The notes below the pieces were generated by a model. That model was given only the letters and a program-made list of their open reading frames with translations, did not search any database and was not told the DNA's origin. Below, one piece after another: positions 1 through 38,355 of a DNA stretch of 38,355 nucleotides. Positions within the stretch are counted from its first letter, which is position 1. Each line of letters starts with the position of its first letter. The stretch is from a virus. Taxonomy: Duplodnaviria > Heunggongvirae > Uroviricota > Caudoviricetes. Made by a program: the position numbers and the translations under genes. The stretch lies in the IMG/VR virus record IMGVR_UViG_3300031999_007842, positions 117,708 through 156,062 of that record, one strand, 5' to 3'.

Positions 1-2
1 AT

Positions 3-326
3 CATTCCTTTAGGGAGGATTGGAGAATCACGGCTCCAGTGTGCTTGTACCATGAGCAAGAAGTCATAGCAATTGGCAGGCTAAGTGACTGGGATGATGG
101 ACTTTACCTTTCTTGTCTAGTCGTAAGAGATGATATTCAAAAGAAAGGATTTGGTTCCAAACTCATGAAGTATATGTTTGCTCTAGCTATCCTCAATGGT
201 TCAAAGAAAATGTATCTTGAAGTGAGAACTGATAATCCAGTAGGAATTAGCTTCTTCAAGAGAATGGGATTTCATACTAAGAAAGAACTTGAAATGACTT
301 ACCTAATGGAGAGGAAACTTACATGA
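3..326 (+). CDS. GNAT family N-acetyltransferase (RimI-like), probably 5'-truncated by the window edge
   Basis: Acetyl-CoA motif A 'VVRDDIQKKGFGSKLM' and motif B 'YLEVRTDNPVGISFFKRMGF'. The frame is open from position 3 (HSFREDWRITAP...) upstream of the GTG at 39. Confidence 0.85.
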   Translation, partial: HSFREDWRITAPVCLYHEQEVIAIGRLSDWDDGLYLSCLVVRDDIQKKGFGSKLMKYMFALAILNGSKKMYLEVRTDNPVGISFFKRMGFHTKKELEMTYLMERKLT

Positions 327-517
327 AGATGACAAAGGCGAGAGCAGAGCAACTACTTGAGAAAGTAGAAGAGCAACTTAAAGGAGCAAGAGGCAACTTA
401 CAGATATGTAAAGATGAGATCGAGATCTGGTCTTGTGCAAAGGCTTATCTCGAATTCATAATAAGTGGGATTAAGCGTAACCCTTCTCTAAAGAGGGGAG
501 AAAAAGAAGATGAGTAA
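323..517 (+). CDS. Hypothetical small coiled-coil protein
   Basis: ATGA overlap with the GNAT gene; helical charged sequence; no family recognised. Confidence 0.6.
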   Translation: MKMTKARAEQLLEKVEEQLKGARGNLQICKDEIEIWSCAKAYLEFIISGIKRNPSLKRGEKEDE

Positions 518-758
518 CGAAACCAAGAAAGTTTGGTGGGACTTCTTTGGGAAGATCTTCCGAGGTCGCAAAGAGGATTTGCCTGAAGGCATGGACTATT
601 GTGACAACTGTGGCAAGATCTATCCGAAAGAAGACCTGCACCATGTCATACAATACTTTGGTAGTAATGAAGAACTGACCTTATGTGAGGATTGTTCGGA
701 ATTACCACCTTCAACATGGAGGAACAGGTTTGGATATAATCGAAAGTCTAGAGAATGA
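510..758 (+). CDS. Small Zn-finger protein
   Basis: CDNC...CEDC pair; GGAG upstream; overlaps the previous gene. Confidence 0.65.
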   Translation: MSNETKKVWWDFFGKIFRGRKEDLPEGMDYCDNCGKIYPKEDLHHVIQYFGSNEELTLCEDCSELPPSTWRNRFGYNRKSRE

Positions 759-1146
759 AGCCTACATAGATGGTAGTTCCACTGGAATGTATGGTTATTA
801 TCTAGTCCAGAGTAAAGAGACTTTCATAATCAAGGACCAACCAACAACCAATAATCAAGCAGAATGGTTGGCACTCTATGCTCTAATTCTTGACTTGCCA
901 CAAGGTTGGAAAGGAACAATATATTCTGACTCCCTCCTGGTAGTAAACCAGTTTGGTGGAGGATACAAGATCAAGAACCTTGAACTTAAGAGGATTCATG
1001 ACTCAAGCAAGACTCTCTGTTTCCAGAAGAAGTTATCGTTAAATGTTGTTTGGGTCCCGAGGGAAAGAAACATAGTTGGGAAGAAGCTAGAACGTGAACT
1101 AGCAAAGGAACGGAAGAAACGATGGCAGTTAAGAAACGGAGAATAG
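730..1146 (+). CDS. rnhA: Ribonuclease HI family protein (archaeal-type)
   Basis: YIDGSS, TNNQAEWLAL, YSDSLLVVNQ, WVPRERN motifs. Likely TTG start at 730 with GGAGG at 718-722 (track start 685). The last canonical Asp is not obvious (NIVGKKLE). Confidence 0.85.
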   Translation: MDIIESLENEAYIDGSSTGMYGYYLVQSKETFIIKDQPTTNNQAEWLALYALILDLPQGWKGTIYSDSLLVVNQFGGGYKIKNLELKRIHDSSKTLCFQKKLSLNVVWVPRERNIVGKKLERELAKERKKRWQLRNGE

Positions 1147-1556
1147 TCAAGACCCTTTATGCAGAGGATGGAGGCAAGGCTCTTCGTCTTCAATTCACAG
1201 AAGAAGTTGTAGCTAGATTGCGGAAACTACAAGCAACCGTTCAGAATTTACCTCTTGAACAAGGAGAGTATGCATTAATAGAATATTATATGAGAAAAAG
1301 CATAGTTCTTGTCCGGAAGAAATCTATTGATATTGGAAACTGGGGATATGAAGGATGGGAAACCTATCTAGGTGGGTCGGACTCCTTGAAAACAATAGAT
1401 GATCTGCCAGAAGTTCATTTCACTTCGATGTTCTTGTATTATATGCAAGGTGGATATACAGGAGTGGATGACGCGGGAAGGGAAGGATTCACAAAACTTA
1501 TATTGCCTAAACATAAGGAATTGATAGTCTGGAAGAAGATAGAGGGAACTGCATGA
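1122..1556 (+). CDS. Hypothetical protein
   Basis: 144 aa ORF coupled to rnhA and to Topo IB (ATGA overlap); no family recognised. Confidence 0.6.
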   Translation: MAVKKRRIVKTLYAEDGGKALRLQFTEEVVARLRKLQATVQNLPLEQGEYALIEYYMRKSIVLVRKKSIDIGNWGYEGWETYLGGSDSLKTIDDLPEVHFTSMFLYYMQGGYTGVDDAGREGFTKLILPKHKELIVWKKIEGTA

Positions 1557-3124
1557 AAAGTCTGGAACACAATGGAATATACCTCCCACACTACAATGTA
1601 GTTGGTTTGTCAGTAAAGTATCGAGGGAAACTGATTCCTCTTACTCCCTTGGCAGAGCAATTATGCATTCAGTTCGTCAAAAAGTTTGATCTACCTTACA
1701 TGCAGGATGAAACTTTTGTTCACAACTTCTTAAATGATCTAATCAGTGAACTTGCAAAGACCGATATAGGAAAGAAGATGCAGTGGGATGAGATAGATCT
1801 AGCAGATTGGGACTGGACTCATATTCAAGAATACATTGCCGATTTGAAAGCTAAAACAGAGGCGATGAGCAAGGAAGATAAAAAGACAGCAAGAGAACTT
1901 AGTAAGAAACTTAGAGAGGATCTCAAAGAGAAGTATGGTTATGCTGTCATGGACGGCAACAAAGTTCCACTTATGAATTGGGCTTCCGAGCCAGCATGTA
2001 TCTTTATGAGCAAAGGCAAGAACCCAAACCGTGGTAAGTGGAAATTACCAGTCACCAAGAGTGACATTACCCTAAACTTGAGTTCAGGGTCTCCTGACCA
2101 GTCATGGGGTGATATAGTGTGGAAACCAGATGAGATGTGGATCGCGTCATGGTCATCTCCGTTAGATGGCAAGATGAAATATGTCTGGTTCTCGCCTTCG
2201 TCAAGTATAAGGCAAGATAAGGAGAGAAAGAAATTCTCCCTCGCTTCTCAGCTAGGAAATGAATTGAATAAACTAGAGCGGTATATTGAAAAGGAGCTAG
2301 GTAGCTCTGACTTAGAAAGAAGGAAATTATCTACAGCAGTGTATTTGATTAAATCTCTCGCACTTCGTGTGGGCGATGAGAAACTAGCAGGAGAACACGG
2401 TACAGTAGGCTGTACTACTTTAAAGAAAGAGAATATAACTATTGAAGACAGTAGAATCCATCTCTCATTCATAGGAAAAGACTATGTTAAATGGGAGAGG
2501 GATTTGGAAGTATCAGAGAAAGTGAAAAGAAACCTAGTTGAGTTTGTCAAGAAAGCGAGGGAGGATTTTATCTTCAAGGGTCTCAATTCAAACAAGATAG
2601 CAGAATTCCTGAGAGAAATAATACCAGGACTCTCTGCAAAAGTATTTAGAACTTACATAGCAGGAACAATCTGGGATGAATACGCTAATAAAAATCTCAA
2701 AATGATTAGTGGTGAAACTTCTATACCAGTGAGGAAGTATCTCTTCAAACTAACTAACCTGGAAGTAGCCAAGAAACTCAATCATAAGAAAGCCTTACCA
2801 AAGAACTATGAGGAAAGACTAGCCAAGAAGAAACTTCAGTTCGAGATGGGAAAGACCAAGCTAGACTTGATAGAAGAAGGAGACTACAAGAAAGTCCAGG
2901 CACAGGAAAGGAAGGTAGAGAAGCTAGCCTGTGACTTCGAACTCTTGAGAGATACAACTGAATGGAACTTGGGGACAAGCCTTACTTCCTACATAGACCC
3001 GAACAAAGCAATGGCTTTTGTAGAGAAGGCCGATCTTGAAGTTGGTGACGTATACTCTAAATCATTGAAGGAGAAATACTCATGGGCAATCAAAGAAAAA
3101 GGAAAGGAAGAAAGCGAAAACTAA
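1553..3124 (+). CDS. top1: DNA topoisomerase IB, long eukaryote/archaeal type
   Basis: LEHNG N-terminal core, EP-x3-F loop, KYVWFSPSS; catalytic pentad intact: ALRVGDEK (R), FIGKD (K), AKVFRTY (R), LNHKK (H), GTSLTSYIDP (Y); coiled-coil linker before the Tyr domain. Confidence 0.95.
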   Translation: MKSLEHNGIYLPHYNVVGLSVKYRGKLIPLTPLAEQLCIQFVKKFDLPYMQDETFVHNFLNDLISELAKTDIGKKMQWDEIDLADWDWTHIQEYIADLKAKTEAMSKEDKKTARELSKKLREDLKEKYGYAVMDGNKVPLMNWASEPACIFMSKGKNPNRGKWKLPVTKSDITLNLSSGSPDQSWGDIVWKPDEMWIASWSSPLDGKMKYVWFSPSSSIRQDKERKKFSLASQLGNELNKLERYIEKELGSSDLERRKLSTAVYLIKSLALRVGDEKLAGEHGTVGCTTLKKENITIEDSRIHLSFIGKDYVKWERDLEVSEKVKRNLVEFVKKAREDFIFKGLNSNKIAEFLREIIPGLSAKVFRTYIAGTIWDEYANKNLKMISGETSIPVRKYLFKLTNLEVAKKLNHKKALPKNYEERLAKKKLQFEMGKTKLDLIEEGDYKKVQAQERKVEKLACDFELLRDTTEWNLGTSLTSYIDPNKAMAFVEKADLEVGDVYSKSLKEKYSWAIKEKGKEESEN

Positions 3125-3870
3125 GCACTGAACTTGAGACCCCAAAATGGAAGAGATGGGGCAAGAGGATTCTGACCATAGGGATAATTGCGATTGTAGT
3201 TTTTACACTTTTCAATCTATTCACGACAGGGAGTGAGGCGGGGCATTATAATTATTGTGTAGCACAAATCAATAAAGCGGGGGTTTTGCAAGACCTAAGA
3301 GACTGGGCAACCAAGAATAATGATCCCATAGATGGCTTAAACTTTACAGAACTTCTGAAGTGGGAACATAGGCATCTAGTCTATTGGGGTGGAGAACTTC
3401 AAGCCCGCCCAGAATCTCCAGTATCGATCCTAACTATAAACCAAGCAAAGATCTACCACGACAAGAGTGGAGCAACGTATTGGGCAGTCTACTGCTTAAG
3501 TTACAATTCCCTCCAAGTCATTGCGCCACAAGGAACAAACTTTGAATTCGATTATCTACAAGACTTGGGATTCACATTGGGGAGATGTGGAGAATTCTCT
3601 TTGCTTTACTATAGTCTGGTAACTGCAAATGGTTATATTGCCAGAGTAGTCTTAGACTGTTCAATACTGACTAACTCGTCTAAGAATACTGCAGGAGACC
3701 ATGCGTGGGTAGAACTCAAGAGCACGGATGGAAGTTGGTTACACTGTGACCCCACAGAAGCAATTGTCAATCACCCAGACATGTACAGAGATGAATGGAA
3801 TAAGGATGTCAATAGAGTCTATGCAGTAAATGGGATAGAAACAGTGGATGTGACAAGCACTTATGCATGA
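3082..3870 (+). CDS. Membrane-anchored transglutaminase-fold protein, peptide:N-glycanase (Png1/NGLY1)-like
   Basis: Basic N-terminus plus hydrophobic helix (ILTIGIIAIVVFTLFNLF); Cys-His-Asp triad in GRCGEFS, GDHAWVE, WLHCDPTE; tail PDMYRDEWNK...VDVTSTY matches the PNGase core pattern P-x-x-Y-x3-W-x-K...VDVT-x-RY. Confidence 0.85.
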   Translation: MGNQRKRKGRKRKLSTELETPKWKRWGKRILTIGIIAIVVFTLFNLFTTGSEAGHYNYCVAQINKAGVLQDLRDWATKNNDPIDGLNFTELLKWEHRHLVYWGGELQARPESPVSILTINQAKIYHDKSGATYWAVYCLSYNSLQVIAPQGTNFEFDYLQDLGFTLGRCGEFSLLYYSLVTANGYIARVVLDCSILTNSSKNTAGDHAWVELKSTDGSWLHCDPTEAIVNHPDMYRDEWNKDVNRVYAVNGIETVDVTSTYA

Positions 3871-4234
3871 AATTAGACTCGCCAAACTAATTAAAGAAGT
3901 GGGAGAATTCATAGCTAAGAGACTAGAAGCGGGAGAATGGAATTTTGCTGTCTTCTATCAGCACGAGTTAGTCTGGTCCAATGACGAGAAAAGAGTATGG
4001 TGCAGACTATTCAAGAATTACAAGTTCAAAACGAAACATGCCTGGAAGACAGAAGCAATGGCTTTTGAGATATTTCTCCAACCTGAACAAGATACATGGA
4101 TAGATGAGATACAAATTAGTGTAGTGAGAGATAGTGAAATAATCTACTCCCGATCAGTGAACATAGCACCTATACATCTTTGTAAGGGAGATACTTTCAC
4201 AACACTTTTACAATTCAATATAAAAGAGGAGTGA
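3863..4234 (+). CDS. Hypothetical protein (beta-rich C-terminal half)
   Basis: 123 aa ORF overlapping the upstream gene; no family recognised. Confidence 0.6.
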   Translation: MHEIRLAKLIKEVGEFIAKRLEAGEWNFAVFYQHELVWSNDEKRVWCRLFKNYKFKTKHAWKTEAMAFEIFLQPEQDTWIDEIQISVVRDSEIIYSRSVNIAPIHLCKGDTFTTLLQFNIKEE

Positions 4235-4240
4235 ATTGAA

Positions 4241-4516
4241 ATGGGAAATTGTCCAATATGTAAAACACCGATTGAAGCATGGCAGGCTCTATGCAAAGAA
4301 TGTTGGCAGAGAGCAGAAGATTCCTACAAAGCCAAGAAGCAAGAAGATGGAGAATTAATTGAGAAGCTTCGAGGCCAGGCCAAGAATGACCTAATGTACA
4401 TCATAAGAGAAATCTGTAGGAAATGCCCCAAGGTCAATAAGGATGTAAATAATCTTGCCTGTACTCTTTGTGTCTTCAAGGAAAAGGAGAAACTGATTAG
4501 AGCATTTGTGGAATGA
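4241..4516 (+). CDS. Double Zn-finger protein
   Basis: CPIC...CKEC at the N-terminus and CRKC...CTLC at the C-terminus. Confidence 0.65.
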   Translation: MGNCPICKTPIEAWQALCKECWQRAEDSYKAKKQEDGELIEKLRGQAKNDLMYIIREICRKCPKVNKDVNNLACTLCVFKEKEKLIRAFVE

Positions 4517-4824
4517 TAGAAATGAAACGTAACCATAATCACAAAGTCAATGAAACAAGAAAGCGGAGTCTTCTGAAAGCGCTAAGTGGCTATATCTTTG
4601 AAGTAACAGTAGATACTTTCATAATTGGAATAGGGCTAAAACTTCTTGGTCAATTTGAGACTGGAGCTGCATTCGCTGGTGGCTTTACATTAGCAGCAAT
4701 TACGGAAGTGCTTTGCTTCGCAAGTCACTATGTCAATGATAGATTCTGGAACAAAGTACAATGGGGAAGGCAAGTGGAAGATGTCGAAGAAGAATTTGAT
4801 TCAAACAGAGTCGAACATCTCTGA
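4513..4824 (+). CDS. DUF2061-like small membrane protein
   Basis: ETRKRSLLKALS...two hydrophobic segments...HYVNDRFWNKVQWG resembles the DUF2061 pattern (ET-x2-RS-x2-KA-x-SW...Y-x-HER-x-W-x-K-x2-WG). Confidence 0.6.
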   Translation: MIEMKRNHNHKVNETRKRSLLKALSGYIFEVTVDTFIIGIGLKLLGQFETGAAFAGGFTLAAITEVLCFASHYVNDRFWNKVQWGRQVEDVEEEFDSNRVEHL

Positions 4825-5176
4825 TGATGCTCATTGTGCCAAGTATTTTATTAAATACAACCGAAGGGCCAGATGCCCTTTCTGTGGATCAATAATGCAT
4901 TTTAGATCTCATGTCTATTATGAAGGACGAGATGAATATTGGACTTGTCCAGAATGTGGCTTAACCTGCCCTAATTGGGAAGACTTTACTGAAGAGCAGA
5001 AAGCTAAGGCAAGAGGAATCTGGCGTAACGTACTCAAGAAAGAAGTAGTAGATCACGAGAACGGTCTCGCCTATTATCAGAGGAAATTGAAACTTTGGGG
5101 TAAGTACATGACTGATGAAGAGAAGGTAGTTTTACTTGCAGAAGAACTCGAAGGCAAACCAGAACATTCCAACTGA
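4781..5176 (+). CDS. Zn-ribbon protein
   Basis: CPFCG...EYWTCPECG. ATG at 4781 is in frame with the track ORF starting at 4730. Confidence 0.65.
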   Translation: MSKKNLIQTESNISDDAHCAKYFIKYNRRARCPFCGSIMHFRSHVYYEGRDEYWTCPECGLTCPNWEDFTEEQKAKARGIWRNVLKKEVVDHENGLAYYQRKLKLWGKYMTDEEKVVLLAEELEGKPEHSN

Positions 5177-5822
5177 ATTTACCAAGTTTCCTTGTCCTGC
5201 ATGTGGAATATATTATGAACCTTACATGACAAGGCGAGATGGGAAGGCGATGTGTGATTGCCCTCAACATGGTCTGTATGAAACGAGTATTGCTGTGTCC
5301 AAGAACTTTCGAATCTTTTGTGCTAAGGTTGGCTCTGCTCCCAACAGAGATGCACATTATTACACTTCCTCAGAAGAGAAGATCAAACATTTTCTAGACC
5401 ATAGAGGATTAGTGGAAGGTCTGGATTATTCCCACAATGCTAGAGTAAGGAATGGTCGAAACGCTCATCCGCACAAGTTCATAAATGAGAAGGGAAAGAA
5501 ACGGACTGCCAGGTATGTATACTTCTGGTTTGACTTCGTGATCCCTTCAAAGAAGATGATCCTGGAAGCTAGTCCTTCAGTATGGCATAAGATGTGGAAT
5601 CGTGAATCATCAGATCAAAAGAAGTCTGATTTTGCTTCAGCTATAGGTTGGACTCTTATCAATCTAGACGAGAAAGATCTAGCGCAATTAAATAAACCTA
5701 GAACTGAAGGAAAGAAGTTAGGATTCAACCCCAATGTTAAACCTTATCATAGAACAGAGAACTGTCAGAAGCTAGACAGCCTCTTCGGTAAGCCTCAAAA
5801 AGGAGGAAAATCTATTAAATAG
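5136..5822 (+). CDS. Zn-finger plus DUF559/Vsr-like PD-(D/E)xK endonuclease
   Basis: N-terminal CPAC...CDCPQH; SSEEKIKHFL; YFWFDFVIPSKKMILEASPSVWH; D-x2-K-x2-FA-x2-IGW-x-LI is typical of DUF559/Vsr-like nucleases. Confidence 0.7.
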   Translation: MQKNSKANQNIPTEFTKFPCPACGIYYEPYMTRRDGKAMCDCPQHGLYETSIAVSKNFRIFCAKVGSAPNRDAHYYTSSEEKIKHFLDHRGLVEGLDYSHNARVRNGRNAHPHKFINEKGKKRTARYVYFWFDFVIPSKKMILEASPSVWHKMWNRESSDQKKSDFASAIGWTLINLDEKDLAQLNKPRTEGKKLGFNPNVKPYHRTENCQKLDSLFGKPQKGGKSIK

Positions 5823-5834
5823 GAGGGAGAGCAA

Positions 5835-6083
5835 TTGATCGATATAGCAGGCTATGACTTAATAGGATACGTAGGTATGATACTCGTATTGATCACCATG
5901 GCCTTAACGAGAAAGCACTATCGTAAATCACAGGTAGTTAGTATTCTAGGTTCAGGAACATTGGTGGCTTACTCTATATTAAAATGGGAACCACCATACA
6001 TGCTGTTGAACCTGATCTTGGTACTCATCAGTACCTGGAATCTAGTTAAGGCAAGTGATAAGAAACATGGCAGAGAAAGCTAA
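5835..6083 (+). CDS. Small 3-TM membrane protein (CBU_0592/YgjV/PQ-loop-like)
   Basis: IGYVGMILVL...SILGS..LVAYS.L...PPYMLLN pattern; TTG start with GGAGGGAG upstream. Confidence 0.55.
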   Translation: MIDIAGYDLIGYVGMILVLITMALTRKHYRKSQVVSILGSGTLVAYSILKWEPPYMLLNLILVLISTWNLVKASDKKHGRES

Positions 6084-6243
6084 GTTTAAGAAGAGCCAAT
6101 GTCCAGAATGTGGATCCATGGATACAAAGGCGATGTTGCTTCCATATGGTGATGAAGAGGATGAATACATATACTGCAATAAGTGCAAGAAGGTTAGTGT
6201 AATTACCAAGGTGAGCATAGTTGTCAAAGAAACAAAGTCCTAA
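6067..6243 (+). CDS. Small Zn-ribbon protein
   Basis: CPECG...YIYCNKC; ATG at 6067 is in frame with the track ORF. Confidence 0.65.
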   Translation: MAEKAKFKKSQCPECGSMDTKAMLLPYGDEEDEYIYCNKCKKVSVITKVSIVVKETKS

Positions 6244-6523
6244 AGCATGCCCCTTCTGTTTCGGAGAGCCTTATTTCTATAGAACTGGGAATGGCTTGAT
6301 TAGGCATGTCATGAATTCTCACATGTATGATTCGAGACATCGATTAGTGTATCCTCCAACCCAAACAGCTAAATTTGTCAGACAAGACATTACAGCAGGA
6401 ACAAGGTTTCTGGAGATCTCTGATTGGGAGGAGGTAGAGGATTTCCTCAGAGATTATCTTGTAGGATTCAAGAATCCAAGTAAAAGAAACTCGAGGTTTT
6501 GGCAATATGTCAATGAATCCTGA
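6221..6523 (+). CDS. C2H2-type Zn-finger protein
   Basis: CPFC-x13-LIRHVMNSH. Confidence 0.6.
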   Translation: MSKKQSPKACPFCFGEPYFYRTGNGLIRHVMNSHMYDSRHRLVYPPTQTAKFVRQDITAGTRFLEISDWEEVEDFLRDYLVGFKNPSKRNSRFWQYVNES

Positions 6524-6887
6524 GGAACAACAATTCTTGGATGAGTTGGAGAGTGTGGCACAGAAATACCAGGACATTCTTTCTGAGATCAACAAGAAGT
6601 TCCGTCAGGAAATGCGTATAGTGGGAGTAAGGAAGAACGTTATTCCTAAGAAGTATATCTTACCAAAAGAATATATTACCAGGTTACTAGAATACTCTCA
6701 GTTTAGAAGAGCATGGGAAAGAAAGCTTCTCTGGGTATATCTGAAAAGTGATGATGAGCTGGAGGGCCACTGGATTAGGATTCAGAGCTCTCCGAATATA
6801 GGAGGAGTTCCAGTTGAGGAAGGATCAGAACTTAAAGTTGTGGTTGAAAGAATACCACGAAGGAAAAGAAAGAGGAAACATCCATGA
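6507..6887 (+). CDS. Hypothetical protein
   Basis: 126 aa ORF overlapping both neighbours; basic C-terminus. Confidence 0.6.
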   Translation: MSMNPEEQQFLDELESVAQKYQDILSEINKKFRQEMRIVGVRKNVIPKKYILPKEYITRLLEYSQFRRAWERKLLWVYLKSDDELEGHWIRIQSSPNIGGVPVEEGSELKVVVERIPRRKRKRKHP

Positions 6888-7213
6888 ATAGGGATCTACA
6901 CGCATCTTACAAATATCGACTGCAGAAATACTGCGATGCCAAGAAGATACTGGACTCCGCTCTTTATCCAGAGAGATTCAATATAGATGAAGGAACTTGT
7001 TGGCTATGCTGGATGAGATTAACAGGGCAGGAACTTAGAGGTTGGCGAAAGAAACCATTTTATGAACTGGAACTTACACATGGTAAAAAATGTCCTGCAT
7101 GTGGATATACTCATTGGACAGGAGCCACCTGGTTTCCGTTCAAGTATCTTGAAGAGAAAGGGAAAATACTCGTAGGAAACCCTTCGTTTAGGAGAATGAA
7201 AAATGCCAAGTGA
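6884..7213 (+). CDS. Zn-finger protein
   Basis: CWLC...CPACG; ATGA overlap with the upstream gene. Confidence 0.6.
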   Translation: MNRDLHASYKYRLQKYCDAKKILDSALYPERFNIDEGTCWLCWMRLTGQELRGWRKKPFYELELTHGKKCPACGYTHWTGATWFPFKYLEEKGKILVGNPSFRRMKNAK

Positions 7214-7772
7214 AGTTGATCTTAAGCATATATTCAAACCAAGAAGAATAGGTAGTTCTCAGATCTACAAGGTACTACATAAGAATGAAATCCATGTCTA
7301 CTTAGCCGGGCCTATTTCATTTGCTGAGGATCTTCAAGATTATAGGAAATCTTTGACAGAAGGATTACAGAAGATCTCTACCAAATTTAAGATACACGAT
7401 CCATGGGAGCGAGAGCAAGTATCTGCTCATGCAGTCAAGTCTCCGATGGAGATAGCAGCTCTCGAAGAAAAGAAAGCTACGGCTGAAGAGATTGTAACCA
7501 AAGACTTGGAAGACATAGAAAGCTGTGATATGTTAATTGCATATATGTTCAGAATAGGTGTGGGGACTTCGATGGAAATCTTCTGGGCCAGTAGAGTTCT
7601 AGGTAAACCAGTGATCGTAGTTTACTCGCCTTCTGAAGAAGGAATTGAGGGTGTACCATTATGGTTATATGGCCATGCTAACCTGATCTTCCAATCGAAG
7701 AGAGGGCTATATAGCTGGTTTAGAAAAGCATTAGAGGAGATTGATGAAGATGGTGAAGACAAAAAAGCATGA
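7203..7772 (+). CDS. Nucleoside 2-deoxyribosyltransferase / nucleotide N-glycosidase family protein
   Basis: VYLAGPI, DLEDIESCDMLIAY, GTSMEI (catalytic Glu), GKPVIV. Confidence 0.85.
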   Translation: MPSEVDLKHIFKPRRIGSSQIYKVLHKNEIHVYLAGPISFAEDLQDYRKSLTEGLQKISTKFKIHDPWEREQVSAHAVKSPMEIAALEEKKATAEEIVTKDLEDIESCDMLIAYMFRIGVGTSMEIFWASRVLGKPVIVVYSPSEEGIEGVPLWLYGHANLIFQSKRGLYSWFRKALEEIDEDGEDKKA

Positions 7773-8355
7773 AGAAGATGAACCGTGCCCAGAAACCTGG
7801 GAAATGATAGAGAAGAAAGGTTGCCTAGACGATGCTATTGACCTTGAACTTCTCAAGCACAGAACCTTAGTTCTTCACGGAGAACTTAATGAAGAACTAT
7901 GTAATAGAGTCTGCAAGAAATTAGTATATCTAGAGCTCAAGAAAGCGAAAGAGATCAACATTGTATTAAACTCAGTGGGTGGTGAAGTCTATCACGGTCT
8001 CTTGATATTCAATACCTTGGAAGACTTGAAGAAGAAGAACATAAAGGTAATTATTGAAGCTAGAGGCCTATGTGCAAGCATGGGTGTATGGGTACTTCTA
8101 GGTGGTTCAGAGAGAACATCATCAAAATACACTAGATTCCTACTTCATGAGACTTCATCCTTTACTTATGGTAAAGTCTCTGAGATGAAGGAAGGAGTAC
8201 AGGAACTTGAGAAACTTAACTTGATGCTAGATGATATTATCGTCAACCGTACCAAGATATCTCTGCAAAGGCTGCAACAGAAGACGAGAAAACGAGAATG
8301 GTGGCTCTCTGCCGAGGAAGCTCTCAAGTATGGACTCATTGATAGGATCACTTAG
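7750..8355 (+). CDS. clpP: ClpP-family serine protease
   Basis: RTLVLHGEL, INIVLNSVGG, GLCASMG (Ser), FLLHE (His), REWWLSAEEALKYGLID (Glu where the catalytic Asp usually is). Confidence 0.9.
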   Translation: MVKTKKHEEDEPCPETWEMIEKKGCLDDAIDLELLKHRTLVLHGELNEELCNRVCKKLVYLELKKAKEINIVLNSVGGEVYHGLLIFNTLEDLKKKNIKVIIEARGLCASMGVWVLLGGSERTSSKYTRFLLHETSSFTYGKVSEMKEGVQELEKLNLMLDDIIVNRTKISLQRLQQKTRKREWWLSAEEALKYGLIDRIT

Positions 8356-8373
8356 TTTATATTACCCAGGCAA
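8356..8373 (+). promoter_or_regulatory. Putative archaeal promoter: TATA-like TTTATATT followed by CCAGGCAA
   Basis: Lies in one of the few intergenic gaps, about 35 nt before the ATG at 8395; near-identical arrangement at 20288-20304. Confidence 0.5.
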
Positions 8374-8394
8374 CAATATGGAGGTAGTGATGAA

Positions 8395-9381
8395 ATGGAC
8401 ATAATTCCAGGAGTAGTATTAGACGAGAAAGAATCTGAGATTCCAGTAATAGAACTAAAGAAGAAGCAGGGCACTAACTATGCAGAGATCTGCTTCATAG
8501 GTGACTTTCACTTAGGTTCAGGTAACTTCTCACTCAGTCAATACCTGGAGTACATAAACTTCATTCTCAAACATCCGGAGACAAAGATAGTCTTAATGGG
8601 TGACCTTATTGAGATGGGAAGTCTAAGTGCTTATGGTGCCTCTGAGGAGAAGGTCGGAGCTATCCAGTTACTTGATGTGGTGAGATTACTAGAGCCAATC
8701 AAAGATCGGATAATCTTGATGTTGGAAGGAAACCATGAGGAAAGATTCTGGAGAGCTACTAAGGGAACAGATTCCATCACCAAATCAGTTGCAGATGCTT
8801 TGAGAATAAAACCATTACTTCCTGGCCCAGAAAGAGGACAACTCTTTGTTGTCAAGGTAGGAAGTCAGACGTATTCTATTTATGGTATACATGGAGCCTC
8901 AGGATCTACAGTTAACAAAGCTACCCAACTAAGTAAGATGTTTGGTAACTTGCATACTTCATTAGCAGTTCATGGCCATAATCACCAGATCTTCAAGGAT
9001 CATAGAACTTTCTACGGAGTGAGAGAAATCAATGGCAAGTACTTTACTTCAGTTCATGAACAATACTGGTTAACCACAGGTTGCTTCGTCAAGAACTTAG
9101 GGTATGCTGAGAGAACTTCAATGCCTGTTACTAAGATAGGTGCTCCTTTTGTTAGATTCTATGCAGATAGAGAAGCTATTGAAGTCATTGATGATCCAAG
9201 GATTACATATGGAGTAGGAGACGCTAAGCCTAGTTTACAAGATGCTGGCTTAACCGGATTAGATTTAGCTAAGTACGAAGAACGGGTAGGATTTGGAGGA
9301 ACAGGAGTTATCAGGAAACCTAAATGGAAGGAGGTAAATCTACGCCCCTCAAAGAAATCAGAAGGCAAGAAATCCTCCTGA
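8395..9381 (+). CDS. Calcineurin-like metallophosphoesterase
   Basis: All five motifs present: GDFHLG, MGDLIE, EGNHEER, IHG, HGHNH. Confidence 0.9.
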   Translation: MDIIPGVVLDEKESEIPVIELKKKQGTNYAEICFIGDFHLGSGNFSLSQYLEYINFILKHPETKIVLMGDLIEMGSLSAYGASEEKVGAIQLLDVVRLLEPIKDRIILMLEGNHEERFWRATKGTDSITKSVADALRIKPLLPGPERGQLFVVKVGSQTYSIYGIHGASGSTVNKATQLSKMFGNLHTSLAVHGHNHQIFKDHRTFYGVREINGKYFTSVHEQYWLTTGCFVKNLGYAERTSMPVTKIGAPFVRFYADREAIEVIDDPRITYGVGDAKPSLQDAGLTGLDLAKYEERVGFGGTGVIRKPKWKEVNLRPSKKSEGKKSS

Positions 9382-9647
9382 GTTTCCTTAGATATGACAA
9401 GGAAGGATTCATCCACATTCCTCCTCTTTTTAGAAAGTATTTTGGAGCTCGAGTAAGGATCCTCTTCGATGTGAAGGAGAACCTTATTGCACTCCAGCCT
9501 TCACAAGATGAAACAGACTATCCCACTACAAGATGGAGAATCTGGTGTACTTCTTTTTTTAGGGAATATGAAATCCCTAGTCAGAAAGTAAAAGCTTCCT
9601 GGGATAAGAATAAGAATTACCTCATAGCAAAGATAAAGAGAGGCTAA
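9324..9647 (+). CDS. Putative AbrB/SpoVT-like DNA-binding protein
   Basis: EGFIHIPPLFRKYFG...ILFDVKENLIALQP resembles G-x-I-x-IP-x3-R-x3-G...I-x-L-x-P; start uncertain. Confidence 0.4.
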   Translation: MEGGKSTPLKEIRRQEILLSFLRYDKEGFIHIPPLFRKYFGARVRILFDVKENLIALQPSQDETDYPTTRWRIWCTSFFREYEIPSQKVKASWDKNKNYLIAKIKRG

Positions 9648-9649
9648 AC

Positions 9650-9910
9650 ATGGATCTTATCTTAATCTTAAGTCTTATAGATGTAGGTATCCTGGGGGCA
9701 TTTGCTCTCGTAAGAACTTGTGTCAATTACAAGTCCTTTACTATTCAACGAAAGATACTAGAAGAGTCGAGGACTTATTGGGGTTCTTGGAAAGAACGAA
9801 GTAAAGATGTAGCCGAGAAGGTACTCTCTGAAATATCCACATCTGATCTACGCACTGAACTTAGAAGAAGGAAGAAAAAGGAATGTCAAATCCAAGCACC
9901 AAACCAATAG
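9650..9910 (+). CDS. Small single-pass membrane protein
   Basis: Hydrophobic N-terminus (LILILSLIDVGILGAFALV) followed by a charged tail. Confidence 0.6.
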   Translation: MDLILILSLIDVGILGAFALVRTCVNYKSFTIQRKILEESRTYWGSWKERSKDVAEKVLSEISTSDLRTELRRRKKKECQIQAPNQ

Positions 9911-10191
9911 TAAATACAAACCTAACCGAAGACTACATAGTGAATGTCGCATATAATCCTAGCCACCACGGATATGAAGTGGTAGTCTCAAGAAAAATCA
10001 ATGGCAACATGTATAATGTTAAAACAATAATCACAGATTACATTTATGAGACAGTGCCGAGTGCTTTGACTGATGTGCTTAATCAGGCCATGATAGCATT
10101 GAATCGGGCAGTTAAAGAAAACATGATAAAGGAGTTTAACAATCCATCTTTTAGAAGGAAGGATTATGATAGAGAGAAACAAGATGTGTAA
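9883..10191 (+). CDS. Hypothetical protein
   Basis: 102 aa ORF coupled to both neighbours. Confidence 0.6.
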   Translation: MSNPSTKPIVNTNLTEDYIVNVAYNPSHHGYEVVVSRKINGNMYNVKTIITDYIYETVPSALTDVLNQAMIALNRAVKENMIKEFNNPSFRRKDYDREKQDV

Positions 10192-10645
10192 AGCTCTTCG
10201 AAGAAGAAGTCCACATGGTAAGCAAGAATGCCCTATCTGTAAGGTCAAGATGAAAAGAAAGGGCAAGAAAGGAAGTGCTCTTGAATACTTTAAGTGCCCA
10301 AAGTGTAAAGGCAAGATGAGGAGAAATGGACCATTTGTCCCGTCACCAAATCCAGATACCCTCGATGTAAGGGAGCATCAAATAAGGGAATTCCGCAAGG
10401 AAATGTCCAAGAGAACACTCATTGTCAAAATGAAACAACAGAAATATCTAGGGCTCCAAAACTTTGAATGGGGCGGACAGATAATCAATCTCTCTGACTA
10501 TGATGTGGATGGAATAACTTTTGAAGAGAAGAAAAAGATCGAAGAAGAGCTAAAGAAGCAAGCGGAAAAGGCTAAGAAAGAGAAGAACAAGAGGAAGAGG
10601 AAAGAAGCGAAGAAGGCAAAAGTAACCATGGAAGTGAAGAAGTAA
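10166..10645 (+). CDS. Basic Zn-ribbon protein with Lys-rich coiled tail
   Basis: CPIC...YFKCPKC; K/R/E-rich C-terminus; alternative ATG at 10184. Confidence 0.65.
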   Translation: MIERNKMCKALRRRSPHGKQECPICKVKMKRKGKKGSALEYFKCPKCKGKMRRNGPFVPSPNPDTLDVREHQIREFRKEMSKRTLIVKMKQQKYLGLQNFEWGGQIINLSDYDVDGITFEEKKKIEEELKKQAEKAKKEKNKRKRKEAKKAKVTMEVKK

Positions 10646-10971
10646 TGGACTTAAGATACACAGACCCATTAAAAAGACAGCAATATGAAAATCAGTTTCA
10701 CAAGCAAAGAAGAAGAGAATTGAAAGAAAAGATTTTCACGTTATTAGGAGATAAGTGCGTTTGTGGATTTACGGATCGAAGAGCTCTCTGCATAGATCAT
10801 ACTAATAATGATGGCTATCTAGAAATCCATAAAAAAGGATTTAAAAACTATGAATCTTATCTTCGAAAAATTTTGAGATCCGTCGAAAAGAAAGAGGGCA
10901 GATATCAAATTCTATGTGCAAATTGCAATTGGATAAAAAGAAGAGAAAGGAGACATGATAATCTTGTGTAA
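10645..10971 (+). CDS. HNH-like endonuclease
   Basis: CVCG-x-D-x3-L-x-IDH-x-NNDG ... YQILCANCNWIK, a His-Me finger pattern common in viruses. Confidence 0.75.
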   Translation: MDLRYTDPLKRQQYENQFHKQRRRELKEKIFTLLGDKCVCGFTDRRALCIDHTNNDGYLEIHKKGFKNYESYLRKILRSVEKKEGRYQILCANCNWIKRRERRHDNLV

Positions 10972-11257
10972 CAATTGCGCTTTCTCTCTTGAGAATAGGC
11001 CAAATGTTTGTGTGGAATGTGAGGTTTGTATTCGAAATCCTACCAATGCTTCAATAAAATTCAAACCTACAAAATATAAAGATACTATCGTAGAGAAGCC
11101 TATTGACATGTACATCTCCAAAGAGTTAATGGAAATAATAAGACAAGAGATCAGGAAGATGTATGAGGAAGGCATTCGTGCTGGGAAGCAACCACAACAA
11201 GACCTTTATCCTTTTGACCCGAATCCTTATCCAGACAAATGGAAGTGCTCTTCATGA
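10955..11257 (+). CDS. Cys-rich hypothetical protein
   Basis: CNNC...CVECEVC at the N-terminus. Confidence 0.55.
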   Translation: MIILCNNCAFSLENRPNVCVECEVCIRNPTNASIKFKPTKYKDTIVEKPIDMYISKELMEIIRQEIRKMYEEGIRAGKQPQQDLYPFDPNPYPDKWKCSS

Positions 11258-11520
11258 CAAGACCTGCATGGATAACTAAGAATGCTAATCTAATGCTAAG
11301 TACAGGCGATACTATATCGATTACTTATACAATTTCAATTCCTACTTACATCCCTCTAACCTCCACTGAAATAGAGGAGAATCTGAATATTTCTAATAAT
11401 CTAGGTGAAGTGACGGAATTAGAAGAGCCCGCAGAGAAGAAAGTTATTAAGACAGTGTGTATAGACTTTCATGAAGTACTCGTTGCTATGGATGGAGTTG
11501 AAGTAGGAGATGCTGTCTAG
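11239..11520 (+). CDS. Hypothetical acidic protein
   Basis: Fills the gap between neighbours; its 3' end carries GGAG before the ATG at 11510. Confidence 0.5.
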   Translation: MEVLFMTRPAWITKNANLMLSTGDTISITYTISIPTYIPLTSTEIEENLNISNNLGEVTELEEPAEKKVIKTVCIDFHEVLVAMDGVEVGDAV

Positions 11521-12712
11521 TTCACCGTTTACAGTCAAGTTCCTAACGGAAGCTAAGAATCGTTACAAGGAAACTGGACTATTCTGGGGTGCACTTACAT
11601 TATTCTCTGGTTGCTTTGTTGCTACTAATGACAAGTGGCTGATGATGAAGTTTGGTTCGTCAGGAGCCGGTAAGACTATCAGTGACAGAGTAGCAATAGA
11701 AGCGTTTGGAGGAAAGCATACTCCATTGACAATTTCTGGCAGATTAACTCCTGCTGGAATGGCCAAAGTCATGAGGAGAGCAGAAGAGAACTTAAAGGTG
11801 AAAGAAGACCTTGAGTCATTCAGAAGAGCAAAGTTAATCTTTGTAGAGGATCTTTCACGTTGTACAACTCATTATCTCAAACTGACTGCATTACAATTCT
11901 TGGCAGGACTTACTAAAACAACAATCTTAGATGACCTCACCTCAGAAGGAGGAACGTTAGGGGGCAACTTAGGTAATGAGCCTAAGAAATGTATGGTAGC
12001 AGGTACTCCCTCTGACTGGGAAGAGATCGCTTCAACCTCGATGTATAATGAATTCATAGATAGAAGATCTCTCACAGGAATAGCACTCATGTCTCCAAAA
12101 GAATGGCAAATCAGGGAAGCAATGGCAAGAGTAAGTACTGTCCACAAGGAAGATTGGAATATTATCCTATCATGGAAAGAGATGATCAGAAGTCAAGATG
12201 TCTCAACCTATAATGGTCCAATGAGACCTGGAGTAGTGGGCCCACATCGAATAATGCTATATGAGAGGCTTGCTTCATTCAAGAGATTCCCTGAGAATGT
12301 CTTTGGGATGATAGACTCTCTTGCAGAAGGGCATGCAAGACTTAATGGAAGAGATACTGTGCTTCCGGAAGATTATGAGGTAATAGACAAACTGTTCACC
12401 AGATTCCTGATAATTGCTGACATGAAGAAGAAAGAGTTATTCATAGTAGAAGAACTAATAAGATCACATGGAATGCTTACTCTAGAAGAGTTATCTTATA
12501 GGCTTAGGAAGAGGGCAAGATCAGAAGACTTACCAGATCTCTTCGTGGTCAGAAGGACAATAAGCAATTATGCTAACTCTTCGAAGTATCTTGAGAAGAC
12601 AAGAGCTTGCAGAAGTAACCCCGCTTTGATTATGCTATCCAAAACTCTAAGGGATCTCTTCAAGCGGTGGGACAATGATGTAGGTGATATGCTCAAATGC
12701 CATTCGAACTGA
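11510..12712 (+). CDS. AAA+ ATPase, MCM/MoxR-like clade, with C-terminal winged-helix-like segment
   Basis: Walker A GSSGAGKT, LTPAG (MCM-like S/T-x-AGL), Walker B-like LIFVED, DRR (arginine-finger candidate), lid AEGHARLNGRDTVLPEDY, C-terminal LTLEEL helix. Confidence 0.7.
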   Translation: MLSSSPFTVKFLTEAKNRYKETGLFWGALTLFSGCFVATNDKWLMMKFGSSGAGKTISDRVAIEAFGGKHTPLTISGRLTPAGMAKVMRRAEENLKVKEDLESFRRAKLIFVEDLSRCTTHYLKLTALQFLAGLTKTTILDDLTSEGGTLGGNLGNEPKKCMVAGTPSDWEEIASTSMYNEFIDRRSLTGIALMSPKEWQIREAMARVSTVHKEDWNIILSWKEMIRSQDVSTYNGPMRPGVVGPHRIMLYERLASFKRFPENVFGMIDSLAEGHARLNGRDTVLPEDYEVIDKLFTRFLIIADMKKKELFIVEELIRSHGMLTLEELSYRLRKRARSEDLPDLFVVRRTISNYANSSKYLEKTRACRSNPALIMLSKTLRDLFKRWDNDVGDMLKCHSN

Positions 12713-12909
12713 AAGAAGAAACTATTCCAATAGGAGGCAAGACTCTCAAGGAGATCAGGGAGATTGTTGATGATCTTCTGGTGAATCCTGCAGTGATCTC
12801 AGAACTTCATATCTATATTGATCACATTAGAATACTTCGTTTTATTGATCCCTCTCCTCATTTCAATCCTAGTTTGAGAGCCAAATATTTAGGTGGCAAT
12901 AAGAAATGA
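12697..12909 (+). CDS. Hypothetical protein
   Basis: 70 aa ORF; ATGA overlap with the next gene. Confidence 0.55.
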   Translation: MPFELKEETIPIGGKTLKEIREIVDDLLVNPAVISELHIYIDHIRILRFIDPSPHFNPSLRAKYLGGNKK

Positions 12910-13637
12910 AAGAAGCTGTAGTACTTGCAGGTGGGAAGGGACTCCGGTTAAAGGGCCAGACAGAAGTACCCAAGCCATTTTTAGTAATCAAGCCTGAAAC
13001 AGGCGAGACTTTACTTGAAGCTCAATTGAAATGGTTGGTAGCATATGATTTTGAGCATGTCATTCTAGCTACGTCACGAGAGAACTTTAGGTACATGAGA
13101 GTAAACTATGCAAAGTTTCTGAATGTAGCTTCCATAGATATCTCCGTAGAAGAAGAGCACCTGGGAACAGGTGGAGGACTCAAGAAAGCACTAGAGTTAG
13201 TAGAAGAACCTAATTTCTATTGTTTCAATGTAGATGATGTAGCCTTCTATGATCCCACGGAACTTTACCTAGCTCAACGCCTTCAAAATGTCGTACTCAT
13301 AAAGAAGGCTATTCTTCCGTTTGGGGCTGTAGAATTTGATCAAGACATGAAGGTAACTAACTTCGTGGAGAAGCCTGAAATAGATAAGTTCGTGAGCTGT
13401 GGGCACTATGTCTTCAGCAAGAAGTCTATCGAGGAACTACTTCCAGATGATGGAGACCTGGAACTTACACTTCTGAGAGACCTTGCTAAGATGGGATTCC
13501 TTTATGCAAATGTCTTGAAGGGAAAATGGATAACTATTAATACTTACAAAGAACTAATGCAAGCAAGAGGAAGAATGAAAATAGATGCGATACTTAGAGA
13601 AGATAAAGGACGAGAGACTCAAGAAAGCAGTTCTTAG
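12906..13637 (+). CDS. Sugar-phosphate nucleotidyltransferase (NTP_transferase family)
   Basis: AVVLAGGKGLRL, PKP, EEEHLGTGGGL, FNVDD, FVEKP. Confidence 0.92.
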   Translation: MKEAVVLAGGKGLRLKGQTEVPKPFLVIKPETGETLLEAQLKWLVAYDFEHVILATSRENFRYMRVNYAKFLNVASIDISVEEEHLGTGGGLKKALELVEEPNFYCFNVDDVAFYDPTELYLAQRLQNVVLIKKAILPFGAVEFDQDMKVTNFVEKPEIDKFVSCGHYVFSKKSIEELLPDDGDLELTLLRDLAKMGFLYANVLKGKWITINTYKELMQARGRMKIDAILREDKGRETQESSS

Positions 13638-14196
13638 AGCCTATACCGTGTATGGCTATAAGCTATACTTCTTGCCTTCATCTCTAACAGGAAAGCACCA
13701 TCCAAAGAATGAACGTGGAATCAATGGACTCCGGAACCATATTGAGAAAGTATGCTGGTTCCTTGATGGTCTCGCTGATGAATTCCAGTACACTAGCGCT
13801 ACCAGAGACATTCTATTTGCAGCAGCCTATTTCCATGATCTTGGGAAAGTCAAGCAAATGACTGTTTCTCAGGAACTTGAATATAAGCCAGATGGTAAGA
13901 CCACGAGAAGAACCAAAGTAACTAGAAACATTGGTGGCCTTGATCTCCATCCAATCACAAGTGCAAAAATGGCTAGAGAGTTCCTAGAGGATCAAGGTGT
14001 AGAAGAGGAAACAATCAAGGTGATTTGTGATCTAGTAGCAAGACACATGTCACACTGGTATCCAAGTCTACCAAGGCCACAAACAGAATTAGAAAAGATG
14101 TTTGCTTTGGCAGACTTCACTGTGGCGAGGGAAGACTTTAAGATAGAAAGGAAGGAAGGAAAATGGGCAAAGATAAAGAGAAGCCTCAGACATTAA
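13585..14196 (+). CDS. HD-domain phosphohydrolase (phage YhaM-like subfamily)
   Basis: SSLTGKHHP...GLRNHIEKV, AAYFHDLGK, HP, HMSHW, LADF. Confidence 0.85.
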   Translation: MRYLEKIKDERLKKAVLRAYTVYGYKLYFLPSSLTGKHHPKNERGINGLRNHIEKVCWFLDGLADEFQYTSATRDILFAAAYFHDLGKVKQMTVSQELEYKPDGKTTRRTKVTRNIGGLDLHPITSAKMAREFLEDQGVEEETIKVICDLVARHMSHWYPSLPRPQTELEKMFALADFTVAREDFKIERKEGKWAKIKRSLRH

Positions 14197-14417
14197 AGAA
14201 TCCTTCTTTACGTGAAAAGGTTCAAGTTGAAGTAGTTGTATCTCCAGTAGAGGAACTTACGAAAAGAATCTGGCATTTGGAGAGTTATATCAAGGAACTG
14301 ACCCAGGAACAGGCACATAGAGAGGGGCATCGGCAGAAGAACTTTTCTCAGATGTGCTTCTTCTTTCTAATAATTGGTTGCATCATAGGTTTCATAGCTG
14401 GAGCAATTCTTCTATGA
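14163..14417 (+). CDS. Coiled-coil protein with C-terminal transmembrane anchor
   Basis: EELTKRIWHLESYIKEL heptads; hydrophobic end FFFLIIGCIIGFIAGAILL. Confidence 0.65.
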   Translation: MGKDKEKPQTLKNPSLREKVQVEVVVSPVEELTKRIWHLESYIKELTQEQAHREGHRQKNFSQMCFFFLIIGCIIGFIAGAILL

Positions 14418-14647
14418 GTGATCTAGTTCTCGAACAGTACATCCTGGATCATTACAAACCAACTCACTGTTTCAAAGTAACTGATACAAAGATAATCATC
14501 AATGCAAATGACCTACCTGAATTCATGAAAGATATACGCTCCTTTGCCATTTATGATTATGGTAATCTAGCAATCTATTTTCTAGGAAAGAAAATCATTA
14601 CCTATTCTACTGATGAGGAATACTTATGGGCAGTGATTTTGCAATAG
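14414..14647 (+). CDS. Unknown small protein, paralog 1 of a tandem triplet
   Basis: ATGA-coupled start at 14414; ends IITYSTDEEYLWAVILQ. Confidence 0.7.
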   Translation: MSDLVLEQYILDHYKPTHCFKVTDTKIIINANDLPEFMKDIRSFAIYDYGNLAIYFLGKKIITYSTDEEYLWAVILQ

Positions 14648-14895
14648 AAGAGAGTCTCAAACATATCCGGAAAGCTGTTCTCTCTTGCATTGAACCTAAA
14701 CATAAGATCTATGTGAAGGATCATACTATACTAATCCATCGTGAGGATGCTCTAAAGGATGGTTGGGCTTTAGTAAAGCTTAGCATGATGATTTCTGGTA
14801 CAGATTGGAAGCCTAACTGGTATCTAGAACTTTATAATACTCCAGATGAATACAAGTGGAAGGTGATCTTGTGGGATCCAAAGAAAGGCACTTAA
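14626..14895 (+). CDS. Unknown small protein, paralog 2 of a tandem triplet
   Basis: GAGGA RBS 6 nt upstream of the ATG; contains LELYNTPDEYKWKVILW. Confidence 0.7.
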   Translation: MGSDFAIEESLKHIRKAVLSCIEPKHKIYVKDHTILIHREDALKDGWALVKLSMMISGTDWKPNWYLELYNTPDEYKWKVILWDPKKGT

Positions 14896-15122
14896 AAGAA
14901 GAACAGGTATGGGTTGAAGAGAAGATCTTCGAACTGCTTTCCAATCCCTTCTTCTTCAAAAATGACAAGCTAGTGATAGCTTGTGAAGATCTAGAGAATG
15001 TTTATAAGAGGCTGAAAGAACGAATATGGACAGATCGGGATGGACAGGCAAGATTGTGGTATTACAGGATCATCGTATATCATAGTAATGAGGAATATGT
15101 ATGGATGAAGATACTCCAGTAA
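14856..15122 (+). CDS. Unknown small protein, paralog 3 of a tandem triplet
   Basis: GTG start; ends IIVYHSNEEYVWMKILQ. Confidence 0.65.
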   Translation: MEGDLVGSKERHLKEEQVWVEEKIFELLSNPFFFKNDKLVIACEDLENVYKRLKERIWTDRDGQARLWYYRIIVYHSNEEYVWMKILQ

Positions 15123-15484
15123 CAGAAGCTATGAAAGGCCTAGCCAAACTCCAGTTCAAGAAGATCTGGAAGTATGGTCACCCTGAATTCTATGACCTGA
15201 TTCTCAAGATGGCTGAGATTCATGAAATCAAGAACAAGGGCTATGGGATAGGAAATCCACTTGGTAACTTTGCAGAAAGTGAACGTTTTGGCATTTCTGC
15301 TTGGAAAGGATGTATGGTCAGGATGAGTGACAAGTGGAGCAGACTTTGTAACATGGCTGCTAAGATAGACAATCCAGAATATCAGGATGCAGTGAAGATG
15401 GAGAGTCTGGAAGATACTTTGATTGACTTGGCTTGCTATAGTCTCTTGTGTCTAATCCTTCTCAAGGAGAGCAAGAAACAATGA
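15101..15484 (+). CDS. DUF1599 / nucleotide-modification-associated domain 1-like all-alpha protein
   Basis: KNKGYG...GNF...GCMVRMSDKWSRLCNM...ESLEDTLIDLACYSLL. Confidence 0.8.
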   Translation: MDEDTPVTEAMKGLAKLQFKKIWKYGHPEFYDLILKMAEIHEIKNKGYGIGNPLGNFAESERFGISAWKGCMVRMSDKWSRLCNMAAKIDNPEYQDAVKMESLEDTLIDLACYSLLCLILLKESKKQ

Positions 15485-15798
15485 GCAATGCACCAACCGT
15501 GCCATGCGCCAAAGAAGAAGGGCCTAAGCCGCAGAAGATCTCCAAGAGGAAGAAATACATGGCAGGTGGCGTAACGAGAACAGGCTGGAGTCAGGAAGAA
15601 CTTCCCAAGATACTCAAGAAGATCTGTGAAACGTATCCAGGAATTACATGGATAGAGGTTAGGCCAAATGAGATTCATTGGAACTTTGAATGTAGGAAAG
15701 AAGATCTGTTACCTCAGAAGAAGATAGAGTTTAAATTAGAGAATCCCTCTAAAAGGAAGGAGAAGAAGTTTGATGCAGCAAAGCTTACGATGCCCTAA
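15481..15798 (+). CDS. Hypothetical protein
   Basis: ATGA-coupled start at 15481 within the track ORF 15448-15798. Confidence 0.6.
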   Translation: MSNAPTVPCAKEEGPKPQKISKRKKYMAGGVTRTGWSQEELPKILKKICETYPGITWIEVRPNEIHWNFECRKEDLLPQKKIEFKLENPSKRKEKKFDAAKLTMP

Positions 15799-15949
15799 AT
15801 GTGGAAACAATTCAGTAGAGAAATGCCCCACATGTGCGGCAGACTATTGGCGTTGTACAAAGTGCAAATTTGTGGCTCCTTTGAAAGTATTTGAAGAAGG
15901 GATTTTACCTTCAGAGAAAGATGAGAAAGCTATCAAGGATGGATTCTGA
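15773..15949 (+). CDS. 58-aa triple-CxxC Zn-binding protein (absent from the ORF track)
   Basis: Hand translation: MQQSLRCPKCGNNSVEKCPTCAADYWRCTKCKFVAPLKVFEEGILPSEKDEKAIKDGF*. GGAG upstream; TGATG overlap with the ORF at 15949; fills the apparent gap. Confidence 0.75.
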   Translation: MQQSLRCPKCGNNSVEKCPTCAADYWRCTKCKFVAPLKVFEEGILPSEKDEKAIKDGF

Positions 15950-16212
15950 TGGATTCAAGGACTACCTGGAAGCAAATCTTAGGCTGGAAAAAAGGAGATC
16001 TCGTTAAGGTCTGGTGTGGGATAGGATATATTGCAGATTATGGATTCTATCTTGAGAATGACAAGCAAGGAACAGATTATCTAGTTCGTTTCTTAATTCC
16101 CAGTTATTGTAGTAAAGTCTTCAAACCCAATGAGATGAGAGATTTGACTCCTTGGGAAAGAAGGATAGGAAAAGAACAGGCGAGGAAGTTTGGACTTAAA
16201 GGAATATGTTAA
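15949..16212 (+). CDS. Hypothetical protein, possible SH3/KOW-like barrel
   Basis: KKGDLVKVW..IG.I...Y.VRF pattern. Confidence 0.55.
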   Translation: MDSRTTWKQILGWKKGDLVKVWCGIGYIADYGFYLENDKQGTDYLVRFLIPSYCSKVFKPNEMRDLTPWERRIGKEQARKFGLKGIC

Positions 16213-16486
16213 GAAGTGTGGTGAATCAGCCAATCGGAAAGGCTGGTTTATAGTCTGGGAAGATTTACCAGAATATTTAATGGCTACTATTCACGAATTA
16301 ACTGATGGCTTTGATAGAGGCTGGCGGGATGATCTCCATGACAAGATGGAAGAGGAAATAGGGGATTGCCTCGTCAGACTTTTTCACATATGCCATGATT
16401 TGGATGTAGACATAGAAACGATACTCCAGAGACTTATGGAGGAAAATGAGAAAAGACCTCATAAGCATGGCAGGAAGAGAATGTAG
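16190..16486 (+). CDS. MazG-like NTP pyrophosphohydrolase (short viral type)
   Basis: IHELTD...MEEEIGDCLVRLFHIC..LDVDIE.IL..LMEENEKRPHKHG. Confidence 0.8.
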   Translation: MDLKEYVKKCGESANRKGWFIVWEDLPEYLMATIHELTDGFDRGWRDDLHDKMEEEIGDCLVRLFHICHDLDVDIETILQRLMEENEKRPHKHGRKRM

Positions 16487-16509
16487 ACAGATCGGATGGA
16501 CAAATAAAG

Positions 16510-18555
16510 ATGAAGGTTGTTAAGAGAGACGGGAAGGAGGCACACTTCGACCCTCTTAAGATAAGGCAAGCAATCGCAAAAGCTGCTGAATCTGTGGGTG
16601 TTTCTGATCGAAAGAAACTGAAAGAACTTACTGATAAAGTACTAGCTAAACTAGACAAGGAAACAATACAGGTAGAAGAGATTCAAAACAAGATTGAGGA
16701 GACTCTTGTAACTCTGGGAGAGTATAAGATGGCGAAAGCCTTCATACTCTACAGGCAAAAGAGAAAAGAGGCAAGGAGACTAGCTGCTTCATTAGGAGTG
16801 AAGGATGACCTTAAATTACAGACTTCCTCATTGGTCGTGCTAGCTAAACGCTATCTATTGAAAGATGAGAAAGGCAAGGTCAAGGAATCTCCTTTGAAGC
16901 TCTACAGGAGAGTGGCGAAAGCCATTGCCAGTGTTGATGAGCGATACAGAGTTACTCCCAAGGCGTGTAAGCTCCTGTCAAGGGAATTCTTTGACCTAAT
17001 GGTCAATGGTTACTTCTTGCCTAACTCCCCTACATTAATGAATGCAGGTGCGCCGCTTGGGCAACTCTCAGCCTGCTTCGTTTTACCTATAGAAGATTCG
17101 ATAGACAGTATCTTCCAGACTCTACATGCTACAGCAAAGATACACCAGACTGGAGGAGGTACTGGTTTCAACTTCTCTAACTTGAGACCTTCAGGAGACG
17201 TAGTAAAGACAACTGGAGGAGTGGCTTCTGGTCCTGTTTCATTTATGAGAGTGTACGATTCAGCTACCCAAGAGATTAAGCAAGGAGGGAAACGGAGAGG
17301 AGCCAATATGGGTATCTTGAATGTTACTCATCCCAATATTCTAGACTTCATAACTGCTAAGTCAAGAGGTGGTTTAGAGAACTTCAATATCTCTGTGGCT
17401 GTAACTGATAAGTTCATGCATGCAGTCCAGAAAGGTGATCTAATATCTTTATTAAATCCTCGTGGGGGAGAAGTAGTTCAGAATGTCCCTGCACGAGCAA
17501 TATGGGACTTGATCACTGCTGAAGCTTGGAAGTCAGGAGATCCTGGTCTGATATTCCTAGATACTACTAATAGATCTTATTCGAATGTCATACCCAAACT
17601 TGGCCCGATAGGCGCTACTAATCCATGTGGAGAAGTTCCACTTTACTACTTTGAATCCTGTAATTTAGGATCTCTTAATCTATCTAAGTTCGTGAAGATG
17701 AATGGTAAGAAAAAGCCTGAAGTAGACTGGGGAGCTTTCGAGAAAGCAATAAAGATGGCAGTACATTTCCTTGATAACGTGATAGATGCTAACAAGTATC
17801 CCATACCAGAGATAGAGCAAGTCTCCAAGAGAACTAGAAGGATAGGCCTCGGAGTAATGGGCTGGGCTGATTTACTACTGATATTGAATCTCCCATATGA
17901 TTCAAAGGAAGCACTAGATCTTGCAAAGACTATCATGAAGTTCCTAACTGAGAAAGCTAGAGAAGCTTCTATAAAACTAGGTGAGGAACGAGGAGACTTT
18001 CCTGACTTCAAGGATTCTATCTGGCCTAAGAAAGGATTTACACACATGAGAAATGCAACAGTCTCTTGTATAGCTCCAACAGGAAGCATTAGTATCCTAG
18101 CTGGATGCTCATCAGGGATTGAACCACTTTTCTCGATAGTAACAGTAAGGAACCTGGAAGAGTCTTTGGGAACGAAACTGATTGATATTAATTCCTACTT
18201 TGAGAATAGAGCCATTAAAGATGGATTCTATTCAGAGGAACTTATAGACAAGGTCTCCAGGGCATACTCATTGAAAGAAATTAAGGAGATACCAGAAGAC
18301 GTGAGAAGAGTCTTTGTAACTGCACAGGATATTGCTCCTGATTGGCATGTACAGATGCAAGCAGCATTTCAAACATACACGGATAATGCAGTATCAAAGA
18401 CAGTTAATCTACCCAATATAGCTACTCCACATGATGTAGAACAGATATATCTCCTAGCGTGGAAGTTAGGTTGTAAGGGGATCACAGTCTTTAGAGATGG
18501 ATCTAAGGATAGACAGGTGTTTACTACCTGTAGGGAATGTGAAGTTGATTCATAA
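16510..18555 (+). CDS. nrdJ: Class II (adenosylcobalamin-dependent) ribonucleoside-diphosphate reductase with N-terminal ATP cone
   Basis: ATP cone MKVVKRDGKEAHFDPLKI; PNSPTLMNAG, LSACFV, TNPCGEVPL, CNLGSLNL, RRIGLGVMG, IAPTGSIS; C-terminal CREC; no small subunit nearby; no intein. Confidence 0.93.
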   Translation: MKVVKRDGKEAHFDPLKIRQAIAKAAESVGVSDRKKLKELTDKVLAKLDKETIQVEEIQNKIEETLVTLGEYKMAKAFILYRQKRKEARRLAASLGVKDDLKLQTSSLVVLAKRYLLKDEKGKVKESPLKLYRRVAKAIASVDERYRVTPKACKLLSREFFDLMVNGYFLPNSPTLMNAGAPLGQLSACFVLPIEDSIDSIFQTLHATAKIHQTGGGTGFNFSNLRPSGDVVKTTGGVASGPVSFMRVYDSATQEIKQGGKRRGANMGILNVTHPNILDFITAKSRGGLENFNISVAVTDKFMHAVQKGDLISLLNPRGGEVVQNVPARAIWDLITAEAWKSGDPGLIFLDTTNRSYSNVIPKLGPIGATNPCGEVPLYYFESCNLGSLNLSKFVKMNGKKKPEVDWGAFEKAIKMAVHFLDNVIDANKYPIPEIEQVSKRTRRIGLGVMGWADLLLILNLPYDSKEALDLAKTIMKFLTEKAREASIKLGEERGDFPDFKDSIWPKKGFTHMRNATVSCIAPTGSISILAGCSSGIEPLFSIVTVRNLEESLGTKLIDINSYFENRAIKDGFYSEELIDKVSRAYSLKEIKEIPEDVRRVFVTAQDIAPDWHVQMQAAFQTYTDNAVSKTVNLPNIATPHDVEQIYLLAWKLGCKGITVFRDGSKDRQVFTTCRECEVDS

Positions 18556-18737
18556 TGCAGAAACCACTATGTAGTGTTTGTTTGAAGGAAGTAAATATAG
18601 ATGAGTTCCTCGAGTGGGGAGGATACTGCAAAGAATGTTCGACAGAGATAGACAAAATCATGAAGAAGGAAGGTCTTGATGGTGTCACAGGATTTTGGAA
18701 AAGAAAACGAGAAGAAGCAGCCAAGAAACCCCAATGA
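18555..18737 (+). CDS. Small Zn-finger protein
   Basis: CSVC...YCKEC; TAATG coupling to nrdJ. Confidence 0.65.
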   Translation: MQKPLCSVCLKEVNIDEFLEWGGYCKECSTEIDKIMKKEGLDGVTGFWKRKREEAAKKPQ

Positions 18738-18909
18738 AACTGAAGACTTTGCTTGCTTCGGTGAGTATGGCTCTCGCTGGAATTGTGAGACCTGCAGAAA
18801 TGCTGGCACATGCAAGAACTTCTCAAGAGCGAAGCAGAAATCTATATATCTTAAGGCCAAGATGAAGTATCATGGGAAAGGAAAGTGGAGAAGGAAGGAC
18901 TTATACTAA
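18676..18909 (+). CDS. Small four-Cys metal-binding protein
   Basis: CFGEY-x5-CETC-x5-C; start uncertain. Confidence 0.5.
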   Translation: MMVSQDFGKENEKKQPRNPNETEDFACFGEYGSRWNCETCRNAGTCKNFSRAKQKSIYLKAKMKYHGKGKWRRKDLY

Positions 18910-19259
18910 TGTCAGGCCAGATTAGTAAGGAAGCAATTGATGTTCTTGCCAAGTTAGTACGTTACAAGATGATCCATTGGGAATGGGATAAGATCATCGA
19001 TGGCCGAGAAAAAGAAGTGTGGAATAATCAACAGGTCTTTGAAGCTCTCTCTGCCGCTATTAATTACAAATATGAAGAGAAGAGTCAGGTCGAATACTTT
19101 TATGTGATAACTATGGGCGGCATGAAGTTTGTGATTATCAAGGACATGTTAAATGCCAAGATCAAAGTCTATAATCCTCTTAAAGAAGGTTGTGACTTGA
19201 GAACTGAGAAACCCTTCCTAGAATTTACTGAAGAGATGCTAGAAGATTTAGGAAAGTGA
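18909..19259 (+). CDS. Hypothetical protein
   Basis: TAATG-coupled ATG at 18909 within the track ORF 18885-19259. Confidence 0.6.
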   Translation: MSGQISKEAIDVLAKLVRYKMIHWEWDKIIDGREKEVWNNQQVFEALSAAINYKYEEKSQVEYFYVITMGGMKFVIIKDMLNAKIKVYNPLKEGCDLRTEKPFLEFTEEMLEDLGK

Positions 19260-19263
19260 TTGG

Positions 19264-20256
19264 ATGGAGACTTTAAGCAGAAAGGATATTGAAGAACTAA
19301 GAAAGAAAGTAGAACCTATCAAGAAGCTAGCTTTACATGATGATGCAGATGGTGTCTCTTCGGCAGTACTATTATCATATGTATTCAAGATCCTTAGAGT
19401 ATGGGCGCCTGAAGACTTTGGTGAATGGCCAATCAAGTCATATCTAAAGGACGGGAAGGAAGAGATCCCTCCAGATGCCTGTGTAGATATGGTCCCTCAA
19501 GATCCTAATTGGCAAGGTCTAGCAATAGATCATCACCCAGGTCATCCACCAGAAGACAAGAGAGCATACCAACTTATTCATGGTGATGCACCAACAGCAA
19601 TAGTAGTCTACTCATTATTCAAAGAAGTCATACCTAAAGAACAGAGATGGAAAGTGGTAGTAGGAGCAGTTGGAGATGGGCAACCAGAACTTATACCACC
19701 AGAAATCTGGCGAGAGTTCCCAGTGCTGTTAGAAGAAACTGTGACATCCTGGGAGAAATATGGCAAGATAGAAACAAATAACTTTCCTGTGTATTTAAGG
19801 TTGAGTTCAGGTATTAATGCTGCATGTAAGTTGCCAGAGAAGTGGTACATAGCATATTCAACCTTACGTAATGCAAAGTCACCCTGGGATCTGTTAAAAG
19901 ATTCCTCTCTCAAGTCCGCGAAAGAGATCATGGCAGATGAGAAAAGTAAGGTATATAGGGAATCAACTCCCATACAACTAAGAAATGGAATCCGCGTGTG
20001 GGGTTTCAACTCAGAAACTAAGATAGAAAGAACTGTAGCATGGGAGATATGGGAGAAAGATAAGAGAACTGTTGTAGCAGTAAATATGTCTACAGGAAGA
20101 GGTAGTATTCGCGGAACTTTAGCTACTTTGGTCTATGAACATCTTTCTCAACATGGCTTCAGAGCATCAGGACATCCTGGCTTCGGAGGAATTAGGCTAA
20201 AACCTAATCAAACTTTTGATGAAGTCTATCAATGCCTGGCGGGCCTGAAGTTTTAA
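19264..20256 (+). CDS. DHH/DHHA1 phosphoesterase (RecJ/GAN/Cdc45-like nuclease)
   Basis: HDDADG, CVDM, IDHH, GAVGDG, GSIRG, SGHPGFGG. Confidence 0.88.
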   Translation: METLSRKDIEELRKKVEPIKKLALHDDADGVSSAVLLSYVFKILRVWAPEDFGEWPIKSYLKDGKEEIPPDACVDMVPQDPNWQGLAIDHHPGHPPEDKRAYQLIHGDAPTAIVVYSLFKEVIPKEQRWKVVVGAVGDGQPELIPPEIWREFPVLLEETVTSWEKYGKIETNNFPVYLRLSSGINAACKLPEKWYIAYSTLRNAKSPWDLLKDSSLKSAKEIMADEKSKVYRESTPIQLRNGIRVWGFNSETKIERTVAWEIWEKDKRTVVAVNMSTGRGSIRGTLATLVYEHLSQHGFRASGHPGFGGIRLKPNQTFDEVYQCLAGLKF

Positions 20257-20260
20257 GGGT

Positions 20261-20287
20261 GATTGTCTTGAAAGATCCAAGGCAATC
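20261..20287. repeat. Imperfect inverted repeat GATTGTCTTG-N7-CAAGGCAATC
   Basis: 10-bp stem with one G-T mismatch and a 7-nt spacer, directly abutting a TATA-like box in an intergenic gap. Confidence 0.7.
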
Positions 20288-20304
20288 CTTATATAGCCAG
20301 GCAA
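20288..20304 (+). promoter_or_regulatory. Putative archaeal promoter: CTTATATAG followed by CCAGGCAA
   Basis: TATA-like element in the intergenic region upstream of the SSB-like gene; matches 8356-8373. Confidence 0.55.
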
Positions 20305-20337
20305 ACTAAGTAATAAGAAATGGAGGTAGAAGGAAAG

Positions 20338-21450
20338 ATGGACAAGAAAATAGAGGACGTGTTACTGAAGACCTACGCTAAGTCAACAGGCAAAACAGTG
20401 GCTGACTTAAAGCCATTGCTTGAGAAGGCCAAGGAAGAAGCAAAGGACATGGGCTTTCCAGACTCTGAGAATATTATCAAAGGGCGGTTCCGAAGAAAGG
20501 TGAATGGAATGCTCTTTGCTGAGAGGACCGGGAAACCAACCACAAGGAAAGAACCAGTTACCTTTAAGGGATTCTTGCTAGGCGCAGATTCTATAAGAGA
20601 CATCAAAGAGTCTATGCGAAGAAAGGCTCTCAGACGCTTTGATGAAGAAGGAGATACAGCAAAACTAGAGGGCTACATTGATGATGCGGGTACCCCACTG
20701 GATTGGAGACCAACAGCAAGAAACCGTAGAGGAGAAGAGGTAGATAATCCAGATTACCACAAGCCAATACTGGGCAACAGATATGTCAGGGATATCTTTG
20801 GTATAGTAGTGAAAGATGGTGTCAAGACTCCTAAGCTATTCCAGATGTCACTCTGGGAAGGCTTTGCGAGTAAGTTCACTTATAGGCCTTTCACACCCAT
20901 AGAATTCAGAAGCACAGTCAAATCAGAAGGTCACTTCTATATCTTGAACGCTCCAAGAGTTCCGAAAGGAGAAAAAGCCTTCAAGTCTATCACAATGGAA
21001 ATAGACTATGAGGTATGGATCCGAGAAGCTCTTGAAGCAAGAAAGTATGGTCTTGATCAACTTGAGAAAGCTGTCAGTGATACAAAGAATGCAAAGGATC
21101 CCTGGATAATGGTCGAAGCTGTTGTTGACTACATAGACTCAGAAGTCAATCCCAAGACGGGCTCAAGAAGTATTACTCTAGCTGATGTAGACTCAGGTAT
21201 GACAGACACCTTTAGAGTGTTTATACCTAAGGACTTCCCATTAGCATTCAGAGAGTACTCGAAGGTGCTTGTCTTCGGTAGGCCAAGAGCCTGGAGACGA
21301 GATGAAGACACAGAGGATCGTTACTCCTTGAATGGAATATCAATATTCCCAATACCAGGAGAGACGATTGAAGCGAAGGTTGAAGTTGGGCGTCCAGCAG
21401 AAGGAGAGACAGAAGGAGCAGACGAAGGCTGGAATCTCTGGGAAGACTAG
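20338..21450 (+). CDS. Putative RPA/OB-fold single-stranded DNA-binding protein
   Basis: N-terminal helical segment; G-x-PLD-x-R...NP-x-Y-x-KP motif recalled from archaeal-virus RPA-like proteins; beta-rich repeats; acidic aromatic tail EGETEGADEGWNLWED; directly upstream of the recombinase. Alternative start at 20320. Confidence 0.55.
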   Translation: MDKKIEDVLLKTYAKSTGKTVADLKPLLEKAKEEAKDMGFPDSENIIKGRFRRKVNGMLFAERTGKPTTRKEPVTFKGFLLGADSIRDIKESMRRKALRRFDEEGDTAKLEGYIDDAGTPLDWRPTARNRRGEEVDNPDYHKPILGNRYVRDIFGIVVKDGVKTPKLFQMSLWEGFASKFTYRPFTPIEFRSTVKSEGHFYILNAPRVPKGEKAFKSITMEIDYEVWIREALEARKYGLDQLEKAVSDTKNAKDPWIMVEAVVDYIDSEVNPKTGSRSITLADVDSGMTDTFRVFIPKDFPLAFREYSKVLVFGRPRAWRRDEDTEDRYSLNGISIFPIPGETIEAKVEVGRPAEGETEGADEGWNLWED

Positions 21451-21463
21451 CCTTCCTTTTTCT
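21451..21463 (+). terminator. Pyrimidine/T tract, possible archaeal terminator
   Basis: CCTTCCTTTTTCT immediately after the stop codon, in an otherwise purine-rich strand. Confidence 0.3.
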
Positions 21464-21480
21464 ATACAAGGTGAACTGAA

Positions 21481-22434
21481 ATGGGAACAATATCAACAGG
21501 AAGCAAATCAATTGACGAAGTAATGGCCGGAGGACTAAAGACACAGGTAACTAGCTTACTCTTTGGGATTCCAAACTTAGGGAAAACATGGCTATGCTAT
21601 CAAATAGCATGCATGTGCACCAGACCTGTGAAGGTCGGTGGACTTGGGAAGAAAGCTGCCTACCTAGATACTGAAGGCTTCTTTTTCACTGAAGATACAA
21701 TAGAAAGATTTGCAACTTATTTCAAGCAAAGATGGCCTGACTGTGACCCTAAGAAAGTTGAGCTCATACAGATCGCTGATATTTTCGAACTAGGAGAGCA
21801 GTTCGCAATGCAGGTCGACATCAAGCAAGAAGAAAACAGAGTCTCAGTGATCACTAAATACCCGACCTCAATACAGAAGAAGTTAGCTACTGGCAAAGGT
21901 AAGAATAAGGTCGATACAACAACTAACAAAGATAAGGACTGGCTAGAGAAGTCCCCATTATTCCAGAAGCTCAAGACAGGTGATTATGGTCTAGTAATCA
22001 TAGATTCAATAACAATACCAATCAAGTCAGAAATGCCCTCGGCAACACAGAATTTCCCTGCAAGAACAAGTTTGGTCTCAGCGATCCTGGGAGCTTGTTA
22101 TCCAATGGCGAGAAGAGCAGATGTAGCAATACTGATCACAGATCACATCACAAGCAACCCAATGTCTCCTGGATATATCTTTGGGACAGGAGATCCCTGG
22201 GGCGGAAGGAATATTCTGTACTACATCAAACACATCTTTGGTCTTTACAAGCCACTGAAAGATCAGGTAATAGCCAATGCACCAGATGGACAAAGAGTGA
22301 GAAGATTCCAGAGATATCGTTATCCTGGTCTAGACACAACAGTTACTGCTGTCAAACTAGAAAAGGATAAGGGCTATGCAGATCTTCCAAATCAAGGAAC
22401 TGCCAAATCGGCAACCGGAGAGGAGGAAGCATAG
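21481..22434 (+). CDS. RecA-superfamily recombinase, RadA/RadB-like, lacking the N-terminal HhH domain
   Basis: ISTGSKSIDEVMAGGL, Walker A GIPNLGKT, YLDTEG, Walker B LVIIDS, ITDHIT; carries an insertion of roughly 45 aa before Walker B. Confidence 0.9.
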   Translation: MGTISTGSKSIDEVMAGGLKTQVTSLLFGIPNLGKTWLCYQIACMCTRPVKVGGLGKKAAYLDTEGFFFTEDTIERFATYFKQRWPDCDPKKVELIQIADIFELGEQFAMQVDIKQEENRVSVITKYPTSIQKKLATGKGKNKVDTTTNKDKDWLEKSPLFQKLKTGDYGLVIIDSITIPIKSEMPSATQNFPARTSLVSAILGACYPMARRADVAILITDHITSNPMSPGYIFGTGDPWGGRNILYYIKHIFGLYKPLKDQVIANAPDGQRVRRFQRYRYPGLDTTVTAVKLEKDKGYADLPNQGTAKSATGEEEA

Positions 22435-22435
22435 C

Positions 22436-22606
22436 GTGGCAAAGCGTGTAGAAGAGAGGGAACAACCTCAAACCTACTACTGCATCTGGTATGATGACAA
22501 GACTGTTTGCAAGATACGGACCCAATACAAACTGAAGCCAGAATCACTTATTCTCTTCTGTCGAAACTGTGCTGAACTTCCTCTCAATAAAACAAAGAAC
22601 AAATAA
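22436..22606 (+). CDS. Small Cys-containing protein
   Basis: GTG start with GGAGG at 22422-22426; C-x8-C...CRNC. Confidence 0.55.
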   Translation: MAKRVEEREQPQTYYCIWYDDKTVCKIRTQYKLKPESLILFCRNCAELPLNKTKNK

Positions 22607-22610
22607 ACAA

Positions 22611-22627
22611 TCCCCCTTTTCTTTTTT
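22611..22627 (+). terminator. T-rich tract, possible archaeal terminator (may overlap a TTTTAAA promoter for the next gene)
   Basis: TCCCCCTTTTCTTTTTT just after a stop codon, in an intergenic gap. Confidence 0.4.
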
Positions 22628-22646
22628 AAATCAAGAGGAAACAAGT

Positions 22647-23474
22647 ATGAGTCAAGTAAGATTGGATCAAAGTCTCTTCCCCGAAAAGAAGAAGGTTAAT
22701 GGTAATAATGGAGCTATATCTGTGACTCCAAGCAAGAACGGTAATGGAGTTAAGACAAATATAGGAGCAAATGATCAAGGACTTAGCAAGTTATATGTAG
22801 ACGTACACGAACCGGAAGAGATCGTAGAGATGTTAAGGAAGGAGAAAGGAATCTACGTAGAAGTGAAAGCTCTTCCAGCAGCAGATTATGCATTTTCAAC
22901 TGTAGGGATAGAACGTAAGACCCTACATGATTTCTATAATTCAATAGTACATGGTGATAAGCACATATGGAAACAGGTTTTTAACTTAAAACATTCTTTC
23001 GAGAAACCTATGTTAATAATAGAGAGATGGGATGATGCGTTTCTATCTTCACCTGCAATGGAACGTACAATCAGGGGAGCAATAGCAAGTATATTCCTGA
23101 TGGGTATTTCAGTCCTAGTTATTCCAGGGAAAGGTCAGAATGCTCAACCTTTCGTGGACCAGATAGCCTATCTATTCTATTCCTCAGATAAGAAAGCTCT
23201 CTCAATGAGGCCAGTTCCAAAGAAAGGAAAGGAGAGACAAAGGAAAGAAGTAATTTCAGATATCTTATGTATGCTCCCTGGGATAGGAAGAAAGCAAGCT
23301 GATCTAATCAGGGATCATGTGAAGTCAATAGAAGAAATCTGCAAGATGCCTGATGAAGAACTTCGGAAGATATGTCCTCGTCTTGGCCCACAAAAACTAG
23401 GGATGCTTAGGTGGATATTAAATGGAAAGGATTGGGAGAAAACAGGAGAAGAGTCTAAGCGAGAGAAAGACTAG
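22647..23474 (+). CDS. ERCC4/XPF/Mus81-family structure-specific endonuclease with HhH
   Basis: YVDVHE, ADY, GIERKTLHDFYNSI, MLIIE, HhH MLPGIGRKQA; ATG at 22647 with GAGGA RBS. Confidence 0.93.
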   Translation: MSQVRLDQSLFPEKKKVNGNNGAISVTPSKNGNGVKTNIGANDQGLSKLYVDVHEPEEIVEMLRKEKGIYVEVKALPAADYAFSTVGIERKTLHDFYNSIVHGDKHIWKQVFNLKHSFEKPMLIIERWDDAFLSSPAMERTIRGAIASIFLMGISVLVIPGKGQNAQPFVDQIAYLFYSSDKKALSMRPVPKKGKERQRKEVISDILCMLPGIGRKQADLIRDHVKSIEEICKMPDEELRKICPRLGPQKLGMLRWILNGKDWEKTGEESKREKD

Positions 23475-23892
23475 CATTCCCTATGATAAGATAGACAAGG
23501 GAATTCTCAAAACAATTAGACTCTTGAATAAGCTTCCATTCTGTATTACTACATCTTGTTGTCAAGGACATCCAGAGAGTTTAAGCTCCAACGACTGGGT
23601 TGTTGATTCCTACATTACTTTAGAAGTTACTGATGAGGCTAAGTTCCTGGAAATGTTCCAAGAGATCTGCTTTGAATTCGAGAAAGTCACTGAGCATAGA
23701 CTAAACCTAAACAAGTCTTATTTCTTCAATATAAATGGAAACGTTGGCAGGGAATATCATTGGAGAGTTGCCTTCTGGTTTGGGTTTGAAAGCAAGGAAG
23801 TGTTAGAGAAAAACTTATTGAAATGTAGGAAATGCTTGGAACGTCTCTTACATGAATATCAGGAGAAGCAAAAGGATGTACTGGATAGGTGA
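23422..23892 (+). CDS. TYW3/Taw3-like domain protein
   Basis: IDKGILKTIRLLNKL...TTSCCQGH resembles the TYW3 N-terminus D-x2-I-x2-L-x3-N...T-x-SSC-x-G; function unproven. Confidence 0.45.
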   Translation: MERIGRKQEKSLSERKTSIPYDKIDKGILKTIRLLNKLPFCITTSCCQGHPESLSSNDWVVDSYITLEVTDEAKFLEMFQEICFEFEKVTEHRLNLNKSYFFNINGNVGREYHWRVAFWFGFESKEVLEKNLLKCRKCLERLLHEYQEKQKDVLDR

Positions 23893-24313
23893 TTCGAAAT
23901 GGAATTTCAAGCGACTCTGGATGAAGATACCAGGAGAAATCATCCAAGGCTTAAAAGATGACATTCCTCCCTGTTGTGTCTTCTGGTACACTTTAGCTAA
24001 ACTTATGGCAATGATCCCCACTGCTATCGTGAGAACACTTCTAAAAGAGAAATATGCTACTGGCTTCTCATTAGACTTCTATGTATTCTGTAGAATGTTT
24101 GGAGGTAAGCTCAAAGTAGTGAAAGGAGAAAGAAGATTTGAAGTCCCTGTCTTTTGGAAGCTTCAATATTTTAGATGCCCACTTTGTCGTTGGGCAGGAA
24201 TCGAACATAAGCTAAGATGGAATACTGGCGCCTATTGGGATTGGTGTGGACCATATAAGAAATATTATTGGAAAAAATACAGAGAGAGGAAAGATCTCAA
24301 TGCTACAAAATAA
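23876..24313 (+). CDS. Hypothetical protein with IPPCC and CPLC motifs
   Basis: Trp/Cys-rich; ATG at 23876 is in frame with the track ORF. Confidence 0.6.
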   Translation: MYWIGDSKWNFKRLWMKIPGEIIQGLKDDIPPCCVFWYTLAKLMAMIPTAIVRTLLKEKYATGFSLDFYVFCRMFGGKLKVVKGERRFEVPVFWKLQYFRCPLCRWAGIEHKLRWNTGAYWDWCGPYKKYYWKKYRERKDLNATK

Positions 24314-25007
24314 AACAGAACTAATGATCCAACTAACCTACAAATGCAATCTCCAATGTAGGCATTGTTCTTATGGGGACCTAGTTGATAGACCAGATAT
24401 TTCATTTGAACAGATCGATCTCTTTCTGAAGAAACAGAAACCTGTCCTTGTTAAACTTAGTGGTGGAGAACCTACCATATCTCCACTCTTCTCTGATGCT
24501 ATTTATCTAGCAAAGAAATGCAATGCTAGGGTGATTTCTTTTACTAATGGAACAGGAAACCCTGAGATAGATCCAGATGCTTATTGGCTTTCTGTATATG
24601 GAAAAGCAGAATGGAATCATAAGATAGTGGGCAAGAATATTTGGAATCAAGTAGATAGTTTCATGAGATCTCACAAGGTAGACTTTCTATGCAGTCCTAT
24701 CTTTAATGAAGAACAAGTGAAATCTCTTGTTGAATTAAAAGAATATTCAGGAATTCCTCTAAGAGTTACACGGCTACTTCCTCATGGTCTAACCAAGGAG
24801 GCGTTAAGTCTTTCTGAACAGAGAAATTTAGTGGAGAAATACGGACTTAATGATCCACCTAATTTAGCTACTTGCAGTCTAGGTTATCCTCCATTCAAGT
24901 GTAATAGAAAAGCTTGTTTAAGGCCCGACAATACTCAGATAGTGTGTACTAGTATGGTAAGGGGAAAGAATCTTTGCCCATACTTCAGAAGGGATACAAA
25001 TGAATAA
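24300..25007 (+). CDS. Radical SAM enzyme with Cys-rich C-terminal (SPASM/twitch-like) extension
   Basis: CNLQCRHC (CxxxCxxC), LSGGEP; C-terminal CSLG-x5-C...ACLRPD...VC...LCP. Confidence 0.9.
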   Translation: MLQNKTELMIQLTYKCNLQCRHCSYGDLVDRPDISFEQIDLFLKKQKPVLVKLSGGEPTISPLFSDAIYLAKKCNARVISFTNGTGNPEIDPDAYWLSVYGKAEWNHKIVGKNIWNQVDSFMRSHKVDFLCSPIFNEEQVKSLVELKEYSGIPLRVTRLLPHGLTKEALSLSEQRNLVEKYGLNDPPNLATCSLGYPPFKCNRKACLRPDNTQIVCTSMVRGKNLCPYFRRDTNE

Positions 25008-27651
25008 GAAGACTAAGGGAGTCTGGACTTGCATCAAATATAAGGATGAAGTTGTAGATGAAAGTCTATCAGAAACAGATCCAAAGAAACGTAGACCTAC
25101 AATCTATCTCTGGGTAAGAGATGAGGATCTTAAGAGGCATAGACTGGTCCTCAAGGGGTTCAAACCTTACTTCTATACGATCACTGCTATCAAAAGCGAT
25201 GCTAACTATATCTTTGAAATGCCCGAAATAGAGAACTATGAACTGGTAGAGTTTGGGAAGAGCAAACTTTACCGTATTTTCACTTATATCCCTGGGTTTG
25301 TAACTAAGGTAAAGAGGGTAATTCAGACTAGCTTTGCCCAAGCTGCTGTTAAGGAAGGTGATGTCCTCTTTGAATTGAGATACCTGATAGACCAAGGACT
25401 TCGGGGAGAGATTGATTGGTATGATATCAGTAATCCTGTTGGTATCAATGAAGATCTAGCAATTCCTCTAAGAAAGATCTATATTGACACAGAGATCTGG
25501 GCAATAAAAATCGTCGATGGTGGACACATGTGGACCAAAGAGTACATCAAATGTCTCACAGCCTATGATAGTTATGAGAAGATCTACTATACATGGTACT
25601 TCAATGACTATAATCTAGAGATAAAGGGAGATGATACCTGGAAGATATTTTGGTGCAGAACCATTGAAGAAATGATGACTGGGTTCCTAGAGTATGTAAA
25701 AGAGAGAGATCCAGATGTCATAACTGGTTACAACGTTGATTTTGACTTACTTAATATTAGACAAGAATCTCTAAGGAGAGGACTTAGCAAAGAGTTCAAT
25801 TATCTATCAGCATTGTCAGATTTACATTATGGAATCAGAGGCCCTGTAATGAAGAAGCATCGTATTAGAGGTGCTGATTGGTCTAGACGCGGGCTTCTTC
25901 TAGATGGAAGAGAAGTAATAGATATTCTGGACTGTGTTCGTATGATCTCACGTTCTCAACTTAGATCTTACACACTAGATTACGTAGCCAAGAAGTTCAT
26001 CGATAAGACAGAAGGCAAGGTAACTTACAAAGGGAAACCAATAGCTCCTAATCTTACTTCAGTCTGGGAAGAAGCTCCAGAGGAAGTCCTGAAGTATAAT
26101 AAACATGACGTAGAACTAATAGTCAAACTCGATCAGAAGAATGACCTCATAGATTTCTTAGACATGCTAAGGAAGACTGTTGGTGTAAGGTTAGAGGACG
26201 CATTCTCTAACCAACGAATGATAGATTCGGAAGCTCTGAGAAGAAGGAAGTTTCCCTTACCATCCAAGTTCTCTAGCAAGAAGGACGAAAAGGGAACATA
26301 CAAAGGTGCCCTAGTCGTCACGCCTATACTAGGTTTGCATAAATGGGTGATTTGTCTAGATTATAGATCTCTATATCCCTCAATCATCAGAACATTCAAC
26401 ATAGATACTGATTCCTACGTTGTTGATCCAAGGTTCCTTCCTAAAGGGAGAGAAGTCTACAAGTTCTCTAATGCAGATGATTCGAAAACCTGGCTATTTG
26501 TCAAGAATCCTAGAGGTCTGTTTCCACAGATGCTAGATGATTTCACTGCTTTACGAGACTCTCTGAGGGCTAAATTAGAGAAGGAGAAAGATCCAGATAA
26601 GAAACACCTTTTGGATACAAAGCAAGAAGTTATCAAAGTCTTGTCTAATGCTGTATATGGAGCATTTGGTTATAGATCCAGGAAGCATAATCTCGAAGTT
26701 GCTGAGGCTATCACAGCCTTCGGTCAGAAGATGATTAAGTTTGCTGCTGACGTAGCTGTCGAAATGGGTTTCACTGTAATCTATGGTGATACAGACTCAG
26801 TGTTTGTCTGTTCAGGGAAGAATAATTATGGTGAAACTTTCAATGAAGGAACTAGGCTACAAGACGAGATCATGAGGAGAATTCCGAAGCTAACCTATCA
26901 ATTTAGTGTAGATGAGAAAAACTTATTTTCCATTTCTCTAGAGAAGGTATACGACAGTTTCTTCATGGCAGTGAAAAAGCGTTACTGTGGAAGAATAATC
27001 CAAAGGGATCGCAAGACGAAACTAGAAGTTAAAGGTCTAGATACCAAGAGAAGCGACACTTCTGAGTTTGCAGGAGAACTACAGCAAAAACTATTGGAGA
27101 CACTTCTAGATGGGAGGTCAAAGACAGAACTTGCTGCGCAGATCTCTACAGAACTAAATGGAATAGACAAGCTTCCTCTAGAGAAGATAGGTGTGCCTTC
27201 TGCTATTTCAAAACCATTGAAGAAAGGCTATAAGAAGAATCCAATTCAGAAGAGAGCTGCTGATAATTCCAACACTTATCTAGACACGCACTTTGACTAT
27301 GGTTCCAAACCATTGAGAATTTATATCAAAGTCCCGGAAAGAGAGAAGATATTTCCAAGAAGTGGAAAGAAGACAGAAGAAGAAAAGACAGAACAGGAAA
27401 GACAGCTCAAAGGTTTGAATGTGATAGCCTTCGACAATACAACTAAGATGCCAGACTGGGCTCAGATAGATTATCCTAAGGTACTAACACTCACAGTCAA
27501 ACCAAAGATAGATAAGTTCCTTGAATCATTGGAGATTGCCTGGGACGAAATCGATATATTATTAAGACCAGAGTTTCAAAGGAAAAAGAAAGGAAAGGAA
27601 GTTCCAAAGACAACTTTAGATGATTTCATGGGAGGAAAAACTATTGCTTAA
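25000..27651 (+). CDS. polB: Family B DNA polymerase with proofreading exonuclease
   Basis: ExoI YIDTE, ExoII TGYNVDFDL, ExoIII YNKHDV; LDYRSLYPSII, KVLSNAVYG, YGDTDS, KKRY, KGLDTKRSD; C-terminal PIP-like TTLDDFM; no intein. Confidence 0.97.
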   Translation: MNKKTKGVWTCIKYKDEVVDESLSETDPKKRRPTIYLWVRDEDLKRHRLVLKGFKPYFYTITAIKSDANYIFEMPEIENYELVEFGKSKLYRIFTYIPGFVTKVKRVIQTSFAQAAVKEGDVLFELRYLIDQGLRGEIDWYDISNPVGINEDLAIPLRKIYIDTEIWAIKIVDGGHMWTKEYIKCLTAYDSYEKIYYTWYFNDYNLEIKGDDTWKIFWCRTIEEMMTGFLEYVKERDPDVITGYNVDFDLLNIRQESLRRGLSKEFNYLSALSDLHYGIRGPVMKKHRIRGADWSRRGLLLDGREVIDILDCVRMISRSQLRSYTLDYVAKKFIDKTEGKVTYKGKPIAPNLTSVWEEAPEEVLKYNKHDVELIVKLDQKNDLIDFLDMLRKTVGVRLEDAFSNQRMIDSEALRRRKFPLPSKFSSKKDEKGTYKGALVVTPILGLHKWVICLDYRSLYPSIIRTFNIDTDSYVVDPRFLPKGREVYKFSNADDSKTWLFVKNPRGLFPQMLDDFTALRDSLRAKLEKEKDPDKKHLLDTKQEVIKVLSNAVYGAFGYRSRKHNLEVAEAITAFGQKMIKFAADVAVEMGFTVIYGDTDSVFVCSGKNNYGETFNEGTRLQDEIMRRIPKLTYQFSVDEKNLFSISLEKVYDSFFMAVKKRYCGRIIQRDRKTKLEVKGLDTKRSDTSEFAGELQQKLLETLLDGRSKTELAAQISTELNGIDKLPLEKIGVPSAISKPLKKGYKKNPIQKRAADNSNTYLDTHFDYGSKPLRIYIKVPEREKIFPRSGKKTEEEKTEQERQLKGLNVIAFDNTTKMPDWAQIDYPKVLTLTVKPKIDKFLESLEIAWDEIDILLRPEFQRKKKGKEVPKTTLDDFMGGKTIA

Positions 27652-28087
27652 ATTTCCCTGCTTAGCATTCAAAGAGAATAGAATGATATTGTCAAGAGAA
27701 GAACTAGTGACGAAACTTAATGAAGCTAATGAGGTAGGGAAAAGTTGTGAAGTTGGCTTCTATGCATTCTCTACTTGGTGGAATCTAGATCCTGTTAAAG
27801 AAAGTGTAGTTATTGACAAAGTAATCTATCGAGGTTCTCAAGAGGTCCTAGAAAAACTAGCTGAGAGGAAACTGAAGGAAGGAATAGAATCAACACTTAT
27901 CTTTGATGGAGATAGAACTTTACTCTTTACAAAGGAACCTCAAGAGAAACTCACGGATCTAATGCAAATCAAGGAGCCGGGAACAGAGGTTATTTTAGAT
28001 ATAGATAAGAAGTTCATCTTCCCAGGTTACAGGAATCTTAAAACAGGTCAGATGAGTAAGATAGTAAAGAAGTGGAAATTGGAATGA
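27644..28087 (+). CDS. Degenerate archaeo-eukaryotic primase (PriS)-fold protein, catalytic motifs lost
   Basis: FP...EEL...C.VGFYAF...VIDKVIY...LIFDG...D..K...PG.RNLKTG follows the viral AEP layout, but DxD and SG-x-G-x-H are absent. TTG start at 27644 with GGAGG 8 nt upstream (track start 27620). Confidence 0.5.
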   Translation: MLKFPCLAFKENRMILSREELVTKLNEANEVGKSCEVGFYAFSTWWNLDPVKESVVIDKVIYRGSQEVLEKLAERKLKEGIESTLIFDGDRTLLFTKEPQEKLTDLMQIKEPGTEVILDIDKKFIFPGYRNLKTGQMSKIVKKWKLE

Positions 28088-29127
28088 AGAAAGTAGTCTG
28101 GATCTCAGATTTCCCCTTAAGAGGTTCGTCCTTTGGTTCTGTAACCTATGATCTACTTACAAGGATGCCCAAAGAATACTACTTTGAAGTTCTAAGTCTA
28201 GGGTATGAGGGAATGCCACTGAAGATAGCAGACAACATAAGAGTCTTCGAACTCAAGAAGTCATACCAATTAAAATACTATTATTCAAAACTGAAACCAG
28301 ACATTTCTGTAGTTTTCCATTCATTTTGGATGCTCGAGTCAATGATTGATCAAATTGAAAATATGGCAGGAAAGAAGATCCTGTATCTCCCTTGTGAAGG
28401 AGAAGATATCCCATATCAATATCAGAAGCACTTTGCTCGCTTTGACACAATTTGCACGCCTTCAGAGTTCTCTAGAAAGATAATGAAGAAGTGTGGGATA
28501 AATGCAATAGTGATTCCACATGGCGTAGACACTAATTTCTTTGTACCTAAATCGAAGGAATGGCATGAGTTCAGATTTGGCTACATAGGACTTAACGATA
28601 TACGCAAGCAAATCCCTAGAGTAATGGAAGCATACTCTAGAGTTAAACAAGGAATGCTTGTAATAGCTGCTGATAATGTAGGGCACTATGATCTAACCCA
28701 GTTAGCCAAGCAATATCAAATCTCACCAATATTCATTGAAGCTAAACTTAACGGCCTAACTTTGAACAGAGAAGCTGTGCGAGACTTCCTACAATCACTT
28801 GATATCTATATCTCACCTGCTTCAGAATCATTTGGTCTTCCAGCACTTGAGGCTCAGGCTTGTGGTGTACCAGTCATAGCATCTTCTCATGGAGCTGCAC
28901 AAGAAGTGTTAGGAAATGGGGCAGTATATTGTGGAGTATCTGATTTTCTAGAGACTTCAGTAGGCAAGATAGGACTTATAAGTACTGCTGATCTCTATCG
29001 TAAGATGAGATTCATGGTACAAGTCAAGGATGCCTTGGATAGGACTTCAGTAAAAGCTCTCAATAATTCAAAGAAATGGTCCTGGGAGAACGCTGTCAAA
29101 AAGATGGTGGAGGTGTTTGAATCATAA
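28084..29127 (+). CDS. Glycosyltransferase family 4 (GT-B)
   Basis: WISDFP...FGSVT, IPHGVDT, RKQIP, ESFGLPALEAQACGVP. Confidence 0.92.
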   Translation: MKKVVWISDFPLRGSSFGSVTYDLLTRMPKEYYFEVLSLGYEGMPLKIADNIRVFELKKSYQLKYYYSKLKPDISVVFHSFWMLESMIDQIENMAGKKILYLPCEGEDIPYQYQKHFARFDTICTPSEFSRKIMKKCGINAIVIPHGVDTNFFVPKSKEWHEFRFGYIGLNDIRKQIPRVMEAYSRVKQGMLVIAADNVGHYDLTQLAKQYQISPIFIEAKLNGLTLNREAVRDFLQSLDIYISPASESFGLPALEAQACGVPVIASSHGAAQEVLGNGAVYCGVSDFLETSVGKIGLISTADLYRKMRFMVQVKDALDRTSVKALNNSKKWSWENAVKKMVEVFES

Positions 29128-29552
29128 GTACTCGTATAACTGGAACCTTTGCCAATCCTAGATTTTTAGGAGTAAAGGATATTGACCCTATTCTCAAGAA
29201 GCGGAATGACGAATTGACAGATGAAGAACTCTGGGAGAAGATTCTTGGTGGAGGATACGAGCAACCTTATTGCCCAGATTGCCACTTCAAAATGTTAGTT
29301 ACTCAGTTTATTATGGAATATCAACTAAGTTCACCGTACATGGTTGGAATAAATGCACCTTTTTCTGTAGGATCCTGGAACGTGCTAGCCAGTCCACCTA
29401 TTATAAAGATAGAGATACAATGCCCTAACTGTCGTCTTCTCATCAAGGGAGTTGGAATAGGTCTAAGATTTGAAGGGGACGCATATTATCTTGCGATACT
29501 CAAGGTAATCGAGAAACAACGAGCTGATATACCATGGCCCTTCCAGATGTAA
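29124..29552 (+). CDS. Zn-ribbon protein, start uncertain (ATA 29124, ATT 29181 or TTG 29214)
   Basis: CPDC...CPNC; the frame is open from 29121; strong GGAGGTG at 29109-29115. Confidence 0.6.
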   Translation: MSTRITGTFANPRFLGVKDIDPILKKRNDELTDEELWEKILGGGYEQPYCPDCHFKMLVTQFIMEYQLSSPYMVGINAPFSVGSWNVLASPPIIKIEIQCPNCRLLIKGVGIGLRFEGDAYYLAILKVIEKQRADIPWPFQM

Positions 29553-30040
29553 GGATACCGCCAATCTATAGAGAAGACTATGAAGTCCACTGGGGCAAGA
29601 TAGACTATAAAGGAAAGAGGGTTCTAGACACCGGCGCCTCAAATGGAGACACTGCAGACTTCTTTCTAAGACATGGAGCAAAGGATGTCGTTGCTGTTGA
29701 AGGCGATGATAAACTTTATCCTCTACTTGAATCAAATGCTAAGAAAATTACAGAAATAATTCCTATTAGTATGTGGATAGAGAATAAAGAGCAATGGCAG
29801 GAATTGATAAATATCTGGAAGCCAGATGTGATCAAGTCAGACTGTGAAGGTTGTGAGGCAACACTCTTTCTGATTGAAAATAACGTCTGGTGTCTTGTTC
29901 CTGAATATATCATTGAAGTACATGGGAAAGAGATAAGAGAACTCATGCTCAAGAAATGTCTTGAGAATAACTATGAGATAGTAAATATTAATGCCTGGGC
30001 AAAAGATGCAGCTACAATCATCTATGCTCGCAAGAAATAA
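29534..30040 (+). CDS. SAM-dependent methyltransferase (FkbM-like)
   Basis: VLDTGASNGDTA, VVAVEGD, DVIKSDCEGCE. Confidence 0.85.
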   Translation: MALPDVRIPPIYREDYEVHWGKIDYKGKRVLDTGASNGDTADFFLRHGAKDVVAVEGDDKLYPLLESNAKKITEIIPISMWIENKEQWQELINIWKPDVIKSDCEGCEATLFLIENNVWCLVPEYIIEVHGKEIRELMLKKCLENNYEIVNINAWAKDAATIIYARKK

Positions 30041-30076
30041 AAGGGTCTTGGGATGAATAGTAATGGAGGATCGAGA

Positions 30077-30364
30077 ATGAGTACCGAAAAGCCAGAACAA
30101 GAAAAAGTTCGCGAGGTACATGGCTTCCAGTGTATGTTCTGTGGAGAGATCCACACTACCAAAGATGAAGCAGAACTTTGCTGGCAGAGGCATGTCCAAT
30201 TTCAGTTTGAACCTTACTTCACAATGGATGATGAATTCCCTATAGAAGTTCTAGTCAAGAAGATAGAGGGAAATCGTTATACCACAATAGCAACTTACAG
30301 TCTAAAAGGAAAAGAGAAGGTAGACTTACCAGTAAAAGAGGAACCTGCAAATGAGCAAGAATAA
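30077..30364 (+). CDS. C2H2-like Zn-finger protein
   Basis: FQCMFCGEIHTTKDEAELCWQRH; GGAGG 7 nt before the ATG at 30077. Confidence 0.65.
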   Translation: MSTEKPEQEKVREVHGFQCMFCGEIHTTKDEAELCWQRHVQFQFEPYFTMDDEFPIEVLVKKIEGNRYTTIATYSLKGKEKVDLPVKEEPANEQE

Positions 30365-31721
30365 AGTATTAGAAGGATATGAAAAGCAGAAGACATCAGA
30401 TGGAAAAGTAATCATGGTGCCTTCAGATCAGAAAATAGAAGCCCTTAAGAAAGATATCAATACCCAAATACAGGCACAGAAGACCTACAAGGACATGAGG
30501 ATCTTGTGGCATTCAGTAGCTCCCTACATCAATTCAGGGTATGGAACCGTCACACGATACTTCATGACTGGACTACTTAATAGAGGCTTTGTAGGAATGG
30601 TCTCGGCCTATTATGGATTGCAGCCAGGAGGCATGATTAACTGGAAAGGCCTTTATGTCTTACCAGTACAAAAAACCAGCAGCGACCAATTAGGGTTTGC
30701 ATCTACAGCGGAGCATTACAAGAGATTCAAATGTGATCTAGGAATATTTCATGCTGACTTCTGGGTATCATACCAGTTCGCTAAGAGAATACCTCATTCA
30801 CTTTGCTATTCGCCAGTGGACCATGAAAAGTACCCCGGGAAATGGCTAGAAGTATTACGAGCTTATAAATGGGTTGCAGTTCCATCCATGCATGCACAGA
30901 AGGAACTTAAGAAGTGCGGACTTGAAGCAACCTTTGTTCCCCATGGAGTAGATACACAAGCTTATCACCCATTAGACCAAGCCCTTAGTAGAAAGGCTTA
31001 CACGCTCTCACCTGACAGGTTTGTAATAGGAATAGTGGCAGCTAACAATGATGATGAGACAAGGAAAGCTTGGGATGCTAATTTCCAGGCAATTAAGTAT
31101 TTCTTTGAACAGAATCCGGAAGCTGTGAAGGATACAGATGTGTTTGTCCACACTGACCCTGAGAATGAGAGAGGTAGAAACCTAGTGGAACTATCCAGAC
31201 AGATAGGCATTGAGAAGTCAATAATCTGGAATGATCGTTACACCGCTTCACTTTTGACCCTGCCAGAAAGTGCAATGTGCAAGCTTTACAATTGCTTCGA
31301 TGTTTTCCTATTACTATCGAGAAGAGAAGGCTTCTGTATTCCTGCTCTTGAAGCTCAGGCCTGTGGAGTACCATGCATACTTAATGACTTCTCAGCATTG
31401 TCTGAGAGAAATGACTTCGGACGATGTGGTTGGTTAACTAAACCTGCTACATACGTGTATTCACCACTTAACGCTATAACTTCAATCCCAGATCCCTACA
31501 AAGGTGCTGATGCATTAGCAGAAGCATATAAGAATGAGGCTAAGAGAAAGATGTTTGGCAAACGAGCATTGGCTTTTGCCAAAAGACAGACATGGGACAT
31601 TGCACTCGATAAACATATGATGCCTTTGCTAAAGAAGATCTTTGAAGAGATCCCAGGGATGGAAGAAAGAGCTAAGGACATGGAGAAACCTAAAGTACTC
31701 ACCACTGGTGAAAAGGAGTGA
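30351..31721 (+). CDS. Glycosyltransferase family 4 (GT-B)
   Basis: LWHSVAPYINSGYG, VPHGVDT, TRKAW, EGFCIPALEAQACGVP. Confidence 0.93.
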   Translation: MSKNKVLEGYEKQKTSDGKVIMVPSDQKIEALKKDINTQIQAQKTYKDMRILWHSVAPYINSGYGTVTRYFMTGLLNRGFVGMVSAYYGLQPGGMINWKGLYVLPVQKTSSDQLGFASTAEHYKRFKCDLGIFHADFWVSYQFAKRIPHSLCYSPVDHEKYPGKWLEVLRAYKWVAVPSMHAQKELKKCGLEATFVPHGVDTQAYHPLDQALSRKAYTLSPDRFVIGIVAANNDDETRKAWDANFQAIKYFFEQNPEAVKDTDVFVHTDPENERGRNLVELSRQIGIEKSIIWNDRYTASLLTLPESAMCKLYNCFDVFLLLSRREGFCIPALEAQACGVPCILNDFSALSERNDFGRCGWLTKPATYVYSPLNAITSIPDPYKGADALAEAYKNEAKRKMFGKRALAFAKRQTWDIALDKHMMPLLKKIFEEIPGMEERAKDMEKPKVLTTGEKE

Positions 31722-32530
31722 GAATAGGCTGGATATCCTCACGCACCTGGCCAACGTCAGTCGGTGGTGCTGAGGCAACAGATTTTACCTACATTCAGGA
31801 AGGAAAGAAAAGAGGACATGAAATTGCTTTCCTTCGCTCTTATGATCCAACATGTGATTTCTTTGTTCTCTCGAATGTTCATGATTGGCCAGTTAAGTTC
31901 GTTGAAGGAATCCTGAGAAATGCCTCTTATGCTCTATACAGGCATGATGCCTTCAATATAATATACCAGCAGCCATACTTCAAGAATCCTTTTGTTGTCG
32001 TCTTTATGTCTCCTCTCCAAAAAGATTTCTACTTACAGAGAATTAATGTCAAGAAATATTTTCTAACACCATGTGCCTTACAGGATCTAGACCAATACAA
32101 GACTGGAGAAAAGAAGACAGATCACTATGTATACATAGGAGATCTTCTTGATCACAAAGGACTTCGCAATATAATTCAATATGCAATAGAAAATCCTCAT
32201 GAGAAGTTTGTACTTTATGGTAAGAGGTTTCAGAGCCTTGACCTCCCGAAAAACACTCAATACCTAGGAGAACTTAAGCCTGAAGAGATCCCTGATATTT
32301 TGAACAAGGCGAAGCACTACATCTCTCTCCCTTCATTAATAGACACATGCCCTAGAACAGTAACTGGAGCTTACTTGAGTGGATGTAAGATAATCTATAA
32401 TAACAATGTAGGACTCTTCTCGTGGGATTGGGATTGGCCTACAATGACAAGAGTGAAACTCAAGCAAATTCTTATGGAAGCTCCAACTAAGTTCTGGGCG
32501 AATCTAGAAGGTGCATACACTGAGCGATGA
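31718..32530 (+). CDS. Glycosyltransferase (GT-B) with degenerate E-x7-E motif
   Basis: GGAEAT N-terminus, YIGDLLDHKG, DTCPRTVTGAYLSGC. Confidence 0.75.
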   Translation: MRIGWISSRTWPTSVGGAEATDFTYIQEGKKRGHEIAFLRSYDPTCDFFVLSNVHDWPVKFVEGILRNASYALYRHDAFNIIYQQPYFKNPFVVVFMSPLQKDFYLQRINVKKYFLTPCALQDLDQYKTGEKKTDHYVYIGDLLDHKGLRNIIQYAIENPHEKFVLYGKRFQSLDLPKNTQYLGELKPEEIPDILNKAKHYISLPSLIDTCPRTVTGAYLSGCKIIYNNNVGLFSWDWDWPTMTRVKLKQILMEAPTKFWANLEGAYTER

Positions 32531-33408
32531 ATCCAGAGGAGGAAATCCAGATGAAAGTGGCCCTATTCTTTGATGTGTATGGTTGGTGCTTCGAGACTGA
32601 ATGCGAGGGACTAAAGAAGTATTCAAAATATCAATGTGATACATTCGCTGGAGTTCCAGATGGAAGAATGGAGCTAAGTCCGGAAGTGCTAAGTGACTAT
32701 GACATTGTCTTCTTCTCATGCCCAGAACTATTCGCACCCTATCAAAAGTTTCCTAGAACAGCTAAGGTTGTTTGTGGAGTAGCCTCGTTGAATGGGGTGG
32801 GAGCAACAGATGGAAAAGCTGATGTTTACAATGGAGTATCTAGGGAGATTGCTGATTTAGTGCAAGCACGATTCCCACGGAAGAAGGTAGTGTATATCCC
32901 AGATGGTGTGGATCCTGAAATATTCAAACCTCTGAATCTAGAGCATTCGTTTACGATCGGATGGGCAGGAAACTTTCCGAGAAGAGAGAAACGAACTTAC
33001 CTTCTCAAGAGTCTTGATTATCCGGTCAAAATAAAGAGTGACCTTATCTATCAAACAGGCATGAACAAAATAGCGATGGTGCAGTTCTATAATTCTATAG
33101 ATATAGTCCTCCTTGTCTCTGCTTCAGAAGGATGCTCACTTGTACCTTTAGAAGCTGCTGCTTGCAAGGCTGCATTTGTAGGGACTGCGACAGGAACAGT
33201 ATTGGATTACATCCCTGCCCGTTGGTTAGTACCTTGCAATCCAGAAGAGATAGTAATCAAAGAACTTAATGAAAAGCTACACATGTTAGAGGATAATTCC
33301 AGTCTCCTCCTATCCTACAAGGAACAACTCCATAAGAAGGTACTTGAAGAGTACACCTGGAAGGCTATAGTCAAGCAACATGAAGCACTGTGGGAGAGTC
33401 TAATATGA
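32527..33408 (+). CDS. Glycosyltransferase family 4 (GT-B)
   Basis: IPDGVDPEIFKP, IGWAGN, EKR, EGCSLVPLEAAAC. Confidence 0.9.
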   Translation: MNPEEEIQMKVALFFDVYGWCFETECEGLKKYSKYQCDTFAGVPDGRMELSPEVLSDYDIVFFSCPELFAPYQKFPRTAKVVCGVASLNGVGATDGKADVYNGVSREIADLVQARFPRKKVVYIPDGVDPEIFKPLNLEHSFTIGWAGNFPRREKRTYLLKSLDYPVKIKSDLIYQTGMNKIAMVQFYNSIDIVLLVSASEGCSLVPLEAAACKAAFVGTATGTVLDYIPARWLVPCNPEEIVIKELNEKLHMLEDNSSLLLSYKEQLHKKVLEEYTWKAIVKQHEALWESLI

Positions 33409-33929
33409 GTAGAATCTGGTTCGATGATGGGCATGCCGATGTCTATACCAAGGCTTATCCTCTCATGAAAGCATATAAGCAGATAGGAATTGTTGCTGTA
33501 ATTACTGGGCAGGTTGGACAAAAGATGTATTGGGCAGGTGTACCCCCAAATGAAGAAGAGAGATGGATAGATCTCATGCCTATAGAGCATCTTCAAGAGT
33601 TGGTTACTAATGGTTGGAAGATAGCCAGTCATTCAGTAACTCATAGAGATCTCGATATGTTAACATTAGAGGAAGTCGAGAAAGAAATCCTAGATTCCAA
33701 GAAATGGATCCAAGACAAATTGAAAGTTGAACCTCTAGCTTTTGCTCCACCTAGACATAGAATAACTCCTGAGCAAGAGCAATTAGTTCTCAAGCATTAT
33801 CCCTATTGTAGAACCTGGCCCGGACAAGGAGAGTTTGTCTTCCATACTTTCACATACTTCGGAGAGACAACTAATGAACTAGAGAAGACTCTGCAACATC
33901 TCAAGATGGAGGGAATCAAATGCATCTGA
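33405..33929 (+). CDS. Polysaccharide deacetylase (NodB/CE4 family)
   Basis: IWFDDG, IASHSVTH, FAPP; ATGA-coupled start at 33405. Confidence 0.9.
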   Translation: MSRIWFDDGHADVYTKAYPLMKAYKQIGIVAVITGQVGQKMYWAGVPPNEEERWIDLMPIEHLQELVTNGWKIASHSVTHRDLDMLTLEEVEKEILDSKKWIQDKLKVEPLAFAPPRHRITPEQEQLVLKHYPYCRTWPGQGEFVFHTFTYFGETTNELEKTLQHLKMEGIKCI

Positions 33930-34846
33930 TATGGCTAGGAACACAGAGAGAAATCTATCCTATGAAGTTCTTGAGGCACTCTCTGGAGAAAATAGTACCT
34001 ATGTCTTGCTATGGAGAACCGTGTTTAAGGTCAGGCCAACGATGCGAGGAATTCAAAGAGGATTATGATCTTAAGGGTATATTGGATACTAACAAGGAAG
34101 CTGATGCTCTTATTGTCGATTTCAATAAAGGAACTACTTGGAACTCCTGGAAATACAAAAGTACAGACATCCTTAAGGTGGCCATAATCTACGATGCAAT
34201 CCAAGACTTCGCATCGTTTATACCTAGGTTACAAGAGTGGGAATTTGACATAGTTTGTCTAACCCAAGGTTCGAAAGAACTTACAGCTCTATATGAAACT
34301 CTTTATCCAAGCAAGTATTACACTCTTCCATTTTCAATAGACCCTGAAGTGTTCAAGTGTGAGGAGAGGAAGAGAAGAGATCTAGATTGTGTTTTGATAG
34401 GGGCAATGACTTCAGATGGATATCCATTTAGAATGAAGATCTGTGAATATCTCAACAATGAGAAGAAAGGACCGGTAGTAGCTTCAGATAAAAAACTTGC
34501 CATAGAAACTTACGTTCATTATCTCAACCGAGCTAAGATATCTCCTTTCTGCAGTAGCATCTACAGGTATGTGCTTGCCAAGTACTGGGAAGGAATGTTC
34601 TGTAAGACTTTGGTGATGGCTGATCAGCCGATGGAAGTACCAGGAACATTGCTCAGGTCGGGATATAATTATGTGGAAATATCGGCCAAGAACTTCAAGA
34701 GAGAGATAGATTACTATCTTGAGCATGAAGATGAACGTAATACTATAATTGAGAATGCCTACTCTTATGTAGTCCAGTATCATACTTCAGACATCAGAGC
34801 TAGACAGTTTAAGGAGATAATAGAGGAAGGTCTTGATTCAAGATGA
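33920..34846 (+). CDS. Glycosyltransferase, CgeB/Glyco_trans_1_2-like
   Basis: LPFSIDPEVFK, KYWEGMFCKTL, ERNTIIENAY..V.QYHT...RA. Confidence 0.82.
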   Translation: MHLIWLGTQREIYPMKFLRHSLEKIVPMSCYGEPCLRSGQRCEEFKEDYDLKGILDTNKEADALIVDFNKGTTWNSWKYKSTDILKVAIIYDAIQDFASFIPRLQEWEFDIVCLTQGSKELTALYETLYPSKYYTLPFSIDPEVFKCEERKRRDLDCVLIGAMTSDGYPFRMKICEYLNNEKKGPVVASDKKLAIETYVHYLNRAKISPFCSSIYRYVLAKYWEGMFCKTLVMADQPMEVPGTLLRSGYNYVEISAKNFKREIDYYLEHEDERNTIIENAYSYVVQYHTSDIRARQFKEIIEEGLDSR

Positions 34847-35799
34847 AGATAATCTGGATGGGAACTTATAGAGAAGATTCGTGTACCCGCTACTTCAGAA
34901 GAGAACTGGCAAGACAAGCTGAAGTCAAGTTCTATGGAGAGAATCCGTCGGGAGGAGGATCTCCAGATCATGGATACAGTTCCTCGGAGAACCACCAAGA
35001 ATGGATCGAGGAATATGACTTGGCTGAGATAGAAAAGGTTGAGAAACCAGACTGGTTTGTAGTCTATTGCTATGTAAGCGAACACTTCTTCTGGCCAAAA
35101 ATCAAGGTCAATTCTCTCAAGACTCCTATAGCTCTAATCATAAATGATCCTATCCAAGACAAAGATAGAATCCTAGAAAAACTAAGAACCTGGCAAGTAG
35201 AGAAAGCTTTCCTCGTCTATTGGAGTGGAGGCCTCTGTGAAATGTTTGAACAGAACTATCGTGCCCAGTACTACCATCTTCCGTACTCAATAGACCAGAC
35301 TATCTTCAAGCCATTGCAGGAGCCTAAGATTGCAGATGTGTGTTTCGTAGGGGTTACAGATAGTTATTGGTACCCACTGAGAAGTAAGATACTCAAAGAC
35401 ATAGAGCAGGGAGTCACAGAAGCAGGAATGAAATTAAAAGTAAGGATAGAGATCGGTCACAAGTTCTCTACTTCAGATTATGTAAAGTTCATCAACTCAG
35501 GATATATCTTTCCTGTCGATGGAGGACGCTATGAATATCCTGTAGCAAAGTACTTCGAAGTGATGGCTTGCAAGACTCTAGCACTTGGCCCTGAACCTCT
35601 TGATGCAAACCTTCTCCACTTCAAAAGTGGAGAGAATCTTGGTGTCCTTTCCCATCAGAATATAAGAGCAGACATTCGACAATATCTCTTGGATCATAAA
35701 GAGAGGGAAAGGATAAGTGAAAATGGATATAAGACCGTACTAAAGTACCATACTAATGAGATAAGAGCAAGATTCTTCTTGGAGATGCTAAAGAAATGA
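34843..35799 (+). CDS. Glycosyltransferase, CgeB/Glyco_trans_1_2-like (paralog of the upstream gene)
   Basis: LPYSIDQTIFK, KYFEVMACKTL, ERERISENGYKTVLKYHT..IRA. Confidence 0.85.
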   Translation: MKIIWMGTYREDSCTRYFRRELARQAEVKFYGENPSGGGSPDHGYSSSENHQEWIEEYDLAEIEKVEKPDWFVVYCYVSEHFFWPKIKVNSLKTPIALIINDPIQDKDRILEKLRTWQVEKAFLVYWSGGLCEMFEQNYRAQYYHLPYSIDQTIFKPLQEPKIADVCFVGVTDSYWYPLRSKILKDIEQGVTEAGMKLKVRIEIGHKFSTSDYVKFINSGYIFPVDGGRYEYPVAKYFEVMACKTLALGPEPLDANLLHFKSGENLGVLSHQNIRADIRQYLLDHKERERISENGYKTVLKYHTNEIRARFFLEMLKK

Positions 35800-36620
35800 T
35801 CAAGACACGGACCATAATAAAAGGAAACTATGTAGACATAGATCCTTCAGCAGACATAGAATGTAATGAACTAGAGATTGGCGACTGTGTCACTATCCTC
35901 AAAGATGTAAAGATTAGAGGCAATAAGATAAAGATAGGAAACTATGTGAGATTCTGCCCTAATTCTGAGATAGGAGGCGGTGGAGGAGTTCCCAATGTTC
36001 ACTCGAATGTTACAATAGGAAATAATGTTTTGGTCTGTGCTTATGTCCTAATCAACAATGCAAGAGAAGTTGTCATTGGAGATGATGTAGGCCTAGGACA
36101 GTACGTACATATCTGGACTCATGGAGGATGGCTTAACACTCTAGATGGATACCCTTGCAAATTCGCTCCTGTCAAGATTGGCTCACATATCTGGATTCCT
36201 GAAAGAACTTCTGTTTTGGCAGGAGTTACAATCGGAGATCATGTGATAGTGGGAAACAATTCATTGGTTGATAAGGACATACCAGGAGGATCCTTTGCTG
36301 CTGGAATTCCAGTCAAAATCTTAAAAGAAGGAGTGTTCCCAAAGCCTCTCTCACAAGAAGAGAAAGATAAACTTCTGGAGAGACTAGTGAAGGAATGGGT
36401 GGATGAACATCCCTTCCATATCCCAATTGCTGCTTACCTAGGAGGAGGAAGAATTAGATTCAAAGCTCTAATCTTTGATACAAACAGCATGGAGATCTCT
36501 GGAGAACTCGATGAGGAAGGTGAGGACTTAAGAGATCATCTGAGACGGAATGGAATCAAGTTCTTTACTGGAAAGCCATTCAGGTCTATGGTATATAACG
36601 GAGAAAGGGGATCTAATTAG
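35796..36620 (+). CDS. Hexapeptide-repeat (LbH) sugar O/N-acyltransferase
   Basis: Repeated IGxxV/T hexapeptides, IWTHGGW, APVKIG..IWI, AAGIPVK; C-terminal extension. Confidence 0.9.
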   Translation: MIKTRTIIKGNYVDIDPSADIECNELEIGDCVTILKDVKIRGNKIKIGNYVRFCPNSEIGGGGGVPNVHSNVTIGNNVLVCAYVLINNAREVVIGDDVGLGQYVHIWTHGGWLNTLDGYPCKFAPVKIGSHIWIPERTSVLAGVTIGDHVIVGNNSLVDKDIPGGSFAAGIPVKILKEGVFPKPLSQEEKDKLLERLVKEWVDEHPFHIPIAAYLGGGRIRFKALIFDTNSMEISGELDEEGEDLRDHLRRNGIKFFTGKPFRSMVYNGERGSN

Positions 36621-36622
36621 GT

Positions 36623-37246
36623 ATGAAGACTGCACTAGTTTTAGCAGCACATGGTGATGATGAGACTTCCATGGCAGGGACAATTCGCAAACTGGTCCTG
36701 AATAAATGGAAGGTTCATTTGATAGTTGGAACATTGGAAATAGGGAATATAAATAGAACTAGTGAGGAACTTGAACAAGCACTCAAATTGCTAGGAGTTT
36801 CTGGTTATGATCTTCTGGATTTCAGAAGCTGGGTCAGGGATGATAGAACCCTCATCTCTGTACTGGATCAGAAGATAGAGAATATAAAGCCTGATGTAAT
36901 CTTTTCTCATTGGCTGGGAGATACTCACCTTGAGCACCAGCTACTTACTAAGGCTGCAATGACAGCCATAAGAAGAACTGGGATTAGTCTTTTGATGTAT
37001 AAGGAACCAAACACAGGTGGACCTTCATCTGAAGCATTTAGACCTGATATCCTTATTGACATCACTGAAACTTATGATCTGAAGATCAGGACGTTGGAAG
37101 CCTATAAGAGCCAGATATCTAGATACAAGTTCTGGAGGCAGGCAACTGAAGGAGCTGCCAAGTATTATGGTTCAATGATGATGGTTCCCTATGCAGAAGC
37201 ATTTCAAGTTGTTAAGTTCATCTGGAATGAGGATTGGAAAATATGA
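36623..37246 (+). CDS. PIG-L/LmbE family deacetylase
   Basis: LAAHGDDE, DTHLEH, DITETYDLK..L..YKSQ, YAEAF. Confidence 0.9.
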   Translation: MKTALVLAAHGDDETSMAGTIRKLVLNKWKVHLIVGTLEIGNINRTSEELEQALKLLGVSGYDLLDFRSWVRDDRTLISVLDQKIENIKPDVIFSHWLGDTHLEHQLLTKAAMTAIRRTGISLLMYKEPNTGGPSSEAFRPDILIDITETYDLKIRTLEAYKSQISRYKFWRQATEGAAKYYGSMMMVPYAEAFQVVKFIWNEDWKI

Positions 37247-38355
37247 AGATACCTCCTGTCAAACTCTACTTTCCTCCTGAAGATATCGTGAAGATTCAAG
37301 AGGATGTCAAGAAGATCCTAGAAAGTGGCATGCTAACTCTAGGAGAGTATACAAGAAGATTTGAAAAGAAGTTTGCTCAGTTGAGCCAAACGAAGTTTGC
37401 AGTAGCAACCAATAGTGGAACAAGTGCTTTAGAGATTATTTTGCGTTCTTTACCTATCCCCAAATCTGCTATAGTACTTGTTCCCACCAATACATTCACT
37501 GCAACTGCTGCTACTGTAATACTTAGTGGGCATAAACTCAAGTTAATAGATGTTAATCCAGTCTCGGCTTGCCTAAGTCTAAAGGCAATAGAGGCCAACT
37601 TGAATCCAAAGCCTGCTGCTATAATAGTAGTCCATATCGGTGGGCTAATGGCACCAGAGATCTTTGAAATAAGAGAGTATTGTACATCGCATGGTATTTA
37701 CCTAGTAGAAGATGCTGCTCATGCTCAAGGTTCTATAGCAAGAGGTAGTCCTGCAGGATCATTAGGGATTGCGGGTGCGTTCTCATTCTATCCCACGAAG
37801 GTTATAACTTCCGGAGAGGGAGGAATGGTGGTCACTAATGACAAACACATCTATGAGGAAGGCCTCAGACTTAGAGATCAAGGTAAGGACAGTTTCCTTT
37901 GTAATGATATAGTAAGGATCGGAAATAATTGGAGACTTCCAGAGATCAGTGCTGCTGTGGGGCTTCGCCAACTAAAGCGATTGGATAAGATCATACAGGA
38001 TAGAACTGAGGCGGCTTCTTACTTTGAAGGAGGCTTAGCTGAGATTCCATCTATTGAAACAAGAGATACACCAAATGACTTTAGGAACAATTACTACAAG
38101 TATATCTTGTATACCAAGAACAGAGATAGACTTTCTAAGTTCCTGAACGAGCAAGGAATTTCATGCTCAGGTGCAGTATATGATCCACCATTACATCTCC
38201 AGCCTATCTATAGGAACTTACTGGGGATGAAGGAAGGAGATCTTCCCAACGCGGAGATGGTCAGCAAGACCATGTTATGTCTCCCTATGTTCAAGATGAC
38301 TCAAGAAGAGAAAGAGTATATAGTAAATAAAATAAAAGAGTGTGAAATGAAGTGA
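37243..38355 (+). CDS. DegT/DnrJ/EryC1/StrS family PLP-dependent sugar aminotransferase
   Basis: NSGTSAL, EDAAHAQG, SFYPTKVITSGEGG (Schiff-base Lys), G.NWRLPEISAAVG; ATGA-coupled start at 37243. Confidence 0.95.
   Translation: MKIPPVKLYFPPEDIVKIQEDVKKILESGMLTLGEYTRRFEKKFAQLSQTKFAVATNSGTSALEIILRSLPIPKSAIVLVPTNTFTATAATVILSGHKLKLIDVNPVSACLSLKAIEANLNPKPAAIIVVHIGGLMAPEIFEIREYCTSHGIYLVEDAAHAQGSIARGSPAGSLGIAGAFSFYPTKVITSGEGGMVVTNDKHIYEEGLRLRDQGKDSFLCNDIVRIGNNWRLPEISAAVGLRQLKRLDKIIQDRTEAASYFEGGLAEIPSIETRDTPNDFRNNYYKYILYTKNRDRLSKFLNEQGISCSGAVYDPPLHLQPIYRNLLGMKEGDLPNAEMVSKTMLCLPMFKMTQEEKEYIVNKIKECEMK

What the first reader, a model, noticed from the sequence alone, without database searches (positions are those of the whole stretch)
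3082..3870. Membrane-anchored PNGase (NGLY1/Png1)-like enzyme
Seen: positive-inside N-terminus and one TM helix, so the catalytic domain is likely external. Motifs LLKW, GRCGE, DHAWVE, WLHCDPTE and P-x-x-Y-x3-WNK...VDVT match the peptide:N-glycanase core better than a generic transglutaminase. The Zn-binding CxxC pairs of eukaryotic PNGase are not visible. Known: archaeal S-layers, archaella and many virus receptors are N-glycosylated. Inference: a virus-encoded surface deglycosylase or amidase could remove receptor glycans (superinfection exclusion) or aid exit. Protease or cross-linking activity is the alternative.
Basis: partly seen in the sequence, partly recalled or inferred. Interest (0 to 1): 0.72.

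Follow-up and report, generated by a model that had tools for sequence, protein, structure and literature searches.

The report
Virus-encoded membrane-anchored PNGase-like enzyme
A large tailed virus of sediment archaea (probably Bathyarchaeia) carries a gene for a membrane-anchored enzyme whose closest known relatives are the eukaryotic enzymes that cut N-linked sugar chains off proteins; it probably faces outward from the infected cell and remodels its surface, but no activity has been shown.

Summary
ORF 3082-3870 (+, 262 aa) has a basic tail (13 K/R in 29 residues), one strong TM helix (30-48) and an intact Cys169-His207-Asp223 transglutaminase-like core.

The only solved relatives by sequence are mouse and yeast PNGase (E 5.8e-7). 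A pLDDT-91 model matches mouse PNGase best (Z 15.3, 2.2 A, 28% identity). A family profile aligns to Zn-type PNGases at hhalign E 3e-34, through the PNGase/Rad4-specific C-terminal extension. The Zn-binding CxxC domain is absent.

The gene sits in a 156-kb tailed virus, overlapping the end of a long topoisomerase IB gene. Relatives occur in at least four other viral contigs and in many Bathyarchaeia MAGs. Most cellular copies lack the TM helix, and eight keep the TopoIB-PNGase-like pair. TM-anchored members carry an N-x-S/T sequon (34/45) that TM-less ones lack (1/47), which fits an outside location.

Archaeal PNGase homologues, including surface forms proposed to strip receptors, were predicted in 2018 (PMC6222260). 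I found no report of virus-borne ones, so this is a new variant of a known kind.

The N-glycanase chemistry and the role in exclusion or exit remain inference. The scan had not noted this protein on other DNA.

The parts
3068..3073 (+). Shine-Dalgarno-like AAGGAG, 8 nt upstream of the ATG, inside the 3' end of the TopoIB gene
   Evidence: Read directly from the sequence.
3082..3870 (+). Whole gene for the 262-aa PNGase-like protein (P0001), stop codon included
   Evidence: ORF list and translation; Pfam Transglut_core above its cut-off.
3082..3168 (+). Residues 1-29: basic N-terminal tail, predicted cytoplasmic
   Evidence: 13 K/R against 2 D/E. Across 44 TM-anchored relatives, the N-flank is more basic than the C-flank in 31 and less basic in 7.
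3169..3225 (+). Residues 30-48: single TM helix, a signal anchor (cleavage after S-E-A at 51-53 cannot be excluded)
   Evidence: Kyte-Doolittle mean 2.45. The AF2 model has a helix at 22-48. An N-terminal TM is conserved in the viral and metagenomic relatives.
3226..3432 (+). Residues 49-117: helical N-lobe with the LLKW helix (88-98) and the R109-x-E-x-P motif
   Evidence: AF2 helices 51-63, 66-78 and 88-98. L91, W94 and R109 coincide with columns conserved in Zn-type PNGases.
3340..3348 (+). N87-F-T sequon at the N-cap of the LLKW helix
   Evidence: A sequon falls in this segment in 34 of 45 TM-anchored relatives and 1 of 47 TM-less relatives. There are only 3-4 independent contrasts, so this is suggestive only.
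3433..3576 (+). Residues 118-165: beta-sheet insert in place of the Zn-binding domain of eukaryotic PNGase; variable or absent in relatives
   Evidence: AF2 strands 120-127, 132-138, 143-147 and from 156, with pLDDT 79-91. The alignments show a gap here in the shorter relatives. The four Zn-ligand Cys columns are gaps.
3577..3759 (+). Residues 166-226: catalytic core with Cys169, His207 and Asp223, plus R188, W209, E211, W219, H221 and E226
   Evidence: Aligned residue by residue to mouse and yeast PNGase. These positions are nearly invariant in the 80-sequence alignment and agree with PNGase-conserved columns.
3760..3867 (+). Residues 227-262: PNGase/Rad4-type C-terminal extension (P232, Y235, W239, K241, D256-V-T, Y261)
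   Evidence: Aligned to PNGases by phmmer and hhalign. All eight PNGase-conserved positions are kept. A cellular relative hits Pfam Rad4 above its cut-off in this region. PMC6222260 names this extension as the feature that unites PNGase and XPC/Rad4.
1553..3124 (+). Upstream long (eukaryote-type) topoisomerase IB gene; its last 43 nt overlap the PNGase-like gene
   Evidence: Pfam Topoisom_I_N, Topoisom_I and Topo_C_assoc. The same gene pair occurs in viral contig L002 and in 8 Bathyarchaeia loci.
3863..4234 (+). Downstream 123-aa ORF of unknown function, overlapping by 8 nt; probably co-transcribed
   Evidence: ORF list; no Pfam family. Conserved at 37% identity in the same position in L002 only.

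Best explanation
The gene encodes a type II (N-in, C-out) membrane protein, or possibly a secreted one. Its extracytoplasmic domain is a Zn-less member of the PNGase branch of the transglutaminase-like Cys-His-Asp superfamily. It is made by a 156-172-kb head-tailed virus whose host is probably a member of the Bathyarchaeia.

The gene is co-transcribed with the replication-module topoisomerase IB, so I expect early or middle expression. After insertion by the host Sec system, the domain faces the cell envelope. There, Cys169 would attack the amide bond between Asn and the first sugar of N-glycans on envelope glycoproteins (S-layer, pili, receptors). This would release the glycan and convert Asn to Asp.

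The likely pay-off is a receptor-destroying effect. It would block superinfection, keep progeny from sticking to the dying cell, and perhaps loosen the envelope.

**Shown:** the fold, the family branch, the intact triad, the anchor, viral carriage, and an oligosaccharyltransferase in candidate hosts.

**Inferred, with my odds:**
- Outside orientation: about 0.85.
- N-glycanase chemistry: about 0.45.
- Biological role: about 0.3.
For: **PNGase branch.**
- PNGases are the only solved sequence relatives.
- They are the best structural match: Z 15.3, rmsd 2.2 A over 157 residues, 28% identity. The next match is Z 12.4 at 7.4 A. The Foldseek top four are all PNGases.
- hhalign of the family against Zn-type PNGases gives probability 99.9 and E 3e-34, running through the C-terminal extension.
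- 27 of 38 alignable PNGase-conserved columns are identical, including every conserved position of the extension.
- The R/W/E/W residues listed as PNGase-conserved in PMC3502110 are present.

**Outside orientation.**
- Charge bias and TM helix in this protein.
- Family-wide positive-inside bias.
- A sequon is kept in TM-anchored members and absent from TM-less ones.

**Substrate class exists.** Three Bathyarchaeia genomes that carry family members each encode STT3/AglB.

**Viral carriage.**
- Terminase and capsid hits in the genome.
- TM-anchored relatives in viral contigs L002-L005 and in the virus-like L062.

**Prior proposal.** Cellular archaeal surface PNGase homologues were already proposed to deglycosylate receptors (PMC6222260).
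Against: - No activity data exist for any archaeal homologue in the library searched.
- The Zn-binding domain is absent. Its CxxC motifs are reported as critical in eukaryotic PNGases, and Drosophila Pngl, which lacks one motif, showed no PNGase activity (PMC2866665).
- Cytoplasmic PNGases need reducing conditions and act on denatured glycoproteins (PMC3502110). That is awkward for an enzyme working on a native cell surface.
- Most triad-flanking residues are shared with generic transglutaminase-like proteases, so they do not prove glycan specificity.
- The nearest cellular relatives are TM-less, presumably cytosolic. The family's ancestral substrate therefore need not be a surface glycoprotein.
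- The linking sugar of Bathyarchaeia N-glycans is unknown.
- The sequon correlation rests on only 3-4 independent contrasts.
Confidence: 0.45

Rival explanations
1. It is an outward-facing cysteine protease or isopeptidase. It cuts envelope proteins, such as the S-layer or its anchor, to help lysis or exit or to process surface proteins. Transglutaminase-fold viral lysins PeiW/PeiP and the periplasmic protease LapG work this way.
For: - The same papain-like Cys-His-Asp fold; PeiP scores Z 9.1, LapG Z 8.9 and putative proteases 3kd4 Z 11.3.
- Loss of the Zn domain that eukaryotic PNGases need.
- In viral contigs L003/L004 the gene lies next to a terminase-like and capsid module.
Against: - These matches are clearly weaker than PNGase: Z 9-11 at 3.6-3.8 A and 10-17% identity, against Z 15.3 at 2.2 A and 28%.
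- The PNGase/Rad4-specific C-terminal extension is fully conserved.
- The TM helix is strongly hydrophobic, unlike releasable SAR-type anchors.
- In the window the gene lies in the replication module, not a lysis module.
Confidence: 0.28
2. It is a passenger or glycan-binding protein with no catalytic role in infection. The gene came in as a block with topoisomerase IB and persists as a lectin-like or weakly active surface protein.
For: - The TopoIB-PNGase-like pair is shared with 8 Bathyarchaeia loci, which suggests block transfer.
- Drosophila Pngl binds glycan without detectable PNGase activity.
Against: - The triad and about 12 further positions are at least 90% conserved across 80 sequences.
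- The gene is kept in at least five divergent viral contigs at 31-48% identity, with the anchor retained.
- Three of those contigs (L003-L005) lack the TopoIB neighbour, so the gene is retained on its own.
Confidence: 0.12
3. It is a surface transglutaminase or protein deamidase that cross-links or deamidates envelope proteins, for example to harden or mark the infected cell's surface.
For: - Superfamily membership; TG2, TG3 and FXIII match at Z 9.5-10.
- A plant PNGase is reported to have transglutaminase activity as well (statement in PMC2866665).
Against: - Animal transglutaminases are much weaker matches than PNGase.
- Protein glutaminases score only Z 4.5-4.7.
Confidence: 0.08
4. The catalytic domain is cytoplasmic and works with topoisomerase IB on DNA-protein adducts. 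The TM helix only tethers it to the membrane.
For: - Overlapping genes with TopoIB in two viruses and adjacency in 8 host loci, where a 'PhageMetallopep' peptidase gene also sits upstream.
- A second TM-less cellular subclade lies beside topoisomerase IA.
- The inactive PNGase-derived domain of XPC/Rad4 works on DNA repair.
Against: - 13 K/R before the TM helix against 2 after it predicts N-in, C-out, and the family shows the same bias.
- The sequon pattern fits an outside domain.
- Both topoisomerase adjacencies occur within narrow, closely related lineages whose flanking genes are also conserved, so they may be inherited synteny.
Confidence: 0.04

Closest known systems
Eukaryotic cytoplasmic peptide:N-glycanase core (mouse Ngly1, PDB 2F4M/2F4O; yeast Png1, 1X3W/3ESW)
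   Same: - Transglutaminase-like fold and Cys-His-Asp triad.
- GRCGE, DH-x-W-x-E and W-x-H-x-D motifs.
- The LL-x-W helix and the C-terminal extension (P..Y...W.K ... DVT..Y).
- It is the best match by sequence, profile and structure.
   Different: - No Zn-binding CxxC domain; a beta-sheet insert or a deletion sits in its place.
- No Rad23-binding, PUB or PAW parts.
- N-terminal basic tail plus TM anchor, so the predicted location is outside rather than cytosolic.
- Virus-encoded.
- Activity untested.
Archaeal PNGase homologues predicted by Krishnan, Burroughs, Iyer and Aravind 2018 (PMC6222260)
   Same: - PNGase-type domain with an intact triad in archaea.
- The non-thaumarchaeal forms lack the Zn domain, are predicted to sit on the cell surface, and were proposed to deglycosylate surface receptors during conflicts with invaders.
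   Different: - Those forms are cellular and described as signal peptide plus C-terminal TM. They are often linked to an NxT/S-repeat glycoprotein gene and to restriction-type genes.
- This one is carried by the virus itself, is anchored at the N-terminus, and sits beside TopoIB.
- Its Bathyarchaeia relatives are mostly TM-less. That does not fit the paper's statement that all non-thaumarchaeal forms are surface proteins.
- I could not check the paper's supplementary lists.
XPC/Rad4 transglutaminase-like domain
   Same: - Shares the PNGase-type C-terminal extension.
- Second-best structural group (Foldseek E 6.5e-5; VIA Z 12.4 and 11.0).
- Pfam Rad4 is hit above its cut-off by a cellular family member.
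   Different: - XPC/Rad4 is catalytically inactive, fused to DNA-binding BHD domains, and nuclear.
- Here the triad is intact and there are no BHD domains.
PeiW/PeiP pseudomurein endoisopeptidases of methanogen proviruses
   Same: Virus-encoded transglutaminase-fold Cys-His-Asp enzymes that act on the archaeal envelope. Fold match Z 9.1 and 7.7.
   Different: - Much weaker similarity.
- No PNGase-type extension.
- They cut an isopeptide bond in pseudomurein, a polymer not known in Bathyarchaeia (my own knowledge).
- They carry pseudomurein-binding repeats, which are absent here.
Receptor-destroying enzymes of viruses (for example influenza neuraminidase or phage tailspike depolymerases); functional analogy only
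   Same: The proposed logic is the same: the virus removes the glycan it binds, which prevents superinfection and self-trapping (established knowledge; an analogy, not homology).
   Different: - Unrelated folds.
- Those enzymes sit on the virion, whereas this one would sit in the infected cell's membrane.
- The role here is an inference.

Membership tests
PNGase branch of the transglutaminase-like superfamily (Png1/NGLY1 core) | Papain-like transglutaminase fold with a Cys-His-Asp triad | tested here: met
   C169, H207 and D223 align to the PNGase triad. They are at least 90% conserved in 80 sequences. The model has pLDDT 91 and matches 2f4o at Z 15.3.
PNGase branch of the transglutaminase-like superfamily (Png1/NGLY1 core) | Conserved C-terminal extension shared only by PNGase and XPC/Rad4 (Anantharaman 2001, as quoted in PMC6222260) | tested here: met
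   Residues 227-262 align to PNGases. P232, Y235, W239, K241, D256, V257, T258 and Y261 are all identical to PNGase-conserved columns. Generic transglutaminase-like hits in Bathyarchaeia genomes stop before this region.
PNGase branch of the transglutaminase-like superfamily (Png1/NGLY1 core) | Conserved Arg, Trp (His+2), Glu (His+4) and Trp (Asp-4) noted for PNGases (PMC3502110) | tested here: met
   R188, W209, E211 and W219 are present. Most of these also occur in generic family members, so the test discriminates weakly.
PNGase branch of the transglutaminase-like superfamily (Png1/NGLY1 core) | Zn-binding domain with two CxxC pairs before the catalytic Cys | tested here: not met
   No CxxC in the protein. 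The four Cys columns are gaps in this protein and in the whole family.
PNGase branch of the transglutaminase-like superfamily (Png1/NGLY1 core) | Cytosolic location and Rad23/HR23 binding | tested here: not met
   The N-terminal basic tail plus TM helix predicts an outside domain. No Rad23-binding helices follow the core, because the protein ends at residue 262. This is a prediction, not an experiment.
PNGase branch of the transglutaminase-like superfamily (Png1/NGLY1 core) | Hydrolysis of the Asn-GlcNAc amide bond (EC 3.5.1.52) | not testable with these tools
   Needs an enzyme assay. I could not obtain model coordinates or the paper on the chitobiose site (PMC2722417 is not held).
Archaeal cell-surface PNGase homologues (PMC6222260) | PNGase-type domain, intact triad, no Zn domain, predicted extracytoplasmic | tested here: met
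Archaeal cell-surface PNGase homologues (PMC6222260) | Architecture of N-terminal signal peptide plus C-terminal TM helix | tested here: not met
   The only hydrophobic segment is N-terminal (30-48) and there is none at the C-terminus.
Archaeal cell-surface PNGase homologues (PMC6222260) | Neighbouring gene for an NxT/S-repeat membrane glycoprotein, or restriction-type conflict genes | tested here: not met
   The neighbours are TopoIB and a 123-aa soluble ORF of unknown function. A distant cellular relative (P0024) does sit near an N6 methyltransferase gene.
Pfam Transglut_core (PF01841) | Score above the gathering threshold | tested here: met
   31.8 bits against 23.
PeiW/PeiP-type viral envelope isopeptidases | Close fold or sequence similarity and pseudomurein-binding repeats | tested here: inconclusive
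   Fold similarity only at Z 9.1 and 7.7. No sequence hit. Repeats were not searched for specifically.

The most novel reading that the evidence does not exclude
This is the first virus-encoded PNGase-type N-glycanase. An archaeal virus plants it in the infected cell's membrane as a receptor-destroying enzyme that strips N-glycans from the host envelope.

Its Bathyarchaeia relatives include Zn-less cytosolic forms. That would make them a second archaeal lineage, besides Thaumarchaeota, with an intracellular PNGase-like enzyme, which bears on how eukaryotic cytosolic deglycosylation arose.
Probability: 0.33. Interest if true: 0.75.

Novelty: new variant of a known kind. Interest (0 to 1): 0.55.

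Why it matters
- **Archaeal virus biology.** N-glycans coat archaeal S-layers, pili and archaella, and they are likely virus receptors. No virus-encoded enzyme that removes them is known. A membrane-planted deglycosylase would be a new way for an archaeal virus to control adsorption and superinfection.
- **A usable enzyme.** The domain is small (about 210 residues), has no zinc domain and models with high confidence. It should be easy to express. It could become a new deglycosylation tool for archaeal-type glycans.
- **Origin of eukaryotic PNGase.** The family switches between TM-anchored (viral) and TM-less (Bathyarchaeia) forms. This gives a natural experiment on how a surface PNGase-like enzyme could become an intracellular one, the step proposed for the origin of eukaryotic PNGase and XPC/Rad4.
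- **Host assignment.** The shared TopoIB-PNGase-like gene pair ties this virus lineage to a Bathyarchaeia host lineage.

Tried and rejected
- **NCBIfam and PHROGs:** no meaningful hit.
- **GenBank phage and archaeal-virus records:** tblastn found no match. No deposited virus in that set carries the gene.
- **First genome-contig scan with the broad alignment:** it failed for lack of a conserved stretch. A narrower alignment worked, but its pattern (GRCGEF[SA][LI]L) limits what could be found. 'Only Bathyarchaeia' therefore means 'among matches to that pattern'.
- **Relatives of a virus record:** these cannot be drawn. Handles reached through loci carry no taxonomy, so I did not run a phylum-wide tally.
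- **Chitobiose-binding residues of yeast Png1:** the key paper (PMC2722417) is not held. I recall W220, W231, W251, E222, R210 and K253, but that is unverified, and I did not use it as evidence.
- **Supplementary lists of PMC6222260:** not held. I cannot say whether any Bathyarchaeia sequence was in their set.
- **Genome-wide W-x-K-I-L-G tag noted earlier:** I tested whether the N-terminal WGKRIL is a copy. All 18 exact copies in the genome are on soluble small proteins and none lies in this gene. Rejected.
- **SAR-endolysin-like releasable anchor:** rejected, because the helix is strongly hydrophobic.
- **Topoisomerase adjacency as a functional link:** the IA adjacency is confined to one subclade of 7 loci whose flanks are also conserved. 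The IB adjacency is confined to 8 loci that share a 72-79% identical upstream gene. Both look like inherited synteny.
- **Model coordinates:** not available to scripts, so I could not measure triad geometry or the surface exposure of N87.
Full report
**1. The observation**

The window holds an ORF at 3082..3870 on the + strand that encodes 262 residues. A Shine-Dalgarno-like AAGGAG lies at 3068-3073, 8 nt before the ATG, and the first 43 nt of the gene overlap the end of the upstream gene.

Residues 30-48 form the only strongly hydrophobic segment (Kyte-Doolittle mean 2.45). The 29 residues before it hold 13 K/R and 2 D/E, and the 30 after it hold 2 K/R. There is no CxxC anywhere in the protein.

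**2. What the protein is**

- Pfam assigns Transglut_core above its threshold (31.8 against 23 bits).
- Against all PDB sequences, the only hits are peptide:N-glycanases: mouse 2f4m at E 5.8e-7, and yeast 1x3w and 3esw at about 0.01. They align over residues 166-261, from the catalytic Cys to the last residues.
- An exhaustive profile search of 1.8 billion representatives found 1741 relatives, 379 of them at E <= 1e-10.
  - The top hits are about 200-aa proteins, most with one N-terminal TM helix.
  - Directly below them come long proteins with two or more CxxC motifs and no TM, the Zn-type (eukaryote-type) PNGases. One of these shows the start of a PAW domain.
- A profile of 43 family members aligns to a profile of 20 Zn-type PNGases with probability 99.9 and E 3.2e-34, at 38% consensus identity. 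The alignment runs from R-x-E-D-P...GRCGE to DVT-x-x-Y.
- Of the 47 columns that are at least 85% conserved in the Zn-type PNGases, 38 can be aligned (leaving out Met1), and this protein is identical at 27. These include all eight conserved positions of the C-terminal extension. The four Zn-ligand cysteine columns are gaps.
- Krishnan et al. (PMC6222260) state that this C-terminal extension unites PNGase and XPC/Rad4 to the exclusion of other transglutaminase-like proteins. Consistently, a cellular family member hits Pfam Rad4 above its cut-off in that region.

**3. Structure**

AlphaFold2 on an 80-sequence alignment gave mean pLDDT 91.3 and pTM 0.82. The model has a TM helix at 22-48, three helices, the LLKW helix at 88-98, a beta-sheet insert at about 118-165, and then the catalytic sheet.

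Foldseek against the PDB ranks four PNGase chains first (E 4e-9 to 4e-8). XPC/Rad4 follows at 6.5e-5 or weaker, and generic proteases and animal transglutaminases at 3e-3 or weaker.

The Foldseek-independent aligner puts mouse PNGase first at Z 15.3, rmsd 2.2 A over 157 residues and 28% identity. The next matches are:

| Match | Z | rmsd |
|---|---|---|
| XPC | 12.4 | 7.4 A |
| Putative protease 3kd4 | 11.3 | 3.6 A |
| TG3 / TG2 | about 10 | 4.3 A |
| PeiP | 9.1 | 3.8 A |
| LapG | 8.9 | 3.6 A |

. The protein therefore belongs to the PNGase branch. It lacks the Zn domain, and a variable beta insert (absent in shorter relatives) occupies that position.

**4. Where it lives**

The window is the last 38 kb of a 156-kb IMG/VR record. 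That record encodes a large terminase (PF03237, 41 bits) and an HK97-type capsid protein (PF05065). Earlier notes of this scan also read it as a roughly 172-kb head-tailed archaeal virus.

The window itself carries RNase H, long topoisomerase IB, a metallophosphoesterase, ribonucleotide reductase, RadA-like and ERCC4 proteins, PolB and glycosyltransferases, all on one strand.

The gene lies in this replication-type module, overlaps TopoIB upstream, and overlaps a 123-aa unknown ORF downstream. A related viral contig (L002) has the same order of GNAT acetyltransferase, RNase H-like ORF, TopoIB, PNGase-like gene and the 123-aa ORF. Identities there are 51% for TopoIB and 36-37% for the two downstream genes.

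**5. Relatives**

- Three IMG/VR contigs of 59-91 kb carry TM-anchored relatives. In L003 the gene lies near a LonB-type protease gene and a weak capsid hit, in L004 near a weak terminase hit, and in L005 near an RNA ligase gene.
- A 12-kb metagenome contig (L062) with an RNA ligase gene and densely packed co-directional small genes carries another.
- A pattern scan of one genome per prokaryotic species returned 56 loci. Fifty-four are in Bathyarchaeia MAGs, including complete chromosomes. The other two are labelled Acidobacteriota but nest inside Bathyarchaeia clades.
- The cellular copies sit among housekeeping genes such as GatD/GatE, a tRNA methyltransferase, DHDPS and CitG.
- In a sample of 151 Bathyarchaeia genomes, about a dozen had strong full-length matches. 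Weaker hits covered only the generic core.
- Most cellular copies have no TM helix and start just where the anchored forms leave the membrane.
- In a quick maximum-likelihood tree:
  - The Zn-type PNGases form one clade (98).
  - The window's protein falls in a supported clade (96) with the other viral sequences, TM-anchored metagenomic sequences, and a monophyletic (99) TM-less Bathyarchaeia clade.
  - A second TM-less Bathyarchaeia clade (99) lies elsewhere.
  - The tree is unrooted, so the direction of change cannot be read from it.
- Eight cellular loci of the first TM-less clade have TopoIB directly upstream, as in the virus, plus a conserved 'PhageMetallopep' gene before it. This points to an old exchange of a TopoIB-PNGase-like block between this virus lineage and a Bathyarchaeia lineage. 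It is my main ground for naming Bathyarchaeia as the probable host, and it is an inference.

**6. Orientation**

The charge bias predicts N-in, C-out for this protein. Among 44 anchored relatives, the N-flank is more basic than the C-flank in 31, less basic in 7 and equal in 6.

A second, independent hint comes from a sequon. The residue before the LLKW helix is N87 in an N-F-T sequon. Among anchored family members, 34 of 45 have a sequon in this short segment. Among TM-less members, 1 of 47 does. Where anchored forms have Asn at the column, 26 of 27 have S/T at +2. The four TM-less forms with Asn there have none.

Archaeal N-glycosylation happens outside the membrane (established knowledge), so this fits an external, glycosylated domain. 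The tree allows only 3-4 independent contrasts, never in the opposite direction, so the sign test cannot reach significance. I count this as suggestive.

Cleavage by signal peptidase after S-E-A (51-53) is possible and would release the domain. Either way the domain is outside.

**7. Mechanism and its weak points**

The best-supported reading is an outward-facing PNGase-type amidase. Three Bathyarchaeia genomes that carry family members each encode STT3/AglB, so the substrate class exists in the candidate hosts. The virus has no STT3 of its own.

Krishnan et al. had already proposed that cellular archaeal surface PNGase homologues deglycosylate receptors to keep invaders out. A virus carrying such an enzyme would turn the same chemistry to superinfection exclusion, and to protecting progeny from re-adsorbing to the dying cell. 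The position in the replication module suggests expression before lysis.

The arguments against are these:

- The CxxC Zn motifs are reported to be critical for eukaryotic PNGases, and Drosophila Pngl, which lacks one, binds glycan but showed no PNGase activity.
- Cytoplasmic PNGases prefer denatured substrates and reducing conditions.
- The residues around the triad are largely superfamily-wide.
- The nearest cellular relatives are apparently cytosolic.
- No archaeal homologue has been assayed in the literature I could search.

For these reasons I put the N-glycanase chemistry at about 0.45 and an envelope protease or isopeptidase at about 0.28.

**8. Novelty**

Archaeal PNGase homologues, including Zn-less surface forms, are a published prediction (PMC6222260). 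The new elements here are:

- carriage by viruses (at least five viral contigs);
- the N-terminal signal-anchor architecture;
- the Bathyarchaeia family with two TM-less clades;
- the sequon pattern;
- the link to TopoIB.

No paper in the library combines archaeal viruses with PNGase or transglutaminase-like terms. The Bathyarchaeia virus survey mentions neither. No deposited phage or archaeal-virus genome holds a homologue. I class it as a new variant of a known kind.

Noticed in passing
window 1553-3870; L002 2053-4363; L008, L009, L010, L011, L015, L018, L020, L026 (about 3300-6480 in each): The gene pair long topoisomerase IB then PNGase-like gene occurs in two viruses and in eight Bathyarchaeia MAG loci. 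In the cellular loci, a 139-aa 'PhageMetallopep' (PF18894) gene precedes TopoIB. This suggests an old block exchange between virus and host, direction unknown.
   Followed up: partly
L006-L031 and L035-L057 (gene at about 5800-6500 in most loci): Two large Bathyarchaeia clades of PNGase-like proteins (160-200 aa) have no TM helix or signal and lie among housekeeping genes. They are presumably cytosolic and lack the Zn domain. This does not fit the published statement that all non-thaumarchaeal archaeal PNGase homologues are surface proteins.
   Followed up: partly
L037, L039, L040, L042, L044, L045, L047 (for example L040 3504-5594, minus strand): In one subclade of the second TM-less clade, the PNGase-like gene is divergently adjacent to a topoisomerase IA gene (Topoisom_bac plus Toprim). 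The flanks are conserved too, so this is probably inherited synteny. It is still curious next to the TopoIB link of the other clade.
   Followed up: partly
L008 6480-9045: Next to one cellular PNGase-like gene lie an AsnA-like aspartate-ammonia ligase gene and an asparaginase-family gene. In L006 the neighbours are GatD/GatE and a UDP-glucose/GDP-mannose dehydrogenase gene. Possibly a coincidence; the pattern was not seen in other loci.
   Followed up: partly
window 3863-4234: A 123-aa soluble ORF overlaps the PNGase-like gene by 8 nt. It has no Pfam family and is conserved (37% identity) in the same position only in the related viral contig L002. Its function is unknown.
   Followed up: partly
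L003 3081-5228; L004 2420-4873: Related viral contigs encode a LonB-type AAA+ protease (715 and 817 aa) two genes upstream of their PNGase-like gene.
   Followed up: no
L016 and L042: Two loci labelled Acidobacteriota (Acidiferrales, Acidoferrum) carry genes that nest inside Bathyarchaeia clades. L042 also has the Bathyarchaeia-type synteny. These are probably mis-binned contigs.
   Followed up: no
L062 9795-10601: A virus-like metagenome contig that carries a TM-anchored PNGase-like gene also encodes a DruA (Druantia) family protein.
   Followed up: no

What the first reader, a model, noticed from the sequence alone, without database searches (positions are those of the whole stretch)
28084..38355. 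10-kb virus-borne glycan biosynthesis cluster directly after the DNA polymerase
Seen: six GT-B glycosyltransferase-like genes, an FkbM-like methyltransferase, a CE4 deacetylase, an LbH acyltransferase, a PIG-L deacetylase and a DegT aminotransferase, all translationally coupled; the cluster may continue beyond the window. No flippase, polymerase, initiating transferase or TM segment is evident, so the enzymes look soluble. Known: giant viruses such as Mimivirus and chloroviruses build their own virion glycans with amino-sugar aminotransferase, acetyltransferase, methyltransferase and GT sets, and T-even phages use GT-B enzymes on DNA. Inference: autonomous synthesis of a complex amino-sugar oligosaccharide for cytoplasmic glycosylation of virion proteins, or multi-sugar DNA hypermodification, given the position next to PolB. 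A cluster this large is unusual for an archaeal virus.
Basis: partly seen in the sequence, partly recalled or inferred. Interest (0 to 1): 0.8.

Follow-up and report, generated by a model that had tools for sequence, protein, structure and literature searches.

The report
Variable glycan island in archaeal virus
A roughly 172-kb head-tailed virus of sediment archaea carries about 18 membrane-free genes for making and joining sugars; its relatives keep this block at the same spot but reshuffle it, it most likely sugar-coats the virus particle, and the 'provirus' edge where the window stops is a trimming artefact, not a host junction.

Summary
Window 28084-38355 encodes six GT-B glycosyltransferases, an FkbM methyltransferase, CE4 and PIG-L deacetylases, an LbH acetyltransferase and a DegT aminotransferase. 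The genes are tightly coupled and none has a membrane segment.

Gene tables of a 171,794-bp contig, and a 35,434-bp contig laid on the window, show the cluster running on for about 4 kb: an extended SDR, two methyltransferases and a cytidylyltransferase. It then meets the tail genes, which lead to the first gene of the 156-kb record. The 'provirus' label is therefore a trimming artefact of a circular genome of about 171.65 kb. There is no host DNA, wzx, aglB or integrase.

Five relatives have an island at the same place. PolB, a 155-aa protein, GT4a, a small zinc-finger protein and GT4b are inherited with the backbone, and GT4a has no close cellular homologue. The genes behind this core turn over. 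The DegT here is 56% identical to Bathyarchaeia genes but only 31-35% identical to those of related viruses.

The most likely function is cytoplasmic glycosylation of virion proteins; this is inferred and untested. DNA hypermodification is unlikely. This scan has already noted similar islands in other archaeal-type viruses. I rate it a new variant of a known kind.

The parts
12906..13637 (+). Sugar-1-phosphate nucleotidyltransferase (243 aa). It lies 15 kb upstream of the island and is the likely supplier of an activated sugar.
   Evidence: PF00483 62.8 bits. Nearest NCBIfam models are HddC, ManC and archaeal GlmU N-terminal type, all below equivalog cut-offs. 73% identical in relative G001.
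28084..29127 (+). GT4a, the conserved core glycosyltransferase (347 aa, GT-B, E-x7-E motif).
   Evidence: PF00534 49.9 bits. The family has about 50 clusters at 32-100% identity, then drops to generic GT4 at 28%. No close relative in 185,579 species genomes or in GenBank phage records. 43-88% identical in five syntenic viral loci.
29214..29552 (+). 112-aa protein with two CxxC pairs (TTG start); semi-conserved, function unknown.
   Evidence: No Pfam hit. 48% identical in L023 and 31% in G001 and L009.
29534..30040 (+). FkbM-family SAM methyltransferase (168 aa), specific to this genome.
   Evidence: TIGR01444 45.6 bits against a cut-off of 37.7. No homologue at this place in the relatives; L023 has an FkbM-type gene elsewhere in its island.
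30077..30364 (+). Conserved 95-aa C-x2-C...C-x3-H zinc-finger protein. Its gene overlaps the GT4b start by 14 nt and it is part of the core.
   Evidence: Alignment A5: present in all six loci at 32-80% identity, with invariant C19, C22, C35 and H39. No Pfam family.
30351..31721 (+). GT4b, the second conserved core glycosyltransferase (456 aa, E-x7-E motif).
   Evidence: PF00534 44 bits. 47-76% identical in all relatives. Interrupted by a LAGLIDADG intein in relative L009.
31718..32530 (+). Compact GT-B-like glycosyltransferase (270 aa).
   Evidence: PF00534 only 20.5 bits. Atlas: feature score 0.99 and TM 0.86-0.90 to viral ~280-aa GT1-family clusters. 47% identical in L023 and 36% in L019.
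32551..33408 (+). GT4-like glycosyltransferase (285 aa).
   Evidence: PF13692 30.3 bits and PF00534 28.1 bits. 33% identical to a GT at another position in L023.
33405..33929 (+). CE4 polysaccharide de-N-acetylase (174 aa).
   Evidence: PF01522 62.2 bits. WFDDGH and HSVTH motifs are in the translation.
33920..34846 (+). CgeB/YkvP-like GT-B glycosyltransferase (308 aa), paralogue 1.
   Evidence: PF13524 44.5 bits. 31% identical to its neighbour.
34843..35799 (+). CgeB/YkvP-like GT-B glycosyltransferase (318 aa), paralogue 2.
   Evidence: PF13524 48.4 bits. Atlas neighbours are PF13524 clusters named spore-maturation CgeB/YkvP and viral clusters, TM 0.77-0.83.
35796..36620 (+). Left-handed beta-helix acetyltransferase (274 aa) with a C-terminal extension of about 95 aa; probably a sugar O-acetyltransferase.
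   Evidence: PF00132 53.5 bits. Best NCBIfam hit is WbbJ O-acetyltransferase. Best solved relatives are galactoside and maltose O-acetyltransferases.
36623..37246 (+). PIG-L/LmbE-family GlcNAc de-N-acetylase (207 aa).
   Evidence: PF02585 53.2 bits. Nearest are BshB1 and diacetylchitobiose deacetylase structures. AHGDDE and HLEH motifs are present.
37243..38355 (+). DegT-type PLP sugar aminotransferase (370 aa), of Bathyarchaeia-like origin.
   Evidence: PF01041 329.6 bits. The PLP lysine is present. Nearest solved structure is QdtB. 56% identical to Bathyarchaeia MAG proteins against 31-35% to the DegT of related viruses. Tree.
38352..38355 (+). GTG start of the next gene, a 293-aa extended SDR (NDP-sugar epimerase/dehydratase family). 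The island continues outside the record with a 203-aa methyltransferase, a 349-aa cytidylyltransferase-like protein, a 136-aa DUF2061 protein and a 186-aa methyltransferase.
   Evidence: Gene table of the 171,794-bp contig. The window ends ...GTGA. The 35,434-bp contig runs 18,560 bases past the window end.

Best explanation
What it is:
- The stretch is the first 10.3 kb of a viral glycan island of about 13.8 kb and 18 genes.
- The virus is a complete, circularly assembled head-tailed archaeal virus of about 171.65 kb from sediment. Its host is probably Bathyarchaeia.

Shown:
- The island lies between the replication module (RadA, XPF, PolB) and the converging tail module.
- It is not at a host junction.
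- Its enzymes are all soluble.
- It has two layers. The first is a core (GT4a, small zinc-finger protein, GT4b) inherited vertically with PolB and specific to this virus family. The second is a tailoring part that differs in every relative and draws on cellular, Bathyarchaeia-like glycan genes.

Inferred mechanism:
- Virus-made or host nucleotide sugars are altered by the SDR, the DegT aminotransferase, the methyltransferases and the acetyltransferase.
- The two core GT4 enzymes (MshA/BshA-like, probably HexNAc-transferring) start a chain directly on a cytoplasmic acceptor, with no lipid carrier.
- Four further GT-B enzymes extend the chain.
- PIG-L and CE4 strip N-acetyl groups to give glucosamine-type residues.
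- The most likely acceptor is a virion protein: the LamG-like (DUF2341) tail fibres or the capsid.
- The result would be particles with a strain-specific sugar coat.
For: Viral and complete, not a host junction:
- The gene table downstream of DegT reads SDR, methyltransferase, CTP-transferase-like, DUF2061, methyltransferase and three small ORFs. Then, on the minus strand, come genes of 101, 312, 145, 191 and 1537 aa (the last with DUF2341).
- The table read from the record's first gene reaches the same 1537-aa gene through a tail-tube gene.
- I predicted that the 35,434-bp contig would start at window 21482. It does, with bases 1-16874 and 0 mismatches, and 16,874 + 15,591 + 2,969 = 35,434.
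- 156,062 + 15,591 = 171,653, against contigs of 171,794 and 171,825 bp.
- There is no integrase.
- Relative G001 (120.7 kb, terminal repeats) is collinear and holds its island internally.

Head-tailed archaeal virus: HK97-type capsid protein; PolB nearest to haloarchaeal tailed viruses; long-form topoisomerase IB, RadA, XPF and LonB.

Soluble: no membrane segment in the island, and no protein with more than 3 hydrophobic segments in the 156 kb.

Core versus variable part: identities, contexts, the GT4a family gap, and no cellular relative.

Host-like origin of DegT.

Link to the virion:
- The island abuts the tail module in G000, G001 and L023.
- A seventh GT4 sits among the portal, LonB and fibre genes and is 74% identical in G001.
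- In L023 a GT2-type gene lies next to the large fibre gene.
- The 308- and 318-aa GTs resemble CgeB/YkvP enzymes. From my own knowledge, those glycosylate a protein shell from inside a cell.
- Solved analogues: giant-virus fibril clusters (PMC10117803).
Against: - No glycan, acceptor or expression has been observed. No RNA data set was available.
- Soluble GT4 enzymes also work on lipid-linked oligosaccharides in archaea (for example Agl16, a weak hit). Use of the host's dolichol carrier, flippase and AglB therefore cannot be excluded.
- No Ser/Thr-rich tail of the kind glycosylated in mycobacteriophage capsids was found in the structural proteins.
- The sugar made is not identified. DegT scores below every equivalog cut-off.
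- The LbH looks like an O-acetyltransferase.
- The SDR partner was not available as sequence. Its counterpart in the closest relative reads STCCVYG, without the Asp-Glu pair of 4,6-dehydratases.
- The host assignment rests on one gene family.
Confidence: 0.5

Rival explanations
1. Host-surface remodelling. The soluble viral enzymes feed into the host's own dolichol-linked glycan assembly at the cytoplasmic face. The host flippase and AglB then display an altered glycan on the S-layer. This blocks superinfection or stops progeny sticking to lysed cells.
For: - Part of the island is host-like: DegT is 56% identical to Bathyarchaeia genes, and the same DegT-SDR pair occurs in a Bathyarchaeia glycan locus alongside DUF354, ATP-grasp and UDP-sugar dehydrogenase genes that also occur in relatives' islands.
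- Hypervariability fits an arms race over surface receptors.
- The tail fibres carry lectin-like DUF2341 domains.
- A 2025 preprint reports that glycan genes dominate gene exchange between Nitrososphaeria and their viruses.
Against: - None of the membrane proteins typical of known seroconversion systems is present, and there is no initiating transferase.
- The two core GTs have no close cellular relatives.
- Extra GT genes sit inside the virion and tail modules.
Confidence: 0.27
2. Multi-sugar hypermodification of the viral DNA, as in T-even phages, explaining the position next to PolB.
For: - T4 DNA glucosyltransferases have the GT-B fold (own knowledge).
- The island follows PolB in all relatives.
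- The genome has nucleotide-pool enzymes (NDT-like, HD, MazG).
Against: - There is no ThyA-type hydroxymethylase or ThyX.
- No hit to the T4 alpha- or beta-glucosyltransferase families appeared in full Pfam scans of every GT.
- Seven GT-B enzymes plus deacetylases, methyltransferases and an acetyltransferase far exceed any known DNA sugar modification.
- The gene content changes between close relatives while PolB stays conserved.
Confidence: 0.06
3. The enzymes make a soluble or secreted glyco-product rather than decorating a macromolecule of virus or host. Examples would be a low-molecular-weight glycoside or thiol of the bacillithiol/mycothiol type, or a storage or protective polysaccharide.
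For: GT4 enzymes and PIG-L score best against MshA/BshA and BshB models. A GT4 followed by a PIG-L deacetylase is the opening of the mycothiol, bacillithiol and GPI pathways (own knowledge).
Against: - All scores are far below equivalog cut-offs, for example BshA 37 bits against 274 and BshB1 56 bits against 183.
- No cysteine ligase is present.
- Six or seven GTs are not needed for such products.
- The gene content is hypervariable.
Confidence: 0.08
4. The genes are host genes, and the window spans a provirus-host junction.
For: IMG/VR classes the record as a provirus, and both record ends fall exactly on stop codons. DegT is host-like.
Against: - The downstream genes are more soluble sugar enzymes and then the tail module, which leads to the record's own first gene.
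- The lengths close a circle of about 171.65 kb.
- There is no integrase.
- The same island is internal in a relative with terminal repeats.
- GC content is uniform.
Confidence: 0.02

Closest known systems
Fibril glycosylation gene clusters of Megavirinae giant viruses (Notaro et al. 2022, PMC10117803; Mimivirus viosamine route R141/L136/L142 from my own knowledge)
   Same: - Virus-encoded clusters of 6-33 genes that combine nucleotide-sugar enzymes (SDR or dehydratase, DegT-type aminotransferase, acetyl- and methyltransferases) with several glycosyltransferases.
- Bacteria-like sugars.
- Gene content that is specific to each clade.
- Action in the cytoplasm without the host's membrane pathway.
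   Different: - The host is archaeal and the virus is a tailed HK97-type virus of 172 kb.
- The island has a fixed place between PolB and the tail genes, and a vertically inherited two-GT core.
- There is no chemical evidence here.
Mycobacteriophage virion glycosylation operons (Che8, Corndog, Myrna; Freeman et al. 2023, known to me from memory; cited in PMC12363180 and PMC12691614)
   Same: A tailed virus with its own soluble glycosyltransferases and methyltransferases that glycosylate capsid and tail proteins in the cytoplasm.
   Different: - Those operons are smaller (a few genes).
- Their acceptor is a C-terminal Ser/Thr-rich extension, which I did not find here.
- Their hosts are bacterial.
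'LPS' or cell-wall sugar gene clusters of T4-like cyanophages (for example Prochlorococcus phage P-SSM2, 24 genes; Sullivan et al. 2005, own knowledge)
   Same: Large, variable sets of sugar-nucleotide and glycosyltransferase genes in a big tailed virus, with an unknown target.
   Different: Those viruses have bacterial hosts and partly membrane-associated enzymes. No conserved virus-specific core has been described for them.
Bacterial O-antigen/capsule loci and archaeal agl N-glycosylation loci
   Same: A hypervariable gene set at a fixed locus, the same enzyme families, and exchange by horizontal transfer. A Bathyarchaeia locus shares the DegT-SDR pair.
   Different: Cellular loci contain an initiating polyprenyl-phosphate transferase, a flippase and a polymerase or oligosaccharyltransferase with many membrane helices. 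None is present here.
Single glycosyltransferase genes of archaeal viruses (STIV A197; GT4 genes near tail or capsid genes in Poseidoniales viruses, PMC11706807)
   Same: An archaeal virus-encoded GT placed near structural genes and read as acting in virion glycosylation.
   Different: Those are one or two genes with no sugar-nucleotide pathway. Here there are about 18 clustered genes plus two more GTs in the virion modules.
T-even phage DNA glucosylation (alpha- and beta-glucosyltransferase acting on hydroxymethylcytosine)
   Same: Phage-encoded GT-B fold enzymes.
   Different: That system needs a hydroxymethylase and uses one or two dedicated GTs. Neither the hydroxymethylase nor those GT families are found here.

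Membership tests
Virus-encoded autonomous virion-glycosylation cluster (giant-virus or mycobacteriophage type) | Several glycosyltransferases clustered with nucleotide-sugar modifying enzymes on a viral genome | tested here: met
   Six GT-B enzymes plus DegT, SDR, methyltransferases, LbH, PIG-L and CE4 in one co-directional block. The viral genome closes on itself.
Virus-encoded autonomous virion-glycosylation cluster (giant-virus or mycobacteriophage type) | Enzymes are soluble, with no lipid-carrier, flippase or oligosaccharyltransferase step | tested here: met
   Maximum 19-residue hydropathy is below 1.7 in all island proteins. No protein with more than 3 hydrophobic segments in the 156 kb. 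Only a small DUF2061 protein (weak hit) lies in the remaining 15.6 kb.
Virus-encoded autonomous virion-glycosylation cluster (giant-virus or mycobacteriophage type) | Gene content differs between clades of related viruses | tested here: met
   Five syntenic relatives have different inner genes. Core proteins are 43-88% identical; the other island genes are 27-47% identical or absent.
Virus-encoded autonomous virion-glycosylation cluster (giant-virus or mycobacteriophage type) | Glycan demonstrably attached to virion proteins | not testable with these tools
   This needs particles or co-expression plus mass spectrometry. The only evidence here is positional.
Cellular surface-polysaccharide or N-glycosylation locus at a provirus-host junction | Wzx-type flippase, Wzy polymerase, AglB/STT3 or an initiating polyprenyl-phosphate transferase nearby | tested here: not met
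   Gene tables for 8.9 kb downstream and 10 kb beyond the record's other end show none. There are no multi-pass membrane proteins.
Cellular surface-polysaccharide or N-glycosylation locus at a provirus-host junction | Integrase or attachment repeats, and flanking cellular genes | tested here: not met
   No PF00589 match, with the control positive in 14 of 14 genomes. No terminal direct repeats. The flanks are viral tail genes.
Phage DNA sugar hypermodification (T-even type) | Pyrimidine hydroxymethylase (ThyA-like) or another route to a hydroxymethyl base | tested here: not met
   PF00303 and PF02511 are absent, with positive controls. The Tet/JBP search had no positive control and is uninformative.
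Phage DNA sugar hypermodification (T-even type) | Glycosyltransferase of the T4 alpha- or beta-glucosyltransferase families | tested here: not met
   Scans of every island GT against all of Pfam returned only GT1/GT4-type families.
Gtr-type phage seroconversion cassette | GtrA flippase, GtrB bactoprenol glucosyltransferase and a membrane type-specific GT | tested here: not met
   No membrane proteins in the island. No GT2 match in the 156 kb.
CAZy GT4 / Pfam Glycos_transf_1 (for GT4a and GT4b) | C-terminal Rossmann domain with the E-x7-E motif, and a score above the gathering threshold | tested here: met
   49.9 and 44 bits against a threshold of 26.4. ESFGLPALE and EGFCIPALE are in the translations.
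DegT/DnrJ/EryC1 sugar aminotransferase | Full-length match and the PLP-binding lysine (not the histidine of the dehydrases) | tested here: met
   329.6 bits over profile positions 6-359 of 360. Lysine in SFYPTKVITSGEGG. Substrate position (C3 or C4) is undetermined: QdtB is the best structure, PseC the best model, both below cut-off.
Textbook 4-amino-4,6-dideoxyhexose route (4,6-dehydratase, aminotransferase, N-acetyltransferase) | A 4,6-dehydratase with the catalytic Asp-Glu pair next to the aminotransferase | tested here: inconclusive
   The 293-aa SDR after DegT is known only from its Pfam families, and its sequence could not be recovered. The SDR of the closest relative reads STCCVYG and G001's reads STSEVYG (LegB-like, 213 bits against 475).
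Bacillithiol/mycothiol pathway | BshA/MshA and BshB/MshB at equivalog level, plus a cysteine ligase | tested here: not met
   All scores are far below cut-offs. No ligase appears in the gene tables.

The most novel reading that the evidence does not exclude
The island is the viral counterpart of an O-antigen locus. It has a virus-specific, vertically inherited priming module (GT4a, a small zinc-finger protein and GT4b) that starts a glycan directly on a virion protein. It also has a freely exchangeable tailoring module captured from the glycan loci of the Bathyarchaeia host. Each virus strain would thus dress its tail fibres or capsid in a different, host-like sugar coat, made wholly in the cytoplasm without a lipid carrier. 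This would be the first system of its kind described for archaeal viruses. It would imply that glycan mimicry or glycan-based strain identity is a major axis of virus-host and virus-virus conflict in sediment archaea.
Probability: 0.3. Interest if true: 0.75.

Novelty: new variant of a known kind. Interest (0 to 1): 0.6.

Why it matters
Archaeal viruses are known to carry single glycosyltransferase genes. I found no paper describing a large, self-contained and hypervariable glycan locus with a conserved core in them.

- If the glycan goes onto the particle, tailed archaeal viruses would join giant viruses and mycobacteriophages as viruses that build their own coat sugars. That would give a handle on receptor recognition and strain competition among uncultured sediment archaea.
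- The virus-specific GT4a family is a ready marker for finding this virus group.
- The result shows how provirus-trimming software can cut a complete virus exactly at its host-like sugar genes. This hides such islands from virus catalogues.

Tried and rejected
Searches that gave nothing or little:
- Exact look-up of DegT from its TTG start found nothing. The ATG-start neighbour worked.
- The metagenome scan with DegT returned no relative.
- Two viral-contig scans with PolB returned nothing or only G001.
- A paper search for the MAG accession found nothing.
- The genome search could not take the fetched loci as handles.
- The sequence of the 293-aa SDR after DegT could not be recovered. The homology search from the relative's SDR returned other viruses' proteins, and the 293-aa candidate P0123 came from an unrelated context.
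- The Tet/JBP family search had no positive control.
- No RNA holder was listed.

Models and comparisons that were unusable:
- Profile comparison of the 270-aa family with the GT4a family gave 4.7% probability.
- My own AlphaFold models were too poor for fold searches (pLDDT 43.7 and 57.1). No fold search was run and Atlas models were used instead.
- The complex prediction of GT4b with the 95-aa zinc-finger protein gave no verdict.

Laid contigs:
- Run X3 gives no cover over window 34688-36523, which means nothing.
- A single low-depth contig in X2 joins 29622 to 37780 with 22 foreign letters and only 21 letters on one side. I treat it as chimeric or from another organism.

Other checks:
- A scan for Ser/Thr-rich tracts in structural proteins found nothing distinctive.

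Readings considered and dropped:
- Bacillithiol- or mycothiol-type thiol synthesis (scores far below cut-offs).
- Legionaminic or pseudaminic acid synthesis (no NeuB-type synthase in any gene table).

Full report
**1. What the window is**

All sizeable ORFs of the 38-kb window lie on the + strand, and GC is even at 0.37-0.43. The window is the last 38 kb of a 156,062-bp IMG/VR record labelled 'provirus' with CheckV completeness 100.

The record encodes:
- an HK97-type major head protein;
- a family B polymerase, closest at about 25% identity to those of haloarchaeal tailed viruses;
- a long, eukaryote-type topoisomerase IB, ribonucleotide reductase and ClpP;
- RadA and XPF;
- an archaeal LonB and large DUF2341 (LamG-like) proteins in the minus-strand virion arm;
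- a tRNA cluster.

It is a large head-tailed archaeal virus. The three runs that hold half or more of the sampled words of the stretch are labelled sediment metagenomes.

**2. The observation**

- Five glycosyltransferases pass Pfam thresholds. Three are GT4-type Glycos_transf_1 and two are Glyco_trans_1_2.
- The sixth (270 aa) is below threshold in Pfam. The ESM Atlas holds a confident model of it, and its neighbours are compact viral GT-B proteins (score 0.99, TM 0.86-0.90).
- The 308- and 318-aa paralogues sit among CgeB/YkvP-type 'spore maturation' glycosyltransferases and viral clusters.
- FkbM is confirmed by TIGR01444 above its cut-off.
- Catalytic motifs of GT4, CE4, PIG-L and DegT are intact in the translations.
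- Nine of 13 junctions are overlaps of 4-19 nt, and no protein has a membrane-like segment.

Two refinements follow. The LbH enzyme resembles sugar O-acetyltransferases (WbbJ, maltose or galactoside type), not the N-acetyltransferases of amino-sugar routes. The DegT enzyme is a genuine lysine-bearing aminotransferase whose substrate position cannot be read off: the best structure is QdtB and the best model is PseC, both below equivalog level.

**3. Is this a host junction?**

The record starts exactly at the stop codon of a minus-strand gene and ends exactly at the DegT stop. That is how trimming software cuts.

An exact look-up of the PIG-L protein found a 171,794-bp contig.
- After DegT come a 293-aa extended SDR (its GTG start overlaps the DegT stop at window 38352), a methyltransferase, a 349-aa cytidylyltransferase-like protein, a small DUF2061 protein, another methyltransferase and three small ORFs.
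- The strand then switches to genes of 101, 312, 145, 191 and 1537 aa, the last with DUF2341.

The look-up of the record's first gene (157 aa) gave the same contig read from the other side: 126 aa, a tail-tube protein, 112, 655 and 156 aa, the same 1537-aa gene, then 191, 145 and 312 aa. The two ends of the 'provirus' are therefore joined by 15,591 bp of viral genes.

From these tables I predicted the position of a 35,434-bp contig from another assembly. It should begin at window 21482 and cover 16,874 bases of the window. Laying that run's contigs gave exactly this, with no mismatch: 16,874 + 15,591 + 2,969 = 35,434.

The unique length is 156,062 + 15,591 = 171,653 bp. The two full contigs on record are 171,794 and 171,825 bp, which is 141 and 172 bp longer. 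That is what a circular assembly with a terminal overlap would give. I did not see the ends themselves, so the overlap is an inference.

There is no tyrosine integrase and no end repeat in the record. No protein in the 156 kb has more than three hydrophobic segments. The refuting scenario is therefore rejected and the provirus label is an artefact. The trimming most likely happened because the sugar genes look cellular.

**4. Relatives**

A 120,717-bp IMG/VR genome with terminal repeats (G001) is collinear with this virus over its whole length. It has its island internally, followed by the minus-strand virion arm.

The first glycosyltransferase, GT4a, defines a sharply bounded family. About 50 clusters fall between 100% and 32% identity, and the next hits are generic GT4 proteins at 28%. 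No close relative exists in one genome for each of 185,579 prokaryote species (best 28%) or in deposited phage and archaeal virus records.

All contexts I could open share one order: RadA, XPF, (radical SAM), PolB, a protein of about 150 aa, GT4a, small proteins, GT4b, a run of sugar genes, then the tail genes where the contig reaches that far. These are a 125-kb contig of an NCBI MAG, a 74.6-kb JGI contig, a 122-kb Logan contig and an 8-kb IMG/VR fragment.

Identities of GT4a, the 95-aa zinc-finger protein and GT4b track those of PolB:

| Protein | G001 | L020 | L019 |
|---|---|---|---|
| PolB | 74% | 53% | 35% |
| GT4a | 76% | 62% | 43% |
| 95-aa zinc-finger protein | 60% | 49% | 30% |
| GT4b | 74% | 64% | 47% |

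The genes behind them behave differently. Even in the closest relative L023, whose GT4a is 88% identical, they are only 27-47% identical, sit in a different order, or are absent.

The inner genes differ in each relative:
- G001: a GT2, a methyltransferase, a FabG-like SDR, an LbH, a DegT and a LegB-like dehydratase.
- L020: an intein-bearing GT2, a 922-aa GT-GT-sulfatase fusion, a PAPS reductase-family protein and an ATP-grasp enzyme.
- L019: a UDP-sugar dehydrogenase, an ATP-grasp and a luciferase-like enzyme.
- L023: two CE4 genes, DUF354, PIG-L, FkbM and a SIS-domain protein.

The locus thus behaves like a surface-antigen locus, with a fixed place, a fixed core and a free interior.

**5. 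Where the variable genes come from**

The DegT here is 53-57% identical to many cellular proteins. All those named by NCBI are labelled Bathyarchaeia or Bathyarchaeota. It is only 31-35% identical to the DegT genes of related viruses.

In a maximum-likelihood tree it sits inside the clade holding the Bathyarchaeia-labelled proteins (support 98/94). The G001 and L020 enzymes form a separate clade (100/100) and L019 lies elsewhere.

In one Bathyarchaeia contig the homologue is followed by a 297-aa extended SDR, the same pair as here. It is preceded by methyltransferase, UDP-sugar dehydrogenase, DUF354 and ATP-grasp genes, families that also occur in the relatives' islands.

This points to repeated capture from cellular glycan loci and makes Bathyarchaeia the best host guess. 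One gene family is thin evidence for a host.

**6. What it does**

Shown: a soluble, co-directional, tightly coupled set of enzymes for altering activated sugars and for joining and trimming sugar residues. It belongs to the virus and is conserved in place across a virus family.

Inferred:
- The chain is started by the two core GT4 enzymes. Their nearest models are retaining HexNAc/hexose transferases of the MshA/BshA type, at family level only.
- Four more GT-B enzymes extend it.
- PIG-L and CE4 de-N-acetylate it.
- The methyltransferases and the LbH enzyme methylate and O-acetylate it.
- DegT with its SDR partner supplies an amino sugar.
- A nucleotidyltransferase 15 kb upstream and the cytidylyltransferase-like protein downstream could supply activated donors.

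I favour virion proteins as the acceptor for five reasons:
- (a) No carrier, flippase or transferase for the outside of the membrane is encoded.
- (b) The island abuts the tail module in all three genomes where the end is visible.
- (c) A seventh GT4 lies between the portal/LonB genes and the DUF2341 fibre genes and is 74% identical in G001. In L023 a GT2-type gene lies beside the giant fibre gene.
- (d) CgeB-type enzymes are known, from my own knowledge, from glycosylation of a protein shell from within a cell.
- (e) The solved precedents for soluble viral GT sets (giant viruses, PMC10117803; mycobacteriophages, from memory) all decorate particles.

None of this is direct evidence. Host-surface remodelling through the host's own carrier and exporter stays a serious rival.

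DNA modification is unlikely. There is no hydroxymethylase and no T4-type GT family. The number and turnover of the enzymes also do not fit.

**7. Comparison with what is known, and novelty**

Papers on archaeal viromes mention single glycosyltransferases near capsid or tail genes. They also make general statements and report an enrichment of glycan genes among virus-host transfers in Nitrososphaeria. I found no description of a large variable island with a conserved core in archaeal viruses. Published Bathyarchaeia viruses are small and unrelated in content.

Within this scan, similar islands have already been noted in about eight other archaeal-type viruses. The phenomenon is recurrent, and this is not its first sighting.

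I class it as a new variant of a known kind.

Noticed in passing
L009:3974-6310 (+), IMG/VR fragment of a relative: The GT4b orthologue is 778 aa because a 350-aa LAGLIDADG-type intein (starting with Cys, ending ...WSGQ before Thr) is inserted exactly between AANNDEE and TRKAWD, at the start of the C-terminal Rossmann domain. Inteins in glycosyltransferases are unusual, and this one suggests the enzyme is indispensable to the virus.
   Followed up: partly
L020:12881-14656 (+) and L021:3935-5710 (+): A second, different island enzyme in another relative also carries an intein with a LAGLIDADG domain. The host enzyme is an Anp1/GT2-type glycosyltransferase of 591 aa.
   Followed up: partly
G000 ends (window 38353-38355 and G000:C1:1-3): The IMG/VR 'provirus' call removed 15.6 kb of genuine viral genes (five more sugar genes and ten tail-module genes) from a genome of about 171.65 kb that assembles as a circle. 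No integrase is present.
   Followed up: yes
L020:15068-17836 (+) and L020:17833-18681 (+): This relative has a 922-aa fusion of GT1-like, GT2-like and sulfatase-family domains, followed by a PAPS-reductase-family gene. That hints at a sulfated or phospho-decorated glycan in that virus.
   Followed up: no
L008:16825-17580 (+), G001: A papain-family (C1) cysteine protease gene closes the island of G001 just before the tail module. A FabG-like 3-oxoacyl reductase (275 bits) also sits inside that island and could make a hydroxyacyl group for an amino sugar.
   Followed up: no
G000:C1:2909-3976 (-) versus G001:C1:92071-92964 (-): The major head protein of this virus has an insertion of about 55 residues, rich in Ala, Ser and Thr, that the otherwise 69%-identical G001 protein lacks. 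It could be a surface loop or decoration site.
   Followed up: no
window 30077-30364 (+): A 95-aa protein with invariant C-x2-C...C-x3-H is conserved between the two core glycosyltransferases in all six loci. It matches no family and its role (adaptor, acceptor or regulator) is open.
   Followed up: partly
window 23422-25007 (+); L019:4942-5951; L020:143-559: Small radical-SAM and TYW3-like genes recur just upstream of PolB in relatives, so this trio is part of the conserved backbone.
   Followed up: no
window 20000-38355, runs X2 and X3: Two other sediment samples hold strains at least 95% alike across the island. The differences are almost all transitions (for example 106 of 116 in X2), so the island is maintained in natural populations.
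   Followed up: partly
whole G000 record: A 156-kb virus with its own ribonucleotide reductase, MazG, HD and NDT-like genes has neither ThyA nor ThyX.
   Followed up: partly
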